NCBI GenBank assembly: GCA_977020255.1
Contig: CDROCS010001660.1
Location: forward strand, 1-64,000
DNA length: 64,000 nucleotides
Source of the DNA: Obrimoposthia wandeli
Taxonomy: Eukaryota
Direction: 5' to 3'
Position numbers and translations under genes: made by a program
Part shown: piece by piece, positions 1 through 64,000 of the stretch
How the letters are laid out: each line of letters opens with the position of its first letter
Numbering within the stretch: position 1 is the first letter of the stretch
The notes under the pieces: generated by a model
What the model saw: the letters and a program-made list of their open reading frames with translations, nothing else
The model's database searches: none
Told to the model about the DNA's origin: nothing

Positions 1-86
1 TGGAAGAAATAAAGCAATCAAAAGAACTACAGAACTCACGTTGGGGGCATCCATACGAGTATTCTAAGTTGAAAGAAACCCCAACA
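1..86 (+). repeat. 3' end of a Gypsy-type LTR (partial, runs off the window start)
   Basis: CTACAGAACTCACGTTGGGGGC...AGAAACCCCAACA resembles CTACAGAACTGACGTTGGGGGC...AGAAACCCCAGCA at about 53180-53238, which sits just before a PBS. It ends in CA and has an upstream AATAAA. Confidence 0.4.
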
Positions 87-986
87 ATTTTACCGCGTTC
101 GCGTGGATATATAAACCAATTGTCGAAGAAGAAGAGGATGAATTTGGATTAACAACTATTGAATAGGGAAAACTGATAAAATTGTCATGTGATACTTAAT
201 TGAAACCCTAATTCAATATTAGTTAAATCAAAGTGAAAAATATGGTACTAAGCAATAATGAAAAAATAAGAAAAAATGGCACAAGGACAAAAATGCTCAC
301 GTTATCTATTCAATAAATCATGAACAAAATAAATATCAAATAAGTAACTTTAATCAGAGTTAATCTTGGTTTAGTTGTCATAGGTTCAGTTGGGGAATTC
401 TGGTTCTGTTATAATTGGTTCAGTTTTTTTCCTTGTGTCACTTTTACTTGTGCCATTATTACCTAAATTCAAAAAATATAGTACTTTGTCAAGAAAATAA
501 TGACAGTACTACTACTATAGTTTAACAATAATTTGATGTAACTTTCGTGTGGTAGTTTTTTCTAAAACATACAAATGTGCCCAGAAGTATAAATATTTTT
601 AATTGAAAGGTTTCCTGTTCGGAATAATAACTTGAAAGTAGTTAAATAGTAAAGGAAAGTTAATTCGTAAACTGAAAATATTAAGAAAATTAGTTTTTTG
701 AAATTTAAATGTGTTTTGTATCTATTTTTTGTGAGTTAAATATTTGACTAAATTACAACTTCTTATAAAGTTCAGAAACATGAAATCTTTAAAGAAAATT
801 TTATTTCAAACCGCTAATGGTTTGTAACCAATTTTATATTTTGTTCCTGTAATAAATCTAAATAAAAATTAAAAAATATGAAAGTCAAAATAATTTCACA
901 ATCCTCTCGCAATCAAACGTTTTGCCTTATAGATATTCAAATGTATAATAATTTTAAAATTTTATTAAAATCTAATAATTTAATCG

Positions 987-1637
987 ATGTCTACATATGG
1001 TTTTGACCACTCGCCTAATAAATATCACAGGTATGAGACAACAAATCCAAATCCATGCAGACAAAGCAAATCCAAATTTAGCTTGGATGCAAAGTTTAAA
1101 GTTTCTGGAACTGTCAATAGTATCAATGTCGAAATATTTGACAATCAGATGTCTAATGCTACAACAAAATATATTGAAAAAGAAATATATACTTTTAAGA
1201 CAGAGAATAATTGTACTATTTCGAATTCAATGGAACTAAAACTAGGATCATTACTTCAAGCTAATCAAAGGATATTTAAGATGTTATTTAAACGTATTGT
1301 TAAATCACTAATAGTAAACAATAAATTGAATCTAAATGATCACAAGAATAGAGAAATTACAGTATTTAACGCTTGTGAAGCTATACAAGTCACCGTGAAA
1401 CATTTTCAGACAATGTATTTTCCTAGTCAAAAAGTAGTTGTCCATGGATGTGCTGTGGAAAGAGCTAATAAACTTACAAGCTTCAATGCGAGTAGTCGAT
1501 GTTTATGGACTACAGATGATGGTGATACTTTCCTAACATTCAGACTTAAGTTTGAACACTTATATCTTATTATTACCGTTTATGTTGTCAGGATATACAT
1601 GGAAATTAATTCAAATAAAGATTCAATAACTTTCTAA
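987..1637 (+). CDS. Hypothetical 216-aa protein, no recognisable family
   Basis: Uninterrupted 651-bp ATG-initiated ORF in very AT-rich DNA; no motif recognised. Confidence 0.35.
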   Translation: MSTYGFDHSPNKYHRYETTNPNPCRQSKSKFSLDAKFKVSGTVNSINVEIFDNQMSNATTKYIEKEIYTFKTENNCTISNSMELKLGSLLQANQRIFKMLFKRIVKSLIVNNKLNLNDHKNREITVFNACEAIQVTVKHFQTMYFPSQKVVVHGCAVERANKLTSFNASSRCLWTTDDGDTFLTFRLKFEHLYLIITVYVVRIYMEINSNKDSITF

Positions 1638-2324
1638 ATAGATTATATCTTAAAATTGTAGGATTTATGTAGTAGACAATGTAAGAGAAAGTGTATTTAT
1701 ACAATATAATGTATATGGACGATAGTCTGAGTATATTATAATGTATATTTGCATTTTCAAGGATATCATCTAATATAAATTATACTTCGAAATTATTGTA
1801 TATCACTTCTGAACATATGAGTCCTAATTGTGACTCCTTGGTTCATTACTTAGCTTATTACTGGGGTTACCAGCTACTGATCTTCTGCAATATGCGAATA
1901 CACTCGCTCATTCATTGACCAGGGCGAGATTGTTTCTAACATACTTCAAGGAAATGCAGCTGCTACGAAGTTTGTTAAAATTTCTTCTGAAGAAAACATC
2001 ACTCTCACCGCGAGGAACCCAGCAAAAAATCCCTGACAATTGAGTGTAATGGCGACAACAATTGTACTAATCAGCTTTAACTGAAAGTTGATTATAACTT
2101 CGTGTGGTTTCGGTTACATTTGATTCAATTTCAAGTATAAATAATTACTTTAAAAATATTAATTATATTAAAAAAGTCGCAGTTATACAGAAAACGTTTA
2201 ATTTTTATTAAATAATTTATATTTTACTACCAGAATACTTAATTGTTATTATAACTTCCATACGCATATAATATCCATACCTACCCCTATCTCTACAATT
2301 CCTTTCTTAAATTTCCGTATAACC

Positions 2325-2370
2325 TAATAGTAGGTGATATGTTCTGTCTAACCCCATCACCCCAACACTC
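2325..2370 (+). repeat. Degenerate Polinton terminal inverted repeat
   Basis: TAATAGTAGGTGATATGTTCTGTCTAACCCCATCACCCC aligns with the reverse complement of the 12700-12746 terminus (AGATAGTAGGTGGATGTGTCCGGTCTAATCCACACACCCC). No TSD found. Confidence 0.5.
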
Positions 2371-2827
2371 TTAAATATTAATTAACCCCATTTAAGACAC
2401 ATTAAAACTGAAAATCTCATAGTTCTCCCACAGAGTAAGGAATTGCTTGATAGATCATCTGAAGGCCAACGCGTGCCCTTTGGGCCTGCGGTGGCCCGAC
2501 AAGTAATATAAATACATGGCGAGAAAAATATTCTGTCTAAGTATTTCTATCCAGTTACACTCAAAATTACAAGGCTTTTTCCCTCATAATCCCACTCTCT
2601 AACTACACAGTCGACAAAATACTACGATTTTTTGAATAAAATATTTTTCTCTATCAAATGATATGCACGCTTTTAATTGTCATTAAAAACTTAAGAAAAT
2701 AATATGGATTTTCAAATAAATTATTTGAATAACACGTTCTCATTGGACGATGAAAGAGGGGTTAGTCTGATGTTTGTGTTTATAAGGAGAATTCTTTTCA
2801 TAATATTTCATAAATAATAAACCAATA

Positions 2828-5105
2828 ATGTCTTTTTTCAACAACGTCAACTTGGATGAAGATATGGATGTGTAGATGTATGGAGATCTTTCTCCAGTGC
2901 AGCAGCGAACACCTCCACCGTAGCAGTATATTGATTTACATAGTCAAGACTCGTCGGTGGTGAGCGAAGAAGAAGAAGAGAAAGGAGAAGCAGAAGCAGC
3001 AGCTAGAGCGGATCTGATAGACGAACCACTGGCCAGCTCAACTCCGAGAGAAGAACCAATGGCTGCGAGAGGTGGGGTACAGAGATTCCAATATATCGAT
3101 CTGACTAGTCAGGATTCAATTGAAAATTGGGAAGACTGTACTCCCCGGTGAAAAGCAGAAGCAGCTGTTCGTCCATCAACTTCGGCAGAAGCAGCAAGGA
3201 GATCGACCAATCTTTTCTACAATTCCCAGACTGCAATCTTACGAGGAACTTTTCATTGATGAGGTTCCGTCAGATCAGGAGGAGGACTTGACACCATTCA
3301 TTGATGATAAATGGATCACACCGAATCTCGAAGCCAATGACAACGCGGTTGCCAGAAATGACTTGATGGTGGCAGAATTGGACGACTATGAGTGGCGGTT
3401 GTTCACGGACAAATGAAACGGTGTCACTCCTTCAGTTACTCCAACTCCGATAGCAGACAATATGGTGCCTGAGTTATTCAGAAGGCCACAATCTCCTGTG
3501 TGACAAGTAAATAGAATAAAAGCTACGAATGAGGTTAGATTATTTATTTATTTCATATGTTTTTTTAATTTCATTTTCAGTCAATGCAGCCAAGAGATGC
3601 CAAGAAGTGAGCTCCGATATCTAGCGTCTCCGGATAATATTAAGGTAAATTATTTTATATTAGAAAATAATTTTAATTATTCACATAAAAAGCCGACCTG
3701 GTGGATGACATACTGGAAGAGACGGCTCCGCTACTACCGGTGGATAGGAAACAAGTGGTGGTTATGAAACCACAAAAACATCGAATTAAACCCCTGACTA
3801 TTCACCGGAAGAAGGTCAAATTAATGAAATAACTAAAACTGCCTGTTATTGAGGTAAATTACTTATATATTTGAATTGTATTAATGTATTTTTGTGTAGG
3901 AACCACTGCAACTATTAGATGAATGGCTGGGAGAAAGTACTCCAATACAACTGGTGAAGCAAAAATTGGCGATGGTGCGAAAATCAAGAAAGCATTGGAT
4001 CAAAACGCAAACAGTTCGGAGGAAGAAAAGAAAGCTGATAAAGCAAACAAATCTGCCTGTTATTGAGGTAATTTTGTAAAATTACTTTTTAAATTTTATT
4101 AAGGTTTTTTGTAGGAACCAGCAACACTAATTGAGGATTGGTTAAGAGAGGCCATTACAATCCCACTAAGGTGGAAGCAGAGGGCGGTGGTATGCAAAAC
4201 GAAGCGCACTAAAAAGGCAACCCCCAGTCTGTTCAAGTCTGCTGAAGTATCAATGGGAGAATCAGGATAAACTTCCTTCTCCTATTTTTGAGGAAAATTT
4301 AAAAAATATTTTTAATAATTTTATTAGTGTTTATAAATAAACATTTGTTAAATTTTATTAATGTTTTTATGCAGGAACCAGTAAAGATAACTGAGAATAG
4401 GTGGGGAGAAACTTATTCTATCCCACCTAGATGGAAGCAACGAGCAGCTGAAGACGAAGCGCTCCAAGAATTTTACCACCACTATGCTCACATCTGCAGA
4501 GGCGGTGATTAGTCGGTAGGAGATTTTCCCATCCCCAGTGGACGTCGGACCAATTTTATACGAGAGGATCCCAGTCTTTCCGATTGAGATTAGTCCTCCT
4601 TCTAGCCAACGACGCCTGCAAGAGACTTCACCCCCACCAGTCCAATCAAGTCTTAGCCAAAATTTGGTGAGAGCTTGGGAGGCTGCATATCCTCTTCCAA
4701 CTGCACTCACAAGCCAGTATTTGAAGAGGGCCTGGAACGACACATAATTGGATGAAATACTAACGGAACTGGAGACTCCACAATTAGCCATGTATCCCGA
4801 TTCAAAAGGACAACAGGATACAGTATCATGTCAGCTTCACGTGAGAAGGAGGAAAAACTGAAAAAAGTTCCACGGAAGAGGAAGGCAACAATACCGGCAA
4901 CTTCATCGGCTGCACCTCCTTCAAAAAAGTTATGACAACTCCTGCCAAAACAACCAGAACAGCCGAAGAAGAAGCACGACCGACCGAAGAAGACGGAGCC
5001 AGTGCCACTTACATAAATACCACTAAGTCGGAGGGATATCGATGAAGATGATCCCAATGATGACTTTGTGAAGTATTTCTGTACAATATAATTTATAAAA
5101 AATAA
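2828..5105 (+). pseudogene. Pseudogene of the spliced, low-complexity TIR-proximal Polinton gene
   Basis: Homologous to 23036-24944(-) (QYIDLHSQDSSVVSE, EELFIDEVPSD, GPILYERIPV, DDPNDDFVK). Introns fall at equivalent positions plus extra ones (3854-3899, 4068-4114); it has internal stops. Confidence 0.7.
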
Positions 5106-5404
5106 TACTATATGTTCTGATTTTAGAATTATAATTTTAAAAATATATTATACTTTAATTTTAAAAAGATATATTTGAAATTATTTCAGTAAACGATCAA
5201 AGATTTTTTTATAAATTTCAGTAAAGATGTTATCTTAAAAAAATTAAATGCATTTATTAGTTATTTATTTATTAAATCATACTAGAGATATAAACTTATT
5301 TGTTAAAGAAAAATATTTCCTTTAATTGAATATGATTTGATTAAAAATATTTCAAATTTCTATAAATAGGTTCAATTTTATTTACCTCTTCATTATTTAT
5401 TGAA

Positions 5405-5715
5405 ATGAAGAAACTAGTTACAAGGAAATAAGATAATATAAGAAAAAATTCAAAGAAAGGAGACCTACGAAAGAAGTATTTAAACTAAAATTTGTATTCT
5501 GCTGTCGCGAAGGAGTGGAATAGAAAAGTGGAGATTCAGGACAGGCGGCTAGCTGAAAGATGAAGGGTCGTGAAATGGAATAGGAACGTGGAATTGGAAA
5601 AACAGCAACTGGCAGAAAAAAGAAGGATGGATATGGAGGACAATCGCCGAGTTGCAAGAAAAAGAATCCTCCAGATTATTCCTGAAGAGGGTTCTTCTTA
5701 TAAAAAATAAATTTT
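5405..5715 (+). pseudogene. Decayed copy of the basic coiled-coil Polinton ORF
   Basis: Matches 22456-22818(-) (RKRILQIxPEEG); contains stops. Confidence 0.6.
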
Positions 5716-6128
5716 ATAAAAATATTTTAATTTTGATTTTATTTGTTACAATTATTTATAGTGTTATATTATTGACTAAATATTTGACATAACCATACTA
5801 AATATAAACAATTTTATATATAAGGTTTTTATAAGATGGATGATAATATAAATTGGAATAAATTATAAATTAAATTATCTCCAGATTTAATGGAAGATTA
5901 TAAAGAAAAAAAATTGCAAATTGTTGCGGATAAAATATGCAATTTACTTTCAAACTATTTAGGAATAATTAAAATTTATTTTAATATTCGTAGGTTAATT
6001 AAAAATATATAGCAATCTTAACGAGAAAAAATGAATACAGATAATTTTGATATTTTAATAAATTTTGTTTATTGGTTTCTATTTTAATTGGTTATAAACA
6101 AAAGGATTTGCGTCATATTTAGGTAATT

Positions 6129-6250
6129 ATGAAAGAATATATCATTGCCTTTGAGGCTTTCATTAATAAAAATGGAGATTATATTATAAAATAATTATGT
6201 ATTATGGATATATGCGATGTTTTTCATCCTTTGCATTTCGTATTTCATGT
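6129..6250 (+). pseudogene. 5' fragment of DEDD-like exonuclease-fold gene
   Basis: MKEYIIAFEAFINKNGDYIIK*LCIMDICDVFHPLHF matches the 5' end of 21845-22333(-) and breaks off at about 6250. Confidence 0.7.
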
Positions 6251-6419
6251 AAATAGGTGGAAGGATGGAGTCTAGGCCACTTGAGCTTCCTCCCCTGTGT
6301 GCGCACACCAACAAATGCATGTGCACGAACACCAAGAAGTGATTGTGGATTCTCACAAAGGTGGATTGCCACACCATAAGGGTCTTGCTGAGTACATTGT
6401 TGTGATTGTCAAAATATTG

Positions 6420-7103
6420 TGCGTTTAATAATGTTATGGTAATCAACAAGTTAAGGGTCAGATTGGGAACAAACTTGTTAATTTTATTACATGGTTGTAT
6501 TTTTCTTTCAAATTTGAGTTCAACCATACCTTTATGGTCATGCATTAGTTAAGGTGTCCTGATAAAAATAAAAATACTTGTAATTTCAAAAAAATAATAT
6601 TTTTTAATTCAAATTTGTGCCAATTTAATTTGTTAGATTTTGTTAAAGTTAAACAAATTTTAATTTAACAGGTTTTTAGATCTCTTCTTACCTACTACAT
6701 GTCCACTGTCAAACCCAAATTGAAGAGCTTCTCTATCAGATCCAAATATAATTTGAATAGGTTTTAAAAAATGTTTTGATCGATTTTTAAATATGACTTT
6801 GTTTTTTTCATATATTACTTTCACTTTTTTATCTATACAATTGTAATAGAATTTTCTTTTACTATCAAACCCAATCATAACTTCAATTGATTTTTCATGA
6901 TCAACTTCTTTTGTAAACGAAATATGCGAGTTTTTTCTGATAGTAATTGGAGAATAATAAAAGGAAAATTCTGTTAAAGCCGCTTCCCATTCTCCTTGGA
7001 GATTTATAGGATTTTCCCAATCGATAATAAAGCTACTAGCGTAATTATCTGGTTGAGTCTTCGGACATCCGTTACTAGGTAAAACCATATACAGAGACTT
7101 CAT
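6420..7103 (-). pseudogene. Minor capsid protein (penton), 3'-truncated
   Basis: N-terminus MKSLYMVLPSN...DNYASSFIIDWENPINLQGEWEAALTEF is the typical Polinton penton start. The frame is broken after 6660 and ends at a junction near 6420. Confidence 0.8.
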
Positions 7104-8128
7104 ATTATATTAGATGCTGATATCCAAGTTGGGTCTGAATAACCATGCCATTTAACAAAGTATTGTTTATGTTTACCTGTACCCTTAGATTTTAATCTTT
7201 TTTGAATACGGAAAACGATAGGTTTATTTGATATTACTTGTAGTTCTTGCTCGTAAAATTTACCGTGAACGATATTATTGTCAGCATCTTTAATAGTATA
7301 CATTATTGGATTACTCTTTTGATCAATTTTACTTATACAAAATATTTCATCGCTCCAATTCTGATCAAAGTTTTTAATAAATGGAGTAGAGCTAATTTTC
7401 GAAATTCGAACATATTCGTTTTTCTTATATTTAGCTTTTTTAATTTTATCTTTTTTATTCCTGTTCATCCAAATGTCCATAGAGTTTTTATTAGTAACAT
7501 CAACAGGTCTCATTCCCTTGAGACCTCTATGTTCAGAGTGATTATATGCATGTATTATTTTAGGTAAAACTTGGATCCATTTTTTATTTCCTTCTTTTGT
7601 GAAATACTTTTTTATTCGATCTCTTAGAGTACGATTAAATCTTTCTACTACTGCTGCTTTGTATTGTGAAAACACAGAGTAATGATTTATATTATTTTGT
7701 TTAAATAATGATTGAACTTGCTTATTATAATATTCTTTTCCTAAATCAGTTTGCACATTTTGCAGAGTGTCCTCTTTTAATATTTCTGTAATGGCTTCAA
7801 GCATAGCTATTGAAGACTTTGCTTTAACAGGAATTGCACTAGCAAACCTGCTAAATGCATTAATGCATGTTAAAATATATCGGTATCTCTTATTAATAGA
7901 AGAATATGGAATTATCTCCATCAAATCAATTTGCCATAAATTATTAGGACCGCTGGTTTTGTATGCTCTAGTTGGAAATCTTCTTCTCATCGGCTTGTTC
8001 AGACTGTAGGCTAACTGGTCGCTCAGCCATTTCTGCGTTTTCTTGTAATTTTGTTTTGTTCTTTTTGCTAATTTTGAAACTCCTGTGTAGTCAATTGGAT
8101 CTTTTGGATTGAACCATATCTTCTCCAT
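7100..8128 (-). CDS. Retroviral-like (rve) integrase with C-terminal chromodomain
   Basis: DDE core WQIDL / VQTDLGKEY / VERFNRTLR; C-terminal YFVKWHGY...TWI chromo motif. First ATG at 8128 (MEKIWFNP); ORF intact. Confidence 0.95.
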   Translation of the reverse strand: MEKIWFNPKDPIDYTGVSKLAKRTKQNYKKTQKWLSDQLAYSLNKPMRRRFPTRAYKTSGPNNLWQIDLMEIIPYSSINKRYRYILTCINAFSRFASAIPVKAKSSIAMLEAITEILKEDTLQNVQTDLGKEYYNKQVQSLFKQNNINHYSVFSQYKAAVVERFNRTLRDRIKKYFTKEGNKKWIQVLPKIIHAYNHSEHRGLKGMRPVDVTNKNSMDIWMNRNKKDKIKKAKYKKNEYVRISKISSTPFIKNFDQNWSDEIFCISKIDQKSNPIMYTIKDADNNIVHGKFYEQELQVISNKPIVFRIQKRLKSKGTGKHKQYFVKWHGYSDPTWISASNII

Positions 8129-8214
8129 TACAACAATTTGAATAGAAAGAAAATTTAAGTATAGGTAAAGAAGGGCTAGCACCCATATCTTTAGCTGATT
8201 TTAGAAATAATTGT

Positions 8215-8544
8215 TTATGAACGTGTCGCAGCTATAATACTACTGATAATTGAAGCAACAACTGGAATAACAGCCCATATGAAACTACCATTATGTTTAA
8301 GAATAATATTTCGTTTCCTTTTTTTACTTTTTACATTAGCAATATCTAGAAGAGTTTTTCTAAATTTCTTTAATATATTTTTCCGATTTCCAACTTTTAC
8401 TCGACCCAAAACTATATTATACAAAACTTCCAATAAATCATCTACAACAAAAGATGGAAATGCTTTAAGAATAATCATTCTCTTATTAGAAGAGGCTTTG
8501 ACTAAAGCTTTAAAATAGGGTATGCTTCTTTGTATTTTCTTCAT
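8215..8544 (-). CDS. Small basic Polinton virion/core protein with C-terminal amphipathic helix
   Basis: 109 aa, basic, ends HNGSFIWAVIPVVASIISSII; sits between ATPase and integrase as is usual in these elements. Confidence 0.65.
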   Translation of the reverse strand: MKKIQRSIPYFKALVKASSNKRMIILKAFPSFVVDDLLEVLYNIVLGRVKVGNRKNILKKFRKTLLDIANVKSKKRKRNIILKHNGSFIWAVIPVVASIISSIIAATRS

Positions 8545-9331
8545 TTTAATAAAAAAGATTCAATTTAAATATTGTTTATATTCGAAGCCATTTAAGTTTT
8601 TTTTTATTTTTAACTACAGATTTGATTAATTTTTTCACTTCTTTTTTCTTAATGATTCTTTTTTTTGATTTCTTAGATTTTACTTTACGTTTTACTATCA
8701 ACTTTGTAAAAGGCATTGCGAATTTATTTTTATAATTGTTCTCTATTTGTTTATAAACAGTTACTCCCTTAGAATTAAATATGTCTGTTAAAACACGTAA
8801 ATCATCTGGGCAAGCTTGTGTAAAGTCAATAAATATATACCCATGTGCTTGTTTAGCAGCATCGTGGAATGAATCAACTAGAAAGTTCTTATTTTGAGGA
8901 AATGCCTGTCTGGCCACAAAATCAACAACTGTTTGATCTCTAGGATTTTTAAATAAAACTAAGTAATGTACATTAAGATTTCTTGTTCTATGGTGACCTC
9001 CTTGGTGAAACAGATTTTGAGTGATAAATATAACTGTTACTTCACGATGTCTTGCAATCTTTGTAAATAAATTATTAAAGTCCGATTCCTTGTTAGCCTC
9101 CTCATACAAATCATCAATTATTATTACATCTTCTTTTTTCAACCTTTCATACCAATTTGCATCAAATCCTTCAATAAATTGTATTTCCTCAACTTGCAAA
9201 CTTCTGTTTTGGTTAATACGCTTTCCCCTCCTCCACCATGATGCCAATAAATATTTTTGAAACTAGATTTGAAAAGAGATTCATTTTGCAACAATTTACA
9301 GACGAAATGTGTCTTTCCACTTCCACTAGGG

Positions 9332-10179
9332 CAGTGGTGGGATTCAAGGGTTCGCACCGGTTCGCGCGAACCGGTTCCTAAAAATATAAAAGTTCGCAGA
9401 ACCGCCTGAACCAGTTCCTGGACTACCTAAGTTTGTTCAAAATAAGAAATATATTAACCTTCCTCGCCAAAGCCTGTTAGATTCTATTATAAAAAATATG
9501 AAACTAAGATTGATGGATTCTGATGAAATAAAAGCAAGCAAAAACTCCAAAGAAATTGATAACAAAATTCACTGTTTAGTAAACATCGTTAGCCCTGAAT
9601 CATGGGATATTGATGAAGTTGTTGTACCGTGGAAACAAGCTGAAGAAAAATTACCCGGATTCTATAAGCAGTTTCACCATAAAATATGCGTTAACGATTT
9701 CCGTGACTATGTAGAAAATGTTATAGAAAACCGTCCCAATCAAGATGTTCCTTCTACAATACAAAAAGCAAAAAATATTATTAATACAATTGCTTTGAGT
9801 TCTGCTGAAGCGGAACGCGGATTTTCAGTTATGAATGTGATATATAGCGATAAAAGGAATCGTCTTGAAGTTCAAAATGTCGCAAATCTTATGGTAATAA
9901 AGTTAATTGGTCTTCCTCTTAATTTATGGGATTCTATGGATTCTGTTAAAACGTGGCTAAGAAAACACCACACAGCTGATGATAAAAGAGTGAAGCATTC
10001 ATCTAATAGTTCTTATAATTCTAATGAATTATCAATCTGGAAATATTTGGAATATGATGGTAAATAAAATGATTAATTGGACTTGTTTATTATTAACCAC
10101 ACACGGAAAAATTGATTTAATTCCACATCAACCGGTAAATGAGCGAACCGGTTGCTAAACAGTTTGAATCCCACCACTG
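9332..10179 (+). mobile_element. Non-autonomous hAT DNA transposon (848 bp)
   Basis: 16-bp TIRs CAGTGGTGGGATTCAA / TTGAATCCCACCACTG and 8-bp TSD CACTAGGG (9324-9331, 10180-10187); carries a transposase C-terminal fragment. Confidence 0.95.
9498..10067 (+). CDS. hAT transposase C-terminal (dimerisation-domain) fragment, 189 aa
   Basis: IALSSAEAERGFSVMNVIYSDKRNRL matches the hATC motif (P.SSA..ER.FS...I....RNRL). Confidence 0.8.
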   Translation: MKLRLMDSDEIKASKNSKEIDNKIHCLVNIVSPESWDIDEVVVPWKQAEEKLPGFYKQFHHKICVNDFRDYVENVIENRPNQDVPSTIQKAKNIINTIALSSAEAERGFSVMNVIYSDKRNRLEVQNVANLMVIKLIGLPLNLWDSMDSVKTWLRKHHTADDKRVKHSSNSSYNSNELSIWKYLEYDGK

Positions 10180-10258
10180 CACTAGGGCCAACTATTTGAA
10201 ATACAGCATTATTATTTAGCTCCATTTAGCTCTTTCATTTTTAATATTGTTTATATTA

Positions 10259-10531
10259 TCATAGAAGTTTCCTTATTGAAATGTACAATGTTAGAGCTAT
10301 TGTAGATGAAATACAAAAATTAATTAATGAATATTTGGCTATAATTTTATTTATTTGTGTACGATTTCTAAATTCTCGAATAACGTGTGATCTAACCAAT
10401 ATTTCAATGTTATCTCTTGTTATATCATTATTTTTTAATTCTGATAAAATTTCTTTACCCCTAATTTTTCCAGAAAATATTTCGTCGGCAAGCCGATCCA
10501 CTTCATTGTCTCTATTTATAGTATTATTCAT
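10259..10531 (-). CDS. Small Polinton protein with hydrophobic C-terminus (possible membrane protein)
   Basis: ATG at 10531; ends YSLINFCISSTIALTLYISIRKLL; co-oriented and tightly packed between the TBP-like gene and ATPase. Confidence 0.5.
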   Translation of the reverse strand: MNNTINRDNEVDRLADEIFSGKIRGKEILSELKNNDITRDNIEILVRSHVIREFRNRTQINKIIAKYSLINFCISSTIALTLYISIRKLL

Positions 10532-10559
10532 TTGAAACAATAAGTTTAAACGGGTTTGT

Positions 10560-11059
10560 TTATAGAAAAGATAACAAGATGTAATAAGATATATTTTCTA
10601 AAATCAAATCAACAATGTCTGGATAATCAAAAATTTTCAATCCCAATATCATAACTTTACCACTAGAAAATATATTCACACATAGCGGTTTAAACTTCAA
10701 TTAACTGAGAGCAGGAAATATTTCTGGTTCAAACATGCATTCTTCTTTCATTTTCTCTGCAGTTTTAAAAAGATTTATCTGTTTCCCGAGATTAGCCGAA
10801 ATCGTGATTGATTGTATTGCAGTGATTTGAATTCCAAATGGTAAATTGAACCCAAGCATTGGTATTTTGCATCCCATAACACGACAATTTCCTAAAGAAT
10901 TCAATATGAAAATAAAATAACAAACTAACCTGTAGGAAAAATAACAACTGTGAAATTGTCAAACTTTTTTACATATTGTCTCGGCTTCCATTCATTGAAT
11001 GGTAAGTACGAATCATCATCTTCTGTTCTACCTTTATAATTTATATTTACGAGTTTCAT
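10560..11059 (-). pseudogene. TATA-binding-protein-like gene, two exons, one in-frame stop
   Basis: Exon 1 11059-10930, 38-nt GT-AG intron 10929-10892, exon 2 10891-10560. Translation has two TBP half-repeats: MKLVNINY...TVVIFPTGNCRVMGCK and IQSITISANLG...FEPEIFPAL*LKFKPLCVNIFSSGKVMILGLK. TAA at 10701-10703. Confidence 0.8.
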
Positions 11060-11272
11060 TAGACTGAAATTGTATTCTGTAAAATCTTCTTTATATATGT
11101 CTGAACCTGCTTTTTTATTGCACGTTTCTTGTAATTATCTTGCAAACCTATTATAATTGGATGATATATTTCTTCCAATCAATTTTGATTTTTAATATAG
11201 ATTTAGTCCAATCAAATTCAATGCTTTAGTTATATTAACCAATGAGATTCATTCGTCTTTGTTAGAAATTAG

Positions 11273-11280
11273 TATAAAAG
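11273..11280 (+). promoter_or_regulatory. TATA box (TATAAAAG) with upstream CCAAT motifs in the divergent promoter region
   Basis: TATAAAAG at 11273-11280, CCAAT at 11239-11243, ATG at 11311. The opposite strand has TATATAAA at 11097-11090 before the TBP-like ATG. Confidence 0.55.
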
Positions 11281-11310
11281 AATGCGCCATCGGAGGACAA
11301 ATCACAGTAA

Positions 11311-11787
11311 ATGCATTCATATCAAAGACAATTATCAACGATGGACGATAGCCAACGGGTATTAAGCGATGACGAAGAAATGTTTGAAGAATCGGATAAG
11401 GATATGTATGAAGAAGTGAAACAATATTTCAAATACAAAGTCAGATTCTTGAAGAAGGCTCAACTGATTGCTTTAGTAAATCCTGTGACAATTGAAAGAA
11501 GAAAGTTCAGCTACTATCTGTCAGGTATTCAAAAACCTGATTTTCAATATCTTAAACAGAAAGTTGAAAAGGCAGTTCCGAATTTTACTTTCAATAAGAA
11601 CGAATTTTATATACGAGGAGCCGATGAAGCATTTCTAGATGACTATGGAAGATATGTTGATATTGATGCGTTTCCGAAAAAGAAGCAATGGACTCTAACA
11701 ATTCGACTTTATGGTTACAAGAAAGATGAAATGGGAACAAAGTTGCCTATGTGGAAAATTGAACGTGCTCATATTTCTATGTTTTAA
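11311..11787 (+). CDS. Unknown Polinton protein, paralogue 1
   Basis: Intact 158-aa ORF with acidic N-terminus; shares NPV.I and W...IRL.GY...P.W....A motifs with 11931-12335. Confidence 0.65.
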   Translation: MHSYQRQLSTMDDSQRVLSDDEEMFEESDKDMYEEVKQYFKYKVRFLKKAQLIALVNPVTIERRKFSYYLSGIQKPDFQYLKQKVEKAVPNFTFNKNEFYIRGADEAFLDDYGRYVDIDAFPKKKQWTLTIRLYGYKKDEMGTKLPMWKIERAHISMF

Positions 11788-11930
11788 CTTTTTGCGTGTA
11801 ATAAATTGTAATCGGTTCACTGTGTTTCTTTCATTTGCCAATTAATAATCAGTTTTATTTGTATCTTATTTGTATCTTATATGTATTTTTTTTATAAACA
11901 TTGTTTTTTAATCAGTTTCCTTATTTTAGA

Positions 11931-12335
11931 ATGGATAATAGATGTGTAGCAAATTTTTATTATCCAGAAAGAATTTCAAAAGGAAAACTATGTAATATAT
12001 TAAAGAGGCATCAAATTATACGAGTTATGAATCCTGTGAAAATATCAAAAGTGCAGAATAAATATCTCATCGAAATTTTAACAACAACTGATATTGATCA
12101 ATTGAAAAATATTTTGGGATTTTACATTCCTGATTATGTATATGAAGGAAATTGTTTCCAGCTTGAAACTGATCCCGGTCTGGATTTTAAAGATGATCTA
12201 GGATATTTGATTGCTCCAATTCTAGATGAAGAACTATGGAATATCTCAATACGTCTCAATGGATATTTTGCTGATGACTGGAAAATGCAGCCTCTCTGGA
12301 CTTTGAGTGAAGCCAATATGTTGTTTTATGTTTAA
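11931..12335 (+). CDS. Unknown Polinton protein, paralogue 2
   Basis: ATG at 11931, TATAAA at 11893; motifs IIRVMNPVKISK and WNISIRLNGY...PLWTLSEA are shared with paralogue 1. Confidence 0.65.
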   Translation: MDNRCVANFYYPERISKGKLCNILKRHQIIRVMNPVKISKVQNKYLIEILTTTDIDQLKNILGFYIPDYVYEGNCFQLETDPGLDFKDDLGYLIAPILDEELWNISIRLNGYFADDWKMQPLWTLSEANMLFYV

Positions 12336-12642
12336 TAAATATTTTGAAATATAATTTTGTCTCGCATTTTGTTTTTTCTCCTCTAAATTATATAGATCTG
12401 ACCGATTTTTCTCCTCTAAATTCTAAAACTGACATAGATATTTAACATGTAGTAATTTATTAATCTAAAATCTTTCTTAAAAATAGTAGTAATATTTGAA
12501 ATCTCGTCTGCGAAAAGCCGCCGGGGTCAATATGGATTCTCGTGGTCTTCTCTAACCACTTTTGAGATTCGGGGTAAAATTTTTAAAAAATGTGGTGGGG
12601 GGGGGGTACCCCCCTTCCTTTCCCTATTGGGTGGAATGGAGA

Positions 12643-12746
12643 CACACATACACGAAATTTCACTCCACACACATGCTCGGTTTTAAAGGACAGTAGGGGG
12701 GTGGAGGGGGTGTGTGGATTAGACCGGACACATCCACCTACTATCT
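12643..12746 (+). repeat. Polinton TIR copy in an internal position
   Basis: CACGAAATTTCACTCCACACACATGC.CGGTTTTAAAGGACAG...GTGTGGATTAGACCGGACACATCCA..TACT is nearly identical to 25340-25422 and in the same orientation. Confidence 0.85.
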
Positions 12747-13037
12747 GGCTGGCTTAGAACATTAGGTAGATTTGCCTTTCCTCTTTTAAAGAGACTCGGA
12801 CGATTTATATCAAAATTAGGAAAGGATTACCTTTCATCTAAGGACAATAAACTAATACCAACTTTTAAGAAGCATGCGCTTGATGAACTTGATAATGTTT
12901 TACCTGAAGTTGCTAATTTGATTAGAAAACGTAAATCAAATTAAAGCCAAGGAGGTAGTGGATTTAAAAGTAAAAAGAAGCAAAAAATCAATATAAACAA
13001 ACGTAAGAAAGTTGAAGGAACAATATTTGCAAAATGA
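12747..13037 (+). pseudogene. 3' part of a Polinton core (pVII/pX-like) gene, 5'-truncated at the TIR junction
   Basis: GWLRTLGRFAFPLLKRLG...RKRKSN*SQGGSGFKSKKK...TIFAK; its TGA overlaps the MCP ATG. Confidence 0.7.
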
Positions 13038-14263
13038 GTTGCGCCAAAACTGAATTGTGTCTTTTTGATAAACCACTTCCACAAGTAGTTGTAGATAATG
13101 CTTCCTTTGAAGAAATATTTCTAGTTAACTCAGTTTCAGGAACCACTTTAACCGATTTAGAATTTAATATTAATGGTTCCAATAGCGAGTATTTAGATTT
13201 GAATTATACTTTGCTTTATGTTCAAATAAAAGTATTAAATCGGGATAGCACTAATTTAGATGAAAATGCTGATGTAACACCTATAAATTATCTCTTTAAT
13301 TCTTTATTTAGTGATGCCATTGTTACTCTTAATAATGTCAAAATTGAAGGTGGAAATTCTTCCTATGCTCATAAAGCTTTGATTGAAAGTCTTTTGAATT
13401 ATAGTACTAATACTCAAAATACCAATTTGGCAACCATTGGTTATGATAAAACGGTCGCAACTCGCAAAGAATAGATTGCGGGTTCTAAAGCTTACGAAAT
13501 GTGTGGGTCTTTGAGATTGAATTTCTTTGAACAACCGAAATATTTATTTTTCGGTGTTAATGTACATCTTCGTTTGAAACGTAATAAATGGAATTTTTCT
13601 TTGATAAGCTCAGACGTTCTAAAACCTAGACTTTATATTTTGGATGCAAAATTGTATGTCCGAAGAGTTAAAACCGAGCAATCAGTTTTAATGGCACATA
13701 ATATAGGAATTGAAATAAACAATGCTTGTTATCCTATAAGAGAAACTAAACTTATATCCTACTCTTTAGGTACGGGTACACAAGCTTTTAATAAGGATCA
13801 AATTTTTGGTGATGTAAGATTACCGAAATTCATTTTAATTTCTTTTCAAAAAACTGCAAAGTATCTAGGAAATTATACGACAGATGCAACTCAATTTGAC
13901 AATCTTAATGTAGGTTCAGTGACACTTTCAAGAAATACTGATTATCGCGAAACATATAAAACAGATTTCGAAGGTGACGCTTATGCTTTGGCTTATACGC
14001 AATCTATTATTCTGAATTTGGGCCAACTAGATAAAAATATAAACAATGGTATTTCTTTCACTGACTTTAAAAACAGCTGCCCGTTCTTCACATTTGTTTT
14101 GGCACCAGACTTTGATATAAACCAATGCCAACTACCAAAGGATGGAAATTTACGACTAGAAATTAAGTTCAATGCAGCTTTAACAAATCCTACTACGATG
14201 CTTATTTACGGAGTGTTTGATTCCGAAATACAAATCAATAAAAACAGAACTGTCATATTATAG
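13034..14263 (+). pseudogene. Major capsid protein (double jelly-roll, PY) with one in-frame TAG
   Basis: Starts MSCAKTELCLFDKP (C.KSEL.LF motif). The two ORF-track pieces are in the same frame, separated by TAG at 13472-13474. Ends GNLRLEIKFNAAL...MLIYGVFDSEIQI. Confidence 0.9.
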
Positions 14264-14264
14264 A

Positions 14265-14645
14265 ATGAAGTAAGACATTTTTTAAATTTATATTTATTAA
14301 TTTTTATTTAGTTCAGTACAAGTACAAGAATCACCAGAGAAGGTCCTTGGTGATAAATTCAATGGAGTTTATCCTATTGATATGATTCCATTTTTTCAAT
14401 CTGGAGGTTACATTATCAATACTCATACTTCGAATTTACCAGGAGAACATTGGATAGCTATTTATGTTAGAGAGTGGACAATACATGTATTTGATCCACT
14501 TGCAATGTATTATCCACACAAACTTGTTTCAACTATTCAAAAAGGACGAAGAAGAGTATTTTACAACAAGATACAATATCAGGATCCTGCGACGAGAAAC
14601 TGTGGACATTTATGTATTTTATGGTTATCGTTGCAAAACGATTAG
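14265..14645 (+). CDS. Adenain-like cysteine protease, two exons
   Basis: ATG AA, then 42-nt intron (14270-14311, GTAAG...TTTAG), giving MNSVQ...FNGVYPIDMIP. Catalytic motifs PGEHW, FDPL, YQD and NCGHLC are intact. Confidence 0.9.
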
Positions 14646-17600
14646 TGTGTTATAAAAATAAATATTTTTAATGTTTCATTTTGAATTATTTTTTTAAATC
14701 CATAAAAATATAAGGGTAAAATAATAAAAGACATAAGACGAAATTTTTGTTTAATACATTTATTAATCACAACATCACAATGAGATATGTCAAAGATAAG
14801 GTCCATCCTAAAAAAGTATTGAAATAACAAATAAGTTAGAGTCTAGGTGCCATAGGGATCTAAAATTTAAAAAAACTAAACTAAAAAAATCAAAAAATGA
14901 AAAACCGTTTAAATTCTGAAGTGTCCATAAGCCAGGCTAGCGTTCTTTTCTACCCAAAAGCGGTTGTCGTCATTACTACTCAAAGCGATTTTGGTTGATT
15001 TATGGGAATACAGTTGATGGGCTCTTGAAATAAATCTAGTTTGCTCAACGCTTTCAATACACCCAGTATCATAAACTTTCCGGTAGGCCTCATGTGTAAG
15101 ATTGTTTCTTCTCACACCCTTTGCTCTCATTGAACATGTATTATTAGATGCATGTAAACTGTAGCATTTAGGGCGTAGGAAAATACAATCATCATACGAA
15201 ACCTGTCCCTCGCTTTCATCCTTAAATTTCCCGATAATATCCTTTAAACTCATAGAATGTAGAGGATGGTTAGCGGGATATTTATGGGTATCTAATAAGT
15301 TGTCCCTAAACATTGCCGGTAATAATTGATTATTTAAACTAACATTTTTACATTCTAAAAAGAAAGAGTCAGTGTCCCCAGCTGCGATTTGGATCTCACA
15401 ATCGAATTCTCGTCGATATTTATCTAATTCTATGTATTGAAGCTCGTACATTCTGAGTTTAGAAATGATTAAAACCGTTTGACCTATATAACTCGGTCGA
15501 TCGAGACAAATACTCTGTTTTTCTAATAACACTGCTACCAAGTCATCTGCAATTGTAAAACTACGCTTGAAGTTGTACTTGCTAGTATATGTTATTAGTT
15601 TACGCTCATCATTGCAAAACCGTAGACAAATACGTTTCCGCAAGTCCTCTACAATTTTTCCAAAGAGATTATTACTTTTTAACTTGTAAAAATCCCGATC
15701 GAATTTGCTAGTGGCCAAATTACGTTTTCTAGAATTCTTCTCAATATAGTCTTTAAACACAAAGTTTTGACTGAAGCTTATAGCCCGATGAATTCGAGTA
15801 ACTTTCGCTCCCAACTTTAAGTAGAATTGAAGAAGCCGCTAATGCACAACATAATTCAACTTGTCTTCATGGGTTAACAATAATTTCTTAACCTTTGATT
15901 TAGGTGGACAGGTGCTACTGGAAGATCATCTAATTTATCATGCACATTGGAAGGGATTGTTAAGTCAACCTCAACCAAATAGCCGATGTCTGATGAAACT
16001 GTATCTACAGTAGCCAAATCTGTCATCAACTTATTCAACTCTTCCTCATCATAAACCCACTTAAAGTTGGCATGAGGTAGAGGTTGAGTAAGCGCCCACC
16101 CATACAAATTATTAATGTCGATGTACAGAATCTCCGTGGATTGATCTTTGACAACATGATGTTTGTTGACAAAAGTCATTCCACCGCGTATACCATAATC
16201 ATACATTTGATACATCGCGGGATCTTGCAGTAACTCGATATTAATTTTAAGAGTTTTTATTGCTGTTGCCCATGAAAAACCAGGTAAACTAAAGAAATGC
16301 ATAGGATCTAGCCCATCTTCTGCCAAAGACTTTACACGAAGGGACTCAAAAAAATCAGCTAAAAGATAAATGTCTAATTTCATATAATAAAGCATATATT
16401 CTAAAAGATTTCGACAATTATTCGCCCAAAATGTACGGGCCTCATTATAGTCTTGAAGACTTACACTTTCAAATTCAGTTATGGGTGGGATTTCAGTTGT
16501 ATTTTCTAAATCTGCAAAGGTTTTCGCAAATTTATACGGAAAAATCCCTTATCATTAACCGAAGCTTGGAACACTGACTGTGTGATTGGCCATGCATTTA
16601 AAGATGCCGTTAAATATTTTAAAGACCCGCTCAAAAACTGCAGAGAATCTATGAATCTTAAACTGCACAATTCAGTATATGCAGTTAAAGATAAATATTT
16701 CTCTGAAGTTTGAGGTATACATGAAATTTCCCAAGAGCTTAATGTACCCAACGTATATTTAAGTATATGATGCAAATCATATCCTTTGAGGTTATGAAAC
16801 ACGATGGGAATTCGTGGTTTTTTAGGGAGACGACGGCCAAGGTTACAGAGGTTGCACGCCGCTCCCAAGTATCGCCCCGTAACATGATCGTGATCTCTGA
16901 CTAACTTAGACTGGGTTCCACACAAATAACATAATCTACAAGAATTAAAATTAACCCAGTCTATGCCTGTCATGATCATTGCTTGATGAGCATTAAGATC
17001 ATACCACGGTTTGACAATTGTTGTTCCTAATTCTTCTAATTTTAACATAAAATCTAAAATACAATTTGGACCGGAAAATTTATGATACTGTGTAATATTG
17101 GGGCCTAAGAATAGTAGTCCTGCCGAAGCCAGTAGGTGAATACTCTCATACTGGTCGTGCAATGCTAAAATTGACTCAAAATCTGCATACACCCTGAATT
17201 CCACGGGTATGCATTTTGCTTAATCCCTGAATTTTAAATCCTTGTCCTTAGGCATGCTGTATAGCATATTGTCATCAGGATTTAGTGAACATAATGTCAG
17301 ATGTTTGCTGTAAGAGAGCTCGGATCGGAATCCATGCAAACATCTATGACATCACTTACACCTTATCCTAACCGGTAAGGCTCCATTATTTAAATTTAGA
17401 AGACGATCTAAATTGGGAATTGCAGCATAATGGAATTTTTTATTTTGTTCGAGCAAAATTAAGTTGACCTGAGTACCCTCATTTTTGCTCCTATAAATTA
17501 CATCTACAAAAGGATTTTTAAAAATTTCTTCATCTGTTACATTAACTCGGATATCAGTATTATATTTGTTATTTATTTATTTATTTATTTATCAAACATT

Positions 17601-17673
17601 TATTAATGTGAACGCGCAATCAATTTCTCAAAGGCCCCATATGGGCCTCTTCTACTTTACGTAGGTCCGGGTC

Positions 17674-18192
17674 TCAATCCCAGTACAGTTGCTGCTGGTC
17701 CTCAGTAGCAGTAACAGTAGCTGCTTGGGGTCTCGGTTTCGTCATTGGAACTTTGAGTAGGTCTGCGTAATTTTTCAGTACTCTTACGTCATCGCCGGGT
17801 ACAGTTTTGGGCCCCTCGGCAGTCTCGATTGTAGCGGGGCGACCTTTTCGGCCATTACCCGTAACCGACCGGAGGTCGGTTTTCGTGTACGATTTCTCCT
17901 CCTGTCCATGTCGACGTTTCGAACTCTGACCACCACTATTCAAATCTCCCAACAAATCTGTTCGATTGTTGATAAAAGGTCTCTTTTCGGCATACGAATC
18001 CGCTGCTTTCTCTAGACTAGTGTTGTTCTTTGCCATTACAAATTTGTCGATAATACCAGACAGTATCTTTGCACACTCCTCGTTGACATCGTAGTTTCGC
18101 AGTAACCCAAAAATATCGTCTTGGGCCCCCTGCAGGAAGTTATAATTACTCCCGTTGTTTACCTGCGCTTCATTATTTCTTTTCCTGACCAT
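17674..18192 (-). CDS. 172-aa ORF inside the retrotransposon insertion, downstream of the RLE ORF; function unknown (ORF1/gag-like N-terminus?)
   Basis: Intact ATG-initiated, GC-richer ORF; hydrophilic, with SYA / NYADLLK patches. Confidence 0.5.
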   Translation of the reverse strand: MVRKRNNEAQVNNGSNYNFLQGAQDDIFGLLRNYDVNEECAKILSGIIDKFVMAKNNTSLEKAADSYAEKRPFINNRTDLLGDLNSGGQSSKRRHGQEEKSYTKTDLRSVTGNGRKGRPATIETAEGPKTVPGDDVRVLKNYADLLKVPMTKPRPQAATVTATEDQQQLYWD

Positions 18193-18317
18193 GTCGAAGT
18201 TTTCAGATCTTATTATTTTTATTCAGATATTATTAAACAATTTTTTTTTGTTTGTTTGTTTTATGGATCATTGACAAAAGGCTTATTTTCGGCACACGAA
18301 TCTGCTGTTGTTTGTTG

Positions 18318-18688
18318 TTGTTGGTTGTTGGTTGTTGGTTGTTGGTTGTTGGTTGGTGGTTGGTGGTTGGTGGTTGGTGGTTGTTGGTTGTTGGTTGTTG
18401 GTTGTTGGTTGTTGGTTGTTGGTTGTTGGTTGTTGGTTGTTGGTTGTTGGTTGTTGGTTGTTGGTTGTTGGTTGTTGGTTGTTGGTTGTTGGTTGTTGTT
18501 TGTTGGTTGTTGGTTGTTGGTTGTTGGTTGTTGGTTGTTGGTTGTTGGTTGTTGGTTGTTGGTTGTTGGTTGTTGGTTGTTGGTTGTTGGTTGTTGGTTG
18601 TTGGTAGTTGGTTGTTGGTTGTTGGTTGTTGGTTGTTGGTTGTTGGTTGTTGGTTGTTGGTTGTTGATTGTTGGTTGTTGGTTGTTGT
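18318..18688. repeat. (GGTTGTT)n heptamer tract, about 50 units
   Basis: Directly visible; a few variant units (GGTGGTT, GGTAGTT, GATTGTT). Confidence 0.98.
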
Positions 18689-18734
18689 TATAGTTTGTTT
18701 TTTTTTTTTGTTTTTTTTGAAGGGTCTTTTTTTA

Positions 18735-19946
18735 TTTTACGTAGGTCCAGGTCTCAATCTTCTCCAATTCCTCGGCTGACAACTTATCCAGGATCATAGT
18801 TGTATGACTCGAGAATTTAGCCCACGAGGCCGCCGTATGTTCGATGGTTTTCAGAGTTAGTCGGATCTTGATATCTTTGATCTACTTTGCTTTAAAACCA
18901 GCATTTGCAAAGATCCGGTTATTGATTTCAGGCCAGTAGCCGAGGGTCCCGATCCTTAGCGCGTAGAAATGCACGAGTTTTTCTGGGTGGCGGGTCTTTA
19001 GCATTTCAACGAGCTCCGCGTATTTGGACACAGTTTCGGCGAGCCTCAGATCAAATGACATGTCAGAGTCAAACGGGATCTTGATCTCTATCAGCATCAC
19101 CTTATAGTCAGTCTCGATCGTTATGTCTGGTCGTGGTCTGCGGCTGTTTCCGTTATCGTCTACACATAAGTGGGTCAGCTCTTGAGTTACCTGTCCTGGA
19201 TATTTTAGTTCCATTACCCTTGCAGTTTCCCGGCAGATCATGTCGTGTCTTTGAATTCATAGTTTTGCTATGAGCTTACAACCAACGATTGCATGGCTCA
19301 TCGACTCTCGCTCCTGGCATCCCTTCCTGCATGGGGCGATCATATCAGTCCTGGGGCCTCGTACCTTCATGCGCCCGCACCTTGCGCGGTGGATGAAGAA
19401 CCACCCTCGGTACATCAGACGGCCCTTCATGATGGCCCGGTTAATGTCTGTGTCTGATGTGGCGTTCTTATATATTGGACTCGCTAGCTTGTCTTCGAGA
19501 ACCTTGTGACTCTGGCTGAGTTGCACAATGTTATGCATCGCCTTACTTATGGCCTTGTAGGTCTTGAACTGCATGAGAAAACTGCCTCCATGGGCGCTGG
19601 TTATGAAAAGATTGAGTGCTTGGTCCTTCTCAATCAGTTTTAGTTTGATATTTAGCTCATTCTGGAATTTCTTGGCCGCGTGGAACAGCCGCGTCCAAAG
19701 TCCCGTATCTTTCATGTTAGTGGCTAGGGTCCCTTCATTAAACCCCTGAACTGCTTCGGAGAAGGTCATTGGCGGATTAGGAAACTTCAATTGTTCGGTG
19801 AGCTCACGCCTGCATAGGTTCTTCAGGTCCCTGTCGCGTACATTTGCCATCTTTATCGTCTGGATGATGGACTGGATGTTATATTCGTCCTCAATCCTTG
19901 TCAGCCCAAGACCTCCACGGTCCTTGTGCCCATAGAGAACTCCGAT
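18735..19946 (-). pseudogene. RT C-terminus + CCHC-type knuckle + RLE endonuclease remnant
   Basis: ORF-track pieces 19257-20024 (after the PolB junction) and 18882-19241; read-through ends ...EKIETWTYVK*. Confidence 0.85.
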
Positions 19947-21844
19947 AATACTCAAGTTATTAAGATGTTCAAATCTTGATATCGCAGTTAATTTAACAGG
20001 AAAATATATTCCATGATACTGCAATTCATTTAAAAAATAGGTATATTTACTAACACGCTATCTATGCTCAGTAATTACACCCATTTTGAGGATGGCCAAC
20101 ACCCTATACAGAAAGCAAAGGTTATCACTGTTTTGTATGTTAACAATGGAACGTGAAAGTTGAAGAGATCTAGGTGAAGGAATGTATGAACTCCCCGAAA
20201 GATATATCATGTCAGTGAACTGTGTTAGAACAAAGCTAACATCGTGAATTCTAACTAGAGTCCATCCACTACTTAACTCGCTATAATTAGAAATCTTTTC
20301 ATCTAGGTTTCTTCCAATTTCAGTTACAAAATTATCATAGCAAATAGTTGCTTTATGTGAAATTACCCAAGTTTTAGTTTCCTCATTGACATTTTTAAAC
20401 TGCACTGTTGCGCAAAATTGAACCTTAGCCTGTCCTAATTTAGTCACTTCTGATTTTAAAAGATTTTCAATATTTGAATCTACACCTACGTTTAATAAAA
20501 TTTCATTTCCTAATGGCACCTTAACTATAACATATTTATTATTTAGGTGATACTCTATAGTAGCACCGTTTTCTCTATGTTTTTTGGGTGGAACCTTATT
20601 AAGAAATTGGCCTCGCATCTTTCTTCCTACAGTCGTTGACAAATCTCCCCCTAATTGAACGGGAAGACAACTATTTATATTAACAGTTGAGGTGGAAGGT
20701 GCTGCTATTGGACATGCTGCCGATGTTGAGGCAATCGCAGCTGATGTAGTAGATGCTGCTGTTGTAAGTGCTGCCGCAGTTGTAGATGCTGCATTTGGAG
20801 TAGTAGCCGACATTGCCGATGAAGAAGCGGCTGTTGTAGAGGATGATGCTGCTGAAAAAAATATATATTAAAAAATAAATATATTTTTAAATATTATTAC
20901 CTCTAAGACGTGCTAACATCGATGTAGGCACTCGTGGTGGGGGAGGCATAGCTGTCGTAGTGGATGACGGCTGTATCACGGTATTTCCTGAATAAAAATA
21001 AAAATAAAATATATATAATTACAATTTAAAAAAAGAATCTGAAAAATAATAATAAAAAATACCTAATGAAGGCAATACAACTGGAGCTGGAATGAAGTCC
21101 TCTTCATTGATGGAATCCATCCAGCTGTCGTCCGTTATCTCGACGAAATCGGATTCCTCGATGGTCTCCAACCAGGAGTTATCGCTCCATTGATCCATCT
21201 CGAAATCTGACTGGGATATGTCATTCATCCACTCATTGTTATTCATTTGAGTGGATGGGGCAGAATCAGGATACGGGAGACCAATCGCAGGACCGTAAAC
21301 GGGTTGATCGACTGCAACTGGAATTGGAGAAGGTGCGGCCTGCGAATCGCGCACCAATTGCACGATATCCCTCTTCTTGTTGTTGGCCGTGAAACAGGAT
21401 AGATGAGCTCGATGTTCACCGAAGAAGTCTCGAAACTCCTTCTCCTCCATTGTTCTGCAGAATGGGCAGACGAAGAAGTGAAGCCCGCGAGACTTTGTCC
21501 GATAGTAGGCGGACATTATCTCCATGCAGGTCTCTCCTCCATGCGGAGCCGAAGCACCACAATATGCTGGAAACAGGATACAAGTAATCTGAAATAATAA
21601 ATATTAATAATGAAATAATAAGTATAGATTCTTACCATAGTCATTATTTCAAATAGTCGGGGATTTTAATGAAGAAAGTGTTTGCTTATATACTAAAATT
21701 TATGCACACATGCTCTTTTCCTATTCGATTAAAAAAAATTGAGAAGGATTGTTTATCTGTTAAATGGTCGAATTTTTTTTTTTTATTCCTCCAATCAAAA
21801 GAATTATTTGTAATTGAATGAAAATTATGAATTAGAAGAATTGT

Positions 21845-22333
21845 TTATCTACATGTCAAGTAATAATAAAATAGACTTAAACATTTTTTATATGCGCAAT
21901 GGTCACCATGATTACGATATGGACAGCAAATATTTCGTGGAATTTTTAATAGATGATCACGTGAAATATTTAAAGTATTCAATTTCAATTTGGGAAAATA
22001 TTTTTTTAAAGTCTTATATTTTTTGCCATCCATTTCATCTAAAACATAAAAAATTCCATTTTCTATATCAAAATTAGATGTTATTGTATCGAAAATACAT
22101 ATTTCACAAAAAGCCTTATGTCCTTCTTTCCATTTTAATAAATGAAAGTAATTAGTTAGATATAAATTAGTAAATTATTTCTTATAATCTAAACTTTTAA
22201 ACGGGATATCTATTTGAAATATGAAATGCAAAGGATGAAAAACGTCGCATACATCCATAATACATAATTCTTTTATAATATAATCACCATTTTTGTTAAT
22301 GAAAGCCTCAAAATCTATGATATATTCCTGCAT
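21845..22333 (-). pseudogene. DEDD-like exonuclease-fold Polinton protein with C-terminal Cys/His cluster, one stop
   Basis: MQEYIIDFEAF...YIIKELC...KK*...CCPYRNHGDHCAYKKC; 163 codons; TATAAA 31 nt upstream. Confidence 0.6.
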
Positions 22334-22455
22334 AATTATCTAAATTTGCAGCAAATCCGGTTGTTTATAACGAAAAAAATCATTAATCAAAAATTTATTA
22401 AAATAACAAAGTACTCAGTCTTTCATGTTAAGATTGGTATATATTGTCAATTCTC

Positions 22456-22818
22456 CTATGTAACATAATCAATAAAGACAAAATAATAATCAAAAATTAA
22501 TTTTTTTGTAGAAGGACCCTCTTCTGGTTTAATCTGGAGGATTCTCTTTCTTGCTGCTCGACGATTATCCTTCATATCTTCTCTTCTTTTTTCATCCACC
22601 TTCTTCTTTTCCATTTCGATCTTCTTATTCCACTCAACGATTCGACGTCGTTCTGCTAGCCTCCTATCTTGTATCTCCACCCGATGATTCCACTCGGTCG
22701 CGACAGCAGCATACAGATTCTGATTGAGGATCCTCTTTCTTAAGTCCCCTTTCTTCTCATTTATTCTGATGTTTGCTTCAATCTTCGTTACCAGACTCTT
22801 CATTTTAATGAATTCCAT
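22456..22818 (-). CDS. Basic coiled-coil protein, unknown function
   Basis: Intact 120-aa K/R/E-rich ORF with a homologue at 5405-5715; TATATATA upstream. Confidence 0.6.
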   Translation of the reverse strand: MEFIKMKSLVTKIEANIRINEKKGDLRKRILNQNLYAAVATEWNHRVEIQDRRLAERRRIVEWNKKIEMEKKKVDEKRREDMKDNRRAARKRILQIKPEEGPSTKKLIFDYYFVFIDYVT

Positions 22819-23035
22819 TTTTTAATTATGAAGAGGTTAATAAATTTGAACCTATATATATAAATTTAAGATATTTTTTAATCCAATTATGTGATATATT
22901 TTATTTATCAAATGAGAGTTTAATAAATCTATAACTTATCATTGCATTTAAATCTAATAAACTTAAAGATAGTATTTTAATATTTATAATTAAAATTTTT
23001 TTTAAAAATAAATATTAAGAAGAAAACATATGAAA

Positions 23036-24944
23036 TTAATTTTTATAAATTATATTCTTAAACATCTTTACGAAGTCATCATTGGGATCATCCGGATCGA
23101 AATCCCTCCGACTAAGTATTAATGGAGAAAGCGGTACTGGTTCATTCTTCTTTGGCCTGCCCGGTTTCTTTTTCGGCTTCACCGGTTTGTTTGTAGCAAT
23201 TGTCCTTCCCTCAGGTTTTGGTAATATTTGCCGCAACTTTTTGGGAGGAGGTGCAGCCGATGTTGATGCTCCGACATAGAAGCAGTAGCCTTCCTCTTCC
23301 GCGGAGCTTTCTTCTGTTTCTCCTTCTTCTCACGCTGAAGCTGGCGTGAGACGGCATCTTGTTGCCCTCGCAGATCTGGAAGCATTGCCGGTGTATCCAG
23401 TTCCACCAGGAATTCATCCAATCCAGCTTCATCCCAGGCCCTCTTCAAGTTCTGGCTGGTTGTTGGAGATGCAGTCTCCCAAGCCCTGGCCAAATTTGAT
23501 GTCTCCTGTAGGCGTCGTTGACTTGATGGCGGACTAATCTCAATCGGTGAGACTGGGATCCTCTCGTATAGAATTGGCCCGTCGTCCACTGGAGATGGGA
23601 GAATCTCCTGCCGTCCAATCACCGTCTCAGAATAATGGCCAATTGAGGTGGAACATTTTCTCGAGCGCTTCGTCTTCTTCACCTCTGCTCGCTTCGTCCG
23701 TTTCCTCGGGAAAGGAGTAATTTCTCCCCATTTCTCCTCAATTATCTGGACGGGTTCCTGCAAAATATTAATAAAATTTAAACATATAAATATTTTACCT
23801 CAATGATGGGCAGGTTAGCCTGTTTCACCAACTTTACCTTCTTCCGAGTGTGGGTTTTGACCCGATGGCGTTGCGGTTTCTTAACTGCCGCTTGCTTCCT
23901 ATCCACCGGTTGAATATGCGTCGCCTCTTCGAGAATGTTCTCTATCTATGTGAATTATTAAATTTAATATCTAAATAATTTACCTTAAAATTATCTGGAG
24001 ACGCTAGGTATCGGAGCTGACTCCTTGGCAGCTCATGGCTGCATTGACTCGCCAAGTACTGCGGTTCAATCAGCCTCTCCACCGTGGTCACTGACGGTGC
24101 CAAATCCAGTTGAAGTTTCTGAAAATGAAATTAAAAAACATTTAAAATAAATGATGTCTAACCTCATTCGTCGCTTTTATTCTCCTAACAGGAGATTTCG
24201 GCCTTTTGAATGGTTCAGGCGTTGTATTATCCACTTTCGGAGTAGCAGAGGGAGTGATACCATCCCAATCGTCGGTGAACAGGTGCCACTCGTCTTCGTC
24301 CAATTATGCCACCAGAGATCACGATCATGTTACGGGGCGATACTTGGGAGCGGCGTGCAACCTCTGTAACCTTGGCCGTCGTCTCCTTAAAAAACCACGA
24401 ATTCCCATCGTGTTATCATAATTCTTGGCTCCAGGGGCTCCGATATTTGGCTGTATCCATTTGTCGATGAATGGAGTCAAGTCCTCTTCCCCATCCGACG
24501 GAACGTCATCGGTGAACAACTCCTCGTCTGAGTCTGGTGCGAGGACTTTCTCCGGCTGAGACAGCGGGATCAATTTCCATGGCCAGGATCTCCTTGCTGC
24601 TACTGCCGAAGTTGCTGGACGAACAGCTTCTATGTTTTGCCTGGGAGTACAGTCTCCCCAATTCTCCATCGAATCCTGACTTGTCAGGTCAATATATTGG
24701 GATCTCTGTACCCCGCCTCTCACGTCCATTGGTTCTTCTCTTGGAGTTGAGCTGGCCTTGGGGCTTCTTCTTCCAACAGGTCCGCTCTTGCTGCTGCTTC
24801 TCCTTCGCTCACCACCGATGAGTCTTGACTATGTAAGTCAATGTATTGCGACGGTGGTGGCGTTCGCTGCTGCACTGGAGAGAGATCCCCATAGAGTTGA
24901 ACCTCCGTTTCTTCGTCTAGGTCAACGTTTTTGTAGAATGGCAT
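23036..24944 (-). pseudogene. Spliced low-complexity (P/S/R/K, acidic N-terminus) TIR-proximal gene
   Basis: ATG 24944 (MPFYKNVDL). Phase-0 introns 24162-24119 (44 nt), 23983-23946 (38 nt) and 23798-23758 (41 nt) give open internal exons. Disrupted by frameshifts and an inserted PolB fragment. Confidence 0.75.
24313..24421 (+). repeat. Inverted copy of about 105 bp of the PolB gene (source about 16790-16897)
   Basis: CAGAGATCACGATCATGTTACGGGGCGATAC...CCCATCGTGTT is nearly identical to the minus-strand PolB segment RDHDHVTGRYLGAACNLCN...PIV. Confidence 0.92.
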
Positions 24945-25331
24945 TGTTGATTTATGAAAAATAATGAACGGATGTGTCTTTATATACACAAACATCTTAC
25001 TAACCCTCTTTTATTGTCCAATGAGAGCCTCTTATTCAAATAATTTATTTTTTGTAATGTTTTTCGTGCCTGGAGATCGACTTTCATCGGGTGGTGTATG
25101 TTAGGGTCTTGGGTATGACACGGGTCGTCTACATGTGTCGTCACCAGCACCCACCACCAACCAACGACTTACACCCATCACCCATCGACTTTCACCCAAC
25201 ACCCATCGACTTACACCCACCGTCCAACACCCATCACTCATCACCCAAGGAAGTCTGTGATATACACCCGTCCCGAGCCTTTCGCGCCAAAAGACGCAAA
25301 AAAATCTGTAGGAATCTGAAATTTCACTCCA

Positions 25332-25422
25332 CACACCTACACGAAATTTCACTCCACACACATGCACGGTTTTAAAGGACAGGAGGAGGGGGTGTGGATT
25401 AGACCGGACACATCCATTTACT
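25332..25422 (+). repeat. Polinton terminal inverted repeat (outer end of the PolB arm)
   Basis: Matches 12643-12746; ends ...CCGGACACATCCATTTACT (5'-AGTA on the minus strand). Confidence 0.85.
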
Positions 25423-27918
25423 GAATGCTATTAAAGTGAAAAATGACATGAAAATATCAAACAGATGGCAGTATTAATCAATTATCTAATTTACGTTAGT
25501 GTGTGGGAAATTATCGATATATCTTAGTGCTTGACAAGTAACACGGTGATAGTTTTTAGTAGAGCCCAGACATTTCAGCAGTTAAAATAGGAAATTTTGG
25601 CAGTATTTCGGCAACTGAAACTGTTATTTTTAATTGTGATTTTAGTATTTAAAAGTAATATAAAAATGAAAAGAAACAATCAACTCGAAAAATATATACA
25701 TCACAAATATTTATTAAAATATATAACTAGGTACATTTCTACGTTGCTTTCTTTTAGTAATAAACGCTTGGGGTGAGCAAATTTTTCAGATCTGAAAATG
25801 ATCTCCCGCTGATATTGATACTAATGGAGCAAAATTAAAACATTTTGTTTCACTTAAAGATTTCTCCATTGATAATTTCTGCGAGACTAGAATTATTAGC
25901 CATTTTGATTCGATTTTATATAATTTAAAATATCCTTGACATAATTTATGGATGTTGAATCTGCTTCTAGTAGGATAATTTCTTCAGATAAAAAAGATGA
26001 AACATTAATGCAAACATCTGTAGTCTCATTCATAACACAATATATAAAATTATTCGAAATTATATTTCGAATATTGTTGGGAATATTTTGTGGACATACT
26101 CACTGCATCGGGCTCGAAAAAATTATGAGTATTTGTGTTTTTGTGAGAGTATTTTGATTATGAATGATTTTGTTTTCTAACAAACAATTAAAAACTTTAT
26201 AAAAATGATAATTTTTAAAAGAAAACAGGCAAAAGTTAAAAATTATTTCATTAATTAAACAATTTTCTTAAATTTTCCCTCTGCTAGTGCTGACGAACAT
26301 CATCGACACATAGTATTAATGCGCACATATGCACAAACTACACATATAATTCATACACTTACATTTACTTTCATACTCACTCACTACTTATTCTCACTCA
26401 TTTTTCCTGTTCACTCACTCTCACTGCTCACTCACTCTACTCCTATGTATATGTATGTATGTGTGTATATGTGTATATTTAATTTTGCGTTTTCCGCCTT
26501 CCCAGAATATTAACAGACGGTGAAATTTTCCGGCTGCACATGTGCGTGTGTGCAGAGCCGGGAAATACCAGTTTTCACTGTTTTCAGTCTGCAGCGCAAA
26601 TGCGGACCAATTTCTCTAACAAAATTTTTGCAACTGTAATTATGTGTGTGTGTGCATGTTACATGCACCAAAAATAGCCCCAATGCTTGACAACGTGAAC
26701 CAAGAAAATTCTCTTCGATTTAATTGACCTTGAACAACATACACGTCGATTAGGCTGATATACTTGAAAATTTTAATGTTACAGTTGATAATGATTTAAT
26801 TTCAATTTGATCCTCAATTTTATTGGAAAAATACTTTACAATTTGATTCTGAATTTTATTTGAAAGATACTTTACAATCTCGATCCTGAATTTTTTTTGA
26901 AAAATACTTAACATTTTGATCCTGAATTTTATTAATTTATTTTGAAGATACTTTACAATATTACATATTGTTTCTTCATACACTTTAGGAACCTAATTTT
27001 TGACCGTTGAAGAATTTAGACTGTGTCTTCCGACATATTTCTTAACATATTTTTAAACGTATGTTCCAACAAATTTGAAGGGGCTTCATGAATAACTGTG
27101 AGTTAACTTCTTATTTTAGACACTCATCAAGCCATCTTTTGATCTTTGTGAAGCTGAAATGCTAAAGCATTTATGTCAGATTAAGTTTTACTTAACTTCC
27201 AATGAGAACACTGATATTCCTTTTGAATCAAATTCACTATAATGCAGTGTTTCCTGCATATAACACATGTACTATTCTTGTCAATCTTCTGGAGGAAAGG
27301 GTACTGTGAGTTCTGTTTGTTTATGTTGTAAGGATTTATTTTTGAAGTAACAATTTGTTTTAATCGAACTTAGTTAATTTTAATTATGAAATACATTGTT
27401 CGGTTCATCAAGCGAACTCTCTTACTTGTTGAATTTTACATTAACTTATATCTACTTATACTAATCGTAATCATACTTGTTTTAATTGTAATATTTATTT
27501 TTTAATTGTGAAAGTGCTGTACTTTGATTTAACATCAGAGTAATTATTCATTTTGATAAAACCCAACATTATTATTGTTCTATTTATTATTTACGTTATG
27601 TTATATATTGTAAAATATTATTTTATCAAGTTATATAAGTTAGGAATATCATTTTAATTCAAATAGTCATTTGGATGTCATCAATGTTGTATTCAATTTT
27701 ATTTATTTATGATTTATTATCCTTATAATAAGTGAATATAAAGTGCTAACCGTAAAATCTTATCTTTTGACCTTCTCCTGGAGAATAAAAGTGATTCGAT
27801 TGGAAGCAATCACTTGAACCTAAATTAGTTACGAAATGACGATTCAAGATAGAATCAGGCATTAACGTTAATAATTTTTAGCTTTGATTTAATTTAAAGA
27901 ATTTATAACACTTATATC

Positions 27919-28766
27919 CAGTGGTGGGATTCAAACTGTTTAGCAACCGGTTCGCTCATTTACCGGTTGATGTGGAATTAAATCAATTTTTCCGTGTGTG
28001 GTTAATAATAAACAAGTCCAATTAATCATTTTATTTACCATCATATTCCAAATATTTCCAGATTGATAATTCATTAGAATTATAAGAACTATTAGATGAA
28101 TGCTTCACTCTTTTATCATCAGCTGTGTGGTGTTTTCTTAGCCACGTTTTAACAGAATCCATAGAATCCCATAAATTAAGAGGAAGACCAATTAACTTTA
28201 TTACCATAAGATTTGCGACATTTTGAACTTCAAGACGATTCCTTTTATCGCTATATATCACATTCATAACTGAAAATCCGCGTTCCGCTTCAGCAGAACT
28301 CAAAGCAATTGTATTAATAATATTTTTTGCTTTTTGTATTGTAGAAGGAACATCTTGATTGGGACGGTTTTCTATAACATTTTCTACATAGTCACGGAAA
28401 TCGTTAACGCATATTTTATGGTGAAACTGCTTATAGAATCCGGGTAATTTTTCTTCAGCTTGTTTCCACGGTACAACAACTTCATCAATATCCCATGATT
28501 CAGGGCTAACGATGTTTACTAAACAGTGAATTTTGTTATCAATTTCTTTGGAGTTTTTGCTTGCTTTTATTTCATCAGAATCCATCAATCTTAGTTTCAT
28601 ATTTTTTATAATAGAATCTAACAGGCTTTGGCGAGGAAGGTTAATATATTTCTTATTTTGAACAAACTTAGGTAGTCCAGGAACTGGTTCAGGCGGTTCT
28701 GCGAACTTTTATATTTTTAGGAACCGGTTCGCGCGAACCGGTGCGAACCCTTGAATCCCACCACTG
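27919..28766 (-). mobile_element. Second copy of the 848-bp hAT element
   Basis: Same TIRs, same length, identical 189-aa ORF (28031-28600); 8-bp TSD CTTATATC (27911-27918, 28767-28774). Confidence 0.95.
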
Positions 28767-30061
28767 CTTATATCTATTTGCTAGCTTATTTAATCTTAAA
28801 TGATTTATTGTAATAAAAAACAATGTAATTAATCAAAAAATGGGTAAATTATATGCTGAGAAAGATACTAAAAGTAATTTCAAAATATTGTTTTTGTTAT
28901 TACTAACTATGAAAAGGTTAATTTTTTGTCCAATATAATGTTTTTTAGAAAATGTACTTATTTTCAAATTCTTCATATCAAAAATTAAATTGAATTCTAC
29001 TATTTATTTTAAAATTAATTATTTGTTAATATTCAATTTTTTTAAAAATTGCATAATTATTAACATTTGTTAAGTATGTTTAAATAATGTTGCTTTGAAA
29101 TCAATTTCAGAATTGCAGCTAGAGCTCTTCAAGTTAGTGCAATTTATTAAAATAATCGATAAATTTCATGCTTAGAAAAAAAAAATTCAAATGTAGAAAA
29201 GTTTACATTTACATTGATACTAATAATGTATTGATTTTTTATTAATTCAATAAATTAGTTTTATTCAATATTGATTGAAAAATCCTTTAAAATTATTTTG
29301 AATGGATATGTTCAATGTCTGTTATATCACTGGATTTATATCTCGGAACATATGTATCAGTCGGTTATAGATGAGATCAATTGAGTTATTTTGTATTCAA
29401 TTTTGTAATTTTAAAAAGAATTCAATATTCCTAAGTAATTTTATAAAGATTTTAACAGATTTTACAGGAGTAATTTAAGGATTTAATGAAAATGACCAAG
29501 ATATAAACATTTATTCACAAAATGTCTTTTTCAGAAGATGGAAAATATGTTTTGATGTGACCAGAATCTCATATGAAGCTAGTGGAATCCAGGTTTATGG
29601 TTAGTAACTTGAACTTAGCTTATAAATTGATCAAAATTCTCTAGGTGTATAAATTAAATAATATGTTAAATAAATCAATATTTCTATAAATATATAAAAA
29701 AACAGTGCAAGATACTCAATCCCTTAAATATTGTTTTCACTATTTGGTTTTAATTACAATGTAATGCGAAAATGCAATATACCATGTATAGTGAAGGGAA
29801 CGGAAGAATCAAATTATTGACAAATGTAACCAAATATGAATACTTCTCCAGTAAGTATGGTTATTCAGGGAACATCCAAATACCTCGAAATGTAATATCG
29901 CTTGCAATGAGCTTCTCAATTTTTTTAGGCATTCCAAGGACATTTGCCTGTACTGAATACTGTCAACAAGCAATACGAAACTTATCTCTGACATGTAGAT
30001 ATATTTCTGGGGCTTCTTCGTCACTGGATAGCTTCTTTCTTATATGCTTCTGACATCTTCT

Positions 30062-33000
30062 ATTGTGAAATTTAATTTTGAAAGCTCTATCATGCATTTC
30101 TCATAGCTATTATCATTCTTGTTTTGAACATCTATTTTTACTAATACTTCGTCACCAATATAACTGGGCTTGATATTGTTTACTTCTCCAGTTTCTTTTC
30201 TTCTTTGTTCTAATCTTGAGAGTCTGGTTTTCATAGCTTCTCTATCTTCAATATTTTGCCGATTCATTGATAAAGAAATATATTGAAGTTTTCTTTGGTC
30301 AAGTTACGTTATAACACTTTTTCGTCGACATATTCAGACATATTTTTTCTCTTGAAAACATGGAGATTACTTTCTTAATACGTCTTTTACTGCGACAAAT
30401 TTCTTCGCTGCTTTTGTTGATAAAAATTCTCGTACCCAAATGTGCTGAAACTTTACTTCTTCCACTTGCGTGAATTCGAAGAATATCTTTAAAACATTTA
30501 ATATACTGTCCAATTAAGTACTGTTCCGATGGCTTGACAAATTGAAGTAGTGTGATCGCCATGTTACATTCATTTCGAGTCAACACATTCATATTACCAA
30601 TTTATAGATATTGTTTCGTCCTTGACCTTGAATGATGATATTAAGTGATAATTCAGTAATTGAGCATATAATTCAAGCATATCAGTAGAATCACAATAAT
30701 AAATATAATATGTTAAAGGACCAAATATCAGGTATAACTATATTGATAAATAATCAGCATTAATTGTTGTGCAGAGGATATATTTATATATATATATATA
30801 GGATATAATTGAGCAATGCAAATATACCACACAATCACACATGCACCAGCATAAAGATTACCTAAAACCTGTAGGTCTGTAAACCATAGTTTATACGAGC
30901 TATTACATCTCCCTCAGAATTTAAAATGTTTTTATCCATTCTATATTTTTTACTTTACTTATTCCATTGTGCAATTTAATTTTGAAAGCTCTATCATGCA
31001 TTTCTCATAGCTATTATCATTCTTGTTTTGAACATCTATTTTTACTAATACTTCGTCACCAATATAACTGGGCTTGATATTGTTTACTTCTCCAGTTTCT
31101 TTTCTTCTTTGTTCTAATCTTGAGAGTCTGGTTTTCATAGCTTCTCTATCTTCAATATTTTGCCGATTCATTGATAAAGAAATATATTGAAGTTTTCTTT
31201 GGTCAAGTTACGTTATAACACTTTTTCGTCGACATATTCAGACATATTTTTTCTCTTGAAAACATGGAGATTACTTTCTTAATACGTCTTTTACTGCGAC
31301 AAATTTCTTCGCTGCTTTTGTTGATAAAAATTCTCGTACCCAAAATGTGCTGAAACTTTACTTCTTCCACTTGCGTGAATTCGAAGAATCTCTGAATATC
31401 TTTAAAACATTTAATATACTGTCCAATTAAGTACTGTTCCGATGGCTTGACAAATTGAAGTAGTGTGATCGCCATGTTACATTCATTTCGAGTCAACACA
31501 TTCATATTACCAATTTATAGATATTGTTTCGTCCTTGACCTTGAATGATGATATTAAGTGATAATTCAGTAATTGAGCATATAATTCAAGCATATCAGTA
31601 GAATCACAATAATAAATATAATATGTTAAAGGACCAAATATCAGGTATAACTATATTGATAAATAATCAGCATTAATTGTTGTGCAGAGGATATATTTAT
31701 ATATATATATATAGGATATAATTGAGCAATGCAAATATACCACACAATCACACATGCACCAGCATAAAGATTACCTAAAACCTGTAGGTCTGTAAACCAT
31801 AGTTTATACGAGCTATTACATCTCCCTCAGAATTTTAAAATGTTTTTATCCATTCTATATTTTTTACTTTACTTATTCCATTGTGCAATTTAATTTTGAA
31901 AGCTCTATCATACATTTCTCATAGATATTATCATTCTTGTTTTGAACATCTATTTTTACTAATACTTCGTCACCAATATAACTGGGCTTGATATTGTTTA
32001 CTTCCCCAGTTTCTTTTCTTCTTTGTTCTAATCTTGAGAGTCTGGTTTTCATAGCTTCTCTATCTTCAATATTTTGCCGATTCATTGATAAAGAAATATA
32101 TTGAAGTTTTCTTTCAGTCAAGTTACGTTATAACACTTTTTCGTCGACATATTCAGACATATTTTTTCTCTTGAAAACATGGAGATTACTTTCTTAATAC
32201 GTCTTTTACTGCGACAAATTTCTTCGCTGCTTTTGTTGATAAAAATTCTCGTACCCAAATGTGCTGAAACTTTACTTCTTCCACTTGCGTGAATTCGAAG
32301 AATCTCTGAATATCTTTAAAACATTTAATATACTGTCCAATTAAGTACTGTTCCGATGGCTTGACAAATTGAAGTAGTGTGATCGCCATGTTACATTCAT
32401 TTCGAGTCAACACATTCATATTACCAATTTATAGATATTGTTTCGTCCTTGACCTTGAATGATGATATTAAGTGATAATTCAGTAATTGAGCATATAATT
32501 CAAGCATATCAGTAGAATCACAATAATAAATATAATATGTTAAAGGACCAAATATCAGGTATAACTATATTGATAAATAATCAGCATTAATTGTTGTGCA
32601 GAGGATATATTTATATATATATATATAGGATATAATTGAGCAATGCAAATATACCACACAATCACACATGCACCAGCATAAAGATTACCTAAAACCTGTA
32701 GGTCTGTAAACCATAGTTTATACGAGCTATTACATCTCCCTCAGAATTTAAAATGTTTTTATCCATTCTATATTTTTTACTTTACTTATTCCATTGTGCA
32801 ATTTAATTTTGAAAGCTCTATCATGCATTTCTCATAGCTATTATCATTCTTGTTTTGAACATCTATTTTTACTAATACTTCGTCACCAATATAACTGGGC
32901 TTGATATTGTTTACTTCTCCAGTTTCTTTTCTTCTTTGTTCTAATCTTGAGAGTCTGGTTTTCATAGCTTCTCTATCTTCAATATTTTGCCGATTCATTG

Positions 33001-36000
33001 ATAAAGAAATATATTGAAGTTTTTTCAAGTTACGTTATAACACTTTTTCGTCGACATATTCAGACATATTTTTTCTCTTGAAAACATGGAGATTACTTTC
33101 TTAATACGTCTTTTACTGCGACAAATTTCTTCGCTGCTTTTGTTGATAAAAATTCTCGTACCCAAATGTGCTGAAACTTTACTTCTTCCACTTGCGTGAA
33201 TTCGAAGAATCTCTGAATATCTTTAAAACATTTAATATACTGTCCAATTAAGTACTGTTCCGATGGCTTGACAAATTGAAGTAGTGTGATCGCCATGTTA
33301 CATTCATTTCGAGTCAACACATTCATATTACCAATTTATAGATATTGTTTCGTCCTTGACCTTGAATGATGATATTAAGTGATAATTCAGTAATTGAGCA
33401 TATAATTCAAGCATATCAGTAGAATCACAATAATAAATATAATATGTTAAAGGACCAAATATCAGGTATAACTATATTGATAAATAATCAGCATTAATTG
33501 TTGTGCAGAGGATATATTTATATATATATATATATATAGGATATAATTGAGCAATGCAAATATACCACACAATCACACATGCACCAGCATAAAGATTACC
33601 TAAAACCTGTAGGTCTGTAAACCATAGTTTATACGAGCTATTACATCTCCCTCAGAATTTAAAATGTTTTTATCCATTCTATATTTTTTACTTTACTTAT
33701 TCCATTGTGCAATTTAATTTTGAAAGCTCTATCATACATTTCTCATAGATATTATCATTCTTGTTTTGAACATCTATTTTTACTAATACTTCGTCACCAA
33801 TATAACTGGGCTTGATATTGTTTACTTCCCCAGTTTCTTTTCTTCTTTGTTCTAATCTTGAGAGTCTGGTTTTCATAGCTTCTCTATCTTCAATATTTTG
33901 CCGATTCATTGATAAAGAAATATATTGAAGTTTTCTTTGGTCAAGTTACGTTATAACACTTTTTCGTCGACATATTCAGACATATTTTTTCTCTTGAAAA
34001 CATGGAGATTACTTTCTTAATACGTCTTTTACTGCGACAAATTTCTTCGCTGCTTTTGTTGATAAAAATTCTCGTACCCAAATGTGCTGAAACTTTACTT
34101 CTTCCACTTGCGTGAATTCGAAGAATCTCTGAATATCTTTAAAACATTTAATATACTGTCCAATTAAGTACTGTTCCGATGGCTTGACAAATTGAAGTAG
34201 TGTGATCGCCATGTTACATTCATTTCGAGTCAACACATTCATATTACCAATTTATAGATATTGTTTCGTCCTTGACCTTGAATGATGATATTAAGTGATA
34301 ATTCAGTAATTGAGCATATAATTCAAGCATATCAGTAGAATCACAATAATAAATATAATATGTTAAAGGACCAAATATCAGGTATAACTATATTGATAAA
34401 TAATCAGCATTAATTGTTGTGCAGAGGATATATTTATATATATATATATAGGATATAATTGAGCAATGCAAATATACCACACAATCACACATGCACCAGC
34501 ATAAAGATTACCTAAAACCTGTAGGTCTGTAAACCATAGTTTATACGAGCTATTACATCTCCCTCAGAATTTAAAATGTTTTTATCCATTCTATATTTTT
34601 TACTTTACTTATTCCATTGTGCAATTTAATTTTGAAAGCTCTATCATACATTTCTCATAGATATTATCATTCTTGTTTTGAACATCTATTTTTACTAATA
34701 CTTCGTCACCAATATAACTGGGCTTGATATTGTTTACTTCCCCAGTTTCTTTTCTTCTTTGTTCTAATCTTGAGAGTCTGGTTTTCATAGCTTCTCTATC
34801 TTCAATATTTTGCCGATTCATTGATAAAGAAATATATTGAAGTTTTCTTTGGTCAAGTTACGTTATAACACTTTTTCGTCGACATATTCAGACATATTTT
34901 TTCTCTTGAAAACATGGAGATTACTTTCTTAATACGTCTTTTACTGCGACAAATTTCTTCGCTGCTTTTGTTGATAAAAATTCTCGTACCCAAATGTGCT
35001 GAAACTTTACTTCTTCCACTTGCGTGAATTCGAAGAATCTCTGAATATCTTTAAAACATTTAATATACTGTCCAATTAAGTACTGTTCCGATGGCTTGAC
35101 AAATTGAAGTAGTGTGATCGCCATGTTACATTCATTTCGAGTCAACACATTCATATTACCAATTTATAGATATTGTTTCGTCCTTGACCTTGAATGATGA
35201 TATTAAGTGATAATTCAGTAATTGAGCATATAATTCAAGCATATCAGTAGAATCACAATAATAAATATAATATGTTAAAGGACCAAATATCAGGTATAAC
35301 TATATTGATAAATAATCAGCATTAATTGTTGTGCAGAGGATATATTTATATATATATATATAGGATATAATTGAGCAATGCAAATATACCACACAATCAC
35401 ACATGCACCAGCATAAAGATTACCTAAAACCTGTAGGTCTGTAAACCATAGTTTATACGAGCTATTACATCTCCCTCAGAATTTTAAATTATTTTATCCA
35501 TTCTATATTTTTTTACTTTACTTATTCCATTGTGCAATTTAATTTTGAAAGCTCTATCATGCATTTCTCATAGCTATTATCATTCTTGTTTTGCACATCT
35601 ATTTTTACTAATACTTCGTCACCAATATAACTGGGCTTGATATTGTTTACTTCTCCAGTTTCTTTTCTTCTTTGTTCTAATCTTGAGAGTCTGGTTTTCA
35701 TAGCTTCTCTATCTTCAATATTTTGCCGATTCATTGATAAAGAAATATATTGAAGTTTTCTTTGGTCAAGTTACGTTATAACACTTTTTCGTCGACATAT
35801 TCAGACATATTTTTTCTCTTGAAAACATGGAGATTACTTTCTTAATACGTCTTTTACTGCGACAAATTTCTTCGCTGCTTTTGTTGATAAAAATTCTCGT
35901 ACCAAAATGTGCTGAAACTTTACTTCTTCCACTTGCGTGAATTCGAAGAATCTCTGAATATCTTTAAAACATTTAATATACTGTCCAATTAAGTACTGTT

Positions 36001-39000
36001 CCGATGGCTTGACAAATTGAAGTAGTGTGATCGCCATGTTACATTCATTTCGAGTCAACACATTCATATTACCAATTTATAGATATTGTTTCGTCCTTGA
36101 CCTTGAATGATGATATTAAGTGATAATTCAGTAATTGAGCATATAATTCAAGCATATCAGTAGAATCACAATAATAAATATAATATGTTAAAGGACCAAA
36201 TATCAGGTATAACTATATTGATAAATAATCAGCATTAATTGTTGTGCAGAGGATATATTTATATATATATATATATAGGATATAATTGAGCAATGCAAAT
36301 ATACCACACAATCACACATGCACCAGCATAAAGATTACCTAAAACCTGTAGGTCTGTAAACCATAGTTTATACGAGCTATTACATCTCCCTCAGAATTTA
36401 AAATTATTTTATCCATTCTATATTTTTTACTTTACTTATTCCATTGTGCAATTTAATTTTGAAAGCTCTATCATGCATTTCTCATAGCTATTATCATTCT
36501 TGTTTTGAACATCTATTTTTACTAATACTTCGTCACCAATATAACTGGGCTTGATATTGTTTACTTCTCCAGTTTCTTTTCTTCTTTGTTCTAATCTTGA
36601 GAGTCTGGTTTTCATAGCTTCTCTATCTTCAATATTTTGCCGATTCATTGATAAAGAAATATATTGAAGTTTTCTTTGGTCAAGTTACGTTATAACACTT
36701 TTTCGTCGACATATTCAGACATATTTTTTCTCTTGAAAACATGGAGATTACTTTCTTAATACGTCTTTTACTGCGACAAATTTCTTCGCTGCTTTTGTTG
36801 ATAAAAATTCTCGTACCCAAATGTGCTGAAACTTTACTTCTTCCACTTGCGTGAATTCGAAGAATCTCTGAATATCTTTAAAACATTTAATATACTGTCC
36901 AATTAAGTACTGTTCCGATGGCTTGACAAATTGAAGTAGTGTGATCGCCATGTTACATTCATTTCGAGTCAACACATTCATATTACCAATTTATAGATAT
37001 TGTTTCGTCCTTGACCTTGAATGATGATATTAAGTGATAATTCAGTAATTGAGCATATAATTCAAGCATATCAGTAGAATCACAATAATAAATATAATAT
37101 GTTAAAGGACCAAATATCAGGTATAACTATATTGATAAATAATCAGCATTAATTGTTGTGCAGAGGATATATTTATATATATATATATATAGGATATAAT
37201 TGAGCAATGCAAATATACCACACAATCACACATGCACCAGCATAAAGATTACCTAAAACCTGTAGGTCTGTAAACCATAGTTTATACGAGCTATTACATC
37301 TCCCTCAGAATTTAAAATGTTTTTATCCATTCTATATTTTTTACTTTACTTATTCCATTGTGCAATTTAATTTTGAAAGCTCTATCATACATTTCTCATA
37401 GATATTATCATTCTTGTTTTGAACATCTATTTTTACTAATACTTCGTCACCAATATAACTGGGCTTGATATTGTTTACTTCCCCAGTTTCTTTTCTTCTT
37501 TGTTCTAATCTTGAGAGTCTGGTTTTCATAGCTTCTCTATCTTCAATATTTTGCCGATTCATTGATAAAGAAATATATTGAAGTTTTCTTTGGTCAAGTT
37601 ACGTTATAACACTTTTTCGTCGACATATTCAGACATATTTTTTCTCTTGAAAACATGGAGATTACTTTCTTAATACGTCTTTTACTGCGACAAATTTCTT
37701 CGCTGCTTTTGTTGATAAAAATTCTCGTACCCAAATGTGCTGAAACTTTACTTCTTCCACTTGCGTGAATTCGAAGAATCTCTGAATATCTTTAAAACAT
37801 TTAATATACTGTCCAATTAAGTACTGTTCCGATGGCTTGACAAATTGAAGTAGTGTGATCGCCATGTTACATTCATTTCGAGTCAACACATTCATATTAC
37901 CAATTTATAGATATTGTTTCGTCCTTGACCTTGAATGATGATATTAAGTGATAATTCAGTAATTGAGCATATAATTCAAGCATATCAGTAGAATCACAAT
38001 AATAAATATAATATGTTAAAGGACCAAATATCAGGTATAACTATATTGATAAATAATCAGCATTAATTGTTGTGCAGAGGATATATTTATATATATATAT
38101 ATAGGATATAATTGAGCAATGCAAATATACCACACAATCACACATGCACCAGCATAAAGATTACCTAAAACCTGTAGGTCTGTAAACCATAGTTTATACG
38201 AGCTATTACATCTCCCTCAGAATTTTAAATTATTTTATCCATTCTATATTTTTTACTTTACTTATTCCATTGTGCAATTTAATTTTGAAAGCTCTATCAT
38301 ACATTTCTCATAGATATTATCATTCTTGTTTTGAACATCTATTTTTACTAATACTTCGTCACCAATATAACTGGGCTTGATATTGTTTACTTCTCCAGTT
38401 TCTTTTCTTCTTTGTTCTAATCTTGAGAGTCTGGTTTTCATAGCTTCTCTATCTTCAATATTTTGCCGATTCATTGATAAAGAAATATATTGAAGTTTTC
38501 TTTGGTCAAGTTACGTTATAACACTTTTTCGTCGACATATTCAGACATATTTTTTCTCTTGAAAACATGGAGATTACTTTCTTAATACGTCTTTTACTGC
38601 GACAAATTTCTTCGCTGCTTTTGTTGATAAAAATTCTCGTACCCAAATGTGCTGAAACTTTACTTCTTCCACTTGCGTGAATTCGAAGAATCTCTGAATA
38701 TCTTTAAAACATTTAATATACTGTCCAATTAAGTACTGTTCCGATGGCTTGACAAATTGAAGTAGTGTGATCGCCATGTTACATTCATTTCGAGTCAACA
38801 CATTCATATTACCAATTTATAGATATTGTTTCGTCCTTGACCTTGAATGATGATATTAAGTGATAATTCAGTAATTGAGCATATAATTCAAGCATATCAG
38901 TAGAATCACAATAATAAATATAATATGTTAAAGGACCAAATATCAGGTATAACTATATTGATAAATAATCAGCATTAATTGTTGTGCAGAGGATATATTT

Positions 39001-42000
39001 ATATATATATATATATAGGATATAATTGAGCAATGCAAATATACCACACAATCACACATGCACCAGCATAAAGATTACCTAAAACCTGTAGGTCTGTAAA
39101 CCATAGTTTATACGAGCTATTACATCTCCCTCAGAATTTAAAATGTTTTTATCCATTCTATATTTTTTACTTTACTTATTCCATTGTGCAATTTAATTTT
39201 GAAAGCTCTATCATGCATTTCTCATAGCTATTATCATTCTTGTTTTGAACATCTATTTTTACTAATACTTCGTCACCAATATAACTGGGCTTGATATTGT
39301 TTACTTCTCCAGTTTCTTTTCTTCTTTGTTCTAATCTTGAGAGTCTGGTTTTCATAGCTTCTCTATCTTCAATATTTTGCCGATTCATTGATAAAGAAAT
39401 ATATTGAAGTTTTCTTTGGTCAAGTTACGTTATAACACTTTTTCGTCGACATATTCAGACATATTTTTTCTCTTGAAAACATGGAGATTACTTTCTTAAT
39501 ACGTCTTTTACTGCGACAAATTTCTTCGCTGCTTTTGTTGATAAAAATTCTCGTACCCAAATGTGCTGAAACTTTACTTCTTCCACTTGCGTGAATTCGA
39601 AGAATCTCTGAATATCTTTAAAACATTTAATATACTGTCCAATTAAGTACTGTTCCGATGGCTTGACAAATTGAAGTAGTGTGATCGCCATGTTACATTC
39701 ATTTCGAGTCAACACATTCATATTACCAATTTATAGATATTGTTTCGTCCTTGACCTTGAATGATGATATTAAGTGATAATTCAGTAATTGAGCATATAA
39801 TTCAAGCATATCAGTAGAATCACAATAATAAATATAATATGTTAAAGGACCAAATATCAGGTATAACTATATTGATAAATAATCAGCATTAATTGTTGTG
39901 CAGAGGATATATTTATATATATATATATATAGGATATAATTGAGCAATGCAAATATACCACACAATCACACATGCACCAGCATAAAGATTACCTAAAACC
40001 TGTAGGTCTGTAAACCATAGTTTATACGAGCTATTACATCTCCCTCAGAATTTTAAATTATTTTATCCATTCTATATTTTTTACTTTACTTATTCCATTG
40101 TGCAATTTAATTTTGAAAGCTCTATCATGCATTTCTCATAGCTATTATCATTCTTGTTTTGAACATCTATTTTTACTAATACTTCGTCACCAATATAACT
40201 GGGCTTGATATTGTTTACTTCTCCAGTTTCTTTTCTTCTTTGTTCTAATCTTGAGAGTCTGGTTTTCATAGCTTCTCTATCTTCAATATTTTGCCGATTC
40301 ATTGATAAAGAAATATATTGAAGTTTTCTTTGGTCAAGTTACGTTATAACACTTTTTCGTCGACATATTCAGACATATTTTTTCTCTTGAAAACATGGAG
40401 ATTACTTTCTTAATACGTCTTTTACTGCGACAAATTTCTTCGCTGCTTTTGTTGATAAAAATTCTCGTACCAAAATGTGCTGAAACTTTACTTCTTCCAC
40501 TTGCGTGAATTCGAAGAATCTCTGAATATCTTTAAAACATTTAATATACTGTCCAATTAAGTACTGTTCCGATGGCTTGACAAATTGAAGTAGTGTGATC
40601 GCCATGTTACATTCATTTCGAGTCAACACATTCATATTACCAATTTATAGATATTGTTTCGTCCTTGACCTTGAATGATGATATTAAGTGATAATTCAGT
40701 AATTGAGCATATAATTCAAGCATATCAGTAGAATCACAATAATAAATATAATATGTTAAAGGACCAAATATCAGGTATAACTATATTGATAAATAATCAG
40801 CATTAATTGTTGTGCAGAGGATATATTTATATATATATATATAGGATATAATTGAGCAATGCAAATATACCACACAATCACACATGCACCAGCATAAAGA
40901 TTACCTAAAACCTGTAGGTCTGTAAACCATAGTTTATACGAGCTATTACATCTCCCTCAGAATTTTAAATTATTTTATCCATTCTATATTTTTTACTTTA
41001 CTTATTCCATTGTGCAATTTAATTTTGAAAGCTCTATCATGCATTTCTCATAGCTATTATCATTCTTGTTTTGAACATCTATTTTTACTAATACTTCGTC
41101 ACCAATATAACTGGGCTTGATATTGTTTACTTCTCCAGTTTCTTTTCTTCTTTGTTCTAATCTTGAGAGTCTGGTTTTCATAGCTTCTCTATCTTCAATA
41201 TTTTGCCGATTCATTGATAAAGAAATATATTGAAGTTTTCTTTGGTCAAGTTACGTTATAACACTTTTCGTCGACATATTCAGACATATTTTTCTCTTGA
41301 AAACATGGAGATTACTTTCTTAATACGTCTTTTACTGCGACAAATTTCTTCGCTGCTTTTGTTGATAAAAATTCTCGTACCCAAATGTGCTGAAACTTTA
41401 CTTCTTCCACTTGCGTGAATTCGAAGAATCTCTGAATATCTTTAAAACATTTAATATACTGTCCAATTAAGTACTGTTCCGATGGCTTGACAAATTGAAG
41501 TAGTGTGATCGCCATGTTACATTCATTTCGAGTCAACACATTCATATTACCAATTTATAGATATTGTTTCGTCCTTGACCTTGAATGATGATATTAAGTG
41601 ATAATTCAGTAATTGAGCATATAATTCAAGCATATCAGTAGAATCACAATAATAAATATAATATGTTAAAGGACCAAATATCAGGTATAACTATATTGAT
41701 AAATAATCAGCATTAATTGTTGTGCAGAGGATATATTTATATATATATATATATAGGATATAATTGAGCAATGCAAATATACCACACAATCACACATGCA
41801 CCAGCATAAAGATTACCTAAAACCTGTAGGTCTGTAAACCATAGTTTATACGAGCTATTACATCTCCCTCAGAATTTTAAATTATTTTATCCATTCTATA
41901 TTTTTTACTTTACTTATTCCATTGTGCAATTTAATTTTGAAAGCTCTATCATGCATTTCTCATAGCTATTATCATTCTTGTTTTGAACATCTATTTTTAC

Positions 42001-44489
42001 TAATACTTCGTCACCAATATAACTGGGCTTGATATTGTTTACTTCTCCAGTTTCTTTTCTTCTTTGTTCTAATCTTGAGAGTCTGGTTTTCATAGCTTCT
42101 CTATCTTCAATATTTTGCCGATTCATTGATAAAGAAATATATTGAAGTTTTCTTTGGTCAAGTTACGTTATAACACTTTTCGTCGACATATTCAGACATA
42201 TTTTTTCTCTTGAAAACATGGAGATTACTTTCTTAATACGTCTTTTACTGCGACAAATTTCTTCGCTGCTTTTGTTGATAAAAATTCTCGTACCCAAATG
42301 TGCTGAAACTTTACTTCTTCCACTTGCGTGAATTCGAAGAATCTCTGAATATCTTTAAAACATTTAATATACTGTCCAATTAAGTACTGTTCCGATGGCT
42401 TGACAAATTGAAGTAGTGTGATCGCCATGTTACATTCATTTCGAGTCAACACATTCATATTACCAATTTATAGATATTGTTTCGTCCTTGACCTTGAATG
42501 ATGATATTAAGTGATAATTCAGTAATTGAGCATATAATTCAAGCATATCAGTAGAATCACAATAATAAATATAATATGTTAAAGGACCAAATATCAGGTA
42601 TAACTATATTGATAAATAATCAGCATTAATTGTTGTGCAGAGGATATATTTATATATATATATATATAGGATATAATTGAGCAATGCAAATATACCACAC
42701 AATCACACATGCACCAGCATAAAGATTACCTAAAACCTGTAGGTCTGTAAACCATAGTTTATACGAGCTATTACATCTCCCTCAGAATTTTAAATTATTT
42801 TATCCATTCTATATTTTTTACTTTACTTATTCCATTGTGCAATTTAATTTTGAAAGCTCTATCATGCATTTCTCATAGCTATTATCATTCTTGTTTTGAA
42901 CATCTATTTTTACTAATACTTCGTCACCAATATAACTGGGCTTGATATTGTTTACTTCTCCAGTTTCTTTTCTTCTTTGTTCTAATCTTGAGAGTCTGGT
43001 TTTCATAGCTTCTCTATCTTCAATATTTTGCCGATTCATTGATAAAGAAATATATTGAAGTTTTCTTTGGTCAAGTTACGTTATAACACTTTTTCGTCGA
43101 CATATTCAGACATATTTTTTCTCTTGAAAACATGGAGATTACTTTCTTAATACGTCTTTTACTGCGACAAATTTCTTCGCTGCTTTTGTTGATAAAAATT
43201 CTCGTACCCAAATGTGCTGAAACTTTACTTCTTCCACTTGCGTGAATTCGAAGAATCTCTGAATATCTTTAAAACATTTAATATACTGTCCAATTAAGTA
43301 CTGTTCCGATGGCTTGACAAATTGAAGTAGTGTGATCGCCATGTTACATTCATTTCGAGTCAACACATTCATATTACTAATTTATAGATATTGTTTCGTC
43401 CTTGACCTTGAATGATAATATTAAGTGATAATTCAGTAATTGAGCATATAATTCAAGCATATCAGTAGAATCACAATAATAAATATAATATGTTAAAGGA
43501 CCAAATATCAGGTATAACTATATTGATAAATAATCAGCATTAATTGTTGTGCAGAGGATATATTTATATATATATATATATATATATAGGATATAATTGA
43601 GCAATGCAAATATACCACACAATCACACATGCACCAGCATAAAGATTACCTAAAACCTGTAGGTCTGTAAACCATAGTTTATACGAGCTATTACATCTCC
43701 CTCAGAATTTTAAATTATTTTATCCATTCTATATTTTTTACTTTACTTATTCCATTGTGCAATTTAATTTTGAAAGCTCTATCATGCATTTCTCATAGCT
43801 ATTATCATTCTTGTTTTGAACATCTATTTTTACTAATACTTCGTCACCAATATAACTGGGCTTGATATTGTTTACTTCTCCAGTTTCTTTTCTTCTTTGT
43901 TCTAATCTTGAGAGTCTGGTTTTCATAGCTTCTCTATCTTCAATATTTTGCCGATTCATTGATAAAGAAATATATTGAAGTTTTCTTTGGTCAAGTTACG
44001 TTATAACACTTTTTCGTCGACATATTCAGACACCGACATCGAACTTTTCTTAAGCTCCAATGTAGCTGTCAAATTTTGCTCTAACGTTGTTTTTTCTTGA
44101 AAACATGGAGATTACTTTCTTAATACGTCTTTTACTGCGACAAATTTCTTCGCTGCTTTTGTTGATAAAAATTCTCGTACCCAAATGTGCTGAAACTTTA
44201 CTTCTTCCACTTGCGTGAATTCGAAGAATCTCTGAATATCTTTAAAACATTTAATATACTTTCCAATTAAGTACTGTTCCGATGGCTTGACAAATTGAAG
44301 TAGTGTGATCGCCATGTTACATTCATTTCGAGTCAACACATTCATATTACCAATTTATAGATATTGTTTCGTCCTTGACCTTGAATGATGATATTAAGTG
44401 ATAATTCAGTAATTGAGCATATAATTCAAGCATATCAGTAGAATCACAATAATAAATATAATATGTTAAAGGACCAAATATCAGGTATA
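30062..44489 (-). repeat. Tandem array of about 16 units of about 913 bp derived from the 3' end of a Gypsy LTR retrotransposon
   Basis: ORF MNRQNIEDREAMK... recurs 16 times at 912-914-bp spacing. The unit has an RNaseH-end-like TELSLNIIIQGQGRNN, integrase-like AHLG and IGDEVLVK...KVKNIEWIKTF*, then PPT GAGGGAGA + TGTAATAGC LTR start and a variable (TA)n. Confidence 0.9.
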
Positions 44490-44840
44490 TATATACCGAA
44501 TTCAGAGAGTCTCACAGTAAACGGAGCTCTGGAGATTTGGGCTTCGGGTCGTCTTCGGCACTCAATCTCGTTGTATCGATATTTGCCTACAATCCAGCTG
44601 AATGAGTCACTACAGAAAAATCACTGGAACATGTCTTTTTTACCGAGATGCCACTTGCCCATTCCTATTTGAAATTCTGAATATACCCATCAGCTTTGTA
44701 TATGATGTCAAATATTGAATATAATTATTTGAACTCTTCCGAAGCTGTGAATATTTAAACGTTCTTTGATACAAAGCAGTATTGTTCTCCAATTTGTAAT
44801 ATTTTATACTCCAATTCATTAAATTTCCGTTCATTTCAAA
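44490..44840 (-). mobile_element. Probable upstream continuation of the Gypsy pol remnant
   Basis: Unique sequence abutting the last array unit; degraded coding-like frames (LMNWSIKYYKLE). Confidence 0.3.
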
Positions 44841-46173
44841 TGTTCTGTTTGGGCTTTGTTAAGTTTTGAAAATATACTAAATTTGAATGTTAATGCTAGC
44901 GTAAATTAATTGAAAATGTTAAATGGCAATTTTTTAAAATCACAAATTAATTTCAATTTCTAAATATAAGTAAATTAACAACAAAAATTATACAGGGTGA
45001 TCCAAAATAACTACAACTTCATTTCCTATATTATTCAAGGTTAGAGACAGTTAGTATACCAAGATTTTTAATTAAAATTATGGTATGTGCGAATCACAAG
45101 TTGCTTCAATCTAAAGATATTATGATATTTATTACGCTAGCAATGTGTAAAAGCCTTGGGTACAAAATTCTCACTCAATTGAAAACTCGACCAAGAACTG
45201 AATTATTTGATTAATTGTAGGGGTCAACTGCAAAGGGAGGCGCGATTTTTTTAAAATAAATGCAATTTTCAAAATCACATTAAAAATGAGTCAAAAACAA
45301 CTACATTAAATTAAGAAAATATTTAGTTTTAATAAGCATTCTGAAATATTTAATTTATCGCAGTTTGAAGAAAAATACTATATTTCGCTTAAAAGTATGT
45401 AAATTGAATGTTTTATTGGTTACCCGTTTTAAATTTAATCCCATTATTTTTAGATGAATGGATAAATTTGTGTGTGGTTACAAGAGAAAATTCACTAATA
45501 ATGAAGATAGTGATGCTAATACTACTAAAGGTAGTGGTAATACAAGCAACACAGAAAAATGTGTTATATCCCAATAACAGGAAATGCATTTGCTACCATT
45601 CATTATTAGGATTCACAAGTGTTAAAATGTGTATATCAAATAAATTGAAACCTTGAAGAAGTCGAAAGATTATGTTGTTATATACATGTAAAAAGGGCCG
45701 GAGAGAAAAGCAAATCACGAAAGTAAACGGATAAAACAAAATTATCAATCCCAATAGTGGATTTATTGTGACCTCGATTGTAAAGAAATAAAGTAGACGT
45801 GAAACGTCAATCACTAAGATAAGTGATTATTTAGGAAAAGCAAATCAATTGAGATTCTATCGCAGATGAGGGACTTCAAGCCGTGATATCTGACTTGCTA
45901 CACAGCAGACACCGAGAGAAGCAGAAAAATTAATTAAATCAGTCATTTTAGGTAACCAATTAAAATATAATTGATGCAGTTTAAATTGTATGTGGAATTT
46001 GTTTAAATGCATCAAAAACACACACATAAATAAAGAATTCTGCCTTGTATAACTAGACAAGACCGACATTGATTTTTCACAAATAATTTATAAATATAAA
46101 AGAATCTCAACGAAGAAAATGGCGCAGAAACATGTACAATGAATAAAGTTTATGTTGTATAGCTTATTATACA

Positions 46174-47060
46174 ATGAAATTTAACATGGTAGCAGAGCAT
46201 AATTTTTGGGGTTTCAACCAATTAGTGATGGAACCAATATATAATGTATTTAATACAATTATAGCGAAACCTGTCGATGATGCAGTAACATTATCAAATA
46301 AAATGGGAATTAAATTAGATGCCGAAGAAAAAGCTCAATCATCAAAACATGTACTGAAGAGTATTATGAGAAAATGGTGATACATTGCTTGAAATGATTT
46401 GTATTCATTTGCCCAGTCCAGTTACTTCACAAAAATATCGAACTGATATGTTATACGAAGGACCATCAGATGATGAATTAGCTGTGGCCATGAAGACCTG
46501 TGATCCAAATGGTCCTCTTATGATGTACGGACAAGGGCAGATTTTATACTTTTGGAAGAGTAATTTCAGAAAAAGTTAAAACTGGGCAAAATGTCCGGAT
46601 CATAAGTCCAAATTACATAGTCGGAAATAAATAAGATTTTTATGAAAAGAGTATTCAAAGAACAACTCTAATTATGGGCAAATATGTTGAAGCAATTGAA
46701 GATGTGCAGTGTGAAAATATCAGTTGTTTTTTGGAGTTGATCATTATCTTGTAAAAACTGAAACATTAACGACGTTTACGGGTGCTCATAATCTCAGGGT
46801 AATGAAGTTTAGCGTGAGTCCAGTAGTACGTGTTGCCTTAAAACCTAAAAACCCATCTTATCTGCCAAAGCTTGTGGAAGGACTAAAAAGACTAGCCAAA
46901 TCTGACCCTATGGTCCAAATTTACACCGAGGAGTAAGGTGAGAATATAATTGCCGGTGCATGTGTATTGCAGTTAGAGATATGGTTGAAAGATTTGGAAA
47001 AATATCACGCTTGTGTTTCACTAAAAATGAGTGACCCCGTAGTTTCTTATATAGGCAGTG
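46174..47060 (+). pseudogene. eEF2: Translation elongation factor 2 pseudogene fragment
   Basis: [71 protein letters not shown]; several stops, frameshifts and small deletions. Confidence 0.92.
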
Positions 47061-48379
47061 TCGAACTCATGCTACAACAACAGACACCACTGACGGAGTT
47101 AAATAGAAGAGACGATTCTGTCAAAAACATAGCTTGTGATTGGGGAAACAAGACTGTTCTTGCTTCATAATATACAGTTCCCGGGAATAAAAAATGGTTT
47201 GAGAGTCTCCGCAGAATTAAGCAGACGCTATCAGTTCCCAAGGCCGATGATCCTGACAAAAGAATCTCTAGTCTGGCAAAGAAAAAAGATACAGTGATGG
47301 AGGACGGTGGTTGTGATAGTGATTCTTTTACATTCTACTGTGATCTTAAAGTTTGTGACTCTGAAAATATTATGGTTTCTAAAAATTTGATAGATGATAC
47401 GTGCCACTCGAGTTAACAGATCTTCCCAGACCTGTAAAGAGCTAGTCTCAAGAGGCAGGAGGACTAAAGAGTCTGAAAACGGGAGGCAGGTGAAAATATT
47501 AAAATATAATAATAATGAAAATAGTAAAGATAATAAAAGAAAAGCTGTAGAGAACAAAATTAGGAAAGAAAGAAATAGAAAGAGGGATAAAGTGGGAGAA
47601 GAAGATAGGACAAGCATATGGCTAAATAAATTAGTTAGGTGAGAAGAAAGAGAGAATGTTTTAGAAGAAATACGAAAACAGAACTTGAGCAAGGAGGTAG
47701 TAAAGGCAATAAAATATCAGCTACCTAGGATCAAAATGGAAAAAGTCTTAGAAAGACACAAAATAAGATCATCAATACAGTAGGTAAACTACACAAGAAT
47801 TGAAAGTTAGATGAAGAAGAAGAGCAGAAAGTAAAAATAACGATAGAAGAAGGAAAGGTCAGAAGAAAACAGGTTGACCAAGGTATCTCAAATGAAGAAT
47901 TGAAATATATCATAGCATAAGAAAAAAAGGTAACATTATCACAATAGCAAATAATGGAGGAAATGTATGAAGCAAAGTGGAGTTATGAAGGAAAAATTAT
48001 AAATGTAATCCAGATGACTGCAGCTCAAAAAGATAAGATGTTTTAATTAAATAAAAGTTTGAAAAATTATGTCTCACCTTTTGATTTTGAAAATATTCAA
48101 ATATTTATAAAAACATTTACAGAAGAAATCATAAGCGTTTTTAAGTCAATAGACACAAAAATAAAAAAGTTTAAAGAAATAATAAATGAAAAATAGGATT
48201 ACCTACTGAGATAAAAAAACTTAACCTTTGCATGAAAACAATTAGTAAATTAATTTAAGTTAAGATATTACAAAATAAATAAGGGAAATACATTACACCT
48301 CATACTTAAGTTAAAAGGAGGCTCAGATGATGAGAGAAGTTTAAATTATCATGAAGAAAGTTTAAAAAAGCATTGTACG

Positions 48380-51300
48380 AAAAATGATTTGAGAAAGCGC
48401 AACTAACAAGGACAAAAAAAATAGTGATTCAAGCTATGAGCAGCGGTAAAGAAACCGATCAAAGGATTATGAAGAGAACTTTGCGATAATATCACGAGAG
48501 CTAACAAGTTTACAAAGGTTAGCTTTTGGTTTAAAAATACAAGAAAAAGTAAATTAGTTAAAGAAAGAATTAGAAGAAATAAATAAGTTGCACAACAAAT
48601 TAGAAACATTGTTTACAGAATTCTTAAGAACAGATACAGAAAGCAGGGAGCATGCACAATGAGCTATCAGTCAAACAATATGAATGAATTTACAGAATTA
48701 AAAAAGTTAACATTGCCTATATTTAATGGTCAGATTTCAAATTATGAAAGTTTGAAAACAACATTTAATGAATTAATCGAAAAAAAGGGTAGTAAAAACG
48801 AACAAATTATTGCATATGCAACAGTATTTGGAATCGAAGCCATTAAAATTAGTAAAGAGTTAAGCATTATCAGAAAAAGCTTACGATAATGCACTAGAAA
48901 GACTAGAGCAAAGATATGAAGGTGACGAAAGAAATTATCTAGATGTATTGAAGGACGTTGATAAGTTAATAATAATTCAACATGACGAAGTCATAGAATT
49001 TGAAAAGTTGCAGAATTATTAGAAAGGACACTAGTAAAATTAAGAGGTTTGAACAAAGCTGAAGATTTAGGAAACAGTTACTTGTATCAAACAATCTTAA
49101 GAAAGTAACCTCGACCTGTTAGAATGATCAAGTTGGAAGAGATGAGAATGTAGAGAAAATTCTCTAAATGACATGCTGATATGGGCCCAGCTAAAAGACA
49201 GAAGATTTAAGGGAAGCTGAAAAGTATGTCAGGAAACTAAAAGAAACCCTAAACAAGGAGACATGTTTTTCTTCCAGGATATGTTTGCCATTTATTATAT
49301 CCATCAATTCCGACAGACATATTTTGATAACACACCAGAGAAAATAGTTCCAAAACAATTGAAATTAGCATCAGCAAGAACAGTTCCGGAAAAATGGAAA
49401 AAATGTCACAATTGTGGAGAAGCACATTATACTGATCAATGTTTTAAGTTTAAAGAAATGAATACAAAGAAAAGATGGAAAGCAGTCAAGCAGAAGAAGC
49501 TGTGTAATAACTCCCTAAAGCCAGGACACTTGGGCAAAGAATACAAAAGAGAATCATTATGTAAAATATATGGATGCAAAACCAAACATCATTGGCTATT
49601 GCATGTAAAGAATAATGGATCCAAAGATCAGACAAATTTCCACGTTGATAACAATTCAACTTTGATTTTAAGGACTGTACCAGTAATAATAAAGAACAGA
49701 GGGAAAGAAATAAAGTTCAAAGCTTTATTGGATGCTGTGAGCACTGTAAGCTATATTAACAAGACAGCTGCCGACTACTTAGGATAAGAAGATGAAGAAG
49801 TAAACATCCCGGTAGGAATCATCGGCGGACAGATTAAAAATTAAGAGTGTAAGAGGGTGTCATTTTTAATTCAAGATTTTAAAAAAAATTCAGGAGGAAA
49901 ATACAGGCGTTAGCGATAAAATAAGTCACGGGCGACTTACGAGTAGTTGATTGGAACAGCATCAACAAGAGAATGGAAACATCTACAAAATATCAAGTTC
50001 CCAGTAAGTGATAAGGGAAAAAGGTCGAAATGCTGATAGGAGCATATTTTTATTAAAATGCATAGAAGAGTTTAGGGACGATGGGGAGGGTTAAGGATCC
50101 GATAGCGCAAAAGATACCATTAGGGTGGACGTGTGTAGGTATAGAAAATTTAGGGAAGACGCAGAAATCAAACAAACTTTATCAGAAGTTATTTGGGTAA
50201 CACAGAATTAGATAGCTACGTCGATTTTGGGAAATTGAAAATATTTACGACGAAGCAAATACAATAAATAAGATAGATAAGCTAAGTTACGACAGTAGCG
50301 TAAAAGTGATGATAATATAAGAAGGAAAATATGCAGTTAAGATTCCATGAAAGAAGGAATTATGGAACTTCAAGTGAATAAGCAAATGGTAATGAGAAGA
50401 TTGCAAAGTTTGCAAAAAATATTAAGTAAAGATAATGAATTATCAGAAGACTACTCAAAGATCAAAGATCAAGTTTAGAAAAGATATGTAAGGTAACTTA
50501 AGAAAGAAGAGACACAATATGCACAATGGTATTACCTCATTTTCCAGTGATTAAACGGGATAGAAATACGACTAAAGTGAGGATAGTTTTTGACGCAGCC
50601 GAAAAAGAATGCAGAAAATGTTTAAATGATTTTATTGATAGCGGGTCAAAGCTACAGAGAGATTTGATGAAAATACTTCTCAGATTTCAAGAAAACAGAA
50701 TTGCATTGGCTTACGATATCACGGAAATGTATTTACAAATAAAATTAGATCGTTCTGATCGAAAATGGTTAAGTTTCTTATAGAACGATAAGAAAGGAAA
50801 TGTGTTAACTTATAAATATGAACGAATAGTGTTTTGTTTGAATGTATCGCCATTTTTGGTACAAATATTATCGAGGAAAATGCAGAAAAATACAAAGAGA
50901 AGTATCCAAATAAAGTGAGATTGATATTGGAAAACACCATATGGATGAAACATTGTGCTCCATAGATACGGAAGATCTAGCTAAAAGTACAATGTCTGAA
51001 GTGAAAGAAATATGTAAAGGAGTAAAAAGGGAAGCTAAAAATTAATAACGAGTAGCGAATAAATTAACAAACAGATCAAGCAAAGGTATTAAAGATAGAA
51101 AATGAAGAGTGTCAAGTTTAAACACAATTCAGTGGAATCCTAAAAAAGATTATTTCACGTTCAAAACAAAAGTGGTTTGTGGTATAAGTATCAGTAAGCG
51201 AGAATTTCTAAGTATCTTATCAACAGTATTTGACCCTTTAAGATTCGTGACTCCGTTTATTGTGAAGGCGAATATATTGATGCAAAACGTATGGTTGAGT

Positions 51301-52850
51301 GGATTAAGTTGGGATGAAAAGATCGTAGGAAACTTAGGGAAAGAGATAATGATGTGGCTTTCACAATGCAAATAATTATACTAAGTTCAAATTCAGATTT
51401 CGGTCAAAATAGAACAGAATAAAGAGAGAGATTTACGTCTTCAGAAGCTTATGGATCAGTTGCATATCTAAGGACAGGAAAAAGGAAAATAAAAGGTTGT
51501 GTTAGTAGGAGCAAAAAATTAAACACTGTTGAAAACGTTTAGTATTCCGAGATTGGAATTAATGGCTGCATGTGAAGGAATTAAATTAGAAAAGTGTTAG
51601 CAAGATCGTGGAATGAAGATTTTTAAAATTGATATTCTGGACAAATAATGAAGATGTGTTGTGATGGATTAAACAACCAGGTAGAAAATATAAACCTTTT
51701 GTAGCAAATAGAATTGGAAATTTCCTGGAAACAAATTATATAAATCAATGGAGACATGTATTGACAAAAGAAAACCTACCGGGTATTTTATTCCGAGGTG
51801 TAAATGTGAATTCAAGTGTCTCTATCAAGAAGTGGTGGGAAGGACCGGAATATTTAAAGAAAACAAAATAGATGTGGCCAAACAGAAAACAAGGCCATAC
51901 CATCCATTGGAAAAACAGAGAATTGATGAGAAACGTTGTGAATAAGTGATTTGATTAGTAATTTTCGTAGAATAGACCATTGTGTAAAATTGATTTGATT
52001 AGTGATTTGATTAGTGTTTTTTTTAGAATTGACTACTATTCTAAGCAAAAAATTAAACACTGTTGAAAACGTTGAGTATTCCGAGATTGGAATTAATGGC
52101 TGCATGTGAAGGAATTAAATTAGAAAAGTGTTAGCAAGATCGTGGAATGAAGATTTTTAAAATTGATATTCTGGACAAATAATGAAGATGTGTTGTGATG
52201 GATTAAACAACCAGGTAGAAATTATAAACCTTTTGTAGCAAATAGAATTGGAAATTTCCTGGAAACAAATTATATAAATCAATGGAGACATGTATTGACA
52301 AAAGAAAACCTACCGGGTATTTTATTCCGAGGTGTAAATGTGAATTCAAGTGTCTCTATCAAGAAGTGGTGGGAAGGACCGGAATATTTAAAGAAAACAA
52401 AATAGATGTGGCCAAACAGAAAACAAGGCCATACCATCCATTGGAAAAACAGAGAATTGATGAGAAACGTTGTGAATAAGTGATTTGATTAGTAATTTTC
52501 GTAGAATAGACCATTGTGTAAAATTGATTTGATTAGTGATTTGATTAGTGATTTTTTTAGAATTGAGCATTGTTTAAAATCGAACAATTAAGATAATTGT
52601 GAATTGATTTGATTAGTATTTTGTGTAGAACTAAACAGTAAAGATTTTGTATCAGAACTAAACAGTAAAGATTTTGTGTAAATGAAATGAACCAAACTAC
52701 GTGAGCTAGGGAACGTGTCACTATTATAGACTGTTAAGTATACGTATTTTTATTTAAAAGGAGTTCCTTGTTTACACTTTGTCAAATAAATAATTGTAAA
52801 CTACACCAATGTTTATCTCCTACGTGTTTAAAGAAGCGAACTCACCAATA
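48380..52850 (+). mobile_element. Decayed BEL/Pao LTR retrotransposon (gag, protease, RT, RNase H; integrase not seen)
   Basis: LTLPIFNG (gag), CHNCGEAH...LC...GH...C...GC...HH.LLH knuckles, ALLDAVST protease, LPHFPV..TTKVRIVFDAA RT, FDPL...WLSGLSWDE and IPRLEL RNase H. Many stops; boundaries approximate. Confidence 0.88.
51510..52566 (+). repeat. 534-bp tandem duplication inside the BEL/Pao remnant
   Basis: Copies start at 51510 and 52044; identical 65-aa ORFs at 51748 and 52282. Confidence 0.92.
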
Positions 52851-52930
52851 TATAGGCTAGCCGAGAGCTAACCACAAAACGGTGTTCCGAACCCCGGAGA
52901 AGCATTGTTAGCGTCGATTGGTTCCGACTC

Positions 52931-54590
52931 TGTTACGCATATTTCGGTAAAATGTTTCTAACCAGACCCCTTTTGAATAGATTACAGACCAGCCTAACCG
53001 ATTAATTAAAACAATCCAACACTACACTACATTAGTTTTATGGTTCCTTTTTAGTTATCCTGAACACAACTCCTTGTATACAGCATCAAACAAAAAACAT
53101 TAAAAAAACCTTAACATTTTTAGACTAGAATTCAGTTAAGAAAGAATAGGTAGGCCTCATCCAACAGCAAGCCTTATCGCTACAGAACTGACGTTGGGGG
53201 CCTCCGAGTGTGGATCTAGTTTCACAGAAACCCCAGCATATTAAATTGGTGCCCCGAGTGAGGATAGCTCGTCGGACACAGCGAATTCAGATAAAAAATA
53301 CATAATTGAGAATAAGTTATAGGAGAATAAGAGAATAAGAGTAGATAACCAATTGAGAATAAGTGAAGCGAGTCGAATAAGTTCATCGAGTAGGTATAAG
53401 AATTGAGAGAAATCGAGTTGAATAGGTTCTTCGAAGAGATAAGTTGATAAATCGAGTTAAATAGGTTCCTTGAATAGATAAATTGATATAGGAATTTGTA
53501 AAATAATAGATGAGTAATCGAGATATAAAAGATAAAAGTAATAAGAGAATCGAAGTCGTAAAGAGATAAGTAAATACGTAATTTATAAGACGGATAATCA
53601 AGGACCGGCGTTTAATACTAGAAGGCAGATACGAGTTGAACAGGTTTCTCGAACAGATAAAGAAGTTATAGAAGAATCTGAAAGAAACGTAAATCGGTCA
53701 GCAGTTTCAATCGACAGTTTTGATTTGACTGACTAATTTGGTGAAGTTAAGTAAGATATTGCAGCTATTGAAGTTGCGAATCAAGGAGATATCGAAATTG
53801 CCAATACAGAGATTGAGGGAATTAATTAGAATAAGAAGTAATTGAGGAAGGTATGGTCAACCCAGCGGTGAATATGGAACAGTTAGCACAAGCTTTGAAT
53901 ACGACGTTCAGACTCAACTTTACACGCTCACTGCAGATCGCAAAGTTCAAAGGAGATGAGGAAAGTATTTGTGACTTCTTCGCAAAATATTTGAGTTGAG
54001 CAGATGTTCAAGGATGGAACAATAGAGAAAAGTGTATTTGCGTACAAGCACATTTGACTTGATTAGCACTCGACGTGTATAAACATATGACAGAAGCAGA
54101 ACGTGAAATTGGGAAACATTGGAAACTGCTTTTATAGGAAAATTGGTATTGGGAGAACGGAATAAAAAACATTATGAAAGCGTGAATGAATACGCGTATA
54201 TTTTGAGAACCTTGGCAACACGAGCACACCCAAGGAAAGTGTTGAAATCTACTGCAGGTAAACCCGTTTTTGCAGATGTACAATTAGCAGAAGATAATCA
54301 AAATCAAGGCGAAATAGCATAGGTTTTGCTAGATATATTCCGAAGTGGACTGAAAAAAATATTAAAGTGTTATTAGCAGTATCGGATACAAATGATTTTG
54401 ATAGCGCAGTGCGAAAGGCGAGATAATTTGAGAAGAATATAAAGAATAATGCAGCGTTAGCGATTTACGCAGTGACGGAAAATGATGATAAGACAAAGTG
54501 TTTGTGAATAAAACAGAATCAAGAAATTTTCAAAGTCGGAATTATGGACAAAACTATGTTAGAGATCAAAATAGATTTACTGTATAACAT
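52931..54590 (+). mobile_element. 3'-truncated Gypsy element: 5' LTR, PBS, leader and decayed gag
   Basis: TGTTACG...CCCCAGCA putative LTR (start approximate), PBS at 53247, gag-like AKFKGDEESICDFF / WETLETAF / ESVNEYAYILRTLA. Confidence 0.75.
53247..53265 (+). promoter_or_regulatory. Primer-binding site complementary to the 3' end of an elongator tRNA-Met-like tRNA
   Basis: TGGTGCCCCGAGTGAGGAT; the reverse complement ATCCTCACTCGGGGCACCA resembles the animal elongator tRNA-Met 3' end (…ATCCTCACACGGGGCACCA). Confidence 0.7.
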
Positions 54591-55175
54591 TTCTAAAGTA
54601 AATTTAATTAAAATTTTCATTAAATATGTATATGAGGTCCAAACTACTTTTATATTCTTTATGCCGACTTTCATATTTGCATTTTAATAAAAAAAAAAAA
54701 ATTCTGTATGCGGTTTCTATAATATAAAATTATTGATATTGATCTTTGAGTTTTATTGAATAGTAAGTATTAGATTAATTTTCATCATGCGTATAAAACT
54801 ACTTATTTATCACTTTTAAAATTATTTTATTTCAAACATTCATGATAACTCTTTAAATATATTGTTAGACTGGAACTGGTTAAAATCTAAATTATACCTG
54901 CTATACCTGTGCAAATCACATTTATTTATACACAAACTATTATTTATTTTGAATAAATGTCATACTTAATAGACAATATTAAAACATTAAAGTTTGCGAA
55001 TAACAGATAATAGCAATAAAAAAAAACATTACACAATGCTAAAATTACAAATGGCACCCGATATATTTAGAAGCATATATTTTTTCTTCTCAAAATGAAT
55101 ATTAACTAAAAAATAAAATTTGAAACTAAAATAGTGTATTTCACCACTCTAAAACTAAATATTTGTGCTACTTAA

Positions 55176-55623
55176 TTATAATCCATAATAACGCTGACAA
55201 TCCTTCATGGCTTCACTGAATGCCGAGCACATTCCAATATCAGTCTCAGTATTCGAGCATTTCAACAAGTTGTCAATATGTTGTTGACACGGATTTTGTT
55301 GATAACCTTGTGAATAAGGTTGCGGAGGGTAATTTTGGACTGGTGCTGCTTGGACTTGATCTTGTTGATTATTTCCACCAGACAATGCTGCTCCAACCGT
55401 ATGACCAACTACAGATCCTATTGCTACACCACCTGCAGTAGCCGCCATCTGACCCATTAACCCAGGTTGCCTGGGCTGTTGGTAAGGTTGAGCAGCTGCA
55501 GGTGGTGGGGCCGCAGGTAGGTTAGACCTTTGAGGAGAGCGCATATTTCGCATTCCACCTGAACCGCTTCTTTGAAAATAACTATGACATATCTATACAT
55601 AATTATTACCTTCTTCTTGGCAT
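55176..55623 (-). CDS. CHCHD2: Mitochondrial CHCH-domain protein, CHCHD2/CHCHD10 (Mix17) family; two exons, 135 aa
   Basis: Exon 1 ATGCCAAGAAGAAG, 40-nt intron 55609-55570. MPRRRSGSGG..., GLMGQMAATAGGVAIGSVVGHTVG, twin CX9C (CQQHIDNLLKC / CSAFSEAMKDC). Confidence 0.95.
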
Positions 55624-58600
55624 TATAAATGGAAGCTTCAATATTACGATGGGAAAAACACAATCTTAATTACGACACATTAATTTCAAACTAAACAAAT
55701 TAAAAAAGGGAATATAAAAGTTATTCATGTGAATATTATCCGATTGTCTAAATGTGTAATCAAATCAATTACAGTAATTATTCACCTGTAAGGGTATTCA
55801 TTAAAACATGTTTTTGAGAGAGACCGACACCGAATCACTTATAGATGCATTATTTAAAAGCTTGGAAGGGTACTATTATAGGTGAAGCGTGAAATTTTCA
55901 GTGACCGGACACCCTTATAGGTGGGACCCCTTATAGGTGAATAATTACTGTATGAAACAGTTGTAAATATTTGAAATTTTAAATATATAAAAAACGTTTT
56001 TTGTAGAGTAAATAAATAATGAGATAATTGGTTGCAGTTAATAACCTTATGTATAAAAGTGGTGAATGTTATCAGAAATTTCATATAAATATTCATTATT
56101 TTATAAATCTTTACACAAAAACGATAAAAATACATAATAACTTTTTTATAATTAGTGTAGAAGAATTTTGAAACGAATTTTAAAAGATATATTAATAATT
56201 TTCAAATAATATAATTTTTATTAATTTATTAAAGATTATAGAAACAAATTAATTTGTTTTATATTGTGACATTATATTACTCATAAAAGTAATAATATTT
56301 ATTTTTTCAACTTTTGTGATATATTTTAGTTCATAGATTAAAAATCGCAAGAATTATACAGTAAATGCTCTGTTATATGAATATTTATTATAAAGATAAA
56401 AAAATATTAAAAAAGTTTTAAGTTTAAAGATGTAATTAAAACAATAAAATAAAAATATATATATTTAAGATTATTATGCACGTTTTAAAACATATATACA
56501 TTTTTAAAAATTATGATGTACAAAAACTGAAAGATAATCTATTTACATTAAATAAGTAAAAGAATAATATCCAAAGTTTACTTATTTTCAATTTATCCAC
56601 GCGAATATTCAACTGATTAACAAAAAAACACTGATTTCTTCTTATCATTACAAAATTATTGACATATTAAGAGCATCTAGAATAAATATCTTAATTTTTA
56701 CATTTTTAAAAACTGTTTGTTTAAAGTTTTATTTTAATTTCCATTTTTTAAACGAATATTCATCAAATTATTTTTTATATTCTATCAACATTTTTATAAA
56801 TTTTTTATTTCGTTTACAAGAACTATTTGTAAATTTGCCGTCACATAATAATTCTAATAATTCTTTTTTTTATATTTGTTGCAACTTTTCGATAATTTAA
56901 TATTAGGTAAACACAAATTGAACACTTGAAGTGCATGGTGACTGAACAGTCACTAGGTGTGTGACTGCCGAGACAGAAGCATATTTATGCTTAATTTAAG
57001 GCTGTGTTATTAAACAGATTAAGCAGCAAAAGTTAATTTTTAAAAATTAATTGAATGAGCTTCATATGCAGCATGATATAAATGGCAAGCTTGTATATAT
57101 AAATTATTGATATAGGGTTACAGTGGCAGCGTATCATTAGCCAATGGGGGAAATGTAGATTGTGAGCTGCATATGCAGCAAATAATGTTTAGTAACAAAT
57201 ACAACACCAATTTTGAAGTCAGTAATTGGCTGCATTATCTGCATTTTTATTATTTTTTAAAAATTGTTAAATAAAGCAACAAAAGATTGTTTTTTTTAAA
57301 TGATTTTTGTTAAATTTAATTATTGATTTTTAGCTTTAGCTTTTATATATATTTAAGATAAATGTTTTATTTATAGTTATGAAACTTTTACATTATTTTA
57401 TGATTTTCCAAAATAAAACGACAAAATATTTTTAAATATTCAAAACTTTAATCAATTTGATATGAAGACATTTTACTCTTTTTTTTGAGAATAAAATTAA
57501 GCAACTAGAATTTTAAAGTAATATCTTTATAATTCACGTCATAAAACTTTCTTGTTTTGGAAAGATATTAAAATTTATTTTAATTTTTTATATTAAGATT
57601 TTAAAGAAATTTATAATTTTTTAAAATAAATTTAACTGAAAAGGTATTTTCAAGGATTAAAAGAAATCCATCAAATGCTAACGTGTATTTTCGATAAATT
57701 CACTTAACAACAATTATATGAAGTAATCTTACGACGAAATAAAAACTTTATCATGTGAAATGAAAATAGTAAATTATAAAAATTATTCTTGAAAACAATG
57801 TTTAAATATTATTAAATTAATATAAACAGATTTTATAGAAACAAACAAAACTTATATTTATTTTAACATTTTGAAATAATTTAACAAGTTGTTAAATTTA
57901 ATATATATAAAGTTAAAATTTAAATTTGGTTAGTAACTAAAAATTATTTAACCAATTCTAATTAATATTAAAAATTGATAATAAGTTTCATAAGAAGTTA
58001 ATATCTGACAAGTGAGATTAAAAGAACAATATGATTTCACCTGATTTGTTTAACTAATAAAATTATATTATCATAAATATATGTAAGTTTATGTATGTTT
58101 GAATATATTTTCGTGATTATAACATTTTAATAGCCAGCCATAATGTAATAATGACCAATCAGCGTAATATTGTCAATTTAGAAGAACATAATTGTAATAA
58201 AAGTCAGTTTGTTGAATAAACTGAGTATGAAATCATGTTTAAAATATGGTAGCAATGGCATTGTTCAGTTATGTTAGTAGCAGATGTAACAGAGGCAAAA
58301 TATATTGAATTGAAAGAAAAGTTTCAGATACTAAAACAGAGTTTGTTCAAGATATTGCTATGATGGCTATGAACAATGTTGGTCAAAATATGAATTCTAT
58401 GCCAAGACAAATTACATACTCATGTGAGATTACATAATTGCTACGGACATCATATTTATCCAGATAGTATTGATATTGAATGATTGAATGTGTATGATTT
58501 TTTATTGAAAGTTTGAATGTATATAAATTTAATATATCTTGTATATATTTTTCTAGATGTTAGTGTAGTATCTCTATTGTGATTTTAAGGAATGTCTTTA

Positions 58601-61600
58601 AAAATAATTTATTATATTTATACGATTTCATTATCTTTTGTAAAAGCAGATAATTTTTCTCGGGTGCGTATACACACTTCTATTAACTAAGAGTTCTATT
58701 AACACAAATACATATAGTCGCAAGTTTTTGCAATTTACATGCTAATTTTGTGCAACACTTGACCATCTTTGTTACACACACACGTATGTATAATTTTCAC
58801 AGTACGTGACTAGCTTTGTTTCACATACACACATACCTGTATAGTTACATGTTTTTTGCAGCTTACATGCAAGTTTTCGCAGCACGTGACCGTTTTTGTT
58901 GCACACATGTAAAGTTGCAATATTTTGCAACTAACAAGCAGCACTTGACCGTTTTTATTACACAAATATATAGTCGCAGCACGTGACTACTATTGTGTTT
59001 AATTAAAAAAATTATCAAAATTTTATATATTACTTTATTGAAGGTTATCAAAACTTGAAAATAATACAATGCAAATGACCAGAGGGCCAACAATTGTAAA
59101 AGTTCTTTCATAAAAATTTAAATATTTTAAAACGTAAACATAAAAAAATGATGAATACATCAAAATTTTAAAAAATAAAAAAGTAAAGACCTTGAGTATT
59201 CGTAGGAGGAGGCCAGTCACGTAACAGTAAATTTTATTGTCACTAATATCCCACACGTCAAGGTTTTTATATCTTTTCTATTCCCATGTAGTTCCCGGGT
59301 TTTCATGTTGGGACTTTTGATTTAGATGAGATAATTTAAATGGGGTTTAGTTTATTTGATTTATTGCCCACTTAGGTTCCATCGGGAAACCCGTTAGTAG
59401 GTGTGTCTGCCTGTTAGTATTGCAAAGTTATATGTACTTCTTAGACTATAGGACTTTTTTACCCAAATGTGTGATCTTGATGGACAGTACATTTTTCAAT
59501 TGGAAATAATTTATGCTTTAAAATGATGTTTGTTCATTTATGTGGACTTTTAGATGTCTAGAAATTCTTATTTACAGTTTAATTATTTAACGTTTTAATT
59601 AACAAAAATCACTTAATAAAACTTTCGAGCATACATGAAATAAATCAATATTTCATTACTAATTTATGTGTAGTTCAAATTTTGAGATAAGGTCTTACTT
59701 TAAAAAGTTTTTCATATAAATGTGAATTTTACATTAAAATTAATTAATATTTTAAAACTATTATTCTTTATTGTGGGTCACTACATAACATTTTAATAAG
59801 TATTTTGGTATTAACTTTATAACTTAAGCAATTGTTATTTATTTGCTTTATATTTTTGAGGATAGTTATTTAAATATTTGTTATTTTACTGTTCTTTTAA
59901 ATTTAACTCTAACACTATCTTTGTTTTACATACACACATAGGTAAAACAGTACATGACCATCTTCATTTAACATACACACATTCATATCGTTGTAAGTTT
60001 TCGCAACACATGACTACGTTTCTTACACACACATGTATTTAGTTGCAGATTTTAAATAATTTATTTATTTTTTAGTTTCCTAGCCTCAACACAAGTAGTT
60101 TTGAAACTTTTCAAATTTCATGCCAACTTTTTGAAAATTTAAACTAAATATTGGAAAAAAGTTGAAGGTTTTAGACTCTTGTAGGTCAACCCTCAAAGGT
60201 CCGATTAATTTGACATCAAGTGTATTAGGATTGTATTTGAATAGTAGAAAATCAAATTTATAGAAGGTTTTGGACCCTCAAAGGTAAACCTTCAAAGATC
60301 TAGCCAAGGTCAGGCCAAGCTTATCATATAAAACATTGAAAAGTAGAAAAATAAAAATTTTGCAGATTTTGATAGTTGAAGGACAGACACAAGTTTGAAT
60401 GATAAGCCTCGAAGTAAACCTTCAAAGAGTCCCATTTGAAGAACCTCCTTTGAAGAATTACCTAAAAAGAACCACCTTCAAAGCTCCATTGGCTATAGTA
60501 CATATTTACTTTAGTGACATTAAAATAACATGTCTATCCATGACAGCACAGTAGACGTTCGACGGTTGATGAGCCATCAACAGCCATAAAGAGTCATCGT
60601 TGACGTTATAGTTCGTTAAAATGAGTCATACTTTAAGAGGAACAAAGGCAGCTATCCGTATAACGTCTAGTCCTTGTGTCCAATGTAAACCCTTGCGTTG
60701 ACAAGATGTGCAAAAAACAGACGTACTTAGTACAATCTTGTGTCAAACGTCGAACGTCGCGTAATCAAAAGTAATTAATTAATCATTATAAATACAATTA
60801 ATGTTTGGATTTAGTCAGATTGATACGTTATCTAACTAATCAATCTAGTCTATGTACCTACCTCTATTTACATATGTACGGGTATGAAAACATATTTTAT
60901 GGTCAAACATTTGTTGTAAAAATCACAATTACTTGGCAAGAGTGTTTAGAGGGAGTTTAAAAGGGTGCTTTTGACAGATATTTTGTGCCAACTAAAGTGT
61001 TGCAAATATTTTAAAGCGTCAAACAAAATACTCTTCTTAAATAAAATGTATGGAATTCTGATTTTGTTGTTGGCCCATGAATTTATCGTACAAATTATTA
61101 AATTAGTTAATTTTAAATGGATAAATAATTTAAGATCCAGTGTTTGAAATATCGAGTAAATAAATCCAAATTTGTATTGAATAGTTAAAAAGGTTAACTG
61201 GAAAAGTCAACTTTACTTCTTATGCTGCAAATGAATAATAATCTCCTTAAAAGTACTTTTGTAAGTGACAAGAATATTAAAAGGTTTTAAAGTATTATAA
61301 AAATTCAAAGAATAATGGGACAATCATTCAAGTTTTAAAGATTTTTGATGTTTTCAATTTATGACAAAGCACACTCCCTATGATAGTCATCGGAACAAAT
61401 GCCGTGCGTGTTTAGTTTCTCACAATTATTCGTTCTATAGACCAAATACCCACAACATAAATTTGAAATGAGTTCCTGCATAACTGTGATTTATTAATAT
61501 CATATTTATTCAATTTTTCATTTTAATATTGAGGTATTAATTTATAGACCTAAAACGGCACAAAATGAATTCGATAATATTGGTTTGTATATTGTATTGG

Positions 61601-64000
61601 AATCTCGATGCTGATATAAATAATTCGGTGATTAGACGGAATATATCTCAAATGTTTTTGTTATTTTTTCGATGCTTTTGTCCTGTACTAATATATAATT
61701 TAACTTATATTATCATCTTATAATTATCTTATGAATGGTTTGTTTATTTTTTATGTTTTAAACCAATTTAACTGTAAAATTGTTTTTTTAAGAAATTATG
61801 CTCTAAAATTTGATGTATTTTTTATAAAAATAAACCCATAAGAGCTTTATATTAAAAATTATTATAATAAAATCAAATTTTAGAAAAAAATATACTTAAA
61901 TAGACCAATGAATTTGATAACCTTTAAATCTTTGATTTGTTTTACTAAGGTAAATAAATTATAAAAATGTCAAGTAAGTTTTGAAAGTTACTTTAATTTT
62001 CATTTTCAATTGAAAAATAAAAAAAGTTACTGACAATACTTCGAATTTTTTTCTATCCCTTTTAAATTTCAAAAATGTTATTCACCTAACATGGAAAATA
62101 TAATTTTTTAAAATTTCACAACGGTAAGTTGAGAACTGCGTGTATCACTAGATCTTAAATACATTCATGTTAATTGATACTATAAAATTCAAACACGAAA
62201 AGAATCCAAATATGATGGTATAGGCTTCTACCTCAACCGGTATAGTAAGTTGTAACCAATATTTAAGCAAATACGTGAAATCATGAAACAGCTAGTTTAT
62301 ATATTTAAGTCCAATTTGTTGGGCGTGGTTCATCCTCTTAATTTTCATCGGGCCAACAAATGACGCCCAACATTGCAGGTTTATCGAGTTTACTTGGAAT
62401 ATTGAAATTTCAGATGCTCCAATCAATCTTCACAGTCCGGATTTTGGTTACTGTCTAATTGTGACAGAATAGAAGCAGTTAGTAGCAGTTATTTTTCGAA
62501 ATCCAATTCACATAAAATTCGTCTATTGTTTCAATGGAGACTGAAACACCAACTGACTCATTCCGTCCAATTTGTGCCGATAAATATGTCTCATCATCCG
62601 GAAAATTTCTGTCGGATTCGTGTTTCCCGCACAAGCATAGCCCGACAATTCGCATGGACATAGGTAAAAATCCATTTTCCCCCTGTAAAATAGAAAAGAA
62701 AGACAAAATACAATTCTAGAAAAAAAAATCAGTAAAATTTAAATTGTCAAACATACTAAAATTCAAGAAAAACTTCTATTTCATTTTATTAAAATACCTC
62801 AAAAAATTTCAGACAAGCATTTTTTCGGTAAATGGGGGGAAACTACGCACTAATGTTTATGTATTCTAATTTACAGCTTTAGCCTTTTTCGTATTGAGCA
62901 ACTTTTATAATTTAAATTTAATTAACTTTTCAGCAATTTTACCTTATGTTTATTTAATTTTTTTCTCGTCCAAAAAGTTTTTGTCTGAGTAATTTATATT
63001 TGTTTTAACATAATTAAAGATGAATGATATGTTTCTTATTTTTCTATGAAATGTCTTGATTTTACGCATCAAATAAACAAGGATTCCACAAGTATATGTC
63101 AAGTAATGATTTGATCTCGTAAATTCACATAAAAACTGAAACTATTTTTTAAGAAAAACAAAATTTATAAATAATGGCACAATAACAAATTTAGAAAACT
63201 ATAGGGAAATTTTCCCAAATTTCATTTTAGTTATTTTACGCAAATAAAAGAGAAATTTAGACAATTTATGAATGGTTTTTAAATGATGCTCTAAAATTTT
63301 TACATGGAATCTCTTTCTGATATGCAAACGGGCGTTTCCATTTTCTGAGCGACGCTATTCATTAAAATAATTGTTTATAAAGCCATTTAAACTGTCTAAG
63401 ACCATAGGGAATTAAAATTATTTTATTCTTTGAACATTTTTTTTCACCACTGCCGATTTTATCAAATATTTTACATGAAACGGTGAAGCCACTTCCTTAA
63501 AAACTATTTAATTTCCAATTTGTATTTTACAAATTACAGGGAATCGTCAGATGCAAGAAACTACACGTTGATAAGTAGGCTACAAAATCATTCATACATA
63601 TTTATATAAAACTTATTTGAATGCTCATTTTACTACTTTTACATTTTCTCTGTGTAACACTACCCATAGAGTTACACGCATCCCACCGTGTTTTACCTCT
63701 ACAGTTATATTTATATTAACATTTTAAAGCGTACAAGGACTTTTGTACGGATTCAAACAAGTTTAGCCAAAGTTATTTCTAAAGAAAGTGAAGTGTAGAA
63801 ATTGAAATTTATAAACCTTTTTCCAGCAAGTGACATAATTACGCAAACATATTTTTGCATTGATATAATACTACTTTTATACTCTATGCTTATGATATCG
63901 TCAATTTAAAAATAGATTCAATTGTGTGAAAATTACCGTAATCAACTTTCAACTACTTCCCAATCAATGCAACACACTGCAGATAGAAAGCCAAACGTGG

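Follow-up and report, generated by a model that had tools for sequence, protein, structure and literature searches.

A trimmed TATA-binding-protein-like gene conserved in a Polinton clade and its candidate altered TATA box, YATAAACR

According to the accessible sections of PMC6541308, the herpesvirus mimics of TATA-binding protein (TBP), KSHV ORF24, EBV BcRF1 and HCMV UL87, read TATT late promoters. Nearer to the element described here, a 'TBP' label was given to MELD viruses with an adintovirus-like PolB in the legend of Fig. 5 of Starrett et al. (2021, PMC8502044). There too a Polinton-related virus has a TBP-like gene, given as a legend entry only; the available text of that paper and its preprint (10.1101/697771) gives no account of TBP distribution, structure, promoter or function, and the supplement, as far as available, gives none either. 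Vertebrate Mavericks, as described in the accessible part of PMC8097293, share with our element the set of integrase, polymerase, ATPase, protease and capsid genes and an AGT-type terminal motif. They possess eight intronless core genes and TBP is not mentioned in that part, whereas the clade studied here adds a TBP-like gene that is intron-split in some lineages. Neither TBP nor TATA occurs in the main texts, in their accessible form, of PMC8097293, PMC10748475, 10.1101/2024.03.18.585575, 10.64898/2026.06.19.733378 and 10.64898/2026.10.13.758929. Our search of the open literature gave no paper with a Polinton TBP or its box as its subject, while a supplementary gene table may list TBP; no literature was found on TATAAAC with TBP and Hoogsteen pairing. 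A sequence-only reading of the locus had placed TBP outside the standard Polinton gene set, a claim whose novelty is lowered by the MELD-virus legend entry in the part of PMC8502044 cited above and by the routine presence of the gene in this clade. New beyond that reading is the occurrence of the motif YATAAACR ahead of the ATPase, the putative capsid and two other gene classes, and never ahead of TBP.

The window, a stretch of 64,000 nucleotides from Obrimoposthia wandeli, contains both a retrovirus-like integrase with a chromodomain (7100..8200, minus strand; Pfam rve, 42 bits) and a protein-primed DNA polymerase B in three broken frames (14909..17219, minus; Pfam DNA_pol_B_2), which identifies the element as a Polinton/Maverick. 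The putative packaging ATPase (8576..10225, minus), named from its Walker A motif and gene order, carries a frameshift and a hAT-type insertion (9332..10179) with an 8-bp target duplication that is absent in 6/6 other copies. An identical 849-nt hAT-type insertion occurs in opposite orientation at 27919-28767. The putative major capsid gene (13034..14263, plus) has one internal stop; its name and that of the putative penton gene were given on size and gene order, and a Pfam scan of the two genes gave no match. An adenovirus-type protease (14301..14645, plus) gave a weak Pfam Peptidase_C5 match under the cut-off. Between the TBP-like gene and the ATPase lies the small gene orf10262 (10259..10531, minus). 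The two paralogous genes orf11311 and orf11898 (11311..12335, plus) are about 28% identical and without Pfam match; their C-terminal part may resemble OB-fold single-strand-binding proteins, and orf11311-type genes were seen close to TBP at 13 other loci. A conserved gene of about 155 residues, orf21845 (21845-22333, minus), has an N-terminal IDFE-type acidic motif, which we take to be reminiscent of DEDD exonucleases, and no Pfam match. Its relatives were found at 14 loci; in metagenome contigs they often immediately precede TBP. Pfam scans of the element revealed no TFIIB-like or RNA polymerase gene.

The terminal repeats are about 100 bp long and end in a CTACT-type motif, the AGT-type Polinton end. 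The repeat that forms the right end in typical copies is located at 12642..12743 (plus) and that of the left end, 86% like it, at 25331..25422 (plus). In the window they stand in direct orientation because the block 6692-12745, which includes the TBP-like gene, is flipped relative to 5/6 other copies. The order in these five is left arm, polymerase, protease, capsid, the 6692-12745 block in opposite orientation and a terminal repeat; the sixth copy compared is a fragment. In the same 5/6 copies the terminal repeat follows about 1.7 kb beyond TBP, so that TBP lies just inside the right end and is therefore part of the element. The earlier proposal that TBP resides in a block bounded by terminal inverted repeats thus stood as far as the gene is element-borne, and failed for the repeats, since the long inverted arms (2.7-6.3 kb and 22.2-25.0 kb, 70-90% alike) were rejected as termini in favour of the real repeats of about 100 bp; they represent a diverged left arm instead. 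The segment at about 2325-6255 is a left arm from a related but more diverged element; it is 67-75% like the left arms of other copies and may have a terminus at about 2325. The window element is a dead, rearranged Polinton copy, as the hAT-type insertion splits the ATPase and both capsid and polymerase are interrupted. A further 2.4-kb insertion at 17568-19946, with a tandem repeat and pieces like non-LTR-retrotransposon ends, is absent in 5/5 comparable copies. Long uniform strand-skew blocks of opposite sign at 30000-55000 are probably large retroelements.

The TBP-like gene comprises two exons on the minus strand. Exon 1 (10930..11059; 130 nt, i.e. 43 codons plus 1 nt) covers the N-lobe strands to a conserved Phe and is colinear with intronless relatives in the alignment, and exon 2 (10560..10891; 332 nt) covers the N-lobe end and a complete C-lobe with an EPE stirrup. 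Predicted splicing of a phase-1 GT-AG intron of 38 nt (10892..10929) gives a frame of 462 nt, or 153 codons plus stop. The coordinates bear out the frame and intron originally described, all quoted motifs of both half-repeats were located in it, and the gene is co-oriented with the ATPase as claimed. Three of the four intercalating Phe are indeed kept; the missing one is the first Phe of the N-lobe. With the in-frame TAA read as X, exon 2 matched Pfam PF00352 with 41.5 bits (E 1.2e-10; curated cut-off 22.9 bits), and 35 of the 37 PDB sequence matches were TBP chains. The best of these were archaeal, which was not counted as a sign of the gene's origin. The TAA (10701..10703, minus; exon-2 codon 63) is the single interruption noted before and occurs in 2 of the 20 closest copies, the window copy included. 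A canonical TATA box (11090..11097, minus) lies 30 nt upstream of the start codon and would constitute an early promoter used by host TBP. The region 11059-10560 is thereby confirmed as a two-exon TBP homologue with one stop in the window copy.

GT..AG ends at the intron site are kept in all 20 closest copies, and intronless relatives align over the splice junction without a gap. At least three families in the O. wandeli genome have an insert of 35-43 nt at the same phase-1 site with GT..AG ends and differing interiors, and one family has no intron there. Over 54 copies in this genome, 44 showed GT..AG, five an insert with unclear ends and five none; a metagenome locus (L071) has a GT-AG insert of 40 nt there as well. 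Since host TBP reads through this site uninterrupted, the intron was not inherited from host TBP. The tree needs two changes and, with its unresolved backbone, accommodates one gain followed by losses as well as parallel gains. Judged by these alignments the intron is real, and its presence at one site in several lineages and absence in others would mean that the genes go through host nuclear splicing.

A DNA search of the O. wandeli genome returned 1772 first-look candidates, a number of candidates and not of copies. All 40 that were scored were full length, and the 39 beyond the window copy were 98% identical. Intact copies, which the sequence-only reading had proposed to look for in the host genome, are abundant among the 20 closest: 13 are open, two (including the window copy) have the window stop, one has another stop and four an exon-2 indel, and several Polinton families carry relatives. 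A Pfam TBP search of the same genome gave 19768 candidates, of which 150 were scored. At 20 Pfam-found loci analysed with their flanks, the TBP-like gene was present and adjoined other element genes in every case, and 12 of these loci belong to other families with about 50-57% identity. Five loci of the same genome (L031, L050, L131, L132 and L140) represent an intronless TBP family with another gene order, TBP being next to the polymerase block. From a metagenome scan 51 loci were obtained, three of which (L099-L101) were removed as cellular-TBP-like. Among the 48 kept, TBP adjoined an ATPase, integrase, capsid, protease or polymerase gene at 18 and another gene of this Polinton element at 15, and the remaining 15 were short contigs without neighbour match. 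A profile search for the family gave 46 clusters at E < 1e-30.

Anchoring the search of the O. wandeli genome on the capsid gene instead, we found the TBP-like gene in 16/20 regions. The other four belong to the window family and are copies with deletions or rearrangements, and a TBP-less Polinton family, sought in this way, was not present among the 20 regions. By this count the Polintons of this clade carry the TBP-like gene as a routine component in the O. wandeli genome. ATPase-anchored contigs from prokaryote assemblies had the gene in 2/3; these Polinton contigs (L146, L147 and L148) sit within three bacterial metagenome-assembled genomes and are probably mis-binned eukaryotic or viral DNA. 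Scans of IMG/VR with TBP, capsid and ATPase queries and of a phage collection for the ATPase gave no matches.

In a 70-row tree, midpoint-rooted for drawing only, the Polinton TBP family was split from the host and cellular TBPs with support 99/97, a separate clade in the comparison with host TBP that had been suggested. The host itself has, besides TBP, several divergent paralogues (contigs C238, C60, C1092 and C968 of G000; loci L021-L030), with Polinton fragments lying no more than 1 kb away at L025 and L027, and its TFIIB gene is split over exons. Selection on exon 2 was estimated for 17 pairs and for a pool of 15 indel-free close copies. Eight unsaturated pairs with dS > 0.4 had dN/dS values of 0.11-0.25 and six pairs were saturated. 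Three young window-family pairs with few changes gave 0.49-0.94 and the pooled close copies 0.32; the raised values in the young pairs are expected, since many copies decay. These comparisons support that the TBP-like gene is element-borne and under purifying selection, and not a host pseudogene.

The fold was modelled for a natural intronless relative, P0003, which stands in for the window protein and is 63% identical to its exon 1 and about 50% to its exon 2. The model (pLDDT 94.9) has the two-lobed TBP saddle, with an N-lobe predicted to consist only of strands and loops, helices H1 and H2 being absent. It aligned with TBP structures over 149-153 residues (Z ~13, rmsd 2.5-3.0) and matched TBP in Foldseek with E 3.6e-09, which together with the Pfam score of the window gene is in line with the TBP fold originally proposed. 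Relatives score 50-64 bits against PF00352. A deeper-branching long form, from the 18-kb Polinton contig L095, keeps both N-lobe helices. Its H2 segment is acidic, with one basic and five acidic residues versus eight and four in host TBP, so the H2 basic patch is missing even in the long form. Also encoded on this contig are a KilA-N protein and a phospholipase A2 domain of the parvovirus type.

Across 53 short-form sequences both L5.1 Phe were present in 53/53 and the stirrup Phe was invariant; the stirrup Glu at C.L3.2 and C.L3.4 were found in 51/53 and 53/53. At the positions that we take, from the alignment, to be equivalent to yeast I194, V203 and L205, the sequences have Arg (50/53), Cys (52/53) and Asn (53/53). 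I194, V203 and L205 are the positions defining the altered-specificity mutant TBPm3, and the TBP N-lobe faces the TATA box at its 3' half (PMC1636458, available text). According to the accessible part of PMC7221094 (Ravarani et al.), the two stirrup Glu contact TFIIB and the basic patch of the N-lobe binds TFIIA, TAF1, Mot1 and Brf. Measured against a canonical TBP, the element proteins retain the acidic stirrup and lack both the full set of four Phe and the H2 basic patch of the N-lobe. Host-TBP DNA-contacting Asn and Thr are partly replaced as well, which could also mean weaker binding.

The sequence TATAAACA was noticed upstream of several genes. In the window, seven start codons have it or its C form 22-34 nt upstream; the boxes ahead of TBP and orf11311, both 30 nt away, are canonical, that of orf11311 lying at 11273..11280 (plus). 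On the minus strand, YATAAACR boxes overlap the TBP stop codon (10557..10564, 25 nt upstream of orf10262), precede the ATPase start codon by 22 nt (10248..10255), overlap the ATPase stop codon upstream of the small basic gene orf8215 (8573..8580) and, in the C form, overlap the orf8215 stop codon upstream of an MG-starting frame and the integrase (8212..8219); another lies 28 nt upstream of orf21845 (22362..22369). On the plus strand, boxes are located 30 nt upstream of orf11898 (11893..11900) and 34 nt upstream of the putative major capsid gene (12992..12999). The MG-starting frame (8186-8100, minus) is short, ends with a Cys-Cys stretch and overlaps the integrase start 3' of the box; similar Met-Gly/Cys-Cys frames occur in L065, L071 and L075. 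The frame may encode a myristoylated peptide, or else a leader joined by splicing or frameshifting. At about 7170, within the integrase chromodomain coding sequence, CATAAACA lies about 60 nt upstream of the putative penton start, as it does ahead of the putative penton in six other loci (L031, L033, L035, L037, L038 and L065); it could reflect either a box or a constraint on the coding sequence.

Boxes were counted 15-47 nt upstream of start codons in genes de-replicated at 75% protein identity, leaving out ORFs without a nearby Met or without 60 nt upstream. In these counts, which are not independent events because the lineages are related, YATAAACR preceded the ATPase in 13/13, the orf21845 class in 10/11, the orf8215 class in 9/13, the putative capsid in 5/9, orf11898 in 4/4 and orf10262 in 3/4. 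It preceded the integrase in 3/15 and the putative penton (minor capsid) in 2/13, and within the same interval it was found ahead of the protease in 0/4, the pre-capsid gene in 0/8 and TBP genes in 0/28. Shuffle maxima were 1-2 for the ATPase, orf21845, orf8215 and capsid classes and 0-2 across all gene classes, and no YATAAACR occurred on the reverse strand of the upstream windows. TBP genes had a canonical TATA box in 10/28, against a shuffle maximum of five. The preference for C at base 7 was counted without requiring C and with three more contigs added: C was present at 40/45 sites, versus 0/10 ahead of TBP and 14.7% in other DNA. The boxes are located in non-coding DNA, over stop codons and within reading frames. 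To call the genes behind the box 'late' is our inference, since the protease, pre-capsid and most minor capsid genes are boxless and some box genes are unnamed. The ATPase boxes of the TBP-bearing contigs L146 and L147 are imperfect. L148, the sole contig found without TBP (5.5 kb, incomplete, n=1), has a canonical box ahead of its ATPase, which would fit a pairing of TBP with YATAAACR. Long-form relatives with both N-lobe helices use the same box; loss of the helices is therefore not the source of box specificity.

We consider it likely that the conserved, trimmed Polinton TBP reads its own altered TATA box, YATAAACR, and recruits host TFIIB and RNA polymerase II to the packaging and putative structural genes. 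Transcription of the TBP-like gene would be driven by host TBP at the canonical TATA box, and the transcript would lose its intron to the host spliceosome. The element TBP would then bind YATAAACR, as suggested by its altered DNA face at the specificity positions and the remodelled N-lobe, the half that faces the 3' part of the box. The kept EPE stirrup would bind host TFIIB; the contact of TFIIB with TBP needs DNA. Loss of the basic N-lobe helix may free the protein from control by Mot1, TAF1 and TFIIA. Together these steps would amount to an early-to-late switch analogous to that of beta- and gamma-herpesviruses. No partner protein of the element TBP was found. The idea of the sequence-only reading that a minimal TBP acts at the element's own promoters is thereby upheld for an element-borne gene under selection and modified for the promoters, which have YATAAACR ahead of packaging and putative structural genes and a canonical TATA box ahead of TBP itself. 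The competition with TFIID that it also considered is less likely, because the N-lobe surface gripped by TAF1, TFIIA and Mot1 (PMC7221094, accessible part) is missing from the model. The farther-reaching version, in which a large animal Polinton clade runs an early-to-late switch with the smallest working two-lobed TBP, of about 150 residues, host-orthogonal, reading YATAAACR, hijacking TFIIB and blind to Mot1 and TFIID, seems to us evenly balanced.

A possible, rather unlikely alternative is that YATAAACR serves host TBP or a paralogue as a weak TATA box, while the element TBP sequesters TFIIB, shuts host or early promoters, or binds element DNA in replication or packaging. The box is one base off TATAWAWR, and host TBP partly tolerates changes at positions 1 and 7, TATAAAcg keeping 27% activity in one plant assay (available text of PMC10005294). 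TBP paralogues exist in the host, and the kept acidic stirrup would also suit a TFIIB decoy. However, reading by host TBP would not explain why C has been fixed at base 7 in AT-rich DNA, at 40/45 sites in lineages of about 40% protein identity, and a pure decoy does not need invariant altered residues on its DNA face.

We give still less weight to the idea that another factor binds YATAAACR, such as a host forkhead or an element protein, or that it serves the gene upstream as a variant poly(A) signal, the link to TBP being coincidental. The forkhead consensus RYAAAYA fits ATAAACA, but its best form, GTAAACA, stood ahead of a gene start in 0/40 cases, none of the boxes counted lies on the reverse strand, and position 1 is A at only 2/45 box sites. 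TATAAA and CATAAA are poly(A) signal variants, and 32/43 box-bearing starts have a co-oriented upstream gene, often with the box over its stop codon. Yet at gene ends the box occurred in 21/83 cases when a gene follows versus 5/82 when none does, a bias that AATAAA does not have (16/83 versus 19/82), and one box precedes a divergent gene (L065). Both readings are disfavoured by the GTAAACA count, the gene-end bias and the scarcity of A at position 1. That the gene is a host TBP pseudogene captured in one family, as the stop in the window copy and its dead, rearranged element might suggest, is highly improbable and refuted by the 13/20 open closest copies, the Polinton core genes adjoining relatives in 18/48 metagenome loci, the 99/97 separation from host TBP, the uninterrupted host gene at the intron site and the purifying selection on exon 2.

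If the preferred reading of a TBP paired with its own box is true, it would address how animal Polintons time their genes and whether they act as autonomous nuclear viruses. Late transcription in a genome of 17-20 kb would then have converged with that of herpesviruses, and the element would be a natural experiment on which TBP parts are dispensable. Under the farther-reaching version, Polintons would have a true viral gene cascade independent of a helper virus, their late genes could be recognised by the box as a signature, and protein and box would form a compact orthogonal TBP-promoter system.

Compared with cellular TBP (PF00352; PDB 1cdw, 1ytb) and TRF/TBPL, the element protein shares a predicted saddle fold, three of the four intercalating Phe and the acidic C-lobe stirrup. 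It differs in its size of about 145-160 residues, the loss of the first Phe, invariant changes of the DNA face and its position in a separate clade; the short form also appears, in the model, to lack H1 and H2. With the TBP-like proteins of nucleocytoplasmic large DNA viruses (accessible part of PMC7221094; BFVD matches), it has in common a viral TBP fold without the regulatory signature of the host N-lobe, at 10-20% identity to the BFVD matches. Most of these proteins, as described there, have diverged stirrups and are accompanied by a TFIIB of the virus, whereas in our element family the stirrup Glu residues are nearly invariant and Pfam scans of the element showed no TFIIB-like gene. The likeness to the herpesvirus mimics, as far as these are described in the accessible sources, would be one of function by analogy: a virus-encoded TBP-like factor and a modified TATA box ahead of structural genes, in the nucleus and with host RNA polymerase II. 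The box enriched ahead of putative late and structural genes was found here, whereas a polymerase II-binding domain and a multi-subunit complex were not. In those sources the mimics are large, bind polymerase II directly and work in a six-member complex, and their box differs from the canonical one at base 4; the element protein is no more than a core, about 150 residues long, with a TFIIB-type stirrup, and its YATAAACR differs at base 7 and also at base 1.

What the first reader, a model, noticed from the sequence alone, without database searches (positions are those of the whole stretch)
10560..24944. Polinton genes peppered with tiny, frame-preserving spliceosomal introns
Seen: at least eight GT-AG introns. 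These are TBP-like (38 nt), protease (42 nt, after ATG AA), PolB (47, 75, 49 nt) and the TIR-proximal gene (44, 38, 41 nt). Each restores or maintains an open frame and recovers expected motifs, such as the protease MNS.Q start and TBP PTG-N. The TIR-proximal gene introns recur at the same positions in the diverged copy at 2.8-5.1 kb, so they predate that divergence. The integrase, MCP and ATPase appear intron-free. Polinton core genes are usually described as single-exon, so an intron-rich lineage is unusual and would be missed by ORF-based annotation.
Basis: partly seen in the sequence, partly recalled or inferred. Interest (0 to 1): 0.72.

Follow-up and report, generated by a model that had tools for sequence, protein, structure and literature searches.

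The report
Polinton lineage with an inherited intron
A branch of virus-like jumping DNA elements (Polintons), whose core genes are normally uninterrupted, carries a tiny host-style intron at the start of its virion-protease gene, so this gene apparently needs the host's splicing machinery and is mis-read by simple gene finders.

Summary
All eight GT-AG segments exist with the stated lengths. The strongest is the 42-nt protease intron. It sits at the same site (inside codon 2) in 9 of 51 related metagenome loci, with different sequences and lengths of 38-43 nt; the other 42 have a contiguous start. In a capsid tree the 9 loci plus the window form one clade (SH-aLRT 100; about seven lineages, 48-60% identical), and their neighbouring genes are open, so the intron belongs to undecayed elements. 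The TBP intron is an exact insert relative to intronless relatives.

Corrections: the region is two decayed Polinton copies, not one (TBP/ATPase/integrase in one, capsid/protease/PolB in the other). The three PolB introns lie in the variable N-terminal extension, not the polymerase. Only the protease intron is shown to be lineage-wide; a near-complete relative has just that one, so 'intron-rich lineage' is overstated. Six of eight lengths are not multiples of three: they restore frame only if spliced. No RNA evidence was available. The host is probably a flatworm with 40-nt introns. I found no report of a conserved spliceosomal intron in a Polinton core gene.

The parts
14265..14645 (+). Polinton maturation protease gene of copy A, two exons; start codon 1 nt after the MCP stop
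   Evidence: Weak Peptidase_C5 hit; 1432 relatives at E<=0.001; spacing
14270..14311 (+). Protease intron, 42 nt, phase 2, inside codon 2; retained reading is Met-Lys-stop; shared by the whole clade
10560..11059 (-). TBP-like gene of copy B, two exons; premature stop at 10701-10703
   Evidence: Pfam TBP; aligns to intact L017 TBP, which matches solved TBPs at E 3e-11
10892..10929 (-). TBP intron, 38 nt, phase 1, inside the conserved IF-x-x-G-K/N motif; absent from L017 and L021
14909..21644 (-). Protein-primed PolB gene of copy A: Cys-rich N-terminal extension, terminal-protein region, endonuclease VII-like insert, polymerase; broken by frameshifts near 20.0, 16.5 and 15.9 kb, stops and a 2.4-kb insertion
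21589..21635 (-). PolB intron 1, 47 nt, phase 0, directly after an ATG that aligns with the start of relative P0287
20988..21062 (-). PolB intron 2, 75 nt, phase 1, in the low-complexity linker; absent from L017
20852..20900 (-). PolB intron 3, 49 nt, phase 1, in the low-complexity linker; absent from L017
23050..24944 (-). TIR-proximal gene of copy A (acidic, low complexity, no family found; frameshifted, with a 109-nt PolB-derived insert at 24313-24421); 3' end approximate
24119..24162 (-). TIR-proximal gene intron 1, 44 nt, phase 0; orthologue in copy B 3534-3580 (47 nt)
23946..23983 (-). TIR-proximal gene intron 2, 38 nt, phase 0; copy B keeps the donor (3645) but has no canonical in-frame acceptor
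23758..23798 (-). TIR-proximal gene intron 3, 41 nt, phase 0; orthologue in copy B 3854-3899 (46 nt), repeated at 4068-4114
13034..14263 (+). Major capsid protein gene of copy A, no intron, internal stop at 13472-13474
   Evidence: 58% identical over all 403 residues to L017 MCP; double-jelly-roll clusters in the Atlas
12743..12944 (+). 3' part of the small ORF preceding MCP (label PX recalled), cut at its 5' side by the end of copy B
12642..12742 (-). Terminal repeat end of copy B, 86% identical to the end of copy A
25331..25422 (+). Terminal repeat end of copy A
7100..8188 (-). Retroviral-like integrase with chromodomain, copy B, no intron, open
   Evidence: Pfam rve and Chromo
8576..10230 (-). 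Packaging ATPase gene of copy B, no intron seen, frameshifted and split by an 849-nt hAT-type insertion (9331-10179); 5' end approximate
   Evidence: L017 orthologue hits Pox_A32
6660..7109 (-). Truncated minor-capsid-like gene of copy B (label recalled from motif and gene order)
2714..6255 (+). Right part of copy B: 67-81% identical inverted counterpart of 22207-25050, with the second TIR-proximal gene
21860..22333 (-). Broken small gene found in most relatives (DEDD-exonuclease-like, label recalled; no Pfam hit); no intron here, but a 43-nt intron in L020
17560..19950 (-). Insertion in PolB: 3' fragment of an R2-type non-LTR retrotransposon plus microsatellite; limits approximate
55570..55609 (-). 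Host comparison: 40-nt AT-rich GT-AG intron in a CHCHD2/10-like host gene

Best explanation
These are ordinary major-spliceosome (GT-AG) introns of the host's own small size, carried by active Polintons of one clade. One intron was gained once, inside codon 2 of the maturation-protease gene, in the ancestor of the clade and has been inherited since. Further introns were gained or kept patchily in accessory or variable regions (TBP-like gene, PolB N-terminal extension, TIR-proximal gene, the exonuclease-like gene of L020). How it works: the element is transcribed in the host nucleus and spliced by the host spliceosome. Unspliced protease RNA reads Met-Lys-stop, so full-length protease needs splicing. 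SHOWN: positions, splice ends, phases, exact-insert status against intronless homologues, presence in otherwise open elements, single clade. INFERRED: actual splicing, nuclear Pol II transcription, flatworm host. Persistence is most simply a ratchet: a DNA-to-DNA replicating element rarely makes the cDNA needed for precise intron loss (general knowledge, untested here). A benefit to expression is possible but not shown.
For: Same site, donor and acceptor in 9 of 51 related loci, with lengths 38-43 nt (5 of 9 not multiples of 3) and a stop if retained in 9 of 9. L016 and L017 have 100% identical MCP, yet their introns differ by 2 nt (41 vs 39), a change only a spliced segment tolerates. The 10 intron-bearing MCP rows form one clade: SH-aLRT 100, 1 change, 0 of 500 shuffles as low; identities 48-60%. 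No internal stops in the MCP matches of these 9 loci. Independent protein set: of 11 rows in the window's protease clade, 4 begin with intron-like read-through and 5 are N-truncated. L017 TBP aligns across the 38-nt segment with no residue missing. L017 and P0287 PolB are single ORFs matching both sides of window introns 2-3, which lie in different genomic frames. Orthologous introns in two copies. Host intron of like size and composition. L020 has two more such introns.
Against: No transcript evidence; no RNA holder is listed and other copies in the same organism were not examined. P0136 falls in the protease clade (quick tree, SH-aLRT 86) with an intact contiguous N-terminus: loss, spliced origin or misplacement cannot be told apart. 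The TBP intron and PolB introns 2 and 3 were each seen in one decayed copy only, so late gain in that copy is not excluded. The L020 intron after the PolB start is not shown to be at a homologous site, since that N-terminus is about 25 residues shorter. Intron 2 of the TIR-proximal gene lacks a canonical in-frame acceptor in copy B. Trees are quick-mode, midpoint-rooted, no bootstrap. Hosts of the related loci are unknown.
Confidence: 0.88

Rival explanations
1. The protease intron is kept by selection as a control point: splicing gates production of the virion-maturation protease from a capsid-protease transcription unit, or 5'-proximal introns raise expression or shield the RNA from host silencing. 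This adds to the best explanation rather than replacing it.
For: Retained across about seven lineages at 48-60% capsid identity. Retained reading is Met-Lys-stop in 10 of 10, and the start lies within -1 to 2 nt of the MCP stop in 9 of 10. Several introns lie at or near gene starts. Planarian Polintons are piRNA targets (PMC8532177, passages). The adenovirus hexon-then-protease unit is spliced (recalled).
Against: 42 of 51 related loci do without it. The Met-Lys-stop reading follows automatically from the donor consensus. Tight MCP-protease spacing is also visible in intronless relatives. Neutral persistence explains the pattern. No expression data.
Confidence: 0.3
2. The segments are insertions by an intron-generating transposon (introner) or AT-rich indels that hit this locus after integration and decay.
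For: Both copies are decayed and carry other insertions. Introners are reported in dinoflagellate Polinton-like elements (PMC11957031, passages). 6 of 8 upstream exons end in AG, and 3 of 8 show AG|G at both ends, as a short duplication would.
Against: The protease intron is in open elements of a whole clade. Intron interiors are not copies of one family: 3 of 171 pairs exceed z=3, two being the orthologous A/B pairs. TIR-gene introns predate the A/B split. It stays possible only for TBP and PolB introns 2 and 3.
Confidence: 0.07
3. The acceptors serve mainly for spliced-leader trans-splicing or for joining to distant upstream leaders (flatworm leaders end in AUG; recalled), and the local donors are secondary.
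For: Host is probably a flatworm. Two PolB introns fall directly after an ATG in phase 0, where a leader-supplied AUG would be in frame.
Against: The protease acceptor is phase 2, out of frame for a leader AUG. A consensus donor is conserved 38-43 nt upstream in 10 of 10. Internal introns cannot be explained this way.
Confidence: 0.04

Closest known systems
Animal Polintons/Mavericks (adintoviruses): vertebrate and nematode elements
   Same: Protein-primed PolB, rve integrase, A32-like ATPase, adenovirus-like protease, major and minor capsid genes, terminal repeats. A TBP-like accessory gene is named in a figure legend of PMC8502044 (passage).
   Different: Intact vertebrate elements have 'intronless ORFs' and 'no introns were observed' (PMC8097293, passages); the C. 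plicata core genes are 'intronless' (10.1101/2022.07.12.499685, passages). Here a core gene has a clade-wide intron.
Nematode Maverick cargo genes (wasp, KRMA)
   Same: Intron-containing genes next to a terminal repeat (10.1101/2022.07.12.499685, passages); the TIR-proximal gene here may be of this kind.
   Different: Those are captured host-type genes. The protease, PolB and TBP introns here interrupt viral-type genes whose relatives are intronless.
Introner-bearing Polinton-like elements of dinoflagellates
   Same: Spliceosomal intron-like inserts within Polinton-like proviruses (PMC11957031, abstract and passages).
   Different: Those are recognisable transposon families, mostly acquired after integration. 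Here the introns are unrelated short AT-rich sequences, one of them ancestral to a clade.
Group I introns in cryptophyte Polinton-like viruses
   Same: Introns inside PLV genes near MCP (PMC12220804, passage).
   Different: Those are 309-376-nt self-splicing RNAs; these are 38-75-nt GT-AG introns.
Adenovirus late unit (pVI-hexon-protease), recalled
   Same: Same gene order (small amphipathic ORF, major capsid, protease) and dependence on host splicing.
   Different: Adenovirus joins a distant leader to alternative acceptors; here a tiny local intron splits codon 2. No integrase in adenoviruses. Analogy only, not tested.

Membership tests
Polinton/Maverick | Protein-primed family B DNA polymerase | tested here: met
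   Pfam DNA_pol_B_2; colinear with the 1304-aa ORF of L017; broken in this copy
Polinton/Maverick | Retroviral-like integrase | tested here: met
   Pfam rve E 1e-10 plus Chromo, in copy B
Polinton/Maverick | Packaging ATPase, double-jelly-roll capsid, adenovirus-like protease | tested here: met
   L017 orthologue Pox_A32 matches the window ATPase; Atlas DJR clusters; Peptidase_C5 weak, E 0.036, with G-E-H-W motif
Polinton/Maverick | Terminal inverted repeats at both ends of one element | tested here: inconclusive
   One terminal-repeat end per copy (12642-12742, 25331-25422; 86% alike, both reading AGTA inward); no partner end in the window
Polinton/Maverick | 6-bp target-site duplication | tested here: inconclusive
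   The hexamers flanking each end do not recur at a matching opposite end; both copies are truncated
Polinton/Maverick | Intronless core genes (usual description, not a formal criterion) | tested here: not met
   Protease intron in the window and 9 of 51 related loci; PolB 5' introns
Major (U2-type) spliceosomal intron | GT donor with GTRAG-like consensus and AG acceptor on the sense strand | tested here: met
   8 of 8 in the window GT..AG, 0 of 8 antisense; 9 of 9 in related protease genes
Major (U2-type) spliceosomal intron | Removal joins open, homologous coding sequence in phase | tested here: met
   Phase arithmetic; TBP, protease and PolB against intronless homologues. No homologue was found for the TIR-proximal gene
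Major (U2-type) spliceosomal intron | Ends conserved while interior sequence and length drift | tested here: met
   one acceptor not kept in decayed copy B
Major (U2-type) spliceosomal intron | Excision from RNA (junction reads, lariat) | not testable with these tools
   No RNA holder listed
Introner (intron-generating transposon) | Many near-identical copies of the intron sequence | tested here: not met
   3 of 171 pairs with z>3, two of them orthologous A/B pairs; only the window and fetched loci were compared, no whole genome is held
Group I/II self-splicing intron | Several hundred nt with a conserved RNA core | tested here: not met
   38-75 nt and 6-18% GC; judged by size, no Rfam search run

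The most novel reading that the evidence does not exclude
A flatworm-associated Polinton clade has made host splicing an obligatory, selected step in virion maturation: a codon-2 intron gates the protease, and repeated gains of 5'-proximal introns let the element pass as host DNA and lessen silencing. It would be an intermediate between intronless Polintons and the splicing-dependent small DNA viruses of animals, and a natural system in which intron gains can be dated on a tree.
Probability: 0.3. Interest if true: 0.82.

Novelty: new variant of a known kind. Interest (0 to 1): 0.66.

Why it matters
Polinton and Polinton-like virus surveys assume uninterrupted genes; one large survey states that these viruses 'do not contain introns' and uses a prokaryotic gene caller (PMC10120064, passage). 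This clade breaks the assumption in a core gene, and the effect is visible: 9 of the 10 database proteases nearest the window's have wrong or missing N-termini. A conserved spliceosomal intron implies nuclear transcription and host splicing, which bears on how Polintons express genes and whether they need a cytoplasmic helper virus. Because intronless outgroups are known, the gains are polarised, which makes intron gain, a rarely observed process, testable in a compact genome.

Tried and rejected
No whole genome is held, so other copies in the host could not be aligned. Sequencing runs: no RNA holder listed; four runs of one sample and a small, unlaid share in one metagenome run, which says nothing on expression or habitat. 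Variation among copies in those runs stays unexamined. Viral contigs: integrase, MCP, clade MCP alignment and PolB alignment found no relative; the protease alignment gave 12 weak loci (E about 5e-4), not used. Genome contigs: nothing. The PDB search with TBP exon 1 alone gave nothing useful. No Pfam family for the TIR-proximal gene or PolB exon 2. A 14-residue insert in L014 MCP is coding, not an intron; breaks in L025 and L026 MCP look like frameshifts. The frame changes in catalytic PolB are not introns: homologue residues run on with no extra DNA. The careful protease tree did not finish, so the quick tree was used. Earlier-findings look-ups returned nothing. A single element with an inversion was rejected: it cannot explain two 67-81% identical right arms and two 86% identical ends. 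Literature: 9 searches found no report of a conserved spliceosomal intron in a Polinton core gene. I read only keyword passages of 15 papers, no supplements. The original Polinton/Maverick descriptions and Repbase entries were not seen and might already annotate exons.
Full report
Setting. The window is about 30% GC. A CHCHD2/10-like host gene at 55.2-55.6 kb has trematodes as most of its best named hits (50-61% identity; the two best hits are unnamed) among 187 proteins found, so the host is probably a flatworm; this is a rough placement. That gene has a 40-nt AT-rich GT-AG intron at 55570-55609. No whole genome is held, and no RNA run is listed for 10.5-18.2 kb.

Anatomy. The stretch 2.7-25.4 kb holds two decayed Polinton copies back to back. 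Copy B reads leftward from a terminal-repeat end at 12742: two ORFs, TBP-like gene, small ORF, ATPase, small basic ORF, integrase and a truncated minor capsid gene, then, after a large deletion, a 67-81% identical counterpart of 22207-25050. Copy A reads rightward from 12743: a 5'-cut small ORF, MCP and protease, converging with PolB, then three upstream genes and a terminal-repeat end at 25422, 86% like that of B. The 14.2-kb relative L017 shows the uninterrupted order TBP, ORF, ATPase, ORFs, integrase, two minor capsid genes, small ORF, MCP, protease, exonuclease-like gene and opposed PolB, all open. In the window, MCP and TBP have internal stops, the ATPase is frameshifted and split by an 849-nt hAT-type element, and PolB has frameshifts and a 2.4-kb insertion of an R2-type retrotransposon fragment.

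The eight segments. All are present with the stated lengths, GT..AG on the coding strand, 6-18% GC against 33-53% in the flanks. My first automatic scan listed 6 of the 8; its thresholds missed the TBP intron and TIR intron 1. Exons between them are open and in phase. Only the 42- and 75-nt segments are multiples of three, and both contain in-frame stops. Composition-preserving shuffles give such ends in frame in 1.0-4.2% of trials per segment, and 0 of 8 read GT..AG antisense. Because the segments were chosen for their ends, this overstates significance. AT-rich islands are common in the AT-rich core genes and are not introns there.

Protease intron. A search of 1.84 billion representatives gave 1432 relatives at E<=0.001, 150 listed; I inspected the N-termini of the best 61 plus P0001. 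In a quick tree of 61 rows (two proteins over 200 aa left out) the window sits in a group of 11 (SH-aLRT 86): 4 start with hydrophobic intron-like read-through, 5 start at a downstream codon, and 1 (P0136) has a normal contiguous start. A scan of JGI metagenomes with the alignment of 16 proteases gave 51 loci. Nine (L013-L020, L024) have ATG AA, then GT, 38-43 AT-rich bases and AG at the same site. Forty-one have an in-frame ATG at the expected place by script, and L023 by eye. Five of the nine lengths are not multiples of three, and L016 and L017, identical in MCP, differ by 2 nt in the intron. In an MCP tree of 43 rows (9 of the 51 loci lacked a long enough MCP match; the 12 weak viral loci are absent) the 10 intron-bearing rows form one clade: SH-aLRT 100, one change, 0 of 500 shuffles as low. 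They fall into about seven lineages at 48-60% identity; near-duplicates (L015/L024, L016/L017, L018/L019) are not independent. Their MCP matches have no internal stops. The retained reading is Met-Lys-stop in 10 of 10.

Other introns. TBP: the intact 149-aa L017 protein (Pfam TBP E 5e-18; solved TBPs E 3e-11) aligns to both window exons with no residue missing at the 38-nt segment; L021 is also uninterrupted. PolB: L017 (1304 aa) and P0287 (1219 aa) are single ORFs whose Cys-rich N-termini match window exon 2 and whose terminal-protein regions match exon 4, which lies in another genomic frame. So introns 2 and 3 are needed to link them, and they are absent from those relatives. P0287 begins where the ATG before intron 1 lies. 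L020 has a 51-nt intron right after its PolB start (3639-3689; my note said 52) and a 43-nt intron in the exonuclease-like gene (3029-3071); the first is not shown to be homologous to the window's. TIR-proximal gene: the three donors align between copies A and B; introns 1 and 3 keep both ends with changed length (44/47, 41/46), while intron 2 lacks a canonical in-frame acceptor in B. Intron interiors are unrelated except orthologous pairs (3 of 171 pairs z>3), which argues against one introner family.

Mechanism. Most likely the elements are transcribed in the nucleus and spliced by the host's major spliceosome (inferred). One ancestral gain in the protease was followed by scattered gains or retentions in accessory and variable regions. 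Persistence may be neutral, since precise loss needs a cDNA that a DNA-replicating element seldom makes (general knowledge). Selection for gating or expression (about 0.3) is not excluded, but 42 of 51 relatives lack the intron. Late introner insertion (0.07) remains possible only for sites seen once; leader trans-splicing (0.04) does not fit the phase-2 protease acceptor.

Comparison with print. I saw keyword passages only, of 15 papers, and no supplements. Vertebrate Mavericks: intronless (PMC8097293). Nematode core genes intronless, cargo genes with introns (10.1101/2022.07.12.499685). Endogenous viruses of protists 'do not contain introns' (PMC10120064). Introners in dinoflagellate elements (PMC11957031). 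Group I introns in cryptophyte PLVs (PMC12220804). TBP-like genes noted (PMC8502044). Planarian Polintons silenced by PIWI (PMC8532177). Nothing relevant in passages of PMC10748475, PMC11296320, PMC9004415, 10.1101/2024.03.25.586562, PMC11244446, 10.64898/2026.07.28.741278, 10.1101/809541 and 10.1101/2022.07.28.501842. Nine searches showed no report of a conserved spliceosomal intron in a Polinton core gene; subscription papers and Repbase were out of reach. The labels PX, minor capsid and DEDD-like, the adenovirus analogy and the flatworm leader are recalled, not from a call.

Verdict. Real feature and a new variant of a known kind: a Polinton clade defined by an inherited intron in a core gene, with the window's copies at the intron-rich end. 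Confidence in spliceosomal introns 0.88; interest 0.66, limited by the lack of RNA evidence, decayed copies and possible prior annotation in Repbase.

Noticed in passing
window 30042-44533: Tandem array of about 16 near-identical units of about 913 nt; unit content not identified.
   Followed up: no
window 9331-10179 and 27919-28767: Two 100% identical, oppositely oriented 849-nt hAT-type elements (Dimer_Tnp_hAT); one splits the ATPase gene near its P-loop, so it moved recently.
   Followed up: partly
window 17560-19950: 3' fragment of an R2-type retrotransposon (E 6e-6), a 7-nt microsatellite and an unidentified 182-aa ORF, inserted in PolB.
   Followed up: partly
window 24313-24421: 109 nt copied in inverted orientation from PolB 16792-16899 (98% identical) into the TIR-proximal gene.
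   Followed up: partly
window 3835-4500: In copy B an exon-plus-intron unit of the TIR-proximal gene is tandemly repeated (about 70% identity), multiplying intron 3: intron gain by exon duplication.
   Followed up: partly
window 6250-6710: After the truncated minor capsid gene lies an intron-like AT-rich stretch and about 300 nt of unidentified sequence before homology with copy A resumes.
   Followed up: no
window 984-1637: Intronless Tctex-1-like ORF of 217 codons.
   Followed up: no
window 46100-47050 and 48500-52500: By eye, a decayed elongation-factor-2-like pseudogene and remnants of a BEL/Pao-type LTR retrotransposon (motifs recalled, not tested).
   Followed up: no
L017 222-722 and 5610-7687: The intact relative carries a ubiquitin-conjugating E2 gene and two tandem minor-capsid-like genes.
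   Followed up: partly
L020 2900-3939: Two further introns, and PolB lies downstream of the exonuclease-like gene on the same strand, as in the window, whereas L014 and L017 have PolB opposed: gene order varies within the clade.
   Followed up: partly
window 21063-21588: PolB of this clade begins with a Cys-rich (C-x2-C) module shared with L017, L020 and P0287 and without a Pfam match.
   Followed up: partly
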